A DNA stretch of 64,000 nucleotides, taken from assembly GCA_037446635.1 (NCBI GenBank), contig JBBIIG010000001.1:228752-292751 (forward strand), written 5' to 3'. Numbering within the stretch: position 1 is the stretch's first letter; every line of letters begins with the position of its first letter. Of the stretch, positions 1 to 64,000 are shown one piece after another. Source of the stretch: a bacterium. Lineage in GTDB: Bacteria > Zhuqueibacterota > Zhuqueibacteria > Oceanimicrobiales > Oceanimicrobiaceae. The notes under the pieces were generated by a model, which ran no database searches, was not told the DNA's origin, and was given only the letters and a program-made list of their open reading frames with translations. Both the position numbers and the translations under genes were made by a program.

Positions 1-761
1 ACCACTTGGCCCTCTAAAATATTCGAATGTCCAACAAAATTGGCCACGAAGCGATCGGCCGGCCGCTGGTAAATTTCCGCGGGCGCGCCCACTTGATGGC
101 ACACCCCGTCCTTCATCACCGCGATGCGGTCGGAAAGGGCGAGGGCTTCTTCCTGATCGTGGGTCACATAAATCGTGGTGATGCCCAATCGCCGCTGCAG
201 CGCCCGCAGCTCGTCGCGGGTTTCTTCCCGCAGCCGGGCGTCCAGATTGCTCAGTGGTTCATCCAGCAAAAGAATCACCGGCTCGATCACAATGGCGCGG
301 GCGATGGCCACCGACGGCAAGCGAAAGTGGGATAATGCCCAGAGCTGCTGGCCGCCGGAAAGCTCGGTTACTTTGCGCTGCTCGAAATCGGCCAGCTCCA
401 CTAATTTCAGGGCGTCGCGTACCCGCTGTTTGATGTCTGGCTTCGCTACGCCGCGCGCTTCAAGTCCAAACGCGGCATTCTTGAAAACCGTCATGTGCGG
501 GAACAGGGCATAGTTTTGAAAGACCATGCCGGTGTTGCGGCGATGGGGCGGCAGAAAGGTCACATCGCGATCATCAAAAAAAATTTGCCCGGCGGTGGGA
601 AACTCGAAGCCGGCAATCATGCGCAGGGTGGTGGTTTTGCCGCAGCCGCTGGGACCCAGCAGGCTGAAGAATTCCCCCTGCTGGATTTCAAGATCGAGAT
701 TGCTGACGGCCGCGGTTGCGCCGAAAAACTTGCTGAGATTTTTAAGAATGACTTTTGACAT
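1..761 (-). CDS. ABC transporter ATP-binding subunit (PotA/FbpC-like), 3' end runs off the window
   Basis: Manual minus-strand translation from ATG at 761: MSKVILKNLSK..GPSGCGKTT (Walker A)..VFQNYALFPHM..LSGGQQ..LLLDEPLSNLD (Walker B)..YVTHDQEEA. Absent from the ORF track because its stop is outside the window. Confidence 0.93.
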   Translation of the reverse strand, partial: MSKVILKNLSKFFGATAAVSNLDLEIQQGEFFSLLGPSGCGKTTTLRMIAGFEFPTAGQIFFDDRDVTFLPPHRRNTGMVFQNYALFPHMTVFKNAAFGLEARGVAKPDIKQRVRDALKLVELADFEQRKVTELSGGQQLWALSHFRLPSVAIARAIVIEPVILLLDEPLSNLDARLREETRDELRALQRRLGITTIYVTHDQEEALALSDRIAVMKDGVCHQVGAPAEIYQRPADRFVANFVGHSNILEGQV

Positions 762-764
762 GTA

Positions 765-793
765 TTGACATTCTTAGTCAAAATTATTATTCT
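765..793 (+). promoter_or_regulatory. sigma70-type promoter
   Basis: TTGACA(765-770)-17 nt-TATTCT(788-793). Confidence 0.5.
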
Positions 794-799
794 TGTGTC

Positions 800-989
800 G
801 TGAAAGAATTAACTTTCGAAACACTATTTAGGAATAGCCGCAGCCATATTAATTGCGCTGTTGGTCGGTGTCTTTTTTACAGAAACAAAGTTGCAAGCCT
901 TGAAAATAACCATGAGAATAGTAAGTTATGTTGCATTAATAGGTATTTCGCTATGGCTGCACACCTTAAGCAAGGACAAAGGCGAATAA
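800..989 (+). pseudogene. small two-TM membrane protein, apparently frameshifted near its start
   Basis: Frame from 819 reads KHYLGIAAAILIALLVGVFFTETKLQALKITMRIVSYVALIGISLWLHTLSKDKGE*; GTG at 800 joins it only if one T at 814-816 is removed. Confidence 0.35.
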
Positions 990-993
990 TAGA

Positions 994-1113
994 ATGTTCA
1001 GTGACCCATTCTACGTGGCCTTTTTAATTTTGATCCTATCAGTTATGGGCGGGGTCGGTCTAGTTTTGTTGTATGAAAAGTTGAGCACTAAGCAAAAAAA
1101 GAACAAAAGCTAG
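994..1113 (+). CDS. 39-aa single-TM microprotein
   Basis: MFSDPFYVAFLILILSVMGGVGLVLLYEKLSTKQKKNKS*: hydrophobic helix followed by a basic tail. Confidence 0.45.
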   Translation: MFSDPFYVAFLILILSVMGGVGLVLLYEKLSTKQKKNKS

Positions 1114-1161
1114 AAACCCTCGGCCGGCTCCTTATACTCAATCTTCATAATCGATTATCGA

Positions 1162-2196
1162 TCATCCCTTTCCCTTAATCCGCTCATCCCAATACTTCAT
1201 CCACTCCTGCGATTTCTCCGAAAATATTTTCCAATCGATGGGCATGGGACGAATTTCAGTGGCGGTGATCCACGGGGGTAATTTTTCTTTTGGAGTGTCT
1301 TTTCGCGTGGGAATGCGAAAATATTTTTCCGCCTGAATCACAAAGCTCTCGGTTGTGGTGATGAATTCATAAAATCGTTTTGCCCACTCCGGATGTTTGC
1401 AATTGGCGATGATAGCCAGTCCCTCCACCAGTACCGGCGTGCCGCTTTTGGGGATCACATAATCAAATGGATACTGGTAAACCTGTTTCTGCAGCTCGAT
1501 ATCCGGCATATTCCACAGCGTGATCAGCGCCTCCTGCCGCGCGACTTGCAAATACATCAGCGTGGGATTGGCGGGATAGGATTTGGTGTTGGCGTCTAAT
1601 TTTCGCAGCCACTCGTAGCCGCGTTCCGGCGAACCGGTTTCCTGATAAAAGCGCCAGATCATGGCCGAAAAAATGGCGCGCATGGTGCCGGAGGCTAGCG
1701 GGTAGCGAATGACGATTTTACCTTTCCATTTCGGGTCCAGCAAATCATCCCAGTCCTGCGGCGCGGTCTCGCGGGTCAGCACCTGCGAGTTGAAGGTGAT
1801 GACTTCCGGGGTAAGAAAAGTTCCGTACCAGCGGTGCAGCGAGTCCCGCTGCGAAAGCTCGATGTGTTCGGACCAACTGGGTTGGTACGGCTGCAGCAGA
1901 CCCTCTTCGGCGGCGATCATAAACATGTCGGAGGGCGCACCCCACCAGATGTCCGCTTGCGGGTTGCTTTTTTCGGAGCGCACGCGATCGAGCACATCCT
2001 GCGAACCCATGTCCAACCACTGCACGCGCACACCGGGATGGGCCGCTTCAAAGCGGCGGGCGAAGTCATCCACTAACTCTTTGCCGTGCGGGGAATAGAT
2101 GACGACGCGATCCTCTCTGACGCGATCGGTGGAGGCGCCGCAGCCAAACACAAAAAGGAAAAATATCAGGAAGTAAACGAGTGATGATTTTTGCAT
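1162..2196 (-). CDS. ABC transporter substrate-binding lipoprotein (Fe3+/polyamine-type SBP family)
   Basis: Lipobox VFGC; PQADIWWG, PQDWDDLLDPKWKGKI and P..SGT motifs; upstream of the ABC ATPase on the same strand. Confidence 0.88.
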   Translation of the reverse strand: MQKSSLVYFLIFFLFVFGCGASTDRVREDRVVIYSPHGKELVDDFARRFEAAHPGVRVQWLDMGSQDVLDRVRSEKSNPQADIWWGAPSDMFMIAAEEGLLQPYQPSWSEHIELSQRDSLHRWYGTFLTPEVITFNSQVLTRETAPQDWDDLLDPKWKGKIVIRYPLASGTMRAIFSAMIWRFYQETGSPERGYEWLRKLDANTKSYPANPTLMYLQVARQEALITLWNMPDIELQKQVYQYPFDYVIPKSGTPVLVEGLAIIANCKHPEWAKRFYEFITTTESFVIQAEKYFRIPTRKDTPKEKLPPWITATEIRPMPIDWKIFSEKSQEWMKYWDERIKGKG

Positions 2197-2247
2197 GGCG
2201 AAAAATAGCGAACGACGACAAAAAAGTCAAAGGCTATTTCCGCAAGC

Positions 2248-2278
2248 ACCTTGCGAAGGCTTGAAGCCTTCGCAAGGT
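2248..2278. repeat. perfect palindrome, 15-bp arms
   Basis: ACCTTGCGAAGGCTT-G-AAGCCTTCGCAAGGT. Confidence 0.85.
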
Positions 2279-2288
2279 TGAAACGAGG

Positions 2289-4022
2289 TCACTGCTCCAA
2301 ATTCTTCTCCCGCGCCACCGTCGCCACAAACGGCGCGGAGCGCGGCACTTTGGGCAAGCCGAGAATCTCGCGGGCGCGGTTGAGGGCGTCGTCGATGTTG
2401 CCAAAAACATTGTCTTCGTGAATTTTATCAAGCAGGCCGGCGCGCTGCATGGTCACCAGCGGCTGCGCATGGACGCCAGAGAGGATCAATATGGTTCCTT
2501 CTTTTTTGGTTTTCTCGAACACGTCTTCCAGCGCGCGCAAGCCAGTGGCATCCAGCGCGAAGACATGGCGCATGCGCAGAATCAGAATCTTCGGCGCCTT
2601 TTCCACGGTGCGCAAAGCATCCTTAAATTTGTCGGCAGCGCCAAAAAAAAAGGTGCCGTAAATTTCAAACACTTCCACCCCGGGCGGCACCTCGCGCCTG
2701 GCGATAGAATTAGGATCGTCGGTTTCTTCCTCGTCCTCTTGCAGCGATTTGGTGACGTAGCCCATCTGTGTAACATTGGCCATGCGCCGCATAAACAGCA
2801 GCGCCGCCAGCACCACGCCAGCTTGAATCGCAACCGTAAGATCCACCAGCACGGTGAGCAGAAACGTGATCATCAAAACGGCAAAATCGCTTTTGGGGCT
2901 TTTGAAAATTTTGACAAACAAATGCCACTCGCTCATGTTATAAGCAACCACTAACAGAATCGCCGCCAGAGTTGGCATGGGGATGAGTACCGCCCATTTG
3001 CCGAAGAAAAGCATGATCAGCAAAAGGGTGACGGCGTGGACGATCCCGGCAACCGGCGTGCGGCCGCCGTTTTTAATGTTGGTGGCGGTGCGGGCGATGG
3101 CACCGGTCGCGGGAATGCCGCCAAAAACCGGCGAGGCGATGTTGGCGATGCCCTGCCCGATCAATTCCATATTTGAGCGGTGGCGGCTGCCGGTCATGCC
3201 GTCGGCCACCACAGCCGACAGCAGCGACTCAATGCCGGCCAACAGTGCGATGGTCAGCGCTGGTTGAAATAATTTTTGCACCAGCTCAAGAGTTATGCTC
3301 GGCAAACGCGGCGCCGGCAGCGTGTTGGGAACGCTGCCGAAGCGGCTGCCAATCGTATCAACAGAAAGGTTTAGGATGCTCACGGCCGCCGTGGTAACGA
3401 GAAGCGCAATCAACGAACCGGGTATGCGATGGGTTATCAGCGGCCAAAATCGGATAATCAACAACGCCATCAACCCGATACCCAGCGCTTGATAATTGAA
3501 GGTGGCGGCGTGCTCGACGTACGCCAGGCATTTTTCAATAAATTCAGCGGGGACGTTTGAAATTTGCAGCCCCAAAAAGTCGCGAACCTGAGTTACGGCG
3601 ATAATCAGCGCAATGCCGGCGGTGAAGCCGACGGTCACGGGATACGGGATGAACTTGATAATCGCGCCGAAACCCGCCAACCCCATCATAACCAGCAGCA
3701 CGCCGGCGATAAGCGTGGCGACGGCCAGCCCGTTGTAGCCGTGTTGCGCCACGATGCTGTAAACGATCACGATGAACGCGCCAGTGGGACCGCCAATCTG
3801 CACCCGGCTGCCGCTTAACACAGAAATCAAAACTCCAGCTACTACGGCTGTGTACAACCCTTGCTCCGGTTTGACACCGGAGGCAATGGCAAAGGCAATC
3901 GCCAGCGGCAGCGCCACGATCCCCACAATCACTCCGGCGACGAGATCATGGGTGAGCTGTTGGCGTGAATACCCCTCCCGGAAAATAGTTATCAACTTTG
4001 GCTCGAGCCTGGTGTGCGGCAT
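2289..4022 (-). CDS. SulP/SLC26 family anion transporter with STAS domain (DauA/YchM-like)
   Basis: [37 protein letters not shown] motifs; C-terminal STAS (FFGAA..LDATG); start taken at MPHTRL. Confidence 0.93.
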
Positions 4023-4174
4023 AAAACCTGATTTCCTGTTACTAAAAATAAATGGCCAAAATACAAAATCAGGATACTTTAACAAAACTAAAATTTGGTT
4101 AAAGCGGGAAAATTTTAGCGGTTAAGTTGAGTTAAAGGGATTGAGAACCTAACATAATCTTTCCTCCTCCCTCC

Positions 4175-4214
4175 AAGAACCGTCCGCGCTGAGTCGTGGG
4201 CGGTTCTTTTTTTT
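4175..4214 (+). terminator. intrinsic terminator
   Basis: AAGAACCGTCCGCG-ctgagt-CGTGGGCGGTTCTT stem running into a T8 tract. Confidence 0.65.
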
Positions 4215-4245
4215 GGTAAGCTGGAAGTTTACCAAGTTAATAGCA

Positions 4246-4545
4246 TCACGCCCAATCTGGCCAATCAATCGTTCGCCAGAATCGATAGGCAAGCTCCCAG
4301 GCAATCGCCCCAATTATGATTCCAAACCCGATGATCACATAATGGATGAGAACGAATCGCGCCTGTGCAAAATGGTATCCAAACAGCGCGCTGAAAATAA
4401 CCACGCTGCCAAAACAGGCGTATTTCGCCAGATGCCAGAGCTTGTTCAAATCGCGGTTGCCTTTGGAAAAAGCGATGCCGTCCATCAGCGAGTTGCATAA
4501 AAATCCAAAAACGATCAACAGGCCGATAACAATTGCCGAGCCCAT
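4246..4545 (-). CDS. small three-TM membrane protein, unknown function
   Basis: 99 aa with hydrophobic segments; strong RBS AAGGAGG upstream. Confidence 0.7.
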   Translation of the reverse strand: MGSAIVIGLLIVFGFLCNSLMDGIAFSKGNRDLNKLWHLAKYACFGSVVIFSALFGYHFAQARFVLIHYVIIGFGIIIGAIAWELAYRFWRTIDWPDWA

Positions 4546-4663
4546 ACTTTGCCTCCTTTCTTAAATAATTTTTCAGCTACAATTAAACGTCGTGCTGGAT
4601 GTTCAAAAAAGTGATATTGAAAATTTGCTATTTTTTCAAGCCGCAACCTCGAGATTTTGATTG

Positions 4664-4692
4664 TTGACATTCCAAAATAATCTCTATACATT
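4664..4692 (+). promoter_or_regulatory. sigma70-type promoter
   Basis: TTGACA-17 nt-TACATT upstream of the lipoprotein/pullulanase genes. Confidence 0.5.
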
Positions 4693-4721
4693 GTTTTGGT
4701 TATTCTGCTTGGGAGAATTGT

Positions 4722-5051
4722 ATGAGCAAAATTTTCTTATTGGTCATCCTTCTAATGGCAGCATCTTGCGCCGTCATGAAAAAAAACGAAAATGAAAGCC
4801 GGCCCAAGACCACCGTGAAAGTGGAAAACCGTAATTGGCTCGATATGGACATTTATGTTCTCCACAGCTCGCAGCGAATACGGCTCGGCACGGTCACCGG
4901 TCTAAGCGAAAAAACTCTCATCATTCCAAATCACGTGCTGGGCGCGCCAACCCTGCGATTTGTTGCAGACCCCATCGGCGCACGCGGCCAGTCGGTCACT
5001 CACGACATCGCGGTTCTACCCGGCGATCAAATCATCCTCTACATTCCTTAA
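4722..5051 (+). CDS. small lipoprotein, unknown function
   Basis: Lipobox AASC after a hydrophobic signal; beta-rich mature part. Confidence 0.75.
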   Translation: MSKIFLLVILLMAASCAVMKKNENESRPKTTVKVENRNWLDMDIYVLHSSQRIRLGTVTGLSEKTLIIPNHVLGAPTLRFVADPIGARGQSVTHDIAVLPGDQIILYIP

Positions 5052-5058
5052 CTCTTTT

Positions 5059-7365
5059 ATGCCCAAGTTTCCAGCCATTCTTTTCGATATAAAAGTAGTG
5101 ACCTTAATTGGCTTATTTTGTCATCCGACGCTGGCACAAGAACATAGGGAGCCCGATATGACCAAAATGGTTTCGGCAAAAGCCCTGGACCAAATTCACA
5201 TTCAGATAGATTTCGAAAACGAAAAGTACACGTTCTCAAAAAATGATGTGAAGCTCGCCGGCGCCGAGATTCTCGAGATTAAAGCCGAGGGAAACTCGGT
5301 CTTCCTGAAAACCAGCGCCCTGGACTATCGAAAGAATTATTACGTTGGCATCAAAAGATATGGTAAACTCCCGGTTGATTTGGGAGTTCTACTGGATGAA
5401 CTGAAATCCGAAAAACCACTGGGCTGCATCGTTGAAAACGGCCAAACCGTCTTCCGCGTGTTTGCACCTCGGGCCACCTCAGTGACGCTGGTGTTATTTG
5501 AAACCCACGCTGACTCCACTGGCTCAGAATTCAACATGCAAAAAGACTCGGAGGGCGTTTGGGAGTTTGCCATCGAAGGAACTCAATGGGGAAAATACTA
5601 CGGCTACAAAGTAGCGGGGCCTGTCGACGCGACCGAGCAATTCGCCCCCAAAACCGTCATCGCCGACCCGTACTCGAAAGCGGTGTGCACGAAAAACTCG
5701 TATCTCCACGAAGCCAAAAGCATCATCCTCAAAACCGATGACTACGATTGGGAAGGCGACGCGCCGCTCTCCATTAAATGGGAAGACCTGATCATCTACG
5801 AAGCGCACGTGCGCGACCTGACCGCGCATCCCTCTTCCGGCGCTAAAGAAAAAGGCACGTACCGAGGTTTCATTGAAACCGGAACCCGCGGCGGCGTGAA
5901 TCACATTCTGGAATTGGGGGCGAACGCGGTGGAGCTGCTCCCCATTCATGAATTCGGCAACATCGAAATTCCGTACCAGAAAAACGTCAACGGCGTGGTC
6001 AACACCTGGAATCCCTACGAACGCAATCACTGGGGCTACATGACGTCGTACTTTTTCGCCCCGGAGTCCTATTACGCCAGCGACGGCAATATGCGCCCCG
6101 GCGACTACTGCGGAATTCGCGGCCAGCAGGTGAACGAATTCAAAGACCTGGTGAAAGCCTTGCACAAAAAAGGCATCGCGGTGATTCTCGACGTGGTTTA
6201 CAATCACGTCTCGGAATACGATCTCAATGCGCTCAAGTACATCGACAAGAAGTACTACTTCCGCCTCGATCCCAAAATGGATTTCGTGGCGCTCAGCGGC
6301 TGCGGCAACGATTTCAAAACCGCGCGGCCGATGGCGCGGCGGCTGATCGTTGACAGCGTCAAATACTGGCTGCAAGAATATCACATCGATGGCTTCCGTT
6401 TCGATCTGGCGACGCTCATCGATTGGGAGACGGTGGAGGCAATCACGGAGGCCGCCAAGAAAGTTAATCCAAATGTGATCTTGATCGCCGAGCCCTGGGG
6501 CGGCGGCAAATACGATCTCGGCGGATTCTCGCAGCGCGGCTGGGGCGCGTGGAACGATCTCATCCGCAATGGCGTCAAAGGCCAAAATCCGCACAACGCG
6601 CCGGGCTGGATTTTCGGCAGCTTCTGCTGCGGCAACAATCCGAAAACTCTCGCGGCTTACGTGCGCGGCTCGACGCACGAATACGGCGGGCCGTTTGTGA
6701 AGCCAGCGCATTCGATCAACTATCTTGAGTCGCACGACGATCACACCCTTGGCGATTTCATTCGCATCGCCAGCGGTGAAGTCGATCCGTCGCAGCCGGT
6801 CAATGGCGAGTACGCGAAGCTTACTTCTTCGCAACTCAAGCTTCACAAACTGGCGGCGGTGTTTCTTTTCACCAGCCAGGGGCCGATCATGATTTCCGAG
6901 GGGCAGGAATTTGGCCGCAGCAAAGTCATCGCGCCCACTGACGCGCCCGATGAACACGTCGGCTTCATCGATCACAATTCCTACAACAAAGACAACGAAA
7001 CCAACTGGCTCAACTTCGATCACAAAGAAATGAATCGCGAGCTAGTGGATTACTACCGCGGGTTGATTGATTTGAGAAAAAATCATCGCGCCCTGCGTTG
7101 GACGCCCGGCGAGAAGATCCATTTCCTCAAATCCGAGAGCCCGTTTGCGCTTGGTTTTCATCTCCCCAAAGAAGCGTCGGGAGATAAGTGGGATTTCGTT
7201 GTGCTGATGAATGCGAATCCTGAGCAAACAGTTTCATTTGATTTGCCCAAGGGATTTTGGCGGAAAGTGGTGGACGGGCAGCGCGCCGGCAGAGAACCGT
7301 TTGGGGAGATCATTTCGGAAAAAGTAACGGCGCCAGCGGTGACAGGTGTGGTTTTAATCCAATAA
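5059..7365 (+). CDS. type I pullulanase/isoamylase-like GH13 with CBM48, probably secreted
   Basis: FRVFAPRA, ADPYSK, IYEAHVRD, WGY, LDVVYNH, IDGFRFDL, AEPW, YLESHDD; start uncertain. Confidence 0.92.
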   Translation: MPKFPAILFDIKVVTLIGLFCHPTLAQEHREPDMTKMVSAKALDQIHIQIDFENEKYTFSKNDVKLAGAEILEIKAEGNSVFLKTSALDYRKNYYVGIKRYGKLPVDLGVLLDELKSEKPLGCIVENGQTVFRVFAPRATSVTLVLFETHADSTGSEFNMQKDSEGVWEFAIEGTQWGKYYGYKVAGPVDATEQFAPKTVIADPYSKAVCTKNSYLHEAKSIILKTDDYDWEGDAPLSIKWEDLIIYEAHVRDLTAHPSSGAKEKGTYRGFIETGTRGGVNHILELGANAVELLPIHEFGNIEIPYQKNVNGVVNTWNPYERNHWGYMTSYFFAPESYYASDGNMRPGDYCGIRGQQVNEFKDLVKALHKKGIAVILDVVYNHVSEYDLNALKYIDKKYYFRLDPKMDFVALSGCGNDFKTARPMARRLIVDSVKYWLQEYHIDGFRFDLATLIDWETVEAITEAAKKVNPNVILIAEPWGGGKYDLGGFSQRGWGAWNDLIRNGVKGQNPHNAPGWIFGSFCCGNNPKTLAAYVRGSTHEYGGPFVKPAHSINYLESHDDHTLGDFIRIASGEVDPSQPVNGEYAKLTSSQLKLHKLAAVFLFTSQGPIMISEGQEFGRSKVIAPTDAPDEHVGFIDHNSYNKDNETNWLNFDHKEMNRELVDYYRGLIDLRKNHRALRWTPGEKIHFLKSESPFALGFHLPKEASGDKWDFVVLMNANPEQTVSFDLPKGFWRKVVDGQRAGREPFGEIISEKVTAPAVTGVVLIQ

Positions 7366-7376
7366 TCAAAGAACAA

Positions 7377-7823
7377 TTATTTTTTACTAAGATGCGGGTA
7401 CCCTTTCTCTCCCCCATCCCCATTCGAAACCGGAAACCCCAGCTCCGCCCAACCTTTCTGCACCACGTTGCCGAACATATCGCGCTTGCCGCTAAACCCG
7501 CCATCGACGTTGGCTAAATTCTGGTAGCCCACCTGCTCCAGAATTTGACACGCCAGGTACGAACGCGGCCCCGCAGCGCAGCCAATAATCAGTTTCGCGT
7601 CCTTTGCAAAATTCCTTTCGAACACGTCCACAAAATCAGGATTGTCTTCCATCATCTGAATTTCGGAGTTAAAATCTTTGATGGGAATATTATAGGCCTC
7701 CGCGGGACGCCCTTTTTGAAACTCCAATTGCGAACGGACGTCCACGTAAACGTAGCCGTCGTTTTTATCCAAAAGCTCCTTGGCTTGCGCCGGGGTTATT
7801 TGTTTGAATGGCATCGTTTTCAC
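7377..7823 (-). CDS. rhodanese-like domain protein
   Basis: VDVRSQLEFQKG, active-site loop GCAAGPRS, NVDGG. Confidence 0.85.
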   Translation of the reverse strand: MKTMPFKQITPAQAKELLDKNDGYVYVDVRSQLEFQKGRPAEAYNIPIKDFNSEIQMMEDNPDFVDVFERNFAKDAKLIIGCAAGPRSYLACQILEQVGYQNLANVDGGFSGKRDMFGNVVQKGWAELGFPVSNGDGGEKGYPHLSKK

Positions 7824-7840
7824 TCCTTTGCTTGTTACCG

Positions 7841-7873
7841 GCGTTTACTAAACCTTAAAGGTTTAGTAAACGC
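7841..7873. repeat. perfect palindrome, 16-bp arms
   Basis: GCGTTTACTAAACCTT-A-AAGGTTTAGTAAACGC. Confidence 0.85.
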
Positions 7874-7955
7874 TACAAAGCTTTTTCATTGCAACTTTGT
7901 GAGAGCCTGCTAAATTAATTTGCAAAATATAAAAAAACCGAGGGAGGAAATCCAA

Positions 7956-9257
7956 TTGAAAATTTCGAGAATGATTCTAACGCTTCTCAGCTTTATCTGC
8001 GCCGTCTCTTCTGCAAAAGCAAGCGGTACCAACGAGATGTACGGCAAGCCCCTCAAAGAAATCCGCATCTCCGGCGCGCGTTATACCGACACTCACATCC
8101 TCACCCGCGAGCTGGCGTCCAAAGTCGGCCAGCCCTATTTGAAAGAGAACGCCGAAAAAGATTATGCCCGGCTGGATCGGCTGGATATTTTCAGCTCAGT
8201 TAAAATTACGCCGCTGTTAGAAAATGATAGCGTGGCGCTGCAAATCGACGTGAAAGAAATTTTCCCGTACCTGCCCTTTTTCAGTTACGAAGTTACGGAC
8301 GAAAACGGCTTTGCCGGCGGGCCGGGATTTCAATCGGTGAACTTGCTGCGGCGCGATATTTTCTTTTTTGGCGCGGCGCGCTTCGGCGGCGCCACCAACA
8401 TCAATTTTTTGTACGAAAACCCGTGGATTGCCGGCAACCATTTTTCGGTGCGGTTTGAATTTTATCAGCGCGACCGCTTCAACGATCTCGATGATTTCAA
8501 CGAAATCGCCAGCGAAGCCAATTTGCAAATTGGCAGCTTCATCGGCGAGTACGGCCGCATCGGCGGGCGGCTCGGTTTTCTTTCCATCAAAAGCGATTCC
8601 GCGGGGCGCACGCTCGCGACCAGCAATCGCGACAACCTGCCGACCCTCGGATTTTATATCGGATACGACAGCCGCGACCTGTGGTCGAATCCCCACCGCG
8701 GCTGGCACAATGAATTCGAGATTTCCAAAAGCGGCGGCTTGCTCGGCGCGGACGGCGACTACTGGTCGTTTACGTTCGATGTTCGCCGGTACCTGCCCAT
8801 CATTAATCGCCACACCCTCGCGATCTTCTCCCTCGCCACCTTGCGCATCGGCGACGTGGGCGACGAAATTCCACCGCATCAGGATTTTCACATCGGCGGC
8901 ACCAACAGCGTGCGCGGCTGGGAATTGGATTCGCGGCGCGGCAAGCATCAGTTCCTCAACACCGCGGAATATCGCTTCACACTGCTGGAACCGCGTCTGC
9001 TCACCGCGCCTTTTGGACTAACCTTCGACATCGGACTCCAACTCGCCCTCTTCGGCGATCTCGGCATCGCGTGGGACGAATCCGAGCAATTCAAGTCCGA
9101 TAACTTCATCGGCGGCTTCGGTTTTGGTCTGCGGTTTCTCGTTCCCTTCGTCAACATGTTCCGCGTGGATTTTGGCTTCGGCGAGCCGGGGGAAAGCATT
9201 CGGCTGCACATCGGCGCATTTGAGAAACCGGTGGCGCAGCGGTTCCGGGTGCGGTAA
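7956..9257 (+). CDS. Omp85/BamA-TamA family outer-membrane protein with one POTRA domain
   Basis: Signal peptide; POTRA (IRISG..ILTREL); barrel motifs IGGTNSVRGW, LFGDLG, GFGLRF; TTG start after GGAGGA. Confidence 0.85.
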   Translation: MKISRMILTLLSFICAVSSAKASGTNEMYGKPLKEIRISGARYTDTHILTRELASKVGQPYLKENAEKDYARLDRLDIFSSVKITPLLENDSVALQIDVKEIFPYLPFFSYEVTDENGFAGGPGFQSVNLLRRDIFFFGAARFGGATNINFLYENPWIAGNHFSVRFEFYQRDRFNDLDDFNEIASEANLQIGSFIGEYGRIGGRLGFLSIKSDSAGRTLATSNRDNLPTLGFYIGYDSRDLWSNPHRGWHNEFEISKSGGLLGADGDYWSFTFDVRRYLPIINRHTLAIFSLATLRIGDVGDEIPPHQDFHIGGTNSVRGWELDSRRGKHQFLNTAEYRFTLLEPRLLTAPFGLTFDIGLQLALFGDLGIAWDESEQFKSDNFIGGFGFGLRFLVPFVNMFRVDFGFGEPGESIRLHIGAFEKPVAQRFRVR

Positions 9258-9261
9258 AATG

Positions 9262-9288
9262 TCAAACACCGTCTCAGACGGTGTTTGA
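9262..9288. repeat. perfect palindrome, 13-bp arms, between convergent genes
   Basis: TCAAACACCGTCT-C-AGACGGTGTTTGA. Confidence 0.8.
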
Positions 9289-9428
9289 TCGGTTATCAAA
9301 ATCAACCAAAAATTTCTGACACGCCAAATGGCGCTGAATTTGACCCGGCGATCTTGCATTATTGGGGAAGAATATGCCTGCCTGCATCTGCGAAGACGGA
9401 TCCGCCAAGCGAACACACGCCAGTAAAA

Positions 9429-12400
9429 TTAAAGTTTTGCCGGCCTGCGCAGGCGGGCACTCGGCCTCTTGCGAGTCTTCGCCGTCTTTGTTTTCGCGGC
9501 GCGCTTCTTTTTTGCTGGAACACTGTTTCCATCCAGCGCCGACAACAACTTCTCCACCTTGAACTCCGACTCCTTCTCCGCTTGCCGCCATTTGTCAATG
9601 ATGGCGAATACATCCGCAATGGCTTTGGCTGCTTTCGTTTTCACTACTTTCGGCTGCGACGTGATCTGTATGACGGCAACGCTAAACAGCCACCACAGCA
9701 GCTTCTCGAAATTTTCTTTGTTGAACCACAAAATCTCATTGAAGCGGTTCACTTTCAGAAACTGTTGAACGTCTGCAGATTTCAACAAGCGCCTCAGCAG
9801 ATGATGTACCCGGTTTTTGTTTGCCCGTCCAGCAGGCGGGCCTCCCTGAAGATCGTCAGGCGAGCCGTCTTCGGAAAAATACCAACTTTGCTGCGCCACG
9901 AGCAGCGCCACCAGTTGCCGCGCCTCCCACTTTTGGCCTTCATCCAATCCCAACTTGCCGAGCACATTTTGCAGCCGCTTGCCCAACAGCCACTCGTCGA
10001 ACCAACTGCGGCTCAACATTTCGAAATCTTTTTCTTTGAGAATTTTGCCGATCGCATGGGTGCACAACCAGCCAAACGCAACCGCGTCCACAAACGGGCC
10101 GTCTGCAAATTCATCTTTCAAAATTTTTGCTGCCGCCGAAAATAACTTCGCCTTCGCCATCGGGAAACGGCGGCCCACGGACTCCATTTGCAGAAAGGAC
10201 TCCATTCTCGCGCGCACCGTTTTCGCCAGCAGATTTTCCTTGCCGCGACCCGATGAAAAATGCTTGGCCTGCGTTAAAAACTCCGAATACTTCTTTTCAA
10301 AATCATCCAAAAATACTTTTGCATTTTTTTTGTTTGACCGAGCTTCCGAAAACCGTTGCAGCATCTCAGCATTCACGAGGGCATCGTAGGTTTGGTGCAG
10401 CGGCATGAGATACAGCTCCCGCAGCGCCTCATCAATGCTGGGCACGCCGCGCCCGTTGAGATGCGCTGCAAGCTGGGCGTAGTGCCGCCACTCGTTGTCG
10501 TGCACCTGGCGAAAATCAAGATAGACGTGGTATTTGTACGCGCCCAGTTCCACGTACAAGCCGTGCTCGCACAACTCTTTGCTGTTGCGAAGGTATTCGA
10601 GTCCCGACACGTGGTCGCGGAAAATGCAAAAATAATTTTCGTTGTGATAGATGCCGAGCCCCTGTCCGAGATCGCGCTGAATCAATCGCGTTTCATCGCC
10701 GACACCGGTTTTGACCGCGAACGCCGTGGAGTAGCGAATCCAGCCGCGCGCATCGGCAAATTTATTGTTATAAATCACCAGCGCCCGTTCATCGCCAAAA
10801 CGATTCGAGTACGCAAAGACATTTTCGTTGACGCTGCCATCGGGATTGAAAAAATCATACAGGAGAAAATTTTCCACTTCGGCGAAGAGATAGCGTTTTT
10901 TCATCAACGGAAAAATTTCGCGCACGTGGCGCTGCACCAGCCACTCGTCCACCGGCTCGTCCCAATACGCGCGGCGGTACTCCATGCCGTATTTTTCGGT
11001 GAAGCCTTCAATCTGGCCGTGGCCAAACATGGGCAGGCCGGGCATGGTCACCAGCATCGTGCAGACGCCGAAGTATTTGTCGTCTTTGCCGAATTGCGCC
11101 ACCGCGGTGTCCTCGTCCGGATTGTTCATGAAATTAACGTAGCGCTTCAAAATTTCCGGATTGAACTGAATAGTATTTTTGATGGTATCGCGGTACTTTT
11201 GATTTTCCTCATTTTTCAGCATGTTCATAAACGCGCTGTTGTACACGCGATGCATCCCAAGCGTGCGGACAAAATATCCCTCCATCAACCAGAAGGCCTC
11301 GGCCAGCAGCAGCGTGTCCGGCGCTTCAACGGCCACGCGATCCACGACCTCACGCCAGAATTCATTGGGCATGGCTTTGTTGAACTCATCTTTCGTCAAT
11401 CCGTGACCGGCGCGCGAGGGAATGTCGCCGCCCGTGCCCGGTTCCGGAAACCACAGCCGCTGATAATGACGTTTCGTCAACGTCATCGCCGCGTCGAAGC
11501 GAATCACCGAAAAATTGTGCGCCACATGCAGAATCGTCCGAATCACCGCCTCACGAACTTCCGGATTCAAGTAATTCAGTTGCGCGGTGTCATTCCACGG
11601 CATGCGGGTGCCGTCGTTGCCGTGATAAATGTAGCGCACGTCGCCGGTCCAAAAATCGTGGCGTTTGAACACCACCGCCGCGTCCTGCCGGCTGTAATAT
11701 TTATCGTCGATGAAAATTCCGTAGCGCGGATCGGACGACAAATTCGGGCCATTGAACGAATACGAGGGGAACGGCGGATACGGCAGGGAGATGTACCAGT
11801 CGGGATGCTCGCGCACCCAGCGCGAATCGATGCCGGTGTGATTGGGCACCATGTCGCAGCCGAGGCGGATGCCGCGCAGGCCGCAGCGATATTTCAAATT
11901 TTGCAGCGCCTCCCAGCCGCCTAATTCGTGGGCGATTTCATAATCAAACAGCGAATAGGCCGAAGACTCCGCCTCCGGATTGCCACACAATTGCTTGATG
12001 CGCTTTGAGGCCGGGCTGCGCTCCCAGATGCCGATGAGCCAGAGCCCGGTGAAGCCCCAGCGCGCGAGGGTGTCGAGTTCCTCGTCCGGAATTTGATCAA
12101 GCCGGGTGATGGCGCGCTGGTATTTTTTTGAAAGCTGATCGAGCCACACGAGTGTGCTTTTGGCGATGAGCACCAGCCGCGGCATCCAGTGCAGATCCGG
12201 GCTGAAACGCTCGGGCTCATACTCGTGCTGCCAAAACGACGGCGCGACCGTGGGCGGCGGCCCGAAGAAGATCGCTTTGATTTCTTCCTTGATCAAATCG
12301 AAACTGGCGAGCAGGCGCAGCAGCAACCCTTCGATCAGCATTCCCCAATGCAGGCGAATGAAGTGGAGCTGATCTTCCAGCGAATGCGGGGCGTTCTTTG

Positions 12401-13097
12401 CCGGCAACCGCAGAAACTCGACGAGATTGAAACCGGCGGCAATTTTCGGCTGCGTTTCAAAAAACTCGTGCAGGCTGTGCATCATGCTTACATAAACGGT
12501 TTCCTTTTCCAGCGGCTCGTCATCGAACAATTCCAGAAACGGCGAAAACGCCGGGTTAAGATTGGCCAGCCACAGCAGCAGCATTTCTTCCAAAACCAAT
12601 TCGCGGTTGGCAACGCCGGCAGTGCTGCCTTGCAGATAAAGTCGCGGCGCGGTTTTCCCTTTGTAAACTTCCAGCGGCGGAAACTCTTCGAGAAACTTCA
12701 GCAGCGTTTTATCGACCGGCTCTTCACCGTGTTTGTTTTGCAACCAGTCAAGCGCCTCGCGGAACACCTGCGGCTTCACTTGCTTGCGGTAGTGGGCGAT
12801 GACAATGTGCAGAATCTCGTCGATCAATCCCAGCGCGTTGATCTGACCGGCTTTCACCGCCTGTTCGGGATGGCTGGCCAGATCGCGCTTCTCATTCATC
12901 TTTTGGGCAAAAATTCGCGCGGCGTGGAAATCCGCAAACACCACGTTGCCCGTGGAGGTGAAGAGATGATCATCGAACTGGTATTTTTCCCGCGCCCGTC
13001 GCGAGACATGAAACTCCATTGCGGGAGAAGAAAGGAACTCATGAGTCGATTCAACGTCGCCAAACTTCCGGAATCGAATTCGCAGCAATTTCGCCAA
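9429..13097 (-). CDS. large cytoplasmic alpha-amylase-family (GH13) protein
   Basis: DMVPNH, WNDTAQLNY, IRFDAAM, LAEAFW, FMNNPDE conserved regions. Confidence 0.9.
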   Translation of the reverse strand: MAKLLRIRFRKFGDVESTHEFLSSPAMEFHVSRRAREKYQFDDHLFTSTGNVVFADFHAARIFAQKMNEKRDLASHPEQAVKAGQINALGLIDEILHIVIAHYRKQVKPQVFREALDWLQNKHGEEPVDKTLLKFLEEFPPLEVYKGKTAPRLYLQGSTAGVANRELVLEEMLLLWLANLNPAFSPFLELFDDEPLEKETVYVSMMHSLHEFFETQPKIAAGFNLVEFLRLPAKNAPHSLEDQLHFIRLHWGMLIEGLLLRLLASFDLIKEEIKAIFFGPPPTVAPSFWQHEYEPERFSPDLHWMPRLVLIAKSTLVWLDQLSKKYQRAITRLDQIPDEELDTLARWGFTGLWLIGIWERSPASKRIKQLCGNPEAESSAYSLFDYEIAHELGGWEALQNLKYRCGLRGIRLGCDMVPNHTGIDSRWVREHPDWYISLPYPPFPSYSFNGPNLSSDPRYGIFIDDKYYSRQDAAVVFKRHDFWTGDVRYIYHGNDGTRMPWNDTAQLNYLNPEVREAVIRTILHVAHNFSVIRFDAAMTLTKRHYQRLWFPEPGTGGDIPSRAGHGLTKDEFNKAMPNEFWREVVDRVAVEAPDTLLLAEAFWLMEGYFVRTLGMHRVYNSAFMNMLKNEENQKYRDTIKNTIQFNPEILKRYVNFMNNPDEDTAVAQFGKDDKYFGVCTMLVTMPGLPMFGHGQIEGFTEKYGMEYRRAYWDEPVDEWLVQRHVREIFPLMKKRYLFAEVENFLLYDFFNPDGSVNENVFAYSNRFGDERALVIYNNKFADARGWIRYSTAFAVKTGVGDETRLIQRDLGQGLGIYHNENYFCIFRDHVSGLEYLRNSKELCEHGLYVELGAYKYHVYLDFRQVHDNEWRHYAQLAAHLNGRGVPSIDEALRELYLMPLHQTYDALVNAEMLQRFSEARSNKKNAKVFLDDFEKKYSEFLTQAKHFSSGRGKENLLAKTVRARMESFLQMESVGRRFPMAKAKLFSAAAKILKDEFADGPFVDAVAFGWLCTHAIGKILKEKDFEMLSRSWFDEWLLGKRLQNVLGKLGLDEGQKWEARQLVALLVAQQSWYFSEDGSPDDLQGGPPAGRANKNRVHHLLRRLLKSADVQQFLKVNRFNEILWFNKENFEKLLWWLFSVAVIQITSQPKVVKTKAAKAIADVFAIIDKWRQAEKESEFKVEKLLSALDGNSVPAKKKRAAKTKTAKTRKRPSARLRRPAKL

Positions 13098-13129
13098 AAT
13101 GCTCTCCTCGAGATTTAAGTATGAAATTG

Positions 13130-13163
13130 ACCGTAGGGGTAATTCATGAATTACCCCTACGGT
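13130..13163. repeat. GTAG-type REP-like palindrome
   Basis: ACCGTAGGGGTAATTCATGAATTACCCCTACGGT is a perfect 34-bp palindrome; the same core recurs at 45229-45266. Confidence 0.85.
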
Positions 13164-13294
13164 GAATATAACTTCGATGAGATTCTTTGTAAAGGGAAAA
13201 CTTGCGGCAGAGTTTGCGACAAAACAAGATGTGAGGTTCTGTGAGAGATTTGAACCTCCCCCGGATCGATTGCACCAGAGGAGGTTCGATTTAT

Positions 13295-15064
13295 TTATCG
13301 AATGAGCAGCATTTTCCGAACCTGGAAAAACGAGCCGGCTTGCAAGCGATACACGTAAATTCCGCTGGCCAGCTGCCGGCCAGCGTCATCGCGGCCATCC
13401 CACTGCGTTTGATGCGAGCCGCCATCTTGCTGCTGGTGCACCAGCGTGCGGATTTTTTCACCCAGCGTGTTAAACACTTCCAAACGCACGGCATGACGCC
13501 CCGCCGGCAGTTCGTACCGAATCAATGTTACAGGATTAAAGGGATTCGGGAAGTTTTGCTGCAAACGAAATCCTGCCGGCAGATTGGGGGACTCGCCTGT
13601 CACACTGGTAACGTTCACGGTGACTTCGTTGGAAAGGACGCTTTCCCCTTCGTCGTATTGTGCGCTGACGGCATAAAAGTAGGTGGTACCCACGACGGTG
13701 TTATTGTCGATAAAGCTCAGGATGTTGGCCTCCACCGAGCCAATTAAATTCTGACTCTCCGCGGTAACTGGCGAAGTCTCGCTGCGGTAGATGTTGAAGC
13801 TTTGCAGGGCCGCCGTCTTTGATAGAGAATACAATCTCTGCGAATTGGCATTGTGATATGAACCGCTGAATTCGTGGCCGCCTGATACTCCAGACAGACT
13901 CCTTTCTTTCATTACCGCTGATTTTTTTTCTCCTTCAAAATTGGACGACGCCAACGCAGCCGTCGTAACATTTGAAGTCACGATCGCGCGAATAATGAAA
14001 TTACCTGGGAATCCCAAATCGCCGCTGCGGACAAACGCTCCAGTGGAGGGATTTCGTAACCACGACCGCAGAGCATCGATTGAGTTGGTATCTCGGTCAA
14101 TGGCAAAATCTCCGGTTTCACCCGACACAAAAAAGAGCGCAATATAAAAATCGCCGTTTGCAATAGAGATAGGGGTTGGAAACTCGGCTTGAATTAAACC
14201 GGCCTCGTTGAATGTAACAATGCCATCAAACACCGGTGAGTTGACCGGGCCGACGTTCATTGCAGCCGGATCCAGATAAACGCGCACCCCGTAATCATCC
14301 GGCTCTACATCCCCACTAGCGCCGAATACAAAAGAAATTAAATTAACTGGATACGAGGGAGGCGTAAACCTTACGGCCAGCTCAGCGCCATCAAAATTTC
14401 CTCTTATGCCAATTTCAGCCGAGCCATCGTCATACGCTATCTCGGTTGTATCGCGAAGCGGCGGGGCCCCCGGCGATTGCCAATTAAGCTGCACACCCTC
14501 TGTAATCAGCGCGGCCGTCAGATTAAGCGGCGGATCCAAGATAATAATGCACGGCGTAACCGGCGCGGCGTTCCAGGCGCCGGTGACGCTGCTGCCGCCG
14601 CATTGATTGTTGGAATAGGAAAAACTGCCACTGACGGATTGCCCGTCCTCCGAAAACGTTCCGCTGAGGGAGCCGGAACTAATGGTGGGAATGTTGTAGC
14701 TGATGTTAAAACTATTGCCAGAAACAGTAACAGGAAAGTTTTTAACCTCCACGGTGGTGCAGCCACCGACGTTTCGAAAAATGATGCGAAACGTATCGAT
14801 GGTGGTCTGGTTAATCAAGTTGAAGCGGACGTCGTTGTTACCGGTCCACAGCCCCTCACAAAGCTCGTTGCCCCCCGCGACCGCGTCCGCCATTTGCGGC
14901 CCGCGATCCGAAAAAGTGAACATCTCGCCGTTGGCCTGAGTGATCGTAACCACGGTCACCGGCTGAACTGTGGCCGCATCCGTTTCAATTTGTTGCCCTT
15001 GTAGGGACACGAACGAGCCGATCACCAACAGCGTCACCACTACAACAGTTGTTGTTTTTTTCAT
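13295..15064 (-). CDS. secreted FN3-type protein with C-terminal FlgD-Ig/T9SS-like sorting domain
   Basis: Signal peptide; PPLNLTA..LNWQSP and FNIYRS..YFYAVSA..ES..SNEV (split FN3); LQQNFPNPFNP..WDGRDDAGRQLASGIYVYRL. Confidence 0.85.
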   Translation of the reverse strand: MKKTTTVVVVTLLVIGSFVSLQGQQIETDAATVQPVTVVTITQANGEMFTFSDRGPQMADAVAGGNELCEGLWTGNNDVRFNLINQTTIDTFRIIFRNVGGCTTVEVKNFPVTVSGNSFNISYNIPTISSGSLSGTFSEDGQSVSGSFSYSNNQCGGSSVTGAWNAAPVTPCIIILDPPLNLTAALITEGVQLNWQSPGAPPLRDTTEIAYDDGSAEIGIRGNFDGAELAVRFTPPSYPVNLISFVFGASGDVEPDDYGVRVYLDPAAMNVGPVNSPVFDGIVTFNEAGLIQAEFPTPISIANGDFYIALFFVSGETGDFAIDRDTNSIDALRSWLRNPSTGAFVRSGDLGFPGNFIIRAIVTSNVTTAALASSNFEGEKKSAVMKERSLSGVSGGHEFSGSYHNANSQRLYSLSKTAALQSFNIYRSETSPVTAESQNLIGSVEANILSFIDNNTVVGTTYFYAVSAQYDEGESVLSNEVTVNVTSVTGESPNLPAGFRLQQNFPNPFNPVTLIRYELPAGRHAVRLEVFNTLGEKIRTLVHQQQDGGSHQTQWDGRDDAGRQLASGIYVYRLQAGSFFQVRKMLLIR

Positions 15065-15190
15065 GGCGCCCTCGTAGTTAGTTGATTAATTTATTGTTCG
15101 CTCTTAGAGTTGAACAATATCAAAAAACTTTTGTAAAGCTAAATACGTGAGGAGGAAGGATTAACAAGAAAATGGAAAAAAGCGACGTTA

Positions 15191-15613
15191 TTAATTTCCC
15201 GCCTCGACCAACTTCTTAATCTTTTCGTTATCCTTCTCGATGCCGCTGCTGATGGTTTTGATGGTTTCGGGAGACAGGTCATCTTCATAAAAGCTGGTGC
15301 GCACCATCAGGGTGCCGTTAGGAATGGATTTGAGCAGGATCACGGCATCGCCCGTTAGCGGGCCGCCAAAGCGGCGGTAGCCAATTTTTTCATTTTCAAC
15401 GAATTCTGTGATCTCGACGTTGTACTGAATCAGCGGGGTGTCGGCATCCCCGGCAATCACCTTCGCCTGCGTCCCCACGCCCGCCTGGCCATCGGAGTAG
15501 CCCTGAACCTCTTTGACGAAATTGAAGAGCTTGGTCCAGTTTTTGGGATGAATTTGCGCCCACACTTTTTCCGCCGAAGCGTTGATCAAAATGGAACGAG
15601 TGATTTCGGTCAT
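15191..15613 (-). CDS. SRPBCC/START-like family protein
   Basis: ITRSILINASAEKVW N-terminus; GVGT motif; C-terminal helix. Confidence 0.75.
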   Translation of the reverse strand: MTEITRSILINASAEKVWAQIHPKNWTKLFNFVKEVQGYSDGQAGVGTQAKVIAGDADTPLIQYNVEITEFVENEKIGYRRFGGPLTGDAVILLKSIPNGTLMVRTSFYEDDLSPETIKTISSGIEKDNEKIKKLVEAGN

Positions 15614-15667
15614 GGGGCGTCTCCAGTTCTATAAGTTTGTAAACATTGCTTATCTAAGCAAAGTTTT

Positions 15668-15766
15668 TTTAACCGCAAAGATCGCAAAGATGGCGGAAAG
15701 GCCGCTAATGAAGACCATTTTTTCCCTTTGCGCCCTTTGCATTTTCTTAGCGACCTTTGCGGTAAA
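15668..15766. repeat. intergenic hairpin built from CGCAAAG-type short repeats
   Basis: ACCGCAAAGATCGCAAAG ... CTTTGCGCCCTTTGC..CTTTGCGGT inverted arms. Confidence 0.7.
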
Positions 15767-15807
15767 GTTACGCAGGCAGGTGATTCTGCTAAGCTGTATT
15801 TGGCAAA

Positions 15808-16173
15808 CTAAGCGGGAACCGCACTGGCGCTGAGGGATTCGGTAATTTTTTTCTTAACTTCGCCGTCGTCAAGCTGCCGCAAAAGCTCATCAATCGACTT
15901 GCCGATGGCCGACCAATTGTTTTTGCCAAAAACTTTATCGCCAAACAAAAAATAACCGTTCGGGCATTTATATAGAATCACGCTTTTGAAATCACCCACG
16001 TAGCCGGTTTTTAAAATTTCTTCGCCCTTAAATTGGACGGTGGTGTCCTTCACATGCAAAACACGGCTGACGGTATTGAGCTGGTTGAGGAATCTTCGAC
16101 CCTCGGCAGTTTGGAGATTGGTTTCGAGGTCAAGCGAGATGGCATCTTTGGGCTTTGCGGCTTTTTCAGACAT
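15808..16173 (-). CDS. hypothetical protein
   Basis: 121-aa ORF with RBS GGAGG and protein-like composition. Confidence 0.7.
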   Translation of the reverse strand: MSEKAAKPKDAISLDLETNLQTAEGRRFLNQLNTVSRVLHVKDTTVQFKGEEILKTGYVGDFKSVILYKCPNGYFLFGDKVFGKNNWSAIGKSIDELLRQLDDGEVKKKITESLSASAVPA

Positions 16174-16268
16174 GCACTTTCTTCCTCCAATAGATAACGT
16201 AAGCTTGCTGGCGTAAAAGCAACGCGAAAATACACATTATCTCAGGGAAATGCAAGAAAAAATCCGTT

Positions 16269-17408
16269 TCAACTGCCGTTGCTAAAAACGGCTTTCGTGT
16301 CGGGCGCGCTCCCTTCTTCAATTGCCTTCAAGATAAAGTTGGCGTACTTGCGATGTCCGGAATTGTTGAAGTGTGAATTGGGAAGCTTCATGTAATCGCT
16401 TTCATCGAGAAAATCCGGGATATATGCCTCGAACTCTCTGAAAAAATTTTGATGGTATCGGATGCTGTTGGCTGGCTGCTGTCTTCGCGGGTGAATTGGG
16501 ATCACGAACATCATAAAACGCGCGCCAACCTTTTCCGAAGCGGATTTGATTCGCAGCAGAGATTCGCGAACGCGATCATAAACCGGACTGGCGGCCTCAT
16601 TTTCCGAATCGGCGAACGCCTCACGCTTGATTTTGGAAGCGGCCACCACCAAATAGGTGCCGACCACCGTTTTCGTCAACGCATTTCGCAGCGCTGATTT
16701 AAACGGCACGGCGTTCTGCAGCGAATCGGTCGCGGCGTTGTTTTTGGCAAGATAATACTCGTAGGCCTGCTGCGGAGTCATGTAATTTCCATCGTCGTCG
16801 AAGGCGTATAAAAATTTGGCGTTGGTCACGTGATAGAGATTTTTGAACGGCATCATTGGCCGCGGCGCAATGAAATCGTTGCCGATATAAAACATCACCG
16901 CAACGATATCCGGTTTCAGCAGCGGCGCATATTTTTCTGCGAGATAAGCATATTGGTGGGGATCCGTACCCGGAATGCCCAAATTGAAGGTAACGAATCC
17001 CTGCTGGCCAACCAGATCCACAAACGATTTTGTGATGGGTCGGGCGCTGGATCCCCAGGTGAAGGAATCGCCGAGAAAAAGTATTTTCGGTTGCTGTGCA
17101 GGGAGAGGCCGATCGAATTCCGCGCTGCGAAAGCCGTCGGAGTTGATGTAAATGTCATCGCTCCATTTTTTGTAATCGGGGTTGGCTTTGAACACGCCCT
17201 CGCCATCGGTACAAAACGAGCTGTCCACCTCCAAACGCTCGACGACCCGAAAGCGCGAATAGCGAGGAACATAGCCCGGCCGCTTGCCTATCAGCCGCAG
17301 CGCGGCTTCGGCAAAAAGCAAAGTCCCCATCGCAGAGACGAGCAACAGGGCAACGTTGAACAACAATTTGTTATTTTGTTTTTGCCGTTCCGTGGTTGCT
17401 TCACCCAA
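16269..17408 (-). CDS. membrane-anchored SGNH/GDSL hydrolase family protein
   Basis: N-terminal TM; INSDGFR, FLGDSFTWG, NLGIPG, GND, HFN..GH; start uncertain. Confidence 0.8.
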   Translation of the reverse strand: MGEATTERQKQNNKLLFNVALLLVSAMGTLLFAEAALRLIGKRPGYVPRYSRFRVVERLEVDSSFCTDGEGVFKANPDYKKWSDDIYINSDGFRSAEFDRPLPAQQPKILFLGDSFTWGSSARPITKSFVDLVGQQGFVTFNLGIPGTDPHQYAYLAEKYAPLLKPDIVAVMFYIGNDFIAPRPMMPFKNLYHVTNAKFLYAFDDDGNYMTPQQAYEYYLAKNNAATDSLQNAVPFKSALRNALTKTVVGTYLVVAASKIKREAFADSENEAASPVYDRVRESLLRIKSASEKVGARFMMFVIPIHPRRQQPANSIRYHQNFFREFEAYIPDFLDESDYMKLPNSHFNNSGHRKYANFILKAIEEGSAPDTKAVFSNGS

Positions 17409-17444
17409 AAAATTTAAGTGCGACCTCTCAGTTTAGCTGGCTGC

Positions 17445-17969
17445 TCATTTCAACAAAGTGAGCTTGCGGGATTGAACAAACCCTTCGGTTTGCATACGAT
17501 AAAAATAAACGCCGCTGGCCAACGCGCCGGCGTCCAACTGCAGCTTGTATTCACCGGCGGCCAAGCGATCATCCAATAGCGTTGCCACTTCGCGCCCACG
17601 CAGATCGTAAAGCTTAATGCTGACTTGTGAGGTTTGAGGGACGGCAAACTGGATGGTGGTCGCCGGGTTGAATGGGTTAGGATAATTTTGGTCGAGCCGG
17701 AAAGAATTGGGAAGGCTGTTGGGAATCGGCTCAACTGAAGTCACAATGTCCACGCCCACCCAGAACCCTGAGACATGAATGATCGCTTGCGTGCTGCTCA
17801 CGCCAATCGCCGGCTGGCCAATGGTGCCGAGGATTTGAAATTGCGAATTGGCAATCGGCGTACCGCCGCTGCCGAGCACAAAACGCGCGATCTGAATTTG
17901 CGCCGCCAACGGATTCGCCGCAGCGGCTGCTAACCCAAAAACCAGAACGAACGCAATTAATTTGTTCAC
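17445..17969 (-). CDS. small secreted protein with T9SS type-A-like C-terminal sorting domain (partner of fibre gene 1)
   Basis: Signal peptide; GSGG..GTIGQ..GFW domain; LDQNYPNPFNP..SGVYFYRM..KLTLLK. Confidence 0.88.
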   Translation of the reverse strand: MNKLIAFVLVFGLAAAAANPLAAQIQIARFVLGSGGTPIANSQFQILGTIGQPAIGVSSTQAIIHVSGFWVGVDIVTSVEPIPNSLPNSFRLDQNYPNPFNPATTIQFAVPQTSQVSIKLYDLRGREVATLLDDRLAAGEYKLQLDAGALASGVYFYRMQTEGFVQSRKLTLLK

Positions 17970-17989
17970 GATTTTTCTCCCGAAATTGG

Positions 17990-19627
17990 TTACCGATTCA
18001 TACCCAGTGGAGCATCCTGCGTTTCAGTGTCTCTGCTGGAAAGGGATTCGAGGCGCGCCTTCAGATCGTCAATTTGCTTCTGCTGTTCTTTAATGGCTTC
18101 GACCAGCAATCCCACCAGATGGCCGTAATCCACCGACTTCGCATCTTGGCCATTATTTTCGAACTTCACCACTTCCGGCACCACCTCCCCTACCTCCTCG
18201 GCGATCAAACCGATATCGGCGCGGCCGTCTTTTTTCCATTGGTAGGAAACGCCGCGCAGTAACCGCACTTTTTGCAGCGCGCTTTCAATAGTTTGAATGT
18301 TGGTTTTCCAGCGGCGGGAGCTGGGGTTGCCGGGATAAGCTTCGGTTTGAATGCTGCCATCGGGAAATTCGAGCGCGGTTCCGATCACCACGCGATTCGT
18401 CGTACCATCCAAAGTTAGAGCCGCACTATCAACGCCTAATCGTTCAAATTCCAGATTGCCAAAACTCTCCAGGCCAACATGCATATCCCACTGCGTTTGA
18501 GTATCATCCATTCGCAGACGAACTGCCGGAGAAAGAAGGTGCAGTTGCGCTCCCGGAGTTGTGGTTCCAATTCCCACGTTGCCAACGTCATCGACAAAAA
18601 CCGCATCGACCGGGTTGCCGTCCGCCGCATTCAAAGCATTGAGGTTGACGTCGTCGGTCGCCCCATTCACGGAACGAACCACCGCGCCATCGGCAATTTT
18701 AGCCGCGGTGACGGCATCGTCAGCCAGCTTCGCGGTGGAGACGCCGTCGTCGGCCAGCGACAGGGTTACATCGCCGGTGGTTCCGCCGCCGGTCAAACCG
18801 GTTCCCGCGGTCACCGAAGTTATGTCGCCGTCGCCGCTGCCGGCCGCAGCAATGATGAGGGTGTTGCCGTCGGGTGTGATAGTGACGTTGGTACCCGCGC
18901 TCAGACTGACGCCGTCAGTAAGCCCATTCAACGTTTTGACCACTTCCTCGGCGGCGATTTTGTCCGCCGTAACCGCGCCGTTTGCTAACTTGGCGTTGGT
19001 GACGCCGGCGTCGGCAATCGACAAACTCACTTCGCCGGTGGTGCCGCCGCCGGCCAATCCAGCACCGGCGGTCACCGCGGTGATGTCGCCGTCGCCGCTG
19101 CCGGCCGCAGAAATAGTGAGGGTGTTGCCGCTGGGGGTGATGGTGACGTTTTCTCCGGCGGACAACACCACGTCTTCTTTCAGACTATTCACGCTGCGCA
19201 CCACGGTGTTTGGGGCGATTTTGCCGGAGGTCACGGAGTTGTCGGCGATGGAACGCGCGTGCAAACTATAGGGCGCAGCAGTAAGCTCGATGCGCGGGGT
19301 CAATTCGGCCCCTTCCCCAACCGTAATTCCCAACCAATATTGTTTGTCGAACGCCAAATTCAGCGGCGTGGTTTTTCCTAAAATGACGCCGAACAGCCCG
19401 CCGACGACGGGCACGGTGTGCTCCTCCATCCAAAGCGCCGAACCGCCGGAGCTGACGTCATAAATTTTGAACATGATGGTGTAGTCGCGATCGGTGACAA
19501 CGGAACCGCCGGGCAGAGCCAGAATCCCCTGATAGCTGAGTGTGGTGGGGACCTGCGCCAAAGTGCTCCGGTTAGAAAATAACGCCAACGAAAAAACGAC
19601 TGTAAAAAACCATGCTGTCTTCTTCAT
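17990..19627 (-). CDS. secreted fibre-like protein with C-terminal intramolecular chaperone (peptidase S74) domain
   Basis: Signal peptide; QVP..SYQG N-domain; 87-aa internal repeats; [39 protein letters not shown]. Confidence 0.88.
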
Positions 19628-19760
19628 GCTGCAATCCTTTCTAATGAAAAAAAATTGATACTGGCCGCAAAGCAGGTTAGATTCGATATGAATTAAACGG
19701 CCTTATTATAATACAGCTTAGGGGTTAGAAGTGGGGAAAGTGAGGGAGGATTTTTTAGGA

Positions 19761-19803
19761 TTTTAAGTTGAGACTCATCTCTGAGATGAGTCTCAACTTA
19801 AAA
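19761..19803. repeat. perfect palindrome, 21-bp arms
   Basis: TTTTAAGTTGAGACTCATCTC-T-GAGATGAGTCTCAACTTAAAA. Confidence 0.9.
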
Positions 19804-19806
19804 GAA

Positions 19807-21021
19807 CTACTTCTGCGCCGCGTAATCCAGTGTCTGCTGCCAGACGCGCAGCACGTTGCCGCTGAGAATTTTTTCGATATTGGTTTCGGAGTAGCCGCGC
19901 TTGAGGAGATGATAAATTAGCTTCGGGTAATCGGCTGCGGATTTTAAATCTTTTGGCAGCGAATCGCCCACGCCGTCGAAATCAGAGCCGAGGCCCACGT
20001 GATCGATACCGGCGATTTTCACCACATGATCGATGTGAGCCACCACATCTGCAATGGTGGCATAGGGATAAGGATTTTGCTTTTTATATTCATCCATCTC
20101 GGTTTTCACGCGATGATCCCTTTCGTCCGCGATGCCGCGGCTGGACATAAATTGCTTGCGGTGCGCCCAATATTTGTTGTCGTATTTATTGGCCGTCTCG
20201 GTCAAAAATGACGAGCCAAAATTGATTTGAATCACCCCGCCCTTCTGCGCCAGCGCCCGCAGCATGTCGTCATCCACGTTGCGTTCCCAGCCGGGCGTGA
20301 AGTGACGGCAACTGGAGTGCGAGCAAATCGGCGGCGTTTTGGACAACCGCAGTACTTGATAAAATGTTGAATCCGAAACGTGCGAAATATCCACCATGAT
20401 CCCGACGCGGTTCATCTCCGCCACCACCTTTTTGCCAAATGAACTCAAACCGTTCCAGCCTTTGTCAGGATCATAAGAGGAATCACAAATGAGATTTTTT
20501 TTGCCGTGGGTCAGCGTGATATAACGAATTCCGTTTTCAAAAAAATATTTCACATTCTTCAGATCATCTTCGATGGCCGAGCCGTTTTCCATTCCATACG
20601 GCAGCGAAATTAAGCCTTTGGCAAAATTATTTTTTACATCCGCGGGGGTGAGTGCGCTGGCAAATTTATCCGGATGCTTCGCGATGATGCTATCCATCAT
20701 AGCGATTAATTTCTCGGCGTGTCTTTTGGAGGCGCCGGGCGTCTGCTGATATGACGCCGGAATAAAAATGGACATGAACGGCGCGTCCAGCCCTCCTTCT
20801 TTGGCGCGCGGGTAATCGAAATCGCCTTTGGCGGTCTTTTGCGAAATGTCCTCCATTTCTTCGAGTAAACGGTAGGGAACATCAACATGACCATCTAAAA
20901 TGATGGTGGAAGCTGCAATCCGCCGGGCGCGGGCGTAAAGTTCCGGATCGTAACCCGCGGGAGTTTTATCGCTGTTCGTACTCATCATTACCGCAATAAG
21001 AATTAAGTTGATGGCGATCAC
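19807..21021 (-). CDS. membrane dipeptidase (peptidase M19)
   Basis: DGHVD, GMENG, YITLTH, VDISH, SHS, GLGSDFDG. Confidence 0.93.
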   Translation of the reverse strand: MIAINLILIAVMMSTNSDKTPAGYDPELYARARRIAASTIILDGHVDVPYRLLEEMEDISQKTAKGDFDYPRAKEGGLDAPFMSIFIPASYQQTPGASKRHAEKLIAMMDSIIAKHPDKFASALTPADVKNNFAKGLISLPYGMENGSAIEDDLKNVKYFFENGIRYITLTHGKKNLICDSSYDPDKGWNGLSSFGKKVVAEMNRVGIMVDISHVSDSTFYQVLRLSKTPPICSHSSCRHFTPGWERNVDDDMLRALAQKGGVIQINFGSSFLTETANKYDNKYWAHRKQFMSSRGIADERDHRVKTEMDEYKKQNPYPYATIADVVAHIDHVVKIAGIDHVGLGSDFDGVGDSLPKDLKSAADYPKLIYHLLKRGYSETNIEKILSGNVLRVWQQTLDYAAQK

Positions 21022-21048
21022 GTTTACCCTCCGGTTTGTTTTGCAATT

Positions 21049-22650
21049 CTAATTCTCGTCGATGAAATCGTTGTTGATTTTTCGATCCACCTTCGGCCGC
21101 GTCTCGCGGTTGGCGACCTTCCAGCCAGTGAGATAAACCAGCCGAGCGATGCGCGCCATTTTGTTGAAATTGATTTTATCGACCGTATCGGTGACTTTGT
21201 GATAATCTTCGTGCACCCCGGAAAAATAAAAGATGATCGGGATGCCGCGCCGGGCGTAGTTGTAGTGATCGCTGCGATAATAAAAGCGATTGGGGTCGCT
21301 TTCCGTGTTGTAGGTGTAATCGAAATTCAGCCCAATCATCTCGTTGGCCGCGAGGTTGATTTGATGCAGCTCCTGCGACAGAAAATCCGAGCCGATGATG
21401 TAAACCGAGTTGGAGTCGTTGCGGCCGATCATGTCCATGTTCAATTGTGCCACAGTGTTTTGCAGCGGCACCAGCGGATGCTCAGTATAATACCGCGAGC
21501 CGAGCAATCCCTTTTCCTCCCCGGTGTGTGAGATAAAAATCAAGCTGCGTTTGGGCCGCTCGGGATTTTTGGCAAAGGCGCGGGCAATTTCTAACATCGC
21601 GGTGGTGCCGCTGCCGTCGTCATCGGCGCCGTTAAACACGTCGCCGCTGTCATCGATGCCCACGTGATCGTAGTGGGCGCCAAACGCCACCACCTCATTT
21701 TTCAAAACCGGCTCTGCGCCTTCGAGATAGGCCACCACATTTTGAGTGATTTTGGTTTCCGTTTGAACCTTCAAATTCAGCGTCACTTGCGTCTTCTTGA
21801 TTTCAAACGACTGCGGCGCTTGTTTCTCCAAGATTTTTGCGCGCAGCGACTCCACCGTCCAACCGCTGCTGGCAAGCAGTGAATTGGCGAGCGTACTGGT
21901 AACGTAAAGCAGCGGCAAATCATCCGCATCGTCCGCGAGTTTGACGCTCACACGATTGAACCAGCGCCGCGCCAGCGGGTCTGTGCGAGACACGAGCCGG
22001 TCGTTAATAATCAACAGCGCGGCGGCGCCGACTTTCTTCGCAGCAGCCGATTTCGTCCGGCCATCACGAAACGTTGGCGGAGCAATAAAAAATTTTTTGA
22101 CGCCGGAGGAATCCTGGAACTTCGGCGTTCCTGAAAACATCAACAAAATTTTACCCGCGCAGTCAACGGCTTCGAAATCATCATATTTCCGGCTGTCGTC
22201 GGTGAATCCAAAACCGGCGAACACCACCGGCGCAGTTATCGAGCGGTCCTCCCGCAGGTGGCCGACCGCCGCAAAATCTCTGGATATCGAAAAAACGGTT
22301 GGCCTGTTTTTATCGGCCGAAGAAACGATCAAGTTGGTCAGACTGTCAAATCGGCTCTCACGAATGAAGAAGCTTTGAAACATAGAATTCTGGCCGGGCG
22401 GCGGCGTGAGTCCCGCCAGACGATACTGGGCCTCCAAAAATTTCGCGGCGATGTTTAAGCCGCGATGCCCGGTGTCCCTCCCCTCCAATTCATCCGCTGC
22501 CAGAAAGCTCAGGATCGCCTTCATAGACTCCGGTTGAATGGCGTCGAAACCGGGGCGCGCGGCATCGGGGACGGGCGTGGTTGCAATAAGCAAAAGGCTG
22601 CACGTCAAAACGACAGCCGTGAGGGAACGAGTCATCATGCCTTTCTTCAT
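21049..22650 (-). CDS. peptidase M28 with PA domain, secreted
   Basis: LEGRDTG, GAHYDHVG, NGADDDGSG, GEEKGLLGS, NMDMIGR, RSDH, HEDYH; start taken at MKKGMM. Confidence 0.92.
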   Translation of the reverse strand: MKKGMMTRSLTAVVLTCSLLLIATTPVPDAARPGFDAIQPESMKAILSFLAADELEGRDTGHRGLNIAAKFLEAQYRLAGLTPPPGQNSMFQSFFIRESRFDSLTNLIVSSADKNRPTVFSISRDFAAVGHLREDRSITAPVVFAGFGFTDDSRKYDDFEAVDCAGKILLMFSGTPKFQDSSGVKKFFIAPPTFRDGRTKSAAAKKVGAAALLIINDRLVSRTDPLARRWFNRVSVKLADDADDLPLLYVTSTLANSLLASSGWTVESLRAKILEKQAPQSFEIKKTQVTLNLKVQTETKITQNVVAYLEGAEPVLKNEVVAFGAHYDHVGIDDSGDVFNGADDDGSGTTAMLEIARAFAKNPERPKRSLIFISHTGEEKGLLGSRYYTEHPLVPLQNTVAQLNMDMIGRNDSNSVYIIGSDFLSQELHQINLAANEMIGLNFDYTYNTESDPNRFYYRSDHYNYARRGIPIIFYFSGVHEDYHKVTDTVDKINFNKMARIARLVYLTGWKVANRETRPKVDRKINNDFIDEN

Positions 22651-22738
22651 ACAAACCTTTCTTCTGAGATCTCTGTTTGTAAAAATATTCAACCGCCGGC
22701 GGCAATTCAATCGGGACGAAATAATCGGCATCGGGGTA

Positions 22739-24028
22739 TCACACCCGCAAATTCTCCCGCACTTCTTTGTCTTTACTCACCCGCCAGATTTTAGAATCGA
22801 GATAATAATGCTGCATCGCCCAGCCTAACAAAAATGCCGCAAAGATGCGCTCGCCCAAATGCAGCTCCGCCGGCTTCTGAACCCCAGCCATCATGCCCAG
22901 CGAATTCAAGACTACCTGATCCAATTTCAACCCGGTGAGATTTTGCAGCCAGTCGATCCACGGCCCGCGATAAAAAATCAAGGTGAACAGAAGGCCGACC
23001 ATTGCATACACCGCAAAATTTTTGAAAAGTGTTTTCACCCAACGATAACTGCGCTCGGTTTTGTTTTTATACTTGTTTTGTGCAAACGAATAGACAATAC
23101 AGTGATATTGAATGTTATGACCAATGGTCACCAGCGGCACGATGAATACCGCCATGATCGGATGACTGAACGCCACGAAATGCAGCGGCACAATCAACAG
23201 CATGTAGAGCAACTTGCTGCCGTTCAAAATCTGGCCATCGCGCCAGAGTTTGATCTGAAACGCAATGTAACCGGTAATCGTGACGAGATACAGAGCCCAA
23301 GTCAGCGGATATACCACTGAGCCGATGCTGACATTCCCGATCAGCGGCGTCCGCAAGCCGAGGTCCGGGAAACCGGGGGTGCGGGCATAAAACGGACTGG
23401 CCATGAACATCGCCAGCGGCAGGTAAAGACTCAGGTTGAAAAACCAGTAATCGATTTTGTTGGTGAGATCGCCGTAGTCGTTGGCCTTGCGTTTGTAAAG
23501 CGCAAAAAATCCCCAGTGCTGTCGCACGACGTGATAGTAGGCCCACAAGCGGAAGAAAACAAAAAAGAGAATTCCACCTCCAGCCAAAGTAGCTTCCGAA
23601 AAAGTGACACCGAGACGCTTACTGAAACTGCCAAACGCGTAGGGCAAAACGATGGCAATCGGTCCGACGAAAAACCACAGAAACGAGCGGCGGATTTCCC
23701 GGCCGCGCACCCGCCATTCATCCGGATCGAAGAGCGTGCGGCCGAGCGTTGCCCACACATGCGGCGCATCCAATAGCAGCGCCCAGCTTAAAACCACCAG
23801 CAAATACAAATTCAACGTGATGGTTTGCCCGCCAATTTGAATGATGGAAAACGCATCGTTGAGCGGATCATCCAGCGTGCGAATCGCAAGCCAAATCACA
23901 CCGACGTACAGCCAGCCCGCCAATGTCGAGCCAATATAAAACAGCAAATCTTTCTGCGGACTCAAAATCCACGTGAAGCGAATGCGACTCGAAATATAAT
24001 TGGGGAATGCGACGTTCAGTTCGGCCAT
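22739..24028 (-). CDS. polytopic membrane protein with conserved His motifs, unknown function
   Basis: Many TM segments; PHVWAT, YHVVRQHWG, HNIQYH, HYYLD. Confidence 0.8.
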   Translation of the reverse strand: MAELNVAFPNYISSRIRFTWILSPQKDLLFYIGSTLAGWLYVGVIWLAIRTLDDPLNDAFSIIQIGGQTITLNLYLLVVLSWALLLDAPHVWATLGRTLFDPDEWRVRGREIRRSFLWFFVGPIAIVLPYAFGSFSKRLGVTFSEATLAGGGILFFVFFRLWAYYHVVRQHWGFFALYKRKANDYGDLTNKIDYWFFNLSLYLPLAMFMASPFYARTPGFPDLGLRTPLIGNVSIGSVVYPLTWALYLVTITGYIAFQIKLWRDGQILNGSKLLYMLLIVPLHFVAFSHPIMAVFIVPLVTIGHNIQYHCIVYSFAQNKYKNKTERSYRWVKTLFKNFAVYAMVGLLFTLIFYRGPWIDWLQNLTGLKLDQVVLNSLGMMAGVQKPAELHLGERIFAAFLLGWAMQHYYLDSKIWRVSKDKEVRENLRV

Positions 24029-24225
24029 GCGCGAAAATAATTGTTCGACTTTAAAAATGCAAGCAGAGATTTTTGGCATGAAAAAAACAATTACGGGGAT
24101 TGATAAGCAAAATGGGGTTAGAACTGCTTGAAAGCACAGCAACGCTACTGATGAGAAAATCGGATCAACAGAGATATCAGTTTTCGGGCAATCCGCGTTC
24201 TACACCATCTTTTCAAAAGAAACTA

Positions 24226-25539
24226 TCACAGCTTGCGAAAAACCTGCGCGACGGCCTCAACCGTGTTTGCTACATCCCCCTCCGAATGAGCCAGCGAAAC
24301 GAACGCTGCCTCAAACTGCGACGGCGCAAAATAGCTGGCGCCTGCCCGCCCAGAGCCTAAGGCAGACGGGCGGCTCAGCATTTCGTGGAAGAATTTGGCG
24401 TAACGTTGGGTGTCGGCAGTTTTGGCGGTGGGCCAATCCACTACAGTTTCGGAAGTAAAAAACATTCCTAACATCGAGCCGACGCGGGTTTGGAAAATCG
24501 GCACACCGGCAGACTCGGCGGCTTGTTTAATGCCATCAGCCAATTGGCTGGCGAGTTTTTCGAGTTTGGGATAAGTGTCCGGCTGTTTCAAAATTTTCAG
24601 TGTGGCGATGCCGGCGGTCATGGCCACCGGATTCCCCGCAAGTGTGCCAGCCTGATAAACCGGCCCCACCGGCGCAATGAGCTGCATAATCTCTTTGCGT
24701 CCGCCGTACGCGCCCACCGGCAATCCCCCGCCGATGATTTTGCCGAGACAGGTGAGGTCGGGCATGATGCTGTACAACTGCTGAGCGCCGCCGTACGCTA
24801 CCCGAAAGCCGGTAATGATTTCATCGAAAATCAATAGCGAATTATGAGCCTGCGTAATCTCGCGCAGACCTTCGAGGAATCCGGGTTGCGGCAGCACGAC
24901 GCCCATGTTGCCCGCCACCGGCTCGACAATCACGCCGGCAATCTCATTCGGAAATTTTTCGAAAAGTTGGCGGACGGAATCGAGATCGTTGTAGCGCGCC
25001 ACGAGGGTATCCCCCACCGCGGTTTTGGGCACGCCCGGACTATCCGGCAGTCCCAACGTGACCACACCGGATCCCGCTTGCACCAGCAGCATGTCCGCGT
25101 GACCATGATAGCACCCCTCGAATTTGATGATCTTGTCGCGTTTGGTGTACGCGCGTGCCAGCCGCAGTGCGCTCATGGTGGCCTCGGTGCCGGAGTTCAC
25201 AAACCGCACCATCTCGATGGACGGCACGGCCTCCACCACCATCTGCGCCAACTCCACTTCTACTTCGGTGGGCGCGCCGTAACTGGTACCGTTGCGAAGG
25301 GCGCGAGTCACGGCTTCAGTCACTTCCGGATGGGCGTGGCCGAGGATCATTGGTCCCCACGAGCAGACGTAGTCGGTGTAGCGGTTGCCATCGACATCAA
25401 ACAGATACGGCCCCTCGGCGCGAGCGATGAACCGCGGCACGCCGCCCACAGCTTTGAAAGCGCGCACCGGACTATTGACGCCACCGGGGAGAAGCTCTTG
25501 GGCGCGAGTGAAGAGTTTTTCGGAGTTTTGGGTTTTCAT
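24226..25539 (-). CDS. hemL: glutamate-1-semialdehyde 2,1-aminomutase
   Basis: [52 protein letters not shown]. Confidence 0.97.
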
Positions 25540-25620
25540 TGGTATTCTACCTTCGACTTGTTCAGAAATCTTTGAAAGAACAGGCATAGGCAGCCCGCTG
25601 AAAACTGGCTTTCATAGATC

Positions 25621-26019
25621 TCACCAAAGATAAGTCAAGCCATGCTTTGAGTATTCTTTGATTTCGCTATCTTTTGAAATCAGTCTGAGTTTTTCGTTTA
25701 TTGCCTGCCAAATGATGAGTCGGTCAAACGGATCTTTATGCTTGAGTTTTGGAAGATTGTGGAAGGAAGCCGCTTGATGTTCGGATATTTGTAGAGTCTC
25801 GATTCCTACCTCTTTTGCTTTTTCGGGTAGATCATCCGGGGAGATGCCTTTCAATGCCAGTTTTCCAATTGCGAACTGTAGAGAAATTTCCCAAAACGTA
25901 ATGACGCTCACATAGATTTCATTCTCAGGATTTCTGATTGCATCTTGAACCTTATTTGAGAGCCGTTCATCCTCAAACAGAGTCCAAAGAAAGGCATGGG
26001 TATCGAGCAGATATCTCAT
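25621..26019 (-). CDS. vapC: VapC/PIN-domain toxin
   Basis: LLDTHAFLW, S...WEI, HKDPFDRLII. Confidence 0.92.
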   Translation of the reverse strand: MRYLLDTHAFLWTLFEDERLSNKVQDAIRNPENEIYVSVITFWEISLQFAIGKLALKGISPDDLPEKAKEVGIETLQISEHQAASFHNLPKLKHKDPFDRLIIWQAINEKLRLISKDSEIKEYSKHGLTYLW

Positions 26020-26255
26020 GACTCAAAGAGTTCTTGTTCGGTCATTTTGAAACCATCTTTGAGTTCAAAAGTCGCCTTTCCCTTCAAAATACCCAACGGG
26101 CGTTCGCTCTTTCTTATATATTTTTCGTAAGGCACAATGATGGCAATCTTGTCACTCGTTTTGTTTTTACTGACAATGATTTCTTCGCCGTTTTTTACCA
26201 TTTCAAAAACTTTTGCGAAATTGTTTTTGATTTGCGAATAAGTTATGGTCTTCAT
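26016..26255 (-). CDS. Phd/YefM-family antitoxin
   Basis: MKTITYSQIKNNFAKVFEMVKNGEEIIV; 4-nt overlap with vapC. Confidence 0.88.
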   Translation of the reverse strand: MKTITYSQIKNNFAKVFEMVKNGEEIIVSKNKTSDKIAIIVPYEKYIRKSERPLGILKGKATFELKDGFKMTEQELFES

Positions 26256-26330
26256 TTGTTAAATCCCGTTTGACAATTCAAGTAGTAGAATCTAATCCTG
26301 AGAATCAAATAAAACAACGGAAAAATAGCG

Positions 26331-26446
26331 CCCCAGTCTATCCTCAGGCACTTCGCCGCATCCTTTGCATGATACGTCAAAAATCACATCCGCGCCGGCG
26401 CGTTTGAATTTCCAGCGCGATGGCCTGCACGTTGATCCTGCCGTTT
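26331..26446 (-). pseudogene. degenerate duplicate of the hemB 3' end
   Basis: cacttcgccgcatcctttgcatgatacgtcaaaaatcacatccgcgccggcgcgtttga closely matches 27319-27376, followed by further patchy similarity to about 27425. Confidence 0.85.
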
Positions 26447-26463
26447 CCACGCTTAAAACAATA

Positions 26464-27285
26464 TCAACCATGATGATGATTTTCGTCCTTTGGCTTCGGT
26501 TTTCGATAAAATCTTAGATTAAAGTTATCTTCGATTGCTTCTTTCAATCTTTCTGGACAACAAAACGACAAACATGGTGTACCCAAACCTAAACTTAATC
26601 CACCGCGCCAAAGTAATTCTTTGTCATCTTCTGTTACAAAAACCTGTGATTGTTTGCAAAGCGCAGCAAGTACTAACTCAAAATCTTCGTTTGGCATTAA
26701 AGAGTTTTTTGCAAGCTCCTGTTCGTATATAAATCCTTTTTTCATATACCAGTCTGATCCAAAAACTTTAATATATTCGAGGATGGAAACCCGATGTTTT
26801 CTTAACAAATCGTCAATCAGAGTGAACACGGATTTCAGTCCTTTTTTCCATTCTACAAACAGCCTTTGCATGTCAAGATAGTGTAAAGCCTCTTTAGTGT
26901 GAGACTTGTTAATGAATTTATCAATGTTTTGCTGACTTGATTCGAAGAAGTCCCAGCCTTGCCACTCCTCACATAAATTATACCAATAATAGGAATTACC
27001 AATCTCATCAATATTGGGTTCTTTCTTGAATAGTCTTTGCCCAATATCATTTATTTCTTTGGAAATTAATTTCTTTAGAGGGTGGTTTTTATTTGAGCTT
27101 TTATCTTTAGTTGTACCCTTAACCATTGAGTATAATTCATAGACACATTTTCGAAATGTCACAACCTTGAATTTGGATTCTCTCAAAGTATCGAGAACCT
27201 CAAGTCCTTTACTAGACTCACCAACGATGTGTGCGAGTACGTTCGTATCAATAAAAGCGCTTTTTTCGGTAGGATACATTACCAT
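26464..27285 (-). CDS. AT-rich PIN-like domain protein with large insertion
   Basis: AFIDTNVL..VYEL at the N-terminus and NEDFELV..FVTEDD at the C-terminus match the PIN acidic-residue pattern; start uncertain. Confidence 0.65.
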   Translation of the reverse strand: MVMYPTEKSAFIDTNVLAHIVGESSKGLEVLDTLRESKFKVVTFRKCVYELYSMVKGTTKDKSSNKNHPLKKLISKEINDIGQRLFKKEPNIDEIGNSYYWYNLCEEWQGWDFFESSQQNIDKFINKSHTKEALHYLDMQRLFVEWKKGLKSVFTLIDDLLRKHRVSILEYIKVFGSDWYMKKGFIYEQELAKNSLMPNEDFELVLAALCKQSQVFVTEDDKELLWRGGLSLGLGTPCLSFCCPERLKEAIEDNFNLRFYRKPKPKDENHHHG

Positions 27286-27308
27286 TTGTTGTACATCTAA
27301 TGGTTCCA

Positions 27309-28280
27309 TCACCCCAGCCACTTCGCCGCATCCTTTGCGTGATAGGTCAAAATCACATCGGCGCCGGCGCGTTTGATGGACGTGAGAATTTCCAGCGTGA
27401 TACCCTGCTCGTTTATCCAGCCGTTTTGCGCCGCGGCTTTCACCATTGAGTACTCGCCGCTGACGTTGTATGCCGCGAGCGGCAAATCAAATCGCTCCTT
27501 CACCCGGCGAATCACATCGAGAAAGGCCAGCGCCGGTTTCACCATCAACATATCCGCGCCTTCCTTCACATCCAGCTCCGCTTCGCGCAACGCCTCGCGC
27601 ACGTTGGCGGGATCCATTTGATGCGTGCGGCGGTCGCCAAACTTCGGCGCGGACTCCGCGGCGTCGCGGAACGGACCGTAAAAACTGGAGGCGTATTTCA
27701 CCGCGTAACTCAAAATGGGAACTTTGTCAAATCCGGCTTTGTCGAGGCCATCGCGGATGGCGCCCACCATGCCATCGAGCATGCCGGAGGGCGCGACGAT
27801 ATCCGCGCCGGCGTGGGCGTGCGAGGTCGCCTGCTTCGCCAGCAGCGGCAACGTGACATCGTTGTCCACGGTTTGATCTTTGATCACGCCGCAGTGGCCG
27901 TGGTCAGTGTACTCGCAAAAACAGACATCGGTGATGACGAGGATGCCCGACACCGTTTCCTTCACCGCGCGCACCGCCTGCTGAATGATGCCGTTGTCGT
28001 TGTAGGAATCGGAGCCGTATGCATCCTTCGATTTCGGAATGCCAAACAGCATAATGGCCGGGATGCCGAGCGACTTGGCTTCCTCGACTTCCTTCACAAG
28101 ATTGTCGATGGAAAGCTGATACTGACCGGGCATCGAGGCGATAGGCTTTTTGGCTTTCGCCTCGTGGGTCACAAACAAAGGATAGATGAAATCATCCACG
28201 GAGAGTTTGGTTTCGCGCACCATGCGCCGAATCTCGGCGGTGCCACGCAAACGACGAGGACGGATGTGGGGTTTATGCAT
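27309..28280 (-). CDS. hemB: porphobilinogen synthase
   Basis: [47 protein letters not shown]. Confidence 0.98.
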
Positions 28281-28305
28281 AGCGCACCTTTCTGATTAAA
28301 AATTG

Positions 28306-28436
28306 GACGTAGATTTCGCAGCTGAACGCAGATTAAATTTTTTTGCCACGGATTCGCACGGAGGAAACACAGATTTTTTTTATTGAGATATTCGAACTAC
28401 ATTGCATCCGTGGGCATCTGTGTCAATCAGTGGTTT
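28306..28436. repeat. intergenic element of CACGGA/CACAGA short repeats and their complements
   Basis: gccacggattcgcacggaggaaacacagatt ... atccgtgggcatctgtgtcaatcagtgg. Confidence 0.65.
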
Positions 28437-28442
28437 AATCTT

Positions 28443-29864
28443 TTAATTGCTATATGAATCAGCGGTTGCTGAAACCGTCGTCGGCTTTTTGCAAAACGCT
28501 GCCACCTTTTCAGCAACCCCTTCCGACTGCACGATGCAATCTCCCACGGAAATTCCGCCGCGGAAATTGCCGGAGATGAAAATTCCCGGATGATTGCGCT
28601 CAAAATTTTCGGCGGCTTCGATGCGCTGCTGGTGTCCCAACTCATATTGCGGAATCGCTTTCTCCCAACGCTTGATTTTCACGATGTCCGGCTGTCCCGC
28701 GAGTCCCATAATTTCGCGCAGATCGTTTTGCACTAATTTCAAGAGTTCATCATCGTCTCGACTCACCAACTCCGGCTGACGCATGCCGCCAACAAATGTA
28801 GTTAATGCAATGCCGCCCTCCGGCGCGCGATTCGGAAAAATGGTCGAGCTCCAAATCGTGCCGAGGAGGTTGCGCTTCTCGACTTTCGGCACGAGAAATC
28901 CGAAGCCGTCGAGGGGCCGGCAAGGCGGCTGCTTTTTGAATCCTAAGAATACCATTGCCACCGGAGGATAAACAATTTCGTGGAGTTTTTCGGAAAGCGT
29001 CGAGTCGAATGGTTGCAGCAAACTTGCTGTGACGTACGCCGGAGTGGTGAAGATCACACTTTTCGCCGTCACGATTTTCGACTGGCCGGCTTGGGTGTAT
29101 TCGACTCTCCACGAATCATCATTTCGGTAAATTCTTTTGATTTCAGTTTTGGTTTGAATATTCTCGCGCAGATTCTTTTTCAAACCTTCCACCAATTCGG
29201 CCATGCCGTTTTGAAAAGAGAAAAGTTGGGCGCGAGTTTTGTCGGTCTCCGTGCGTTTCTTCCGCTCCTTCGCCCCTTTGATGGCGCCTTTGATCAAGCT
29301 GCCATAATTTTTTTCGAGGGCATAAATTTTGGCCACGGCGCTGCGCACGCTCAGCCGCTCCGGATCGCCGGCATAAACTCCGGCCACAAACGGATTGATG
29401 GCGTAATCGAGAAATTCCTGTCCGAGCCGGCGTTTCACAAATTCGGCAATGGTTTCTTCTTTGTCCGCCGGCGCGGGAGAAATGAACGGCTCGGCGAACA
29501 ATCGCAGCTTGGCTTTCCACGAAAACAATTTTGATTTGAGAAACTGCGGCGGATTCATGGGCAGGGGCTGCAGCACGCCACCGCGCAAAACATATCGGCG
29601 ACTTGCCGAGGCATTGGCGTTGACGCGACTCTCCTCCACTCCGACGGCTTTGATGAATCCGCGAATTTTGGGCGAAGTGTCGAGCGTGCTGTTGGGACCG
29701 TAGTCGATGAGAAAGCCATCGTGCTGCTCGCTCAAAATGGCGCCGCCGATGTGATCGGATTTTTCGAGGACCAAAATTTCGAAGCCGCTGCGCTGGAGGC
29801 GAAAGGCGGTGGCGAGTCCGGAGATACCGGCACCGATGATGAGGGTATCTTTTTCGAGGGTCAT
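28443..29864 (-). CDS. hemY: HemY-type (proto/coproporphyrinogen) oxidase
   Basis: IIGAGISGL FAD motif, GPNS, GVYAGDP, GFGFLVP, AIPQY..GH. Confidence 0.95.
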   Translation of the reverse strand: MTLEKDTLIIGAGISGLATAFRLQRSGFEILVLEKSDHIGGAILSEQHDGFLIDYGPNSTLDTSPKIRGFIKAVGVEESRVNANASASRRYVLRGGVLQPLPMNPPQFLKSKLFSWKAKLRLFAEPFISPAPADKEETIAEFVKRRLGQEFLDYAINPFVAGVYAGDPERLSVRSAVAKIYALEKNYGSLIKGAIKGAKERKKRTETDKTRAQLFSFQNGMAELVEGLKKNLRENIQTKTEIKRIYRNDDSWRVEYTQAGQSKIVTAKSVIFTTPAYVTASLLQPFDSTLSEKLHEIVYPPVAMVFLGFKKQPPCRPLDGFGFLVPKVEKRNLLGTIWSSTIFPNRAPEGGIALTTFVGGMRQPELVSRDDDELLKLVQNDLREIMGLAGQPDIVKIKRWEKAIPQYELGHQQRIEAAENFERNHPGIFISGNFRGGISVGDCIVQSEGVAEKVAAFCKKPTTVSATADSYSN

Positions 29865-29948
29865 TTGCTTTGATTCAAATTTGCCACAAAGGCACAGAGG
29901 TCACCGAGTAAAACACCATTCTTGTTAACCAGTAGAAGGCCCATGAAA

Positions 29949-30089
29949 TGCCATTTCGAGCGAAGCGAGAAATCTGACGGAGAATAGAGTCAGCGATTAC
30001 GCTCATAGTTGATTTGATCAAGGGACGATCTGATTGCCGCCAGATTTCTCACCTCGACAAAAGCAAAAGCGTCGAGGTTCGAAATGACA
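29949..30089. repeat. MITE/RPE-like palindromic intergenic element
   Basis: TGCCATTTCGAGCGAAGCGAGAAATCTG ... CAGATTTCTC ACCTCGAC..GTCGAGGT TCGAAATGACA nested inverted repeats. Confidence 0.75.
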
Positions 30090-30106
30090 ATTTCCAATGG
30101 TCATTA

Positions 30107-31357
30107 TCAAACAGCCGACTCAACTTGCACTCCCTCCCAACACACCGCCTCCGTAATATGCTCGCACTGATGGCAACGCGTCGTGCGCCTCGCTTCCGAG
30201 AATTTTGGCAATTCCTGTCCGCCAATGCGGATCGGCTCAGCCGAAATCGGGCGCAACTGGCCGTTGGATGGTAACTGCACCTGCGAGATTGTCGCCTCGG
30301 CCAACGCTTGGATGAACAGCGGGTGCGAATTCAATCCACTGGTGACTTCATAATGCTGAATGCCGAACTCCTTCGCCTGATCGCGAATCAGCATGTTGAG
30401 CTCGAACAGCGTCTCGATGTGATCGGTGACAAACGCCACCGGGATAATGAGCACCGCTTTGTGTCCAGCGTCGGCAAGTTCTTTGAGTTTGTCCGGCGTG
30501 CTGGGCGTCAGCCACTCGGCAGGACCGACTTTGCTTTGAAACGCCACGTGAAATGGCAAATCGCGTCCGCGGAAATTCATCACCTGCTCGACAGTGGAGT
30601 GAATGAGACAGCAATAGGGATCGCGGCGCTTCTTCATTTCATAAAGCGGCGTGCCGTGCGCGCTGAACACGAGCTGCATGTCCTCGCGCGCCTCTTTCGG
30701 AAATCGCTTCAGCCCCTCGTCGATGCGGCTGCTGATGGCCTGCACGAACTTCGGATGCGCCGCGTATTCGTAAACATAGGTCGTTGGCCATTTCGGGATT
30801 TCGCCGTTCTGCTCCAGCATCCACCAATAAACCAGCGACGATCCCGTGGTAGTTTTCGAATACTGCGGATAGAGCGGCAGCAGCACCACTTTGGTCACGC
30901 CATCGCGCTGCATCTGCGCCGCGGCTTCTTCAGAGGTGGGATGCCAGTAGCGCATGGCAATATACACGCGGAATGTCACGCCCGCCGCTTTGCCGTAAGT
31001 CTGATTCAACTCGCGTTCGAGATTCTCGGCCTGCTCGCGCGTGAGTCGGTTGATGGGCGAGCCGCCGCCGATTTTCTGGTAATCGTGTCCCACCCGCTGC
31101 GACCGCCGCGTGGAGATAAATTTCGAAAGCCAATGCCGCAAAATTCCCCCAAACGGCAAATCGATGATCGCGGGATCCATGAACAGATTGTAGAGAAATG
31201 GCTCAACATCGGCGCCGGTGTCCGGCCCGCCGAGGTTCATCAACACCACGCCAATGGTGTCGCCGGACTCGGCTTGAAGCGGTGCGGCGGGATAGTAATT
31301 GCCGGTGATTAATCGTTCATCGTATTTGTATTTTTTGAGAAAGGTTCGAGCGTCCAA
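30107..31357 (-). CDS. hemH: ferrochelatase with Cys-containing C-terminal extension
   Basis: LMNLGGP, IGGGSP, AMRYWHP, LYPQYSKTTTGSS, FSAHG, FQSKVGP.EWL.P, DHIETLFEL. Confidence 0.97.
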   Translation of the reverse strand: MDARTFLKKYKYDERLITGNYYPAAPLQAESGDTIGVVLMNLGGPDTGADVEPFLYNLFMDPAIIDLPFGGILRHWLSKFISTRRSQRVGHDYQKIGGGSPINRLTREQAENLERELNQTYGKAAGVTFRVYIAMRYWHPTSEEAAAQMQRDGVTKVVLLPLYPQYSKTTTGSSLVYWWMLEQNGEIPKWPTTYVYEYAAHPKFVQAISSRIDEGLKRFPKEAREDMQLVFSAHGTPLYEMKKRRDPYCCLIHSTVEQVMNFRGRDLPFHVAFQSKVGPAEWLTPSTPDKLKELADAGHKAVLIIPVAFVTDHIETLFELNMLIRDQAKEFGIQHYEVTSGLNSHPLFIQALAEATISQVQLPSNGQLRPISAEPIRIGGQELPKFSEARRTTRCHQCEHITEAVCWEGVQVESAV

Positions 31358-31390
31358 GTTTCTGACTCCTGATCTGATTTTTAACTACGA

Positions 31391-31578
31391 GGATTAATGG
31401 ATAGTTGGATCAATGGATCAATGAACGGCGAGGAGTGGTGGAGTAATGGAGTGATGGAGTAGTGTAACTCAAAACTCTGCTTTGAGATGCAAACCAGAGG
31501 TTTGCGTTACGTCCAACATCAATCTATTGATCCATTAATCCAATAATCCGACACTCCACCACTCCAATACTCCACCAC
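31391..31578. repeat. inverted arrays of 8-mer repeats (TGGATYRA / GGAGTRRT)
   Basis: ggagtggtggagtaatggagtgatggagtagtg ... actccaccactccaatactccacc; similar tracts at 33024-33190, 40117-40180 and 60319-60350. Confidence 0.75.
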
Positions 31579-31583
31579 TGCAG

Positions 31584-32984
31584 TTATACCGTTCGCGAAT
31601 ACACCGGCGTCTCCTGCGGCTTCGGCTGCTTTAGATATTTGTCGAAAACCATGGCGATGTTGCGGATGAGCAGCCGCCCCATTTCAGTGACGACGATTTT
31701 GCCGTTCGGCCATTCGATGAGTCCGTCGGCGGCGAAGCGTTCCAATTGCGGCAGCGCGTCTTCAAAATAATTGTCAAAGTTGATGTTGAATTTTTTCTCC
31801 ACGCGTGATTTGTCCAATTCGAAATCGCACATGAGGCGCATAATCACATAACGCCGCAACTGATCGTCGTCGGTGAGACGGTAGCCGCGCTGCGTCGCCA
31901 GCTTGCCGCTTTCAATTCGTTTATAGTAGTGCGGGATGTCTTTGAGATTCTGCGCATACACGTTGCGCAACTGACTGATGCTCGACATCCCGAGTCCGTA
32001 GAGATCGCAGCCCCACTTCGTCGAGTAGCCCTGAAAATTGCGGTACAGCGTTTTCTCCCGCAGCGCCTGCGTCAGGGAGTCGTTCTCTTTGGCGAAATGA
32101 TCCATGCCGATGTAAACATAGCCCACCGACGTGAGCTTCTCGATAGTTGTTTTCAAAATGCTCAGTTTCTCTGCAGCTTTTGGCAGTGTGCTTTCGTCAA
32201 TTACGCGTTGATGTTTTTTCATCCACGGCACGTGGGCGTAATTGAAAATGGCCAGACGGTCCGGCGAAATATCGATGATGCGGTCGAGGGTGCGTTGGAA
32301 CGAGGCCTCGGTTTGAAACGGTAGCCCGTAAATCAGGTCGAGGTTGATGCTGTCGAAGCCCCGCGCTCGCAAACCGTCGAAAGCCCAGCGCGTCAGCTCT
32401 TCGGATTGCAGGCGATTGACGGCCTGTTGCACCTGCGGCTCGAAATCCTGTACGCCCATACTGGCGCGATTAAACCCAACGTCGCGCAGGGCGTCGAGAT
32501 GAGCTTCGGTCATGCCGCGCGGATCAATTTCAACGCCAATCTCAGCGTCGGGATGAAATTCGAAATGCTCGCGGGTGGCCGCAAACAAGCGGCGAATCTG
32601 ATCCGGATCGAGGTACGTGGGCGTGCCGCCGCCCCAGTGTAGCTGGGCAACCTTTCTCCCTTTTTTCGTCCGTGCCGCAATAAGTTTGATTTCTTCAATT
32701 ATATAGTTGAGATAATCCTCGATGCGCTGGCGGTTGCGAGTGATGATCATCGTGCAGCCGCAAAAGTAGCACAGCGTGTCGCAAAAAGGCAGATGAAAAT
32801 ACAGCGACAAATCCGCGGGACTTTCGAGCTCGTTGGTTTCGCGAATTTCTTTATCGAATGCTGCCGCCGCGAATCGATCAGTAAATTGCGGCGCGGTGGG
32901 ATAGCTGGTGTAGCGCGGCCCCGGCTGATCGTACCGCCGCAGCATCTCGATGTCTACTTGCAGAGTTTTTGTTGGCGTTGACAT
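31584..32984 (-). CDS. hemN: oxygen-independent coproporphyrinogen III oxidase (radical SAM)
   Basis: GPRYTSYPTA, CDTLCYFCGC, HWGGGTP, IGMDHFA, RNFQGYST. Confidence 0.98.
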   Translation of the reverse strand: MSTPTKTLQVDIEMLRRYDQPGPRYTSYPTAPQFTDRFAAAAFDKEIRETNELESPADLSLYFHLPFCDTLCYFCGCTMIITRNRQRIEDYLNYIIEEIKLIAARTKKGRKVAQLHWGGGTPTYLDPDQIRRLFAATREHFEFHPDAEIGVEIDPRGMTEAHLDALRDVGFNRASMGVQDFEPQVQQAVNRLQSEELTRWAFDGLRARGFDSINLDLIYGLPFQTEASFQRTLDRIIDISPDRLAIFNYAHVPWMKKHQRVIDESTLPKAAEKLSILKTTIEKLTSVGYVYIGMDHFAKENDSLTQALREKTLYRNFQGYSTKWGCDLYGLGMSSISQLRNVYAQNLKDIPHYYKRIESGKLATQRGYRLTDDDQLRRYVIMRLMCDFELDKSRVEKKFNINFDNYFEDALPQLERFAADGLIEWPNGKIVVTEMGRLLIRNIAMVFDKYLKQPKPQETPVYSRTV

Positions 32985-33194
32985 TGACTACTCAATTGGT
33001 TTATTTATGTTCAAGTGGTGAGGGAGTATTGGAGTAATGGAGTTTTGGAGTACTGGGGTACTGAAAAAGGAAACGTCAAACGTGAGACATGAAACGAAAA
33101 TTTTGACTTTTGAAATCTGCAATTTGCAGTCTGCAATTCCATTGATCCATTAATCCATTGATCCAACAATCCAACTCAACACTCCAGAACTCGA

Positions 33195-34259
33195 TTACTC
33201 CATCGAGGAACCCCGCAACTTTTCACTCTCCTCCTTCACAAACTCAACCATGGCCTTTGCGTTTTCCACCGGCGTCTGCGGCAGAATGCCGTGGCCTAAA
33301 TTGAAAACGTGGCCGGCACCATCGCCGGCCTTTTCTAAAATTTTGATGACTTCCGCGCGCAGCCGATCCTTCGGCGCAAACAATGCGCACGGATCTAAAT
33401 TGCCCTGCAACGCGACTCTATCTCCAACTTGTTTGCGAACTAATGCAAGATCGGCGGTCCAGGAAAGTCCGAGGGCATCGGCGCCGATTTTTGACAGCGG
33501 TTCGAGGGAGTAACGCGCATCGCGGGCAAAAACGATGATCGGCTCGCCACTGCGTTTGATGCTCTGCACGACTTGCTTCAAATACGGCAGCGAGAATTCC
33601 CGAAAATCATCGGGGGATAACTGGCCGGCCCAGCTGTCGAAAATCTGCACCACTTGCGCACCGGCTTCAATCTGCGCGCTGAGAAAATCGGCCACAGCGA
33701 CGGTTAGTTTCTCCAACAAATTTTTTAGGAGCCCGGGGGACGTGTACATCAGACTTTTGATTTTCGTGAAATCCTTCGAACCCTGTCCTTCGACCATATA
33801 CGCCGCCAGCGTCCACGGCGCGCCGGCAAATCCGATGAGCGGCACGCGGCCGTTCAATTCTTTGCGAACCAGTTTCAGTGCCTGCAAAACAAAATCGAGA
33901 CCTTCTTCCGGAATCACCGGCCGCAGCTTCTCGAAATCCTTGGGATCGCGCAGTGGCGCCTCGAACACCGGCCCCCGACCTTCGTGAAAATTCAGCGCCA
34001 TGCCCATGGCTTCGGGAATGACGAGAATATCGGAAAAAATAATGGCCGCGTCAACCCCGATAATGTCCACTGGCTGCAGCGTTACCTCGGCGGCCAACTC
34101 CGGCGAGTGGCACATCGTCATGAAATCGGCCTTCGCGCGGACTTTCTGATATTCGGGCAAATAGCGGCCAGCTTGTCGCATGATCCACACTGGCGTTCTC
34201 GGCGTCGGCTCGCGGCGGCAGGCTTTGATGAGCAGATCGTTTTTTAGTTTTTCAGTCAT
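33195..34259 (-). CDS. hemE: uroporphyrinogen decarboxylase
   Basis: PVWIMRQAGRYLPEY, IIFSDIL, GFAGAPWTLA.Y, FNLGHG; start at MTEKLKND. Confidence 0.98.
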   Translation of the reverse strand: MTEKLKNDLLIKACRREPTPRTPVWIMRQAGRYLPEYQKVRAKADFMTMCHSPELAAEVTLQPVDIIGVDAAIIFSDILVIPEAMGMALNFHEGRGPVFEAPLRDPKDFEKLRPVIPEEGLDFVLQALKLVRKELNGRVPLIGFAGAPWTLAAYMVEGQGSKDFTKIKSLMYTSPGLLKNLLEKLTVAVADFLSAQIEAGAQVVQIFDSWAGQLSPDDFREFSLPYLKQVVQSIKRSGEPIIVFARDARYSLEPLSKIGADALGLSWTADLALVRKQVGDRVALQGNLDPCALFAPKDRLRAEVIKILEKAGDGAGHVFNLGHGILPQTPVENAKAMVEFVKEESEKLRGSSME

Positions 34260-34280
34260 TAGCAAAATTCCACTATTCTT

Positions 34281-34309
34281 GTAGGGAACGCATTCTATGC
34301 GTTCCCTAC
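34281..34309. repeat. GTAG-type REP-like palindrome overlapping the hemD stop codon
   Basis: GTAGGGAACGCAT-TCT-ATGCGTTCCCTAC. Confidence 0.8.
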
Positions 34310-35095
34310 TTCGGTATAAAAATCCGCGATGGCTTGGGCTAAATCTGGAATCGTGGATTTCGCCGGCACAATGTTTGCCAGCAATTCCAGCTCGCGCAAC
34401 GCCTCTGCGGTGACGCCGCCAATTGCGGCGATCTTGCATCCGTGTTTCAGCCAGCGTTCTATTTTATCGCGCCCAATTAACGCAACAAAATTTCGAACCG
34501 TCGCGGGACTGGTGAAGGTCAGCACATCAACTGAATGGCCATTGAGCGCTTTGGCAATTTCGGAAGAATTGCATTGCGCTGGCGGTTGATTTTTGTAAAC
34601 TGCCACGGTATCGACCTGCGCGCCTAATTTGACTAACTCATTCACCAAAACCTCGCGACTTTCTTGAGCTTTCGGAATGAGGATTCGCTTCCCGCGCAGG
34701 TCGATCTCGGAGAAAGCTTTCGCCAACCCTTCGGCGCGAAATTCCTCGGGCACGAGATCGACGCGCACGCCGATTTCTTGCAACGCCATTTTCGTTCTTT
34801 CTCCTACGGCTGCGATTTTCGCCGCATTCAATTCGGAAATGGAGCGGCCTCTTCCCTCGAGTCGTTTCACAAAAAATCTCACCCCGTTAACGGAAGTAAA
34901 AATCAGCCAGTCATAGCGAGATAGATTTTCGAGAGCAGCGTCGCAGGCTTCCCATGAATCCGGTGGCACGATTTCAATCGTTGGAATCGCAATCACCTCC
35001 GCGCCCAAATGTTTGAGCGGCGCGATGAGCTCATGCGCTTGATCTTGCGCGCGGGTGACGATGATTCGTTTTCCGGCGAGTGGCTTCTTCATCAC
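34295..35095 (-). CDS. hemD: uroporphyrinogen-III synthase
   Basis: PLAGKRIIVTRA, IFTSVNGV, AAVG..T, FTSPATV. Confidence 0.95.
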   Translation of the reverse strand: MMKKPLAGKRIIVTRAQDQAHELIAPLKHLGAEVIAIPTIEIVPPDSWEACDAALENLSRYDWLIFTSVNGVRFFVKRLEGRGRSISELNAAKIAAVGERTKMALQEIGVRVDLVPEEFRAEGLAKAFSEIDLRGKRILIPKAQESREVLVNELVKLGAQVDTVAVYKNQPPAQCNSSEIAKALNGHSVDVLTFTSPATVRNFVALIGRDKIERWLKHGCKIAAIGGVTAEALRELELLANIVPAKSTIPDLAQAIADFYTEVGNA

Positions 35096-36000
35096 GAGTT
35101 CTCTTTCAAAACCAACGCCACTTTTTCGGCAACGGCCCTGGCCTCTTCAATTCTGCCAGCAACTTTTTCTTTTCTAAAATGACTTCCATCTTCTTCCGCT
35201 ACAAATGCGTGGAAGATCATTTGCCCGCCGTTGATTTCACAAAAGCCGCCCATCGGTGTCTGGCAGCCGCCGCCCATCGCTGCGAGAAATGTGCGCTCGG
35301 CGATGACGGCAATTTCCGTGAGTTGATGATTCAGCGGTTTCAGCAGAGATTCGGTCTCGTGATCGTTTTCACGAATCTCGACGCCCACGGCGCCCTGTCC
35401 TACAGCCGGGATCATCAAATCATAGTTCAAATATTGCTGGATGCGGTGCTGCCAACCCATCCGGGTTAAACCAGCTGCCGCGAGAACGATACCGTCGTAT
35501 TCTTCACTCTCCGCTTTTCGCAGCCGCGTGTCGATGTTACCGCGAATAGCGATGATTTCAAAGTCCGGCCGCAGCGTCAGCAACTGAGATTTTCGTCGCA
35601 AACTGCTGGTGCCGATTTTCGCGCCCGCCGGCATTTCCTCCAAATTCTTTTTAAAGTGCGTCACAAAAACGTCGCGCGGGTCAACTCGCTCGGTGATGGC
35701 GCCAATCTTCAATCCCGCCGGAAATTCAGTTGGTAGGTCTTTCATACTGTGCACCGCAATATCGATTTCATTTTCGAGCAGTTTGTCCTCGATCTCCTTC
35801 ACGAAAACGCCTTTGCCCGGCATCCGGCTCAATGCGGTGTCCAAAACCTTGTCGCCGGTGGTGACGATCTCGATGATCTGAATTTGCAGTTGCGGCTGGA
35901 GTTGCAAAAGCTGGTCGATGACGGCGTGGGTCTGAGCTTTGGCTAACGCACTGCGCCGGGTACCGACGCGCAGTGGTCTATTTAAATCGTAGGAATACAA
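35092..36000 (-). CDS. hemC: hydroxymethylbilane synthase
   Basis: GTRRSALA.AQ, FVKEIE, VHSMKDLP, GTSSLRR, RGNIDTRL, GGGCQTP. Confidence 0.97.
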   Translation of the reverse strand: MYSYDLNRPLRVGTRRSALAKAQTHAVIDQLLQLQPQLQIQIIEIVTTGDKVLDTALSRMPGKGVFVKEIEDKLLENEIDIAVHSMKDLPTEFPAGLKIGAITERVDPRDVFVTHFKKNLEEMPAGAKIGTSSLRRKSQLLTLRPDFEIIAIRGNIDTRLRKAESEEYDGIVLAAAGLTRMGWQHRIQQYLNYDLMIPAVGQGAVGVEIRENDHETESLLKPLNHQLTEIAVIAERTFLAAMGGGCQTPMGGFCEINGGQMIFHAFVAEEDGSHFRKEKVAGRIEEARAVAEKVALVLKENS

Positions 36001-37308
36001 TTACGCTCTGTTTTCTCCGCGAAGCGAATCGGATGACAACCCAAAGAGATTGCGAACGGCAGCGGTGTAGCTCTGGCCGTTGCCCTCGGCAGCTTCCGCT
36101 CGCAAACGCACGATGGGCTGATGCAGCATTTTGTTGACGATGCGCCGAGCCAACTCCTGCACTACCTGCACGTCGTGCTCTGGCAGCTCGGCTTGCAGAC
36201 GGCGCAGCGCGCGTTCCACTTCCTGCGACTGAATATCTTCCGCGAAACTGCGCAGGTCGGTGATCACAGGCGTGACTTCCAGCGACTGCCGCCACGCCGC
36301 AAAATTGGCCATTTCTTGTTCAATGATATTTTTCGCTTTGGTGATTTCCGCGCAGCGTTTGCCGCCGTTGCTGTCCAACTCAGATTTGAGATGATCGATA
36401 TTATAAAGCTTAACTGAATTCAGAGCGCTGACTTCCGGATCGACGTCCCGGGGGACGGCCATGTCAACGATCAGCAGCGGGCGGAACCCACGGTTGGCCA
36501 GCGTTTGCTGCACCATCCCTTTGCTCAACACAACATGCGGCGCGCCAGTCGAGCTGATAACCACGTCCGCATTTTTGAGGCAATCTTCGAGTTTATCAAA
36601 TCCAAAGAATTTGACATTGAGTCTGGCAGCAACGTCTTTCACTTTTTCTTCCGTGCGATTGATCACTGTAACATCGCTTGCCCCACCTTTCAACAGCGCC
36701 TTCACCGCCAACAAACTCATTTTGCCCATGCCGATTACCAAAATGTTGAGACCGGTCAGCCCGCCGAACGATTTCTTCACCAACGCCACCGCGGCATGGC
36801 TGACCGAAGCCGAGTGCTCGCTGAGGGCGGTTTCGGTGCGCACGCGCTTGCCGACGGTCAACGCATTGCGGAACAGCGCCGAAAGCAGCGGCCCAACGGT
36901 TTTGAATTTTTGCGCTGCCTCAAACGCCTCTTTAATTTGACCCTGAATTTGCGCTTCTCCTAAAATCATCGATTTCAAGCCACTGGCAACCGAGAAAAGA
37001 TGCTGCTCCACCTCAGCGCCTTCAAGAACGTAGAGATAGGGCTCAAAATCTTTGCGGGGCGTTTTTTTAAAATTGGAAACAAATTCCTTTATTTGTTGGA
37101 TACCCGCCTGCGCGTTTTTTACCGCCGCATAAATTTCGACGCGATTGCAGGTGGAGAGAATTACGGCTTCTTCAATTTGCGAGTACGAATTTTCATGCTT
37201 GAAGAGTTTGACCAAAGCCTCGGCTAAAATGGAGGGGTGAAAGGCGAGTTTTTCACGAAGTTCTACTGGGGCCGTTTCATGGTTAAGTCCTATCAAAACA
37301 TAGTGCAT
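36001..37308 (-). CDS. hemA: glutamyl-tRNA reductase
   Basis: GLNHETAPVELRE, catalytic STCNR, GEAQI.GQ, IGMGKM, D.AVPRD; start at MHYV. Confidence 0.97.
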   Translation of the reverse strand: MHYVLIGLNHETAPVELREKLAFHPSILAEALVKLFKHENSYSQIEEAVILSTCNRVEIYAAVKNAQAGIQQIKEFVSNFKKTPRKDFEPYLYVLEGAEVEQHLFSVASGLKSMILGEAQIQGQIKEAFEAAQKFKTVGPLLSALFRNALTVGKRVRTETALSEHSASVSHAAVALVKKSFGGLTGLNILVIGMGKMSLLAVKALLKGGASDVTVINRTEEKVKDVAARLNVKFFGFDKLEDCLKNADVVISSTGAPHVVLSKGMVQQTLANRGFRPLLIVDMAVPRDVDPEVSALNSVKLYNIDHLKSELDSNGGKRCAEITKAKNIIEQEMANFAAWRQSLEVTPVITDLRSFAEDIQSQEVERALRRLQAELPEHDVQVVQELARRIVNKMLHQPIVRLRAEAAEGNGQSYTAAVRNLFGLSSDSLRGENRA

Positions 37309-37331
37309 AAGATTGATTCGCCTCAATTACT

Positions 37332-37350
37332 AATAATAACGATTATTATT
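37332..37350. promoter_or_regulatory. Fur/PerR-box-like site in the hemA leader
   Basis: AATAATAACGATTATTATT (ATAAT-N7-ATTAT; 13/19 to GATAATGATAATCATTATC). Confidence 0.45.
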
Positions 37351-37365
37351 TATCGCCGCTGCTTT

Positions 37366-37381
37366 ATCAAAAATAGTGCCA
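37366..37381 (-). promoter_or_regulatory. sigma54 (-24/-12) promoter of the hem operon
   Basis: Minus strand TGGCACTATTTTTGAT against consensus TGGCAC-N5-TTGCW; correct spacing, C to A at -12. Confidence 0.65.
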
Positions 37382-37473
37382 TCAATAGTAGTAGCCCGGC
37401 CCATAACGTTATCCTCTTGAAAATGCAGTTATTATCGTCCCTCTCAAACTTCACTTTTAATGTCCTCCCTGGC

Positions 37474-37501
37474 CGGTTTTTTTCCAATATGAAAAAAACC
37501 G
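37474..37501. promoter_or_regulatory. candidate upstream activator sequence (enhancer)
   Basis: Perfect 11-bp inverted repeat CGGTTTTTTTC-caatat-GAAAAAAACCG about 95-120 bp upstream of the -24 box. Confidence 0.45.
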
Positions 37502-37565
37502 AACTAAATTGAAAAGTCAGATACGACGCCAGCGCTCATAAAAGTGAAATCAACAAAAATTGTTG

Positions 37566-37594
37566 TTGACATTGGAGATTTTTTTTGATATTAT
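37566..37594 (+). promoter_or_regulatory. sigma70 promoter of the iron-uptake unit
   Basis: TTGACA-17 nt-TATTAT with extended -10 TG. Confidence 0.65.
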
Positions 37595-37632
37595 GGTGGC
37601 CTACAAATTCAAATTAGTCAATAACTTAACTC

Positions 37633-37649
37633 ATAATCGGAACGATTAT
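37633..37649. promoter_or_regulatory. Fur-box-like palindrome before the porin RBS
   Basis: ATAATCG-GAA-CGATTAT (ATAAT-N7-ATTAT). Confidence 0.5.
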
Positions 37650-37671
37650 TAAATTGAAGGAGAAAAAACAA

Positions 37672-38970
37672 ATGGCAAGATTTTTGTTGATTTTGGTAAG
37701 CATTTTTTTGGTTTTTGGTTTTCAAGCCGTCGTAGCGCAGCAATCGACCGAGCAGGACACCCTGCGTGAGTTGATGCGCCGCATTGATATCTTAACGGAA
37801 GAAATAGAAAAATCCAAACTGGGCGAAGTGGCCGAGCCAAAATACGAAAGCCGCTTTGGAATGGGGCCGGCGGCGTCGCGAGTTTATCAATTAACTAAAA
37901 CCGGCGTTTCTATTTCAGGCTACGGGGAGGTGGTTTATAATAATTTTGCCCGCGAGCAGGATAACGGCGTTGCAGCCACTCGCCGGGACCAAATTGACTA
38001 CCTGCGCCACATCACCTATTTTGGGTTTCGTTTCAATGATTGGCTGCTTTTCAATTCTGAAATCGAATTTGAACACGCTAAAACCGGCAGCGGTTCACCT
38101 GGAGAGGTTGCGATTGAGTTTGGTTACGTCGAGGCGAGGCTTCATTCCGCTGTCAACTTTCGCGCGGGAATGGTGCTGGTGCCAGTGGGAATTGTGAACG
38201 AATTTCATGAGCCTTCCACCTTTCACGGCGCGCTTCGCCCCGAAACCGAACAGCAGGTCATCCCCACCACCTGGCGAACCAATGGCTTCGGATTTGTTGG
38301 TGAAACCAAAACCGGGGTAGGCTATAAACTCTATCTGATCGAAAGCTTGAACGCCGCCAATTTTTCCTCCAGCGGCATTCGTAGCGGCCGGCAAAACGGC
38401 GCGCAGGCGATCGCGGAAGACCTGGCGATCGCCGGCAAGTTGAATTACACCGGCGTCACTGGTTTGGACATTGGCGGCTCGTTCTACGTCGGCAACACCG
38501 CGCAAGCCCTGACGGACACTTCCGGCAATGAAATTGACGCCCGGCTGGCCTTGTTTTCACTCCATTTTATGTTTGCACGAAAAGGGCTGGAGTTGCGCGG
38601 CCTCTTCGCTCAATCCACCATTTCCGACGTCGAAGAATTGAATGTCGTGCGCGGGTTCACCGGCGCAAATTCCATCGGCGAAAGACAATACGGTTACTAC
38701 TTTACGCTGGCGTATGACCTGCTGCCGCTGCTGGCTAAAGGAACAACGCACTATCTTGCGCCGTTCGTGCAATATGAAAAACTCAACACTCAGGCGGAAG
38801 TGCCCGCTGGCTTTGCCAAAAATCTCGCGCGCGAACGCAGCAACTTGACGCTGGGACTAACCTATAAACCGCATCCCAACGTGGCGTTCAAACTCGATTA
38901 CATCAACCGCGACGACGAGGCCAACAGCGCGCTCGATCAATTTAATGTTGCAGTCAATTACCTGTTCTAA
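37672..38970 (+). CDS. outer-membrane beta-barrel porin with N-terminal coiled coil
   Basis: Signal peptide, short coiled coil, SGYGE, FNSEIEFEH, G..NEFHEP..F, C-terminal Phe. Confidence 0.8.
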   Translation: MARFLLILVSIFLVFGFQAVVAQQSTEQDTLRELMRRIDILTEEIEKSKLGEVAEPKYESRFGMGPAASRVYQLTKTGVSISGYGEVVYNNFAREQDNGVAATRRDQIDYLRHITYFGFRFNDWLLFNSEIEFEHAKTGSGSPGEVAIEFGYVEARLHSAVNFRAGMVLVPVGIVNEFHEPSTFHGALRPETEQQVIPTTWRTNGFGFVGETKTGVGYKLYLIESLNAANFSSSGIRSGRQNGAQAIAEDLAIAGKLNYTGVTGLDIGGSFYVGNTAQALTDTSGNEIDARLALFSLHFMFARKGLELRGLFAQSTISDVEELNVVRGFTGANSIGERQYGYYFTLAYDLLPLLAKGTTHYLAPFVQYEKLNTQAEVPAGFAKNLARERSNLTLGLTYKPHPNVAFKLDYINRDDEANSALDQFNVAVNYLF

Positions 38971-38974
38971 CCAG

Positions 38975-39517
38975 ATGATCAACTTTTGGAATTTAGTTCT
39001 ATTGACTTTGGTTGTATTCTCAACAAGCTTTGGCCAGGTTTTCAAAAACCAGGAAGAGGTTTTGAAGGAGGCCTTTCCAAAAAATTGCACGGTGGATAGA
39101 AAGGTCGCTTTTCTAACCCCGGAGCAGATCAATAAAATTGAAAAACTGGCCAAAGCAAAATTAGAATCCAAATTGATAACCTATTATGTTGGCAGTCTGG
39201 AGGACAGCACGATCGGATACGCCTTCTTTGAAACCAACGTGGTTCGCACCAAGCCAGAGACCTTTGTGGTGACTCTCAACCCGGATGGCTCCATCAAATT
39301 CGTTGATATTCTCGCGTTTTATGAGCCGCTGGACTACCTCCCCACCCCACGTTGGCTGAAACTGTTCAACGGGAAAATTCTAAGCGATAACCTCTGGCCC
39401 AAACGCGAAATTCACAACATCACCGGGGCGACGCTTTCGGTGCAAGCGATCACGCTGGGGACGCGAAAAATCCTTGCCATTTATCAGGTCGCCATTCAAC
39501 CGGAGAAAACCCATTGA
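38975..39517 (+). CDS. extracytoplasmic FMN-binding domain protein
   Basis: Signal peptide; F.EP.DY.P..RWL..F; flavinylation-type motif ITGATLS. Confidence 0.8.
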   Translation: MINFWNLVLLTLVVFSTSFGQVFKNQEEVLKEAFPKNCTVDRKVAFLTPEQINKIEKLAKAKLESKLITYYVGSLEDSTIGYAFFETNVVRTKPETFVVTLNPDGSIKFVDILAFYEPLDYLPTPRWLKLFNGKILSDNLWPKREIHNITGATLSVQAITLGTRKILAIYQVAIQPEKTH

Positions 39518-40047
39518 AGTACATGCAAAACGGCGGCTACCAGAGCTCGCATCTGATGCGGCTGACGCTGCTACTAACGTTACTATTTTTGACCGGATTC
39601 TGGGTCACCAACTTCGCGCTCTATTTTGCAAAGATGAGTCTGTCGCCGCTTTCGGTCAAAAATTATTACCTCGGCTCGGAAGAAAATTACACCATGCCGC
39701 GCACCTACCAATCGATGCTGGAAGTCACGCACTCGCATCTGCCGATGATGGCGTTGGTGGTGCTGCTGGTTACGCATCTGCTCATCTTCGTGCCCTACGC
39801 ACCGCGAACTAAAGTTCTGCTGATTGTTGGCGGATTCGCACTCGCGCTGCTCAATGAATCCGCCGGCTGGCTGGTGCGGTTTGTTCATCCGGCGTTCGCC
39901 TGGTTGAAGGTGATGTCGTTCGCTTTATTTCAAATCGTGCTGGGATTTCTCATTTTTGCATTGGCGTTTTTTCTGATTAGCGGACGCGCCGTGAAGTTTA
40001 ATTCCCCAAAATCACCACCGCCGCGCGGACGTTCCAAAACGCCATGA
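39514..40047 (+). CDS. four-TM membrane protein with His residues
   Basis: Hydrophobic helices; LEVTHSHL; overlaps the upstream gene by 4 nt. Confidence 0.75.
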   Translation: MKYMQNGGYQSSHLMRLTLLLTLLFLTGFWVTNFALYFAKMSLSPLSVKNYYLGSEENYTMPRTYQSMLEVTHSHLPMMALVVLLVTHLLIFVPYAPRTKVLLIVGGFALALLNESAGWLVRFVHPAFAWLKVMSFALFQIVLGFLIFALAFFLISGRAVKFNSPKSPPPRGRSKTP

Positions 40048-40255
40048 GATTTAATTTCTAACCCGCTCTATTTCAAATAGCAACCGGGCTTTCTTGGCTA
40101 AGGTGATTAAATATGATGGATTACTGGATTAATTCGGTTGGCCTTTCATTGATCCATTAATCCAACGCTCCATTACTCCAAATTGTAACAACTTAGATTT
40201 CATTGTCATAAACTTGTTGGACTTCAAGATTTGTCAATATTCAGGCTAAAAGCAC

Positions 40256-42259
40256 ATGAGACAAAAAATCGTTTTTGCGTTCATCCTCTCGCCGCTGCTG
40301 TTTGCGGTCGTCTTCCTACTGCTGCCAGCCGACAACGCCGCTAATCGAGCCTCGGATCCCGCCGGCAACGGCGTTTCCAATTCAGCAGCCGTCTCCGCGG
40401 ACAGGCTAATCTTTCTCTTACAATATATCAGCATCGACTACGGCGGCGCGGTGGCAAACCAGCGCGTCATCAATGAATTCGAATACAGCGAAATGCTGGA
40501 CTTCGCAGCCACCGCGGACGAATGGTACTCGCAACTCCGTGGGAAAAACAGCGATCCTTTCACGCAGCAAAAACTTCAGCAGCTAAAAAGTTTAGTCGAA
40601 AGCAAAGCCAACTGGTCTGAAATCAAAGACAGCGCCGGCGAGCTGATTCATCAATTGTCGCAAGAATTGAACGTCATCCCCTACCCAACGAAAACTCCCA
40701 ATTTGAAAGTGGGGCAAAATCTTTATCGCCAGGTCTGCGCCGACTGCCACGGCAGCAGCGGCGATGGCCGCGGCCCCGCGGCGGCGTGGCTCAATCCGCC
40801 GCCGAGCAATTTCCAAAACAATGAACGAATGAACTTGGCCACGCCCCACCAATTTTTCAACGCCATCACCTTCGGCGTCGCCGGCACCGCCATGCCTTCC
40901 CATCAGCAGGCGCTCAGCGACCAACAACGGTGGGACATCGCCTTTTATTTGATGACGTTGCGGCAGGGATTCAATCCGCGGACACCGGCGGGCGACGTCA
41001 AGCTTTCGGTGAACGAACTTGCCGGCGCTTCCAACACCGAGCTCGCGGCAAAACTTAAATTCGACGCGAAGAATATCGACGAATCGAATCTTTTTTCCAC
41101 GGTGGATTACTTTCGCCAAAATCCGCCGCAGGTCAGCGTTGAAGAGCAGCTTACCTTCACCCGCCAAAAACTGCACGAAAGTTTGACGGCTTACAAAAAC
41201 GCCGATTTCACCGGCGCGCTGAACGCCATCACCGACGCCTACCTTGCCGGCGTGGAGCCATTGGAAGCGCAGCTCCGAAGGGCGGATGTAACGGCCCTCG
41301 AAATGGAATTCAGCAAATTACGCAACGCCATTCTCACGCAGCGGCCGTTCTTTGAGGTCGAGGTGCACTACGACAACCTCGACCGGCGGCTCAACGAAAT
41401 CCGCACCGCCGGACCATCGGTCGCGCAGCGCGGCTTCGTTCTGCTGCAGTCGTTGACCATCATTTTAAGAGAAGGCATCGAAGCGATTCTACTCATCGCG
41501 TTGATGTTCACCTACCTGGTTTCCGCCGGCTACAGCAATCTGAAAAAATACGTCGTCAGCGGCGCGCTCGCGGGGCTGGCTGCCGGCGGGCTAGCCTGGT
41601 TTACCGCGCAGTTTTTGCTGACGATCTCCATCATCCAGCAGGAGGCGCTGGAAGGAATCACCTCTTTGCTGGCGGCGGCGGTGCTGTTTTTCGTCAGCTT
41701 TTGGATCATTCACAAAGTCGATATTCGCAAGTGGAAAACTTTCATCCGCACGAAAGCAGAAAAAGCGCTGGGGACCGGCAGCGGCCTGGCGTTGTCCGCG
41801 GTAGCGTTTCTGGCGGTATTTCGGGAAGCCTTTGAAACGGTTTTGTTCTATCAGGTTTTGTGGCTGCGCAGCGATGCCGAACGAACGAGCGTCGTGCTCG
41901 GCTTCGTGCTGGGCGCGGCGGCGCTAGCCTTGGTTCTCTACCTCGTTTTCAAATTAGGTGCGAGGCTGCCGCTGAAACCGTTTTTCATTAGCACCGGGAT
42001 TCTGTTAGGCATGCTGGCGTTCATGTTTGCCGGCTACGGCGTGCGCGAGTTGCAGAACATCGGCGTGTTGAAAGAGACCCTGCTGCCGTGGGATCTCCGC
42101 TGGCCGGTTTTAGAAATTCATCCCACCGTGGAAGGCCTCGCGCTACAAATGGCAATGCTGATTTCGTTTATCCTGGGGTGGTTTTCAGTGTTAGCGGAAA
42201 AATTGAAAAAAGCGGAAAAGCGGATTCGTTTGCGGCCGGTGGCGGTCAAAACGGATTAA
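40256..42259 (+). CDS. cytochrome c-FTR1 (EfeU/PbrT-type) iron permease fusion
   Basis: LLQYISIDY; CADCHG heme c motif with GTAMP axial Met; two RExxE motifs (REGIE, REAFE). Confidence 0.92.
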   Translation: MRQKIVFAFILSPLLFAVVFLLLPADNAANRASDPAGNGVSNSAAVSADRLIFLLQYISIDYGGAVANQRVINEFEYSEMLDFAATADEWYSQLRGKNSDPFTQQKLQQLKSLVESKANWSEIKDSAGELIHQLSQELNVIPYPTKTPNLKVGQNLYRQVCADCHGSSGDGRGPAAAWLNPPPSNFQNNERMNLATPHQFFNAITFGVAGTAMPSHQQALSDQQRWDIAFYLMTLRQGFNPRTPAGDVKLSVNELAGASNTELAAKLKFDAKNIDESNLFSTVDYFRQNPPQVSVEEQLTFTRQKLHESLTAYKNADFTGALNAITDAYLAGVEPLEAQLRRADVTALEMEFSKLRNAILTQRPFFEVEVHYDNLDRRLNEIRTAGPSVAQRGFVLLQSLTIILREGIEAILLIALMFTYLVSAGYSNLKKYVVSGALAGLAAGGLAWFTAQFLLTISIIQQEALEGITSLLAAAVLFFVSFWIIHKVDIRKWKTFIRTKAEKALGTGSGLALSAVAFLAVFREAFETVLFYQVLWLRSDAERTSVVLGFVLGAAALALVLYLVFKLGARLPLKPFFISTGILLGMLAFMFAGYGVRELQNIGVLKETLLPWDLRWPVLEIHPTVEGLALQMAMLISFILGWFSVLAEKLKKAEKRIRLRPVAVKTD

Positions 42260-42314
42260 ATGACAGGCGGATCAGGCCAAGTTTTTCCTCCTTTATTTTT
42301 CTTTTTGGTTGCGC

Positions 42315-44288
42315 TCAATTGGAATGCCGCTGCTGCGAACTAGTGATGTGGTACTCCTTCATTTTCCGCCACAACGTGGTGCGGCCAATTCCCAAAATTT
42401 TGGCCACCAGATCATAGTTCCAATCGAATTCCTGCAGCGTCGCGGCGATGTGATTTTTTTCCAAATTCTTCAAACTCAAATCGGCGGCGTCGGCGCGGTG
42501 GTTGGTCGCGGTAGGTTTGAACATATTTTGGGGGAAATCTGCCTTGCTTAAATATTTTCCCAAACACAACGCCGCCGCCCGCTCGATGGCGTTCTCCAAC
42601 TGGCGCACGTTGCCGGGCCAATCGTATTCGCACAACAGCTTCTGCGCTTCCTCGTCGATGCCGTAAATGGTTTTGTGAATTTTTTCCGCGTATTTTTTGG
42701 TGAAAAATTCCGCCAGCGGCAGAATATCTTCTCGATGATCTCGCAGCGGCGGAATGGTGATTTGAATCACATTCAAACGATAATACAAATCCTGCCGGAA
42801 CAATCCCTGCGCGATCATCTCTTCCAAATCGCGGTTGGTCGCGGTAATCAATCGCACATCCACCTTCAGCGTTTGATGACTTCCCACGGGCTTGATTTCT
42901 CCCTCTTGCAAAAAGCGCAAAAGTTTAACCTGCATCGCCAGAGAGGTTTCGCCAATTTCGTCCAAAAAAATGGTGCCGTGGTTGGCCGCTTCGATTAAAC
43001 CTTTTTTGTTGTGAGTGGCGCCCGTGAACGCGCCGCGCACGTGCCCAAACAACTCGCTCTCCAGCAAACTTTCCGGCAGAGCGCCGCAGTTGACGACAAT
43101 GAAAGGATTTTGCGCGCGGCTGCTGTGCTCGTGAATGGCGCGGGCAATCAATTCTTTGCCGGTGCCGCTCTCGCCATCGATGAGCACGGAAATATCGGTC
43201 TGCGCGATGCGCGCCACCAGCTCCAGAATATTCTGCATCGCCGGACTTTTGCCAATGATGTTCCCGAAACGATATTCTTCTCGTGAATTGACCCAGGCGA
43301 TAAAATCATCCACTTCGCGATCGATGAGCTGTTCGATCACCGCGGCCACCTTCTGATGTTCTTTCAAATTGCTGGCGACGATTTTTTCCAGATCGCGCTT
43401 GTTGTAATAATAAATGTTGTACACGTCCGAAAGGTTGAGCTTTTCAAAAACATCCGGCTGCGAATCGTCCAGATAAGAGACAAACAACAGCGGCCGGTTA
43501 TTGCGCCGGCTCATCATTCTTGAGATCTGCTGCTGTTCAAAAATCGGCGCGAAATCTTTGCTGTACATCAGCAGCAAGTCGATAGACGGCAGAACCTGAC
43601 TGAGCTGCTCGGTCTTAATTTTCGCGCCGCCAAAACGCTCAATCAACGACGCGCTCTTGTTATGAAAATCCACAAGGAAAAGTTCGCCAATATTCTGCTC
43701 TTTTAGTTTTTTAACGAGCGGCTCAAAGGAATAACCGTCCGCGGCGATCAGCGCTTTGTGGTCTTTGAGATCGCCGAACATTTTCTGGGCGATCTCCACC
43801 AGCACTGATTCCGCGGTGATGGCGTTTTTTTGAACATTAAGCTGGATTCGGATTTTCTCCGCCAACCACAAACCGCGCTGAAAAAGTTTATTTAACTTCG
43901 GACCCACCAGGTTCAAACTGCGGGACTTTTCAAACGCCTTCCGAAAGTCTTCAAGCGAATGCGTCATCTCCCCCGCTGCATCCATGCCAATTGCCAGCCG
44001 GAAAAATTCACGCAGGGCATCCGGGCCATCGGCGCGGAAACGACGGCTTTGCAAAACCTCAGCCGGCGCTTCGTATTCTTTTTGCAGTTCCACATAAAAT
44101 TTTGAAATCAAAATGTCCCGCTGCTCTGCCACCGCGAAGATTTGTATTCTCTCCCCAGCTTGATAGACAAACATCTCCTGCGCCGAAAGTTTTTTGCCGG
44201 CAAACTCGGCGAGAGTGGTCAAGTTGCGCGCCCAGCTCTCCCGCGCTTGTGACTCGGAATAATCAAAACCGAAGGTAAAAATTGGCAT
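42315..44288 (-). CDS. sigma54-dependent enhancer-binding protein with N-terminal degenerate glutamyl-tRNA reductase domain
   Basis: [29 protein letters not shown], Fis-type [14 protein letters not shown]; first ~335 aa align by eye with HemA (see findings). Confidence 0.9.
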
Positions 44289-44294
44289 AGCCGC

Positions 44295-45122
44295 TTATTG
44301 AAAATTATGAAACTTTGAAAAAAACAAATTGACAATGATAAACGAAAACAACAACCAGTTGAACCCGATCACCGACACCACGGCCGCTCGCAAACCCTGC
44401 CAGCCGACGATTTTCCGCGTCACATAGTGCGCGAGGTAAATGGCCCACGAAATCACCACCGCCAGCAGTTTTGGGTCTAGCGCCCAGCGGCCCTCCCAGA
44501 CCCTCGTCCCCATGTAGAACCCCAGAACGATGCCAAGGCTCACCACAATTAAGCCGATGTTCACGGCTTGATTGCTGAGCTTGTCCACATATTCCAATGA
44601 CGGCAGCCGCTGAAAAAAAATCCCCAACTTTCTCGTGCGCATTTCCCGCGCCAACAAAATGTACATGATGCTGGTGATGAACGAGATACTGAACGCTGCG
44701 TAAGCGGAGATCATAATCGCCACGTGCACCTCAAACAACAGTATGGTGCTCAGCAACTCGGCAAGCGGTTTATCGAAGTCAATGAAAGCGCTGGAGATGC
44801 CGTGTAAGATGAGAATGATGGGAATGAAAAACACGCCCATCGTCATCACTTTGGCGCGAATTTCGATGATGAGATAGACCAGCACAAAAAACCAGGCGCA
44901 GGTGGTCAGCACCTGAAAGACGTCGCCCACTGGAATGTGCTGTAGTTTCAAACCGAGCAAGATCAAATAAATGGTATGACACCCGGCTGAGAGCGCCAGC
45001 CAAAATCGCAGCCGAGACTCGGTTGCCTGTTTTTTTATTCGGAAATAATAAAAATAATAGCCGAAGCTCACGCCGTACAAAACGAACACCAGCCAACTGA
45101 GAGACCGCAGAATTTCGATCAC
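44295..45122 (-). CDS. HemX/CcsA-family (cytochrome c assembly) membrane protein
   Basis: About 8 TMs; HV.....AYAAF, RLPSLEYVDKL, W...W..DPK, W.G.RAA, terminal H; 6 nt upstream of the EBP gene. Confidence 0.85.
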   Translation of the reverse strand: MIEILRSLSWLVFVLYGVSFGYYFYYFRIKKQATESRLRFWLALSAGCHTIYLILLGLKLQHIPVGDVFQVLTTCAWFFVLVYLIIEIRAKVMTMGVFFIPIILILHGISSAFIDFDKPLAELLSTILLFEVHVAIMISAYAAFSISFITSIMYILLAREMRTRKLGIFFQRLPSLEYVDKLSNQAVNIGLIVVSLGIVLGFYMGTRVWEGRWALDPKLLAVVISWAIYLAHYVTRKIVGWQGLRAAVVSVIGFNWLLFSFIIVNLFFSKFHNFQ

Positions 45123-45228
45123 TTTTCACCCAAAAATTTTCGATTTTCATTTTGAAAATAGGAAATCCTGCTCTGAAATGCAAGCACGGAATAGGTAAGG
45201 ATAATTCTCCCTTTCCGTATCTTGGTTA

Positions 45229-45312
45229 AAAGGGTAGGGGTAATTCATGAATTACCCCTACCCTTTCAGCACCCTTCAGTTAAAGGAAAAGGGTAATTTG
45301 TGAATTACCCTT
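45229..45312. repeat. two GTAG-type REP-like palindromes
   Basis: AAAGGGTAGGGGTAATTCATGAATTACCCCTACCCTTT (45229-45266, perfect) and AAGGGTAATTtgtgAATTACCCTT (45289-45312). Confidence 0.85.
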
Positions 45313-45422
45313 ACGCCCTCTTTCCGCAGCTTTAAGGCAAAGTATTTATATTTATAGCATGTTATGCCAAATAACCTTCCGTTCTGCATCCATCAATTTT
45401 TAAGACGTGAGGAGGAATGTAG

Positions 45423-47639
45423 GTGAAAATTTTCTCGAATCTCAAAGGCGATTTCATGGGGGGACTCACCACCGCCGTCATCACACTGCCCTGGGCGATT
45501 GCATTCGGAATTGTGGCGTATGCGCCGCTGGGCGAACAGTACATTGCGCAAGGCGCGCTCGCCGGACTGTATAGCGTGATCGTTTCCGGACTGCTGGCCA
45601 GCGTCCTCGGCGGAACCACCGGACTCATCTCGCTGCCGACCGCACTGCAAGCGGTGATGACAACGTCAATTGTCACCACGATTCTCAAGAATCCGGAAAT
45701 CGCCGCGCTCGGGAGCAATCAGGTCACGGTGGTTTTGGTGCTGACGGCCATGGCCATTGCGATGGCAGCGATATTTCAGTTGATCCTCGGCGCCAGCGGC
45801 GGCGGCAAGCTGGTGAAGTTCATCCCCTATCCGGTGATCGCCGGCTTTATGAACGGCATTGCCATCATCATTTTCATGGGACAATTGCGTCCGCTGTTTG
45901 GCGTGGCGAAAGATGCCTCGCTCATCGGCATTTTCACGGGGGCGGTTCCGTTCCGCTACGATACGCTGATCGTTGGCGCGGTCACCATCGTCGCGATGCT
46001 TACCACGCGCAAATTGACCAAAGCCATTCCCGGCTCGCTGGTCGGTTTGCTGTGCGGCGTGGCGGCGTATTTTGTCATCGGCAAATTTTTTAATCCGGCT
46101 CTCATGCAAGTCACCAACAACCCGCTGATCATCGGGCCCATTCCCAGCGCGTTTCCAACTCCGAAGCAAGTGGCAGCTTTCTTCAGCGTGGCGGATGTCA
46201 TCTCGCCGCGGCTGATCGGCATGTTGGTTGTGCCCGCGCTCACCCTCGGCGTGCTGGCGTCCATCGATACTCTGTTGACCTCCGTAGTTACCGACATGTT
46301 CACTCGCACCAAACACAACAGCGTGAAGGAATTGTTCGCGCAGGGCGCGTCAAATCTTTCCGCGGCGGTGTTTGGTGGATTGCCCGTCGCCGGTTCCACC
46401 CTGCATGCGCTCGTTAACATCAACGCCGGCGGCCGCACCATGCTGGCCGGCATTTTTCACAGCCTGATTGTTTTGTTCATCGTGCTATTTCTCGGCAGCC
46501 TCGTGCAGTGGATTCCCATGGCGGTGCTGGCGGGCATTCTGCTCATCACCGCCTTCACGATGGTGGAAGCGGAGAGCATCAACCTGTCGCTGAAAAAATC
46601 GGCGCTGGGGAATTTGCTGGTGCTGGTGGCGGTGGCCGCCATCACCGTCGCGGTGGATTTGATGATCGCCGTCGTGGTGGGTCTGGTCATCACCGCGTTT
46701 TTGTTTATCAAAGAGCAGATCAACAAAACCATCATTCGCCGGACGTTCACGGCCAATTTGATTCATTCGAAAAAAATCCGCAATCACGACGCCATGAAAA
46801 TTCTCGAAGAAAAAGGCGAGTCGATCAAAGTGTATGAGCTGAGCGGATCGATTTTCTTCGGCACCTGCGACAAGCTGTTTGCGGAGATGGAAAAAGATTT
46901 CGACCGCTTCTGCATTATTCTCGATTTCAAACGGGTGCACACCATCGACCTCACCGGTGCGCAACTGCTGAAACAGATCATCGATCGCGTTAAAGAGAAG
47001 GGCAACCACGTGCTGCTCAGCTACCTCGATTTGCCCGGCAATGTCGACAAGCAGCGGCTGCGGCGTTTCATGGCGGACGCCGGCGTCATCAAAGCCGTGG
47101 GCGAGGATTTCATTTTTGCGGACACCGACCACGCGCAGGAATGGGCCGAAGACGCGCTCATCCAAAAAGAGCTGGCGGCGCAGGTTGAAAAAGCCCAGCT
47201 CGATCTTTCCAATTTCAGCGTCTTCGCGGAATTCGACGCGGAGCAATTGGAAACGATCCGCCAGCATTTGCATCCGCTGCATTTCAACAAATCCGACATC
47301 GTGTTCAAAGAGGGCGACCCCGGCGACAAGATTTATTTCATCCTCTCCGGGGGAGTGAGCGTGCTCGCCAGCGTCTCGGACAACGGCCGCGCCCGCCGCC
47401 TCACCACCTTTGGCGAGGGCGTCTTTTTCGGCGACATGGCCATCCTCGAGGGCAAGCCCCGTTCCGCCACCGTCCGCGCCGACAGCGACACCGAGCTGCT
47501 CTATATGTCCGTGGACGACTTCCAGCACCTCGTGAAAAACGAACCGCTGATTGCCTCGAAGATGCTGATGGGCATGGCCAAAGAACTCTCGTACCGCCTG
47601 CGGCTGACGAGTATTGAGGTGAGGACGCTGGAGGAGTAG
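45423..47639 (+). CDS. SulP transporter-STAS-cyclic nucleotide-binding domain fusion, copy 1
   Basis: GDFMGG..LPWAIAFG, FIPYPV.AG, STAS (FFGT..IDLTG), cNMP domain (EGDPGD..FFGDMA..PRSATVRA). Confidence 0.92.
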   Translation: MKIFSNLKGDFMGGLTTAVITLPWAIAFGIVAYAPLGEQYIAQGALAGLYSVIVSGLLASVLGGTTGLISLPTALQAVMTTSIVTTILKNPEIAALGSNQVTVVLVLTAMAIAMAAIFQLILGASGGGKLVKFIPYPVIAGFMNGIAIIIFMGQLRPLFGVAKDASLIGIFTGAVPFRYDTLIVGAVTIVAMLTTRKLTKAIPGSLVGLLCGVAAYFVIGKFFNPALMQVTNNPLIIGPIPSAFPTPKQVAAFFSVADVISPRLIGMLVVPALTLGVLASIDTLLTSVVTDMFTRTKHNSVKELFAQGASNLSAAVFGGLPVAGSTLHALVNINAGGRTMLAGIFHSLIVLFIVLFLGSLVQWIPMAVLAGILLITAFTMVEAESINLSLKKSALGNLLVLVAVAAITVAVDLMIAVVVGLVITAFLFIKEQINKTIIRRTFTANLIHSKKIRNHDAMKILEEKGESIKVYELSGSIFFGTCDKLFAEMEKDFDRFCIILDFKRVHTIDLTGAQLLKQIIDRVKEKGNHVLLSYLDLPGNVDKQRLRRFMADAGVIKAVGEDFIFADTDHAQEWAEDALIQKELAAQVEKAQLDLSNFSVFAEFDAEQLETIRQHLHPLHFNKSDIVFKEGDPGDKIYFILSGGVSVLASVSDNGRARRLTTFGEGVFFGDMAILEGKPRSATVRADSDTELLYMSVDDFQHLVKNEPLIASKMLMGMAKELSYRLRLTSIEVRTLEE

Positions 47640-47825
47640 GATATTCTAAGTTAGACCGTAAAAATTTATCGATTAATTCTACAACTTAGGAGAGGTACGA
47701 CTCAGCATGACATCTTCGCTCACACCTGTAAATAGGAGAAGGACTCCTAATAGGGATCCTCCTTTAACCCCCAAGACATCTGGGAAACAACATTCGAATT
47801 ACCTTAAAGCAAAAAGGAGAATACC

Positions 47826-48956
47826 ATGAAATCTAAACAGACACTCTTTGTTTACCTTTATTTTATATTAGTTCCTCAATTTTTCTTACAGGCGCAAGTA
47901 CCACGGTTAATATCTTATCAAGGAGTGCTAACAGACGCCTCGGGGAATATCAGACCAGATGGAGATTACGACTTCACGTTTACGCTTTTCGATGGCAGTA
48001 CTGGGGGAAATATGCTATGGAGCGAAACTAAGAGCCTATCCATCGAACATGGCTTGTTTAATACTCATTTAGGTGATCAAACAGGCTTTCCAGTGTCACT
48101 GCTCTTCGACAAACAATACTGGTTAAGTATCAAAGTTGGCAATGATCAATTATCGGACCGCATTCCGCTAACTAGTGTCGGATATAGTTTGAATGCTCTT
48201 CGTGCAGATTCAGCACAGGTTGCTAAGGTTGCTCAGACTGTGCCTAACAATGCAGACCTACTGATCCGCACTATAAAAGTAAAGAATCAAGATTCTGGAC
48301 AAGCCGGCTATTTTGAGATTAGCAACCCTTCCAGTCAAGACTATGCTCTAGAAGTTAAAAGTAATGCAGTTGGAGGGGCAGCAGCTCTTCAAGTTGTTGC
48401 GCGGGGTGAAGGTCCGGCTGCGCATTTCTCCAATAATCAAGGAAACGATTTTGACGCTGTAGAGATTCGCACAAACGGCAATGGAGAAGCACTCTTTGTC
48501 TATACGTCAGGGAGTGGAAATGCAATTGAAGCACAAACAGCAGGCGCTGGTTATGCTGGATATTTTAGAGGGAACGTCTATAGCACTGGCAGTTATGAAG
48601 GTTCAGATATTCGTTGGAAGAAAAATATCTCCACGATGGAAAACGCTATGGGTAAAGTTATGAAACTTCGTGGCATCCAGTTCGAATGGAACATCGATGA
48701 GTATCCTGATAGGGGTTTCCGTGAAGGAAAGCAGATCGGTCTCATAGCCCAAGAAGTTGAAGAGATTCTCCCCGAGTTGGTTAGAAAAGATCAGGATGGA
48801 TACAAAGCAATTGATTATGAAAAAATAACAGCTGTGCTCATCGAGGCTCTCAAAGAGCAACAGCGAGAAATAAAGGAACTAAAGGCAGCTATTTCAGAGA
48901 TGAACTCTCACGTGGAGCTAACTTCAAAGAATAGCAATGCTGGATTACAAGAATGA
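47826..48956 (+). CDS. secreted fibre-like protein with C-terminal peptidase S74 chaperone domain, copy 2
   Basis: Signal peptide; QVPRLISYQG N-domain; SDIRWKKNI..GLIAQEVE..IDY..LIEALKEQQ. Confidence 0.88.
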   Translation: MKSKQTLFVYLYFILVPQFFLQAQVPRLISYQGVLTDASGNIRPDGDYDFTFTLFDGSTGGNMLWSETKSLSIEHGLFNTHLGDQTGFPVSLLFDKQYWLSIKVGNDQLSDRIPLTSVGYSLNALRADSAQVAKVAQTVPNNADLLIRTIKVKNQDSGQAGYFEISNPSSQDYALEVKSNAVGGAAALQVVARGEGPAAHFSNNQGNDFDAVEIRTNGNGEALFVYTSGSGNAIEAQTAGAGYAGYFRGNVYSTGSYEGSDIRWKKNISTMENAMGKVMKLRGIQFEWNIDEYPDRGFREGKQIGLIAQEVEEILPELVRKDQDGYKAIDYEKITAVLIEALKEQQREIKELKAAISEMNSHVELTSKNSNAGLQE

Positions 48957-48965
48957 GGTGAAAAG

Positions 48966-49499
48966 ATGAGAAACCTGAAGCTAAAGATATTACCCATACT
49001 GGCTTCAGTTTTAGCCATTCCATTTCCAGTTGAAGCACAAGTTAAAGTATCTCAAAGTGTATTTGGGAGTGGCAGTACAAAGACTGCAAGTCAAAATAAC
49101 CAAGTTGTTGGCACGGTTGGGCAGGCACTGATTGGCCAATCAAGCAGCACTACCAACATCATAAATGTGGGATTCTGGTATCAATCTGTTAGCTTAATTA
49201 CCAGTGTGGAACAAATCGAGAGTGATATACTGCCAGAAGAGTTTCGTCTGGAACAGAACTATCCAAATCCCTTCAACCCAACAACCACTATTCGATTTGC
49301 TCTGCCTCAGAAGTCAAAAGTCACATTAAGACTTTTTGATATAATTGGAAGAGAGGTGGTTACGTTGGTAGATGACGAATTGCCGACTGGAGAGTACAAA
49401 TTGGTTCTTGAAGCAGGTAACTTGTCAAGCGGCGTGTATTTCTATCGTCTTGAGACACCGGACTTTGTCATGACAAGAAAGCTCACACTACTTAAATAG
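48966..49499 (+). CDS. small secreted protein with T9SS type-A-like sorting domain (partner of fibre gene 2)
   Basis: Homologous along its length to 17445-17969; LEQNYPNPFNP..KLTLLK. Confidence 0.88.
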   Translation: MRNLKLKILPILASVLAIPFPVEAQVKVSQSVFGSGSTKTASQNNQVVGTVGQALIGQSSSTTNIINVGFWYQSVSLITSVEQIESDILPEEFRLEQNYPNPFNPTTTIRFALPQKSKVTLRLFDIIGREVVTLVDDELPTGEYKLVLEAGNLSSGVYFYRLETPDFVMTRKLTLLK

Positions 49500-49600
49500 T
49501 ATCAAATGACACACTGTTATATGATTTGCTCAGTCGACTGAGATGCTCGCTTCTTTAGTTAAGTGCTCTGAATGCTATAGCGGCTGTAACTTGTGTTTAT

Positions 49601-50923
49601 ATGGCTATTGAAAAACGTGATAAAAACTCTCTTCGACTCTATTTTCCTTTCAAATGTTCAGTAGAGGAATGTTCAGTAGAGGAGTGTAATATCTCTTATA
49701 AAAAATTTCGAGATAAGCTTTGTGCTATCTCGCGATCCTTGACTGGCTTGCGCTATGCAATTTGCATGTACCCTGAATGTGAGGCAAAAGAGCACCTTCT
49801 AGATGTACATCATATTCAATTTCAAAAGTATGGAGGTCAAAATGAAATTGATAACCTAATTCTATTCTGTCCAAATCATCATCGGGAAGCTCATCTGTAT
49901 GTTTTCCCTCCAGAATTCTGCTTCTATTTCAAAAAAGAGGGTAGCATACCTGCTTCCGTACTTGAACTTAGAGAGCTTCAATTGACCCAGCTATGGGAAA
50001 GGCTTGTTAATTTGTCTGAGTTTTCGGAATCTTATAGGGAGATGAATGTCTATGATAAACTCAAAAAGCTCTCGGAAATAGTATTAGCAGTATATGCCCA
50101 CCCATCATGCAAAGACGACCATGAGCTATGGTCGCATATCTTAGGCTGGTCACACACGGAACAAGCATGGTTATTGGTAGCATTAATTCCCGGAATATCT
50201 AATATGAAGAAAACCCACCGTATGCGGGATGTTATAAGTACTTTGGTTTCTGTCTCTTATAAGTACTGTAATAAGCACCGAGTTGACCACTTTGACCTCA
50301 TGTTAGAGGCCAAGAATGAGCATATATTAGCTGTTAATCATAATGCGAAACTTCAAATAGAATCAGCCTGCAAAAGAATCAAAAAATCATACAATACTAT
50401 AAAAATGGTTCGCGGTTCTTTGATGCCCGTAAGGATTGAAAAGTACCAAGCTCTTCTTCTACGACAAATGGCTGCTATTCTAGCAAAAGCAGCAGACCGA
50501 AAAGCAATAGATTATGCAGAACAAGGAATTAAACTGGCTCGCGATTCTTCTCAATTCGAAAAAATAGAGGCGGTTGCCAGATTATTAGACGCTTCTATGC
50601 TTCTTAGAGATTACTCGCTGAGTGAAAAGACGCAAAAGTTTCTTTTAAATATGGATGAGCCTCAAGAAGCTTTCGGAAAAATATTGCATCTTAGAAAGCT
50701 TGCAAATTGGCACCTTTCACAGGAGTCTTATCGTGAGGCAAGAAATCTCGCTGAGAAAGCACTCAATATAGCTGAAAGCAACAACCTATTACATCAACAC
50801 GATAAAATACAAAGTTTTTTACGAGCATGGGATCAAAGGAAAACTCTTTGTCACCACTGGGTTTTTAAAAAGTCTGATTGTCAAACTCAAAAGCCTTCAA
50901 AATTGCTCCTCTCTATTATTTGA
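49601..50923 (+). CDS. HNH endonuclease domain fused to a helical/TPR-like region
   Basis: CMYPEC..DVHHI..GGQNEIDNL..CPNHHREAH; AT-rich. Confidence 0.75.
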   Translation: MAIEKRDKNSLRLYFPFKCSVEECSVEECNISYKKFRDKLCAISRSLTGLRYAICMYPECEAKEHLLDVHHIQFQKYGGQNEIDNLILFCPNHHREAHLYVFPPEFCFYFKKEGSIPASVLELRELQLTQLWERLVNLSEFSESYREMNVYDKLKKLSEIVLAVYAHPSCKDDHELWSHILGWSHTEQAWLLVALIPGISNMKKTHRMRDVISTLVSVSYKYCNKHRVDHFDLMLEAKNEHILAVNHNAKLQIESACKRIKKSYNTIKMVRGSLMPVRIEKYQALLLRQMAAILAKAADRKAIDYAEQGIKLARDSSQFEKIEAVARLLDASMLLRDYSLSEKTQKFLLNMDEPQEAFGKILHLRKLANWHLSQESYREARNLAEKALNIAESNNLLHQHDKIQSFLRAWDQRKTLCHHWVFKKSDCQTQKPSKLLLSII

Positions 50924-50962
50924 AGACTTTGTGAAAATATAACAATTGAAGGAAATCCTTGC

Positions 50963-53185
50963 ATGAAACTCTTCTCCAACCTTAAAGGCGATCTTATGGG
51001 CGGCATCGCCACGTCGGTGATTGCGCTGCCATGGGCCATTGCGTTTGGCATCGTGGCATTCGCACCGCTGGGCAAAGAATACGTGGCGCAGGGCGCGCTC
51101 GCCGGCATCTATGGCGTGATCGTCGCAAGCTTTTTGGCGTGCCTGTTTGGCGGCACGCCCGGACAAATCTCGCTGCCCACCGCCGCGGTCTCCGTTATGA
51201 TCTCAACCATCATCGTCAATCTGCTCAAAACGCCGGAGATTGCCGCGTTGGGCGCCAATCAGGTTCCCGTCATCTTGATTTTGATTTCCATCACCGTGCT
51301 GTTTTCGAGCCTGCTGCAGGCGGTGCTCGGTTTGTTGGGCGGCGGTAAGTTCATCAAATTTATCCCCTACCCCGTCATCGCCGGCATCATGAATGGCATC
51401 GCCATCATCGTTTTTTTGGGACAGCTTCGTCCGCTGTTAGGCGTCCCCAATCAAACCGGACTGATGGACATTCTCACCTTCAACGCGCCAATCCAGTTTG
51501 AGACGCTCATCGTTGGCGTGGTGACGATGCTCATTCTCATCTTCGCCAAAAGAATTACGCGCGCCATCCCCAGCTCGCTCATTGCGCTGCTCGGAGGAAT
51601 TTTCGTTTACGTGCTGCTCGGAAAATTTGTGAATCCCGACCTTTTGAAATTGGAAGGCAATCCGCTGATTTTAGGCGCCATCCCCAGCGGCATTCCCACG
51701 CCCAAACAAATCGCGAGCTTTTTCAGCGTGCAGGAATTCATCACCCTGAAGTTGATCAGCAAGTTGCTGATCCCGGCGCTCACCCTCGGCATCCTCTCGT
51801 CCATCGACACCCTGCTCGATTGCGTGGTCACGGACATGCAGACGCACGGCAAGCACGACAGCCGCAAGGAGCTGCTGGCGCAGGGCATCGGCAACACCGC
51901 CGCGGCAGTTTTTGGCTCGCTGCCGGTGGCGGCGCAGACCCTCGCGACCGCGGTGAACTTGCGCAGCGGCGGCAAAACCGCGCTGGCCGGCATGATTAAC
52001 AGCGCGACCGTATTTCTGATCGTGATGTTTTTGGGCGGCCTCGTGCAGTGGATTCCGATGTCGGTGCTGGCGGCGATTCTGCTGGTGACCGCCTACAACA
52101 TGATCGAGTTCGAGAGCATCAGCCTGTCGATGAAAAAATCGGCCATCGGCAATTTGCTGGTGATCGCGGCGGTCACGTTCATCAGCGTCGCCATCGATGC
52201 GATTCTCGCGGTGATGGTGGGCTTGATCATCACGGCCTTCCTGTTCATCAAAGAGCAGATCAGCAAGTCGGTGGTGCGGCGGACGTATTCGGGGAATCTC
52301 GTGCACTCCAAAAAAATTCGCTCCAAAGAGGCGATGGAAATTCTGGAAAAGAAGGGTGAATCTATCAAAATTTATGAGTTGAATGGCTCGCTGTTTTTCG
52401 GCACTTGCGACAAGTTGCAAAACGAATTGGAAAAAGATTTGAACGCTTTTTGCATTATCCTCGATTTCAAACGGGTGCATACCATCGACCTGACCGGCGC
52501 GCAATTGTTGAAACAGATCGTTGATCGCGTGCATGAGAAAAACAACTATCTGCTGCTGAGCCACGTGGACATGCCCGGCGACGCGGAAAAAGAGCGGCTC
52601 AAAAAATTGATGACCGATGCCGGAGTATTCAAAGCCATCGGCGAGGATTTCATCTTCTCCGATCTCGATCATGCCGAGCAATGGGCCGAGGACGCGCTCA
52701 TTCAACGGGAGATGGAAGCGGCAAATTTGTTAAAACAAAAAGTAGCGCTAAAAAGCTTGACCATGTTCAAAGACTTGAACGACGAGCAGATCGAAATGGT
52801 GAGGGGACGTTTGCAGCCGTTGACCTTCCAAAAAAACGACGTCATCTTCAAAGAGGGGGATCCCGGCGACAAGATTTATTTTATTCTTTCCGGTCAAGTG
52901 AGCGTGCTGACCAGCATCTCGATGAATGGCGGCCGCGATCGTCGGCTGGCGACCTTCGGCGAGGGTGTGTTCTTCGGCGACATGGCGATTCTCGAAGGCC
53001 GGCCGCGCTCCGCTACCGTCCGCGCCGACGAAGAAACCGAGCTGCTGTACATGACCATCGCTGATTTTCAACATTTGATCGACAATGAGCCGCTGATTGC
53101 CTCGCGCATGTTATTGGGGATGGCACGCGAGCTTTCCTATCGCCTGCGGCTGACAACGATTGAGGTGCGCACGTTGGCGGAGTAG
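50963..53185 (+). CDS. SulP transporter-STAS-cNMP fusion, copy 2
   Basis: Colinear paralogue of 45423-47639. Confidence 0.92.
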   Translation: MKLFSNLKGDLMGGIATSVIALPWAIAFGIVAFAPLGKEYVAQGALAGIYGVIVASFLACLFGGTPGQISLPTAAVSVMISTIIVNLLKTPEIAALGANQVPVILILISITVLFSSLLQAVLGLLGGGKFIKFIPYPVIAGIMNGIAIIVFLGQLRPLLGVPNQTGLMDILTFNAPIQFETLIVGVVTMLILIFAKRITRAIPSSLIALLGGIFVYVLLGKFVNPDLLKLEGNPLILGAIPSGIPTPKQIASFFSVQEFITLKLISKLLIPALTLGILSSIDTLLDCVVTDMQTHGKHDSRKELLAQGIGNTAAAVFGSLPVAAQTLATAVNLRSGGKTALAGMINSATVFLIVMFLGGLVQWIPMSVLAAILLVTAYNMIEFESISLSMKKSAIGNLLVIAAVTFISVAIDAILAVMVGLIITAFLFIKEQISKSVVRRTYSGNLVHSKKIRSKEAMEILEKKGESIKIYELNGSLFFGTCDKLQNELEKDLNAFCIILDFKRVHTIDLTGAQLLKQIVDRVHEKNNYLLLSHVDMPGDAEKERLKKLMTDAGVFKAIGEDFIFSDLDHAEQWAEDALIQREMEAANLLKQKVALKSLTMFKDLNDEQIEMVRGRLQPLTFQKNDVIFKEGDPGDKIYFILSGQVSVLTSISMNGGRDRRLATFGEGVFFGDMAILEGRPRSATVRADEETELLYMTIADFQHLIDNEPLIASRMLLGMARELSYRLRLTTIEVRTLAE

Positions 53186-53191
53186 CTATTC

Positions 53192-53238
53192 ACCGATTCC
53201 ATCCCGAAGAGTCGGGATGGAATCGGTTCTCTCTTTTT
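53192..53238 (+). terminator. hairpin / intrinsic terminator
   Basis: ACCGATTCCATCCCGA-agag-TCGGGATGGAATCGGT followed by a pyrimidine/T tract. Confidence 0.65.
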
Positions 53239-53287
53239 ATAGCAACCGACCCCTTGCTTTTCTCCAACAGAAGTTTAACTTGTAGTT

Positions 53288-53577
53288 ATGCAGAAACGGG
53301 TGCGTTTCGAATGGGACGAGAAAAAGAACCAGGAGAATATCAACAAACATGGCGTCTCATTTTATGTTGCTCAATACGCATTCGCAGACTCTAATCGTGT
53401 CATTCTCGAAGACCTAAAACACAGCGAGTATGAAAAGCGCTACTACTGCATTGGCAGATTTGAGGGAGAATCATAACCGTTCGTTTCACATACCGAAAGA
53501 AAATTATTAGAATATTTGGCGCCGGCTACTGGCGAAAGGGCAAGAAAATTTATGAAGAAAAAAATAAAATACACTGA
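53288..53577 (+). pseudogene. brnT: BrnT-family toxin, frameshifted
   Basis: FEWDEKKNQENINKHGVSF..HSEYEKR stops at 53476; another frame continues IITVRFTYRKKIIRIFGAGYWRKG to TGA at 53577 (1-nt deletion near 53468). Confidence 0.8.
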
Positions 53578-53785
53578 TGAACCAATGGATGATGTGAAAA
53601 TCATCTCGGATTTCCTGCCATCTCCCGAAGAACTCGTTTTCAAAGAGCGAACGGTCAAGGTAACCCTCGCGTTAAGCAAACAGAGTATAGACTTTTTCAA
53701 AAGACAGGCAAGTCATCATAAAACCCAGTACCAGAAACTGATTCGTCGGCTACTCGATGAGTACGTGAACAGACAAACATCTTAG
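53552..53785 (+). CDS. BrnA/CopG-like antitoxin
   Basis: MKKKIKYTDEP..DFLPSPEEL..VKVTLALS..FFK..YQKLIRRLLD.Y. Confidence 0.8.
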   Translation: MKKKIKYTDEPMDDVKIISDFLPSPEELVFKERTVKVTLALSKQSIDFFKRQASHHKTQYQKLIRRLLDEYVNRQTS

Positions 53786-53863
53786 TGGGGGTCTATTGGG
53801 ATTGGGCTAGTTGGCGCGGATCCTTTGGCTGAATTCTGTGAACTGTGCGTTGTTCTATAGTAT

Positions 53864-54097
53864 ATGAAAACATGCTCTAATTGCCGTTCTGAGATGATTA
53901 CCGGAACTGCCGATCTAAACTTTAGTCGCAATGGTTTGAATATTCGAGTCAAAAACGTGCCGGCTTTTGTTTGTACTCAATGCGATAACAAAACGCTCAC
54001 CGCCAATGTGGCGCTCTACATCGATCAAATTGTGCAGACGCTTTTCGAAACGGAACAGCCTATTCGTGTTCGAGAACTGGTACTAGAAGCTGCATAA
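53864..54097 (+). CDS. YgiT/MqsA-type zinc-finger protein
   Basis: CSNC..VKNVPAFVCTQC. Confidence 0.78.
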   Translation: MKTCSNCRSEMITGTADLNFSRNGLNIRVKNVPAFVCTQCDNKTLTANVALYIDQIVQTLFETEQPIRVRELVLEAA

Positions 54098-54100
54098 ATT

Positions 54101-54370
54101 ATGAGTCTCTCAAAAATACCACCGACACATCCCAGTGAGATTCTCAAAGAAGAATTTCTCGATGAGATGAATTACACAGTACAAATTAGCCACAGACATC
54201 AGTGTTCCGCCGCGGCGAATCAATGAAATTGTGCAGGGCAAACGTTCAATTACCGCCGATACAGCTCTCCGGCTCGGGCGCTACTTTGGCATCTCTCCGC
54301 AATTCTGGACCAATCTGCAGGCTCACTACGATTTTGGAGATCGAGATCGATCGATTAGGCAAAAGATAGG
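54101..54370 (+). pseudogene. higA: HigA-family antitoxin, frameshifted
   Basis: MSLSKIPPTHPSEILKEEFL in one frame; QYKLATDISVPPRRINEIVQGKRSITADTALRLGRYFG..QFWTNLQ in another. Confidence 0.8.
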
Positions 54371-54677
54371 AATCGCAAGTACGGACGATAGAGGTGCGGA
54401 CGCTGGCGAAGGGAGGAGAGATTTAGCTAAGGGAACAATAAAGTGGTATTTGAATGGTTAGTTGGCGGGAAGGGTTGACGAGCTTTTTTTGAATTCCCTG
54501 GAGAATATCATCAAGCAGGCATCACAATTTTGTGTCATCTGCGGAGGTACTGGCCATCTTGAGTTTTTAGATCGCAAATGTAATATTTGGGATGGCAAAA
54601 TGTGTTACGACCGGTAATTCTCATTTAGCCTGAATAGCTGCGTGAATTCCAGCGAATCGATTCAACTAAAATAACAA

Positions 54678-55595
54678 TCACAAATTTGGCTGCGCCTGTT
54701 CTTGCAAAAAAGCCGCCACTTCGTCCATCGTTGGAATTCCTGCTCGCCCCCCTAAACTCCGGCATTTCATCGCCGCGGCGGCGGATGCAAATTCCAAAAT
54801 CTTTGGCAGCGACCAGCCCTGCGCCAGTCCTACCATGAACGCTCCGTGAAAGACGTCGCCGGCGCCGGTGGTGTCCACCACGTCGACTTTAAAAGCGGGC
54901 TGGTGGAATTCCTGATCCGACGTTTTACAGTAAGCGCCGCTTGCGCCCGCTGTCACGATGACATTGCCGCCTATCTGTTGATGAAACCGGCGCGCCGCGC
55001 GAACAGGATTGGAAGCGTCGGTGACCGCTTCGGCAAACTTTCGTGAGGCGATAATGTAATCGGCATAACGCAGCGTGTGGCCAAATCCGGACGTAAAGCG
55101 TTCGGCATCGACCACAACCAGACCGCCGCTCTCATGAATCCACTCGGCTGCAGCCCAGCCCGCTTTGACGTGAAAGTGATCGAGAAATAGAATTCGACTG
55201 CTGCGGATAATTTCAGGATCGATTTCTTCCGGTTTGATTTCAAATTCATCCCAGTGCCAGGTGATGCGGCGTTCGCCGGTTCCTTTTTCCGCGTGGATGA
55301 ACGACAGCGGCGGCTGTACGCGTTCATCTATTAAAGTGTGAGAGACATCAACGCTATATTTTCGAAACTCCTCGAGCAAAAACGTGCTGTACTCATCGCG
55401 GCCCAATTTGCCGAGATAAGCCACGCGGGCGCCCAACCGGCCGGCGGTCGCCAGCGCCGTGCCGGTGAGGCCGCCGCCCTGTTTGGAAAATGCCTCCATC
55501 CGCACTTTTTGATCCGCGGTGGGATAGTTAGCCACCAGTCCCACAAAATCGACCGTGCAAATTCCGAAGCCCACTACGTCGAACACTTTGGACAT
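54678..55595 (-). CDS. PfkB-family carbohydrate kinase
   Basis: GGG..GTA, VTAGASG, VDTTGAGDVFHG. Confidence 0.92.
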   Translation of the reverse strand: MSKVFDVVGFGICTVDFVGLVANYPTADQKVRMEAFSKQGGGLTGTALATAGRLGARVAYLGKLGRDEYSTFLLEEFRKYSVDVSHTLIDERVQPPLSFIHAEKGTGERRITWHWDEFEIKPEEIDPEIIRSSRILFLDHFHVKAGWAAAEWIHESGGLVVVDAERFTSGFGHTLRYADYIIASRKFAEAVTDASNPVRAARRFHQQIGGNVIVTAGASGAYCKTSDQEFHQPAFKVDVVDTTGAGDVFHGAFMVGLAQGWSLPKILEFASAAAAMKCRSLGGRAGIPTMDEVAAFLQEQAQPNL

Positions 55596-55606
55596 GATGA
55601 AAAAAA

Positions 55607-57199
55607 TTAGTTGTTGTTGGTGGCGGGAAAGGCGGTTTTAACTTCTTCCAGCGCAATGAACATGTCATCGCGTTTCTTTCCGTCCACGGCGGTGAGGAAT
55701 TTTATTAACCAATCACGATAAGGCTCAAAGATCGGATGCTGGGTGATGTAGTGCTGCATCCCGGCGGGGTTAAATTCAATCTTGAAATTATCTGGCTGCG
55801 CTTTGATCAACTCCAGTAGGCCATCCAGCTTCGCCGGAACGGCGGCGGGATTTTTGAGCGCGATGAGATCAGCTATCTCAATGATGCGCATGACGGAATG
55901 GACGAGCGGGCTGTAATCTTGGTTGTCGATAAACAGCGCGATCTGCGACTGCGCCTCCTGAAATTTGCCGGTGGTAAAATATTTTTCAACCAACTTGACC
56001 TGCTCTAGCAAATCATTGGGATTGTTTTTCAACCACTCCTGGTTGAGCTTGAAGGCGAGGTCAAAATTGAACAAAACTTTTTGGTACAATTCGCTGGCGG
56101 TGCGATAAGCCAATTGGTTTTTGGGAATCACCTTCAAGACGTTGGTGTAGCACTCCGCTACTTTCGGCCAGTCTTTCATAAAATAATAAACCGACGCCAG
56201 GTTGTTCTGGGTGCTGGCCCACTCCTGCGGATAAGCTTCAAACGTGCGAACTTCCAGAGCCGCGCGATAGGCTTGGATAGCATCTAACAGCAATCGCAAA
56301 CCGGTTTCGCCGCCTGCACGCATGCCCTGCTCGGCCAAAGCGGTGCCGAGATTATTTTGGATTTTGGCCCATTGCAGCGGCGCGTGCGATCGTGTAATTA
56401 CTTCGAGAGACTTTTTCAGGGTCTCGGCGCCCTCGACCAGCAATTTGTCTCCCGCCGCGCCCTCGGTGCGCAAGCCCTGGGAGATCAAGGTTGCTCCCAA
56501 ATTGCTTTGACACTCCGCCCACTGCTGGGGATAGGCCTCGCGCGTGAACACCTCCAACGCCCGGCGAAACGCCTCGGTGGAATTGCTAAATAATTGCTCG
56601 CTGTCTTTGCCGCTGGTAAGCAGCGCCAGCTCGGAATAGACCTGTCCCAGCTCGAGTATCGTACCTGCCCAGGTTTGGGGAAAATCCTTGCGGGAGGTGT
56701 AGGTGGCGGCGTTCTGAAAAAGACTCACTGCCGCGACCAAATCATTTTTGAACAGAGAAGCACGCGCCGCCAATCGCAAATACTGAGCGCCCTCGCGAAT
56801 CAGATCATGGGCTAACTGATTTTTTTCTTTGAATTGGTTGGCTTGCGCCGCTTTCGCCACAGCCGCCTGGTTAAAATGTTCCACCGCCTGATCAAAATTC
56901 TTTTTGTAAAATGCCGCCAGGCCAAGTTTGTATGAATCCTCGCCTCTCTCTGCCGTGGAAATCCAGCGAGCGATTTCCGCTTCGGCCTGGCTGAGAGTGA
57001 AGCCGTTCGCTTTGGCCCAGTCGCTGATATAGAGACTAAAGTTGATCTTATCCGGAGTTTTGCTGGCGCTGATTTGCTCTTTGGCTTTTTCGGTGAGGTT
57101 TAGCAAGAATTGTTCGACGCGGTCCGGGGTTTGGGCGAAAACTAAACCTGACCATAGTAAAATGAAGGCAATCGATTTGCTGACAGTCACCATAATCAT
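55607..57199 (-). CDS. TPR-repeat protein with putative signal peptide
   Basis: Repeats of ALEV.TR..YPQ.WA..QNNLG. Confidence 0.85.
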   Translation of the reverse strand: MIMVTVSKSIAFILLWSGLVFAQTPDRVEQFLLNLTEKAKEQISASKTPDKINFSLYISDWAKANGFTLSQAEAEIARWISTAERGEDSYKLGLAAFYKKNFDQAVEHFNQAAVAKAAQANQFKEKNQLAHDLIREGAQYLRLAARASLFKNDLVAAVSLFQNAATYTSRKDFPQTWAGTILELGQVYSELALLTSGKDSEQLFSNSTEAFRRALEVFTREAYPQQWAECQSNLGATLISQGLRTEGAAGDKLLVEGAETLKKSLEVITRSHAPLQWAKIQNNLGTALAEQGMRAGGETGLRLLLDAIQAYRAALEVRTFEAYPQEWASTQNNLASVYYFMKDWPKVAECYTNVLKVIPKNQLAYRTASELYQKVLFNFDLAFKLNQEWLKNNPNDLLEQVKLVEKYFTTGKFQEAQSQIALFIDNQDYSPLVHSVMRIIEIADLIALKNPAAVPAKLDGLLELIKAQPDNFKIEFNPAGMQHYITQHPIFEPYRDWLIKFLTAVDGKKRDDMFIALEEVKTAFPATNNN

Positions 57200-57201
57200 T
57201 G

Positions 57202-58212
57202 TTAATAATTTACCCGAATTTGGTACCTAAATAATTCTTCAAAGAAGTCGTTCTTTTTGACTTCGTTTTGAAGAATGTCAATTAAATTGTAAACTTTGCG
57301 CACTTGGCCATCCTGCTTAATTTGATCAAGAACTGCTTGCGTAAAGCAACTTGCTAAATAGATGGTCTCGCAACGCGGGTTTTCTGATAATGCTTTGCCG
57401 AACGATTTCTTTGCCTCGCCATAACGAGTTTGAGCGCCGGCTTTATCCATACTCCCTTTTATTTCAATCGCGACTTGCAGAGACCCTTTGGCGTCACGAA
57501 TGGCAACATCCGGTTCAGATGCAAAAACAATTTCCCAATTATTAATCAATTTTACAACTCTTTGTTTTCTTTTTGTACCGCCAGCATCAATTGAAACCTT
57601 TTGCAGTGATTTAATCAATTTCTTTTGACGAGCAAAATCAACTATCAATTCTTCAACTTGTTTTGCGGCGCCTGAGCCAATGATGTTTACCCATGTTCCT
57701 TGAATTTCGGAACCCAACTCCGCAAAGAGAACTTTATCTGGACTTTGCTCAGAAAAGGATTTTTCGCTGACAATAACCTGGCTCAAAATTCCATTAATAA
57801 CTTTGCTCACGGCTAAGGGTTTTTCTTTTGAAGTCAGTCCTCGTCCGGATAAAATTTGTGAGAGTCCTTTTTGCGAAAGAGCGGCAATGTTACGATAATA
57901 ATCAATCAAATCGGGATCGGAAATTAAAATATCAGGATGGCAAAAAATTTCATGAGTCGAAAGTTTTAGCGCAGTAATTTTATCAATTGCTTCCTCTGAA
58001 ATATTTAGATCCTCATAATCCCAGTTCAAAGATGAAGAGTCAATCGCTTTCAAATTCGTCTGTAGCTTGTCAATATTTTTAGAGTGAACTTTTTGATAAA
58101 AAAGCTTGGCGCGAGAGGTGTGCGCCTTTTCAAGGGCTTGAATTAATATCTCATCTTTGAGCGATTCAGATTTCCGCGCCACCAATTTTTCTCCAAAAAA
58201 CAATCGTCTCAC
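57202..58212 (-). CDS. type II restriction endonuclease, XcyI-family-like
   Basis: PD-(D/E)xK core EPDVAI..AIEIKG..RYGEAKKS; overlaps the MTase gene; AT-rich; start uncertain. Confidence 0.7.
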   Translation of the reverse strand: MRRLFFGEKLVARKSESLKDEILIQALEKAHTSRAKLFYQKVHSKNIDKLQTNLKAIDSSSLNWDYEDLNISEEAIDKITALKLSTHEIFCHPDILISDPDLIDYYRNIAALSQKGLSQILSGRGLTSKEKPLAVSKVINGILSQVIVSEKSFSEQSPDKVLFAELGSEIQGTWVNIIGSGAAKQVEELIVDFARQKKLIKSLQKVSIDAGGTKRKQRVVKLINNWEIVFASEPDVAIRDAKGSLQVAIEIKGSMDKAGAQTRYGEAKKSFGKALSENPRCETIYLASCFTQAVLDQIKQDGQVRKVYNLIDILQNEVKKNDFFEELFRYQIRVNY

Positions 58213-59647
58213 GAACTGGCCGCCGCCCGTATTTTGCCATTTGCTGTGAGCTATTGCCTTTAAAACGAGTGATCCAGATTTTTTCCGTCACCAAACCATG
58301 ACGCTTTGCCAATTCAGAAAGAATCAAATCCGTGGGCACATACTCTCCCTGAAATTGCGCATTGGCGACCACTAAAGCAACCCTGCCGTCTTTTTTAAGG
58401 TAGCGCGATAAATTCTGGATGACGAGATTCATGTCTTCAAAATAACCTTGAATCATGATGGGAATGCGATTGTTGTTTAATTTCTTCTGAGCCAGCGCCT
58501 GTAAAATTTCGTCGATAGCGGGCAGGCTAATCTCTCGATCTCTGTGAACCTTCGATTCAATGTGCGAGCGCAGCAATCGGTGTCTAATATCTCGCAACTC
58601 CTCAAAAGAATCTACTGAAATGGTGCAGAGTTCCAAAGCATAGGTGCGAGAATAATCGTATCGATTCAAATAGGGTGGCGAGGTAATCACACCGGCAATC
58701 TTGCCGACATATTCCTGTGGCAGACAAAATTCCCGGGCATCGCCCTCAAAAATTTTCACTTCTGACTGGCCACTCTTGTCCGCGTCCGCTGGACGGATCC
58801 GCTCCGGCGGAAAAGCGGATCGCCTGCCTGCGCAGGCAGGGCTTTGTTGAAAAAGAAATTGTTCTTGCTGACGCAGGTCGGCGAGCATCTTTGTCAACTG
58901 CTTGCGCAGCGCTTTCTTAACCGGCGGGATTTTTTTATCTACGATTCTTAAAAATTGGCCGTCCTTTGAGGTAAAACTAACCTGCTCCAAAATGCTCAGC
59001 AAACCCAGCATCAAAAAATCACGAACAGGAGGGTCAAACTCCCTGATGACATCTTTATAAAACAAAATTTGCTGCTGCACCTCCGGCGCAAACGCTTTAT
59101 CCACAATTTGCACATCCGGGAATTTACTAACGGGTTTTTTGATAGGAAGGCATAAAAGCTTTTCAACCGACTCGGACAACCAATCCAGATCAGGCCAATC
59201 CAATAATTTTACACCGGCAACGTAAACGGCAATTGGCAGGATTTCCAGGCCAACGGCGCGATAGCCAAATTCTTTACAGGCTAAAAGAGTGGTGCCGCAA
59301 CCCGCAAACGGATCCAGTATGGCGTCATTGCTTTTGAGGCTCAATTCTTTAATGAGTAGGTGGACCAGTTCGCGGGAAAACCCTTCTTTGTATTTAAACC
59401 AATTGTAAACCGGAATGTTTTTGTTAGGTACATAAGTTACTAAATTTCGCAGATCGACTCGATTCTCAAAACAGCCGGCATAGTTATCTTCCAAAATTTT
59501 TCTTTCCTGATCTAAGCCGATGGATGATAGAGAGCCTTCGCTGATCGCACGTTTTTCAGACTTCGAAATTAGATCGGGAGTCGCCCAAAAATAAAGCTGT
59601 TCTAAATTAGGCTGCGTTACGTTTTTATTTGATTTTATCGTTGTCAT
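58166..59647 (-). CDS. N4-cytosine-type DNA methyltransferase
   Basis: WFKYKEGFS, LDPFAGCGTT (motif I), ITSPPY (motif IV). Confidence 0.9.
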   Translation of the reverse strand: MTTIKSNKNVTQPNLEQLYFWATPDLISKSEKRAISEGSLSSIGLDQERKILEDNYAGCFENRVDLRNLVTYVPNKNIPVYNWFKYKEGFSRELVHLLIKELSLKSNDAILDPFAGCGTTLLACKEFGYRAVGLEILPIAVYVAGVKLLDWPDLDWLSESVEKLLCLPIKKPVSKFPDVQIVDKAFAPEVQQQILFYKDVIREFDPPVRDFLMLGLLSILEQVSFTSKDGQFLRIVDKKIPPVKKALRKQLTKMLADLRQQEQFLFQQSPACAGRRSAFPPERIRPADADKSGQSEVKIFEGDAREFCLPQEYVGKIAGVITSPPYLNRYDYSRTYALELCTISVDSFEELRDIRHRLLRSHIESKVHRDREISLPAIDEILQALAQKKLNNNRIPIMIQGYFEDMNLVIQNLSRYLKKDGRVALVVANAQFQGEYVPTDLILSELAKRHGLVTEKIWITRFKGNSSQQMAKYGRRPVRETIVFWRKIGGAEI

Positions 59648-59673
59648 GCAAGTGTATCAAATTTCGATGGCCT

Positions 59674-59751
59674 AATTTAACAAATAATCCCACAATGTCA
59701 ACTGCAAAGACGCGGTCGAAAATTGACATTCAAACCTAATTTTTCTAAATT
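59674..59751. promoter_or_regulatory. back-to-back sigma70-type promoters
   Basis: Minus: TTGACA(59701-59696)-16-TAAATT; plus: TTGACA(59723-59728)-17-TAAATT. Confidence 0.45.
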
Positions 59752-59775
59752 CAAAACAAAAAATCGGGTGCACCT

Positions 59776-60300
59776 ATGCAAGTTCACATCAACAACAAAA
59801 TTCTGGAATTAGTCGAAGGCGATATCACCGAGCAAGCCACCGATGCCGTCGTCAATGCTGCGAATTCGTCGCTCATTTTGGGGGCCGGCGTCGCGGGCGC
59901 GATTCGCAAAAAGGGCGGTGCGGCAATTCAAGCGGAGTGCGATAAAATCGGCGGCTGCTCAGTGGGCGGCGCGGTGATCACGACTGGCGGGAATCTCAAA
60001 GCGCGGCACGTGATCCACGCCGTGGGACCAAGAATAGGCGAAGGTAATGAAGACGAGAAGCTCAAAAACGCCACGCTAAACAGTCTGAAAGTCGCCGAGG
60101 AAAACCATCTGAAAAGCATCGCGTTGCCGGCCATCAGCACCGGCATTTTTGGTTTTCCCATCGAGCGCTGCGCGGAGATTATGCTATCAACGGCCATTGA
60201 ATTTTTGAAGGGGAAAACCAAACTGGAAAAGGTAGTTTTTTGCCTCTTTGGCGAGGAAGCGTATCGCACATTCGAGAAAACGCTGACATCGAAAATCTAA
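59776..60300 (+). CDS. macro domain protein (YmdB-like)
   Basis: GDIT, VNAAN, GAGVAGAI, HAVGP, PAISTGIFGFP. Confidence 0.93.
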   Translation: MQVHINNKILELVEGDITEQATDAVVNAANSSLILGAGVAGAIRKKGGAAIQAECDKIGGCSVGGAVITTGGNLKARHVIHAVGPRIGEGNEDEKLKNATLNSLKVAEENHLKSIALPAISTGIFGFPIERCAEIMLSTAIEFLKGKTKLEKVVFCLFGEEAYRTFEKTLTSKI

Positions 60301-60444
60301 ATTGCGGTAAAGGAAAGGCGGATTGGATTGATGGATTAATGGATCGATGCAATCGCAAACTGCAAATTGCAGAAATCAAATTTCAAATTTTCTTCTCACG
60401 TCTGACGTTTGACCTCTCACGTTAATGGCGGCAAGTTAATCCGG

Positions 60445-60756
60445 TCATTTTAGAAGGACGATGGTCGCACCCCAGCCGCCGATCTCCGGCGGGGCGTCGC
60501 CGAATTCCGCCACGTGCGGATTGCTCTCCAATTCTTTACGAACGACATATTTGAGCTTGCTCTTTCCCTTGCCATGAATGATCCGCAGCCGCTGAAGTCC
60601 CAACTCAATGGCATTGTCGATAAACGCTTCGATCATTTCTGGAACTTGTTCCGGAAAGAAGCCGTGCAAATCGAGAACGTCTGTTACAATAAAATACTCG
60701 GGGAACTCCCCTTCTGCGCCATTGGAGTTCTTATCAAAGTCAGACATTGATTTCAT
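60445..60756 (-). CDS. stand-alone Smr/MutS2 domain protein
   Basis: LDLHG, IIHGKG, GGWGAT. Confidence 0.9.
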   Translation of the reverse strand: MKSMSDFDKNSNGAEGEFPEYFIVTDVLDLHGFFPEQVPEMIEAFIDNAIELGLQRLRIIHGKGKSKLKYVVRKELESNPHVAEFGDAPPEIGGWGATIVLLK

Positions 60757-61241
60757 TGGGCCTCGAGATAAACAATCTCGGGCACGTAATTGCCGTTCTC
60801 GGAAATGGTCAATAATCCCACCGCCTGTCGCAAAGAAAAACGGCGTTTGCCGGCCGAGCCCGGATTAAAAATCAACACGCCGTCTTTTTGTTGCAGTTTC
60901 GCCTCATGAGTGTGCCCGCAGATGACCAGATCGAGCTTGCCGTTCGCCAGTTTTCCCTGGGCGTTTTGCACCTGGGAAGTCTTCACGCTGATGAACTGAT
61001 GGATCATACAAATGCCGACGCCGTGAATCTCCATCGCCAGAACTTCCGGGTAGCGCGTGGACAATGGGAAGGTATCGATGTTGCCGTAAATAGCGCGCAC
61101 CGGCGCGATGGTCTCGAGGCTGGTGATAATGTCTTCCGTGCCGATATCGCCGGCGTGTAAAATCAGCTCAACTCCCTCAAACACACGGAAGACGTTGGGA
61201 TGAAGGTAACCGTGAGTATCTGCAATGACGCCAATCTTCAT
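60753..61241 (-). CDS. YfcE-like metallophosphoesterase
   Basis: DTHG, HAGD, GNID, GHTH, NPGS. Confidence 0.92.
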   Translation of the reverse strand: MKIGVIADTHGYLHPNVFRVFEGVELILHAGDIGTEDIITSLETIAPVRAIYGNIDTFPLSTRYPEVLAMEIHGVGICMIHQFISVKTSQVQNAQGKLANGKLDLVICGHTHEAKLQQKDGVLIFNPGSAGKRRFSLRQAVGLLTISENGNYVPEIVYLEAQ

Positions 61242-61335
61242 GTTGCTTCAGAGAGTTTCAAGGGATGCGAAAATAGGAAAGGGCAACACAAGAAGCAAGT
61301 TAAATCTGTCAACTTATTTCACCACGTCCTAACTT

Positions 61336-62997
61336 TCACTTCAAGAGCTGCCCCAATACTTTTCCCTGAACGCTCCCCGGAAACGGGACTTGCAACAGCG
61401 CCGCCAGAGTGGGCGCGATGTCAACAATGGCAACTTGTTCATAATAGATGCCCGGTTTAACACCCACCCCAAACCACATCAGTGGAACGTGGCGGTCGTA
61501 ATCCCAGGTGGAGCCGTGAGTGGTGCCGGCCTCATCGTTGCTATCCAGGTTGTAAGGTTTCAGTTGAAAATACACGCTGCCCGAGCGCGTGGGGAAAAAG
61601 CTGCGCAGCACCCGCCGTCCCAGTTCGTCCGCTACCCAGCCGTTTGCCAATTGCGTCCAGGTAAAGACCGTCAGAACCTGCGGTTGCTTTAGAAGAAAAT
61701 CTTTGAGAGCATTCTCGGCGGCTTCGGATGCGACTCCTTTTTCTGCGAGGACCCCTGGGTTCAAATAAATGCTTGTGCCCTCATTTGCCATGATCCAGGT
61801 TAGGCCGTCGTCCAGCGTACCGAACGCCTGACTCAAAGCCTTTTCGCCGGCCGCGACGATCTCATCCGTGTCAACTCGATGCACGTCGGCGTTGGGATTT
61901 TGTCCAAGTATGATCTCGGGTGTATCGGCCACGCCGTGATCGCCCGTCAAAACCAGCGTGCAGTTGGCCAGCCCAACTTTTTGATCGATGAATCGAAACA
62001 AATCCTCCAAAACTCGATCGGTGCGAATGGTCATGTCCATCACTTCGTGGCTGTTGGGGCCGTAGGCGTGGCCCACTCCATCATTTGCGGAAAAGCCAAT
62101 GCACAAAATATCGGTGAAGTTTCGCTGTCCCAGCTTTTCAGCGACCAGCGCGGTTTTAGCGAAATCCGCCAGCAGCTCATTTCCAAACGGCGATTTGCGG
62201 AGGGCGTCGAAATAATCGCCGTTCATCACCTTTTGTCCGCCATCGATCACATGCGGAAAAGTGGCATCCATGCCGTCTTTGGCCTCCTCACCGGGGGCGT
62301 CGTCTTCTCCCTGGCGGGCGTATTCAGCTTCCGGCAGCAACTTCTCCCAGGTTTTTCCAAAAAAAGAATTGGCCGCGCCGGAGGCGTTGTATTGTTTCAC
62401 CCACTCTGGAAGATCATCAAAATAATAGGTCGATGACACAAACGCGGAATCGGCCAGCCAGTAGGCGCCATCGGCCAACTTCCCACCCATCAAAATGGCC
62501 GAACGATCTTTGAGGGAAACCGCAATCACTTTCGATTGGCCGGCGTTGGTCAATTGAAGTACGTCGCCGAGGGTCATCGCAAAAAAGTTTTTTGGCGAAC
62601 GCCCCTCCTTTTGGGCGCCAAGAATTTTCACGGCGGGATCTTCCACGCAATAAACTTTTTTACCGGTTTGAACATCGAACCAATTGTTGGAAATGATGCC
62701 GTTCACGCTGGGGTGCGCGCCGCTGGTGATCACCGAATGCCCCGGCGCGGTCGTGGTGATGGCGTGCGCCTGCTGAGCGGCCACAAAATTCGCCCCCTGT
62801 TTGAGAAACAAGTTGAATCCGCCGGCGCCGAAATGATCGCTGAAGCGGGTCACATAATCGTAACGGAATTGATCGATGCTGATAATCACTACTAATTTTG
62901 GTTTCTCCACAGCTGGCGGGCTGAAAGCCTCTGGTGGATAAGCTAACAGGTCGAGGTGAAAAGCCAGCATCAGAGCGGAGACATAAAATTTGTGCAT
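61336..62997 (-). CDS. alkaline phosphatase superfamily protein (PafA-like)
   Basis: IDQFRYDY, TAPGH (Thr nucleophile), KDRSAI, D.VGHAYGP, TGDHG, THGS..YDRHVP. Confidence 0.92.
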   Translation of the reverse strand: MHKFYVSALMLAFHLDLLAYPPEAFSPPAVEKPKLVVIISIDQFRYDYVTRFSDHFGAGGFNLFLKQGANFVAAQQAHAITTTAPGHSVITSGAHPSVNGIISNNWFDVQTGKKVYCVEDPAVKILGAQKEGRSPKNFFAMTLGDVLQLTNAGQSKVIAVSLKDRSAILMGGKLADGAYWLADSAFVSSTYYFDDLPEWVKQYNASGAANSFFGKTWEKLLPEAEYARQGEDDAPGEEAKDGMDATFPHVIDGGQKVMNGDYFDALRKSPFGNELLADFAKTALVAEKLGQRNFTDILCIGFSANDGVGHAYGPNSHEVMDMTIRTDRVLEDLFRFIDQKVGLANCTLVLTGDHGVADTPEIILGQNPNADVHRVDTDEIVAAGEKALSQAFGTLDDGLTWIMANEGTSIYLNPGVLAEKGVASEAAENALKDFLLKQPQVLTVFTWTQLANGWVADELGRRVLRSFFPTRSGSVYFQLKPYNLDSNDEAGTTHGSTWDYDRHVPLMWFGVGVKPGIYYEQVAIVDIAPTLAALLQVPFPGSVQGKVLGQLLK

Positions 62998-63051
62998 GAA
63001 TTCGAGATCCTTATTTTAAAGTGAGGGTCTGAACTCTGGCAGGAAGTGATT

Positions 63052-63128
<77 letters not shown>

Positions 63129-63240
63129 GCACAGAAAAGCTAGTGGGCAAAGCCCTGCCGGCGCACGCCGGCGATCCGCTTCGCGAACACGACTAATTTA
63201 GAAAAGGTTTGCTGAATATCAAGCATTTTCACTACGCGCT

Positions 63241-63705
63241 TTAATTAAAGTGAACTTTTAAGCTGTCCACCTCCATCCGATGGCGAAATTGAATGTCGAC
63301 GAAAAACGCGCCATCTCTCGGCTGACCCTCCCACCCAGCTTTCACTTCTTCTTCGTTAAGAAAAAGCGTGGCGGGCATTAAGGGGGAAACGATCGTGACA
63401 TGGTTTTCATGACCTGTAAAAGCGCGCAACAGCAGAATGAGCATTTTTCGATTTGAATCATAACTGGCAGAAATTAGCCGCGCTTCCGTGCTGGCAAGAT
63501 ATGGAAGCAGCGGCAACCCCAAGTCGATTTCAACATTCGCAGCTTTCGACATTTGTTACGGAATCACGGCCGAAGGATAGGGCTCGTTATCATACAAAAT
63601 CTGCCTGATGTGCTCGCCCGTTCCTTTTATTGCAACACTCAAGTTAATGCCGTCGGCTGTGAGTTGGAATCGCCGCATGGATTCATCTCGGAGATGAGCA
63701 CAAGA
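63241..63705 (-). pseudogene. 3' remnant of a larger gene, truncated at the CRISPR trailer
   Basis: ORF 63241-63552 is preceded in frame by ..DESMRRFQLTADGINLSVAIKGTGEHIRQILYDNEPYPSAVIP*Q; the frame runs up to the last repeat. Confidence 0.5.
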
Positions 63706-64000
63706 GTTTCACTGCTTGTTTTGATGGATGTCATTCCCCCGCTTGGACTGCGCAAGCCATGCTTGCGCCTTGCGTGTCCATGCGTGTCCACGTTTCAATC
63801 CTTGTTTTGATGGATGTCATTCCCCCGCCGTCGCAGACAGCAATGAGCAGACGACCACGACAAGTTTCAATCCTTGTTTTGATGGATGTCATTCCCCCGC
63901 TCTTGGCGCGGCGGATTCGCTGGACTGGCCGGCGTTGTTTCAATCCTTGTTTTGATGGATGTCATTCCCCCGCTTGGACTGCGCAAGCCATGCTTGCGCC
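63706..64000 (-). CRISPR. CRISPR array, trailer end; continues beyond the window
   Basis: 37-bp repeat GTTTCAATCCTTGTTTTGATGGATGTCATTCCCCCGC at 63792, 63864 and 63937, plus a degenerate copy at 63706; spacers 49, 35, 36 and >=27 nt; reverse complement ends ATTGAAAC. Confidence 0.96.

Follow-up and report, generated by a model that had tools for sequence, protein, structure and literature searches.

An inactive copy of the enzyme that starts heme synthesis, fused to a sigma54 activator and accompanied by a HemX-like membrane protein, appears to activate genes for heme synthesis or uptake

Analysis of a stretch of bacterial DNA of 64,000 nucleotides (the window) confirmed that a degenerate copy of glutamyl-tRNA reductase (HemA, GtrR or GluTR) is fused to an intact sigma54 activator. 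This inactive version of the enzyme that opens the heme pathway, together with its membrane neighbor, appears to switch on the genes for heme synthesis or heme uptake, and we give the overall explanation, in which HemX governs the heme genes through the pseudo-HemA activator, a probability of roughly 0.65. The probable novelty lies in the pseudo-GluTR input module and its likely membrane partner, sigma54 activators and the hemX-hemA pair being known already. A literature search, in which few subscription journals were covered, found no description of this architecture. The features are collected in Table 1.

Table 1. Positions of the regulator, its neighbor and its predicted targets in the window
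Feature	Position	Strand	Basis
Fusion of pseudo-HemA and sigma54 enhancer-binding protein, 657 aa	42315..44288	-	ORF translation, Pfam
Input module (pseudo-HemA), aa 1-335, with GluTR catalytic-domain fold and Rossmann domain	43284..44288	-	Pfam, model, Foldseek
AAA+ domain and lid, aa 344-599	42492..43259	-	Pfam, motifs
Fis-type HTH, aa 606-646	42351..42473	-	Pfam
HemX/CcsA-like membrane protein (PF01578), 275 aa, stops 6 nt before the activator	44295..45122	-	Pfam
Predicted autoregulatory site close upstream of hemX, a perfect TTTTCA-N3-TGAAAA palindrome	45144..45158	.	pattern
Intact hemA (STCNR, GEAQI, GMG), at the head of the predicted target operon	36001..37326	-	Pfam, TIGR01035
Rest of the co-oriented hem cluster: hemC, hemD, hemE, hemN, hemH	24226..36000	-	Pfam
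Further genes in the same interval: hemY, hemB, unrelated ORF, hemL	24226..36000	-	named from translations
Predicted sigma54 promoter TGGCAC-TATTT-TTGAT upstream of hemA	37366..37381	-	pattern
Predicted tandem enhancer (UAS): palindrome 37481-37495 (1 mismatch) and weaker copy 37501-37515	37481..37515	.	pattern

Structure and degeneration of the fusion protein

A Pfam scan of the fusion protein placed GlutR_N at residues 24-147 (34 bits, cut-off 27) and Shikimate_DH at residues 165-302 (32.6, cut-off 24.3), followed by Sigma54_activat (344-510), AAA_lid_14 (516-599) and HTH_8, also above cut-off, and gave no match to the dimerization domain GlutR_dimer (PF00745). The core features of a sigma54 enhancer-binding protein are all present, namely Walker A (372-379), GAFTGA (419-424) and Walker B (441-445), which an earlier note on this DNA had already described as intact, and likewise the R-finger (497-505), sensor II (557-566) and the HTH. 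GAFTGA was found in 38 of 40 full-length fused ORFs, and the HTH signature [GS]R[AT]TLWRK in all 40 examined. None of the NCBIfam activator models scored above its cut-off for the fusion protein. ATP-dependent activation of transcription, a trait of such enhancer-binding proteins, is predicted for the fusion.

The N-terminal module belongs to the GluTR fold, as indicated by the two Pfam domains and by a profile match of 8.6e-40. The TIGR01035 (hemA) model matches residues 32-334 with an E value of 2.3e-35, under the model cut-off. Alignment with the real HemA of the window is colinear over 315 columns (23% identity, E 2e-14), in agreement with the earlier note, whose six quoted segment pairs occur in both translations. 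In a Foldseek search with an AlphaFold2 model of residues 1-335 (pLDDT 83), a comparison which that note had suggested, the top seven matches are GluTR structures, the best being 1GPJ (E 2.3e-17, TM 0.62), and the next family reaches only 6e-5, confirming the fold. GluTR clusters alone were matched in the ESM Atlas, all under 0.9. AlphaFold2 models show a long helix (297-334) that continues into the AAA+ domain; the full-length model is of low confidence (pTM 0.44) and silent on domain contacts.

Residue counts were taken from an alignment of 45 fused modules and 44 real HemAs of the same phylum. The catalytic Cys (TCNR) is kept in none of the fused modules and in all 44 real HemAs. Among the 45 modules, the Arg of CNR survives in three, the Glu in two, the two pocket Gln positions in seven and five, and Arg218 in five; in GExQI, Gln remains in seven and Ile in none. 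The first Gly of the NADPH loop is found in 26 and the second in five. Structural positions, for example Glu38, Gly101, Arg262 and Trp332, persist in 41 to 45 of the modules. The earlier note had stated that catalytic Cys, GExQI and the NADPH-binding loop are all lost. The Cys and the Q and I of GExQI are indeed gone, but the loop of the window fusion reads AADG, in which Ala183 replaces the first Gly and Gly185 corresponds to the second; close relatives may retain the GE of GExQI, Glu107 being conserved in at least 90% in one alignment and placed differently in another. Judged from these losses in the catalytic Cys, GExQI and GxG loop and from the missing dimerization domain, the module is predicted not to be an active glutamyl-tRNA reductase. 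The idea of a dead HemA as the input domain of an activator was thus borne out by domains, fold and residue loss.

Distribution and ancestry

A profile search through 167 genomes of the phylum located the fusion in 66 and HemA without it in another six, 72 in all. The fused ORF was read in 46 of the 66; for the others, 20 in number, the assignment depends on the profile score and the length of the open frame. G158 and G162, which belong to the 66, are unpublished, and without them the fusion stands at 64 of 165 genomes and the TonB receptor described below at 20 of 21. Fragmented assemblies predominate, and genomes of relatives do not constitute independent observations. A chimeric assembly, considered in the earlier note, is refuted by these 46 genomes and by 14 other fused proteins among 18 matches. 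DNA contigs matched the window only as pieces from relatives, one of them covering 43024-44980. Named relatives mostly belong to candidate division KSB1, some carrying the depositor labels Calditrichaceae, Calditrichota or Cytophagia, and one 1.4-kb contig is also filed under Saccharibacteria. Database names for the fused proteins are either glutamyl-tRNA reductase or sigma54-interacting regulator. Among the best 150 matches from 1.84 billion representatives, the high-scoring long proteins are such fusions and the rest are HemA, and a metagenome scan with the fusion P0161 gave 11 loci, all matching the AAA+ part alone.

A quick tree of 82 rows (no bootstrap, several long branches) places the 26 fused modules together on one side of a branch, with an SH-aLRT value of 97. 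P0161 is the least degenerate fused module and the nearest to real HemA; it and P0173, the two fusions closest to real HemA, have lost the catalytic Cys and keep GEP-IL. Other HemA fusions, P0149, P0148 and P0087, have an intact CNR, their extra parts being C-terminal AsnC/Ahb-like repeats, an N-terminal SirC-like domain and a hemerythrin-like tail (all judged by eye).

The upstream gene hemX

The membrane-protein gene lies directly upstream of the fusion in 45 of 45 paired loci, with a gap of at most 30 nt in 39, and the fused loci without it are all interrupted by contig ends. Neighborhood conservation, a check proposed in the earlier note, therefore extends to every fused locus with upstream DNA. 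HemX is a PF01578 protein that adjoins gtrR in 106 of 113 hemX genomes, and it lowers GtrR after transcription by an unknown route (Choby et al., PMC5801465). In the parts of that study drawn on here, no partner of S. aureus HemX is identified, its heme binding is unvalidated and direct GtrR contact is unproven; a 2024 review (PMC10991733), in the part drawn on here, still calls the mechanism unknown.

The upstream gene is read as HemX because of several observations. It is a PF01578 gene adjacent to a gtrR-type gene without CcsB/ResB, the adjacent gene here being the dead copy. In three genomes in which no fusion was found (G085, G092 and G093, the last a single contig), a ccsA-like gene directly precedes the real hemA. 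The window's own genome (97% complete) encodes two further PF01578 proteins of CcmC and CcmF size, and ResB was not found in it, so that the hemX copy would not be needed for cytochrome c maturation. Some fusion genomes also carry separate genuine resB-ccsA pairs elsewhere. Finally, two HemX histidines show no variation in 45 of 45. These residues, His133 and His272, are aligned to H761 and H897 in CcsBA (7S9Y), which are described as the periplasmic heme ligands P-His1 and P-His2 (PMC11322641, in the part drawn on here). The hemX-fusion pair is the known hemX-hemA pair, repurposed. An identity as the cytochrome c synthase CcsA was rejected, given that no ResB was found and that TIGR03144 scores 116 bits against a cut-off of 188; the WWD tryptophans are also gone, the motif being reduced to D216/K218. 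His49 (41 of 45) and His232 (35 of 45) could form a second site.

One motif of the dead module offers a lead on the surface that HemX may contact: K[ILM][FY], which closes helix 159-171, occurs in 39 of 45 dead modules versus 14 of 37 real HemAs of fusion genomes and also in 3 of 3 HemAs that still adjoin hemX, a comparison confounded by kinship.

Predicted target operons

The hem operon, proposed as the target in the earlier note, is preceded by a predicted sigma54 promoter and enhancer. The promoter is the sole match to the sigma54 consensus in the 64-kb window, its UAS lies about 107 nt upstream of the -24 element, and rpoN is present. Among the 39 fusion genomes with DNA available upstream of the hemA operon (two more offered none), 37 show the pattern YGG[CTA]AY-N5-TTG[ACT] there. 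None of the six HemA-only genomes shows it, one of them being represented by just 469 nt of upstream sequence. Sites of this type in the phylum mostly have TTGA or TTGT in place of TTGC at -12. Elsewhere in the phylum, other families replace the hem gene set of the window by sirC-hemA-hemC and a long hemD and still share its promoter and UAS; where sirC precedes hemA, the sigma54 site lies about 600-700 nt upstream.

The UAS consists of two TTTTCA-N3-TGAAAA copies, 20-22 nt apart, 80-200 nt upstream of the promoter. A tandem palindrome with at most 4 mismatches of 24 was found at 33 of 36 loci, versus 0.2% of shuffles. Because this consensus had first been read from the same sequences, a matrix built from 12 own-family loci was tested on held-out data, and at all 21 loci from other families it outscored every one of 100 shuffles. 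Matrices built without the window ranked the hemA site first in its own 4.6-Mb genome, at 51.8 versus 33.5 for the next independent site. An IHF site between UAS and promoter was weak (14 of 36 within one mismatch versus 21% in shuffles), and a candidate Fur box near hemA and the porin gene was rejected, its match to the consensus being 13 of 19, no better than other sites in the window.

The palindrome also occurs at the regulator's own operon. Within one mismatch it is found twice in the window, before hemA and before hemX, which is not unusual by count but unusual by position. Of 19 loci from close relatives, 18 have it where hemX begins (versus 0.9% of shuffles), and none of 25 more distant loci does. 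In the window its position coincides in part with that of a loose sigma70-like element (TTGCAT-17-TATTTT, 45183-45155), which went uncalled by the promoter scanner. The presence of the palindrome at this operon links the motif to this activator rather than to any other of the numerous sigma54 activators encoded in these genomes.

A phylum-wide exact-pattern search matched 46 of 167 genomes. Of 14 palindrome sites in genomes without a detected fusion (L150-L163), 13 have no nearby sigma54 match and one has. G051 has fusion and UAS, yet no promoter match, and G003 and G144 have hemA without a hemX orthologue, fusion or sites. In G086 (94% complete), in which the fusion was not found, a hemX orthologue has no activator behind it (L166, G086:C19:28000-34000), and a near-perfect UAS precedes sirC-hemA (L092), with promoter spacing one base short; the fusion was possibly lost recently. 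A second hemA copy at L097 (G047:C58) has an internal stop in the dimerization domain and no UAS.

A different target is predicted in genomes without HemA. In 11 genomes (completeness 90% or more, contamination 5% or less), hemX and the fusion are present and no GlutR_dimer (HemA) or HemC match was found; in a direct TIGR01035 search of five near-complete fusion genomes, none had a HemA above cut-off. The motif search found UAS and promoter before a lipoprotein, a TonB receptor and often a membrane protein in nine genomes. An orthologue of the receptor occurs in 22 genomes, 21 of them with the fusion. Eight of the 11 HemA-less genomes carry this operon, all eight with UAS and sigma54 site. Nine of 12 further regions fetched by receptor homology have UAS and promoter, with 0 of 100 shuffles as good for each; the other three show a contig end, direct succession to hemL and no promoter match, respectively. 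The best NCBIfam model for the receptor is the heme receptor TIGR01785, below its cut-off (179 bits versus 317), FRxP and NPxL motifs occur in 7 of 7 receptors, and the ESM Atlas gave nothing named for the lipoprotein. In G142, the UAS and sigma54 elements precede a different TonB receptor and HmuY. The TonB-receptor operon is likely to serve heme uptake, and the predicted target in many genomes would be an uptake-type operon of this kind. The window's own genome has no orthologue of it (best 27%). In G138, a UAS and sigma54 site precede a subtilase lipoprotein gene adjoining the fusion (L103:1365-2507).

Several other features of the window were observed. The hem cluster (24226-37326, minus strand) combines hemN with a HemY-like oxidase and ferrochelatase, and a low-GC ORF between hemB and hemL (26464-27321, minus strand) is PIN-like by eye. 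Divergent from hemA, a plus-strand operon (37654-42259) encodes a porin-like protein, an FMN-binding protein, a 177-aa membrane protein and a cytochrome c-FTR1 iron permease. It shares a 327-nt intergenic region with hemA and adjoins hemA or the fusion in several relatives; a sigma54 promoter for it was not found, a weak match overlapping the first codons of the porin gene. Two paralogous SulP-STAS-cNMP transporters are encoded at 45423-47639 and 50963-53185 (plus strand), one being divergent from hemX in many own-family genomes, and a low-GC ORF at 49601-50923 (plus strand) has an HNH-like motif by eye.

Proposed mechanism and alternatives

Sequence, fold and gene order suggest that an ancestral hemX-hemA pair was duplicated and that the hemA copy beside hemX lost catalysis and the dimerization domain and became fused to a sigma54 activator, in an order of events that we infer. 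From the site patterns, the activator very probably binds the tandem palindromes, opens the sigma54 promoter of the hem or uptake operon, and binds its own upstream region, where it probably acts as a repressor. There is a good chance that the dead HemA module is the surface on which HemX acts. HemX would bind heme through His133 and His272; the match of these residues to a periplasm-facing site is a point against this model. When heme is sufficient, HemX would tether the activator at the membrane, block its assembly or lower its level, the last of which would parallel the lowering of real GtrR by HemX in Firmicutes; when heme is short, the activator would be freed and synthesis or uptake switched on. 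The long helix 297-334 could carry the signal to the AAA+ domain. This sign and mode of control, with the activator held under sufficiency and released under shortage, is somewhat favored, since activation of both synthesis and uptake indicates activity under heme shortage, which fits the negative role of HemX.

In the strongest alternative, which is nevertheless unlikely, the pseudo-HemA binds heme or porphyrin directly as a one-component sensor and HemX is just a co-transcribed heme handler. The fold is kept and aromatics are conserved (Trp332 in 44 of 45), but the module has no conserved His, Cys or Met as a likely axial ligand, a His at the HemA H103 position occurs in just 20 of 45 modules, and it is HemX that carries two invariant histidines and is never parted from the fusion gene. 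Retention of hemX and the fusion in the 11 genomes without detectable HemA or HemC favors heme sensing through HemX. The same retention of hemX tells against a module that is only a vestigial scaffold, the activator being constitutive or otherwise signaled and HemX still acting on real HemA. Divergence to 13-27% identity to the query in distant families would suit such a scaffold, which is improbable in view of the full length and conserved surface retained.

The earlier note had proposed a one-component sensor that reports heme or Glu-tRNA status, or that binds HemA or HemX. A one-component sensor of Glu-tRNA or of HemA was not supported: the lost pocket, the absent dimerization domain and the 11 near-complete fusion genomes without HemA or HemC argue against both signals. 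Sensing of Glu-tRNA, glutamate semialdehyde or NADPH, that is, of precursor supply, would accord with the retention of both substrate and Rossmann domains and of GEP-IL of the substrate motif in the rarer relatives P0161 and P0173, but the family-wide loss of pocket residues and the persistence of the fusion in those genomes make it very improbable. Binding to real HemA as a report of its level is the least credible reading, for although GluTR forms dimers and the module preserves the long spinal helix, the AAA+ domain replaces GlutR_dimer and all five genomes searched directly gave no HemA above cut-off. HemX, which the earlier note had mentioned in parentheses, is the best-supported partner, adjoining the fusion in every paired locus, and the system therefore probably comprises two proteins.

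Implications and comparison with known systems

The pseudo-GluTR module adds a new type of input domain to the sigma54 activators and is a clear case of an enzyme copy retained for its regulatory surface. The broader proposition, that HemX is a membrane heme sensor docking on the GluTR fold and that a phosphorylation-free two-protein system runs both heme synthesis and uptake, stands at even odds. If HemX does dock there, the kept surface of the dead copy would mark the long-sought HemX site on real GtrR. The system offers a transcriptional read-out of HemX control over the first enzyme of heme synthesis, making HemX action testable, and gives, for a phylum that is largely uncultured, a predicted heme regulon with its operator sequence, to which a candidate uptake operon belongs.

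The fusion shares with glutamyl-tRNA reductase HemA/GtrR (TIGR01035; PDB 1GPJ, 4N7R) the catalytic-domain fold, Rossmann domain and spinal helix in colinear order, whereas it lacks the catalytic Cys, ExQI and dimerization domain, has a broken NADPH loop and has gained AAA+ and HTH domains. Like the NtrC/NifA/PspF class (PF00158), it has all core motifs, a Fis-type HTH and a UAS of tandem palindromes placed some 80-200 nt upstream of a -24/-12 promoter, but its input domain is a pseudo-GluTR. Activators inhibited by a partner, such as PspF by PspA and NifA by NifL, may provide a functional analogy to HemX and the fusion. HemX shares PF01578 with CcsA/CcsBA (PDB 7S9Y) and, by alignment, the P-His1 and P-His2 positions, in contrast to which it lacks the WWD tryptophans, and no ResB was found in its own genome. 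The closest parallel in gene arrangement is the HemX-GtrR pair of S. aureus and B. subtilis, where a PF01578 membrane protein likewise lies beside a GtrR-fold gene and is linked to heme homeostasis; there, as far as the cited part of that study goes, the level of the enzyme is lowered after transcription, whereas here the neighbor is a dead copy mounted on a transcription activator (PMC5801465).
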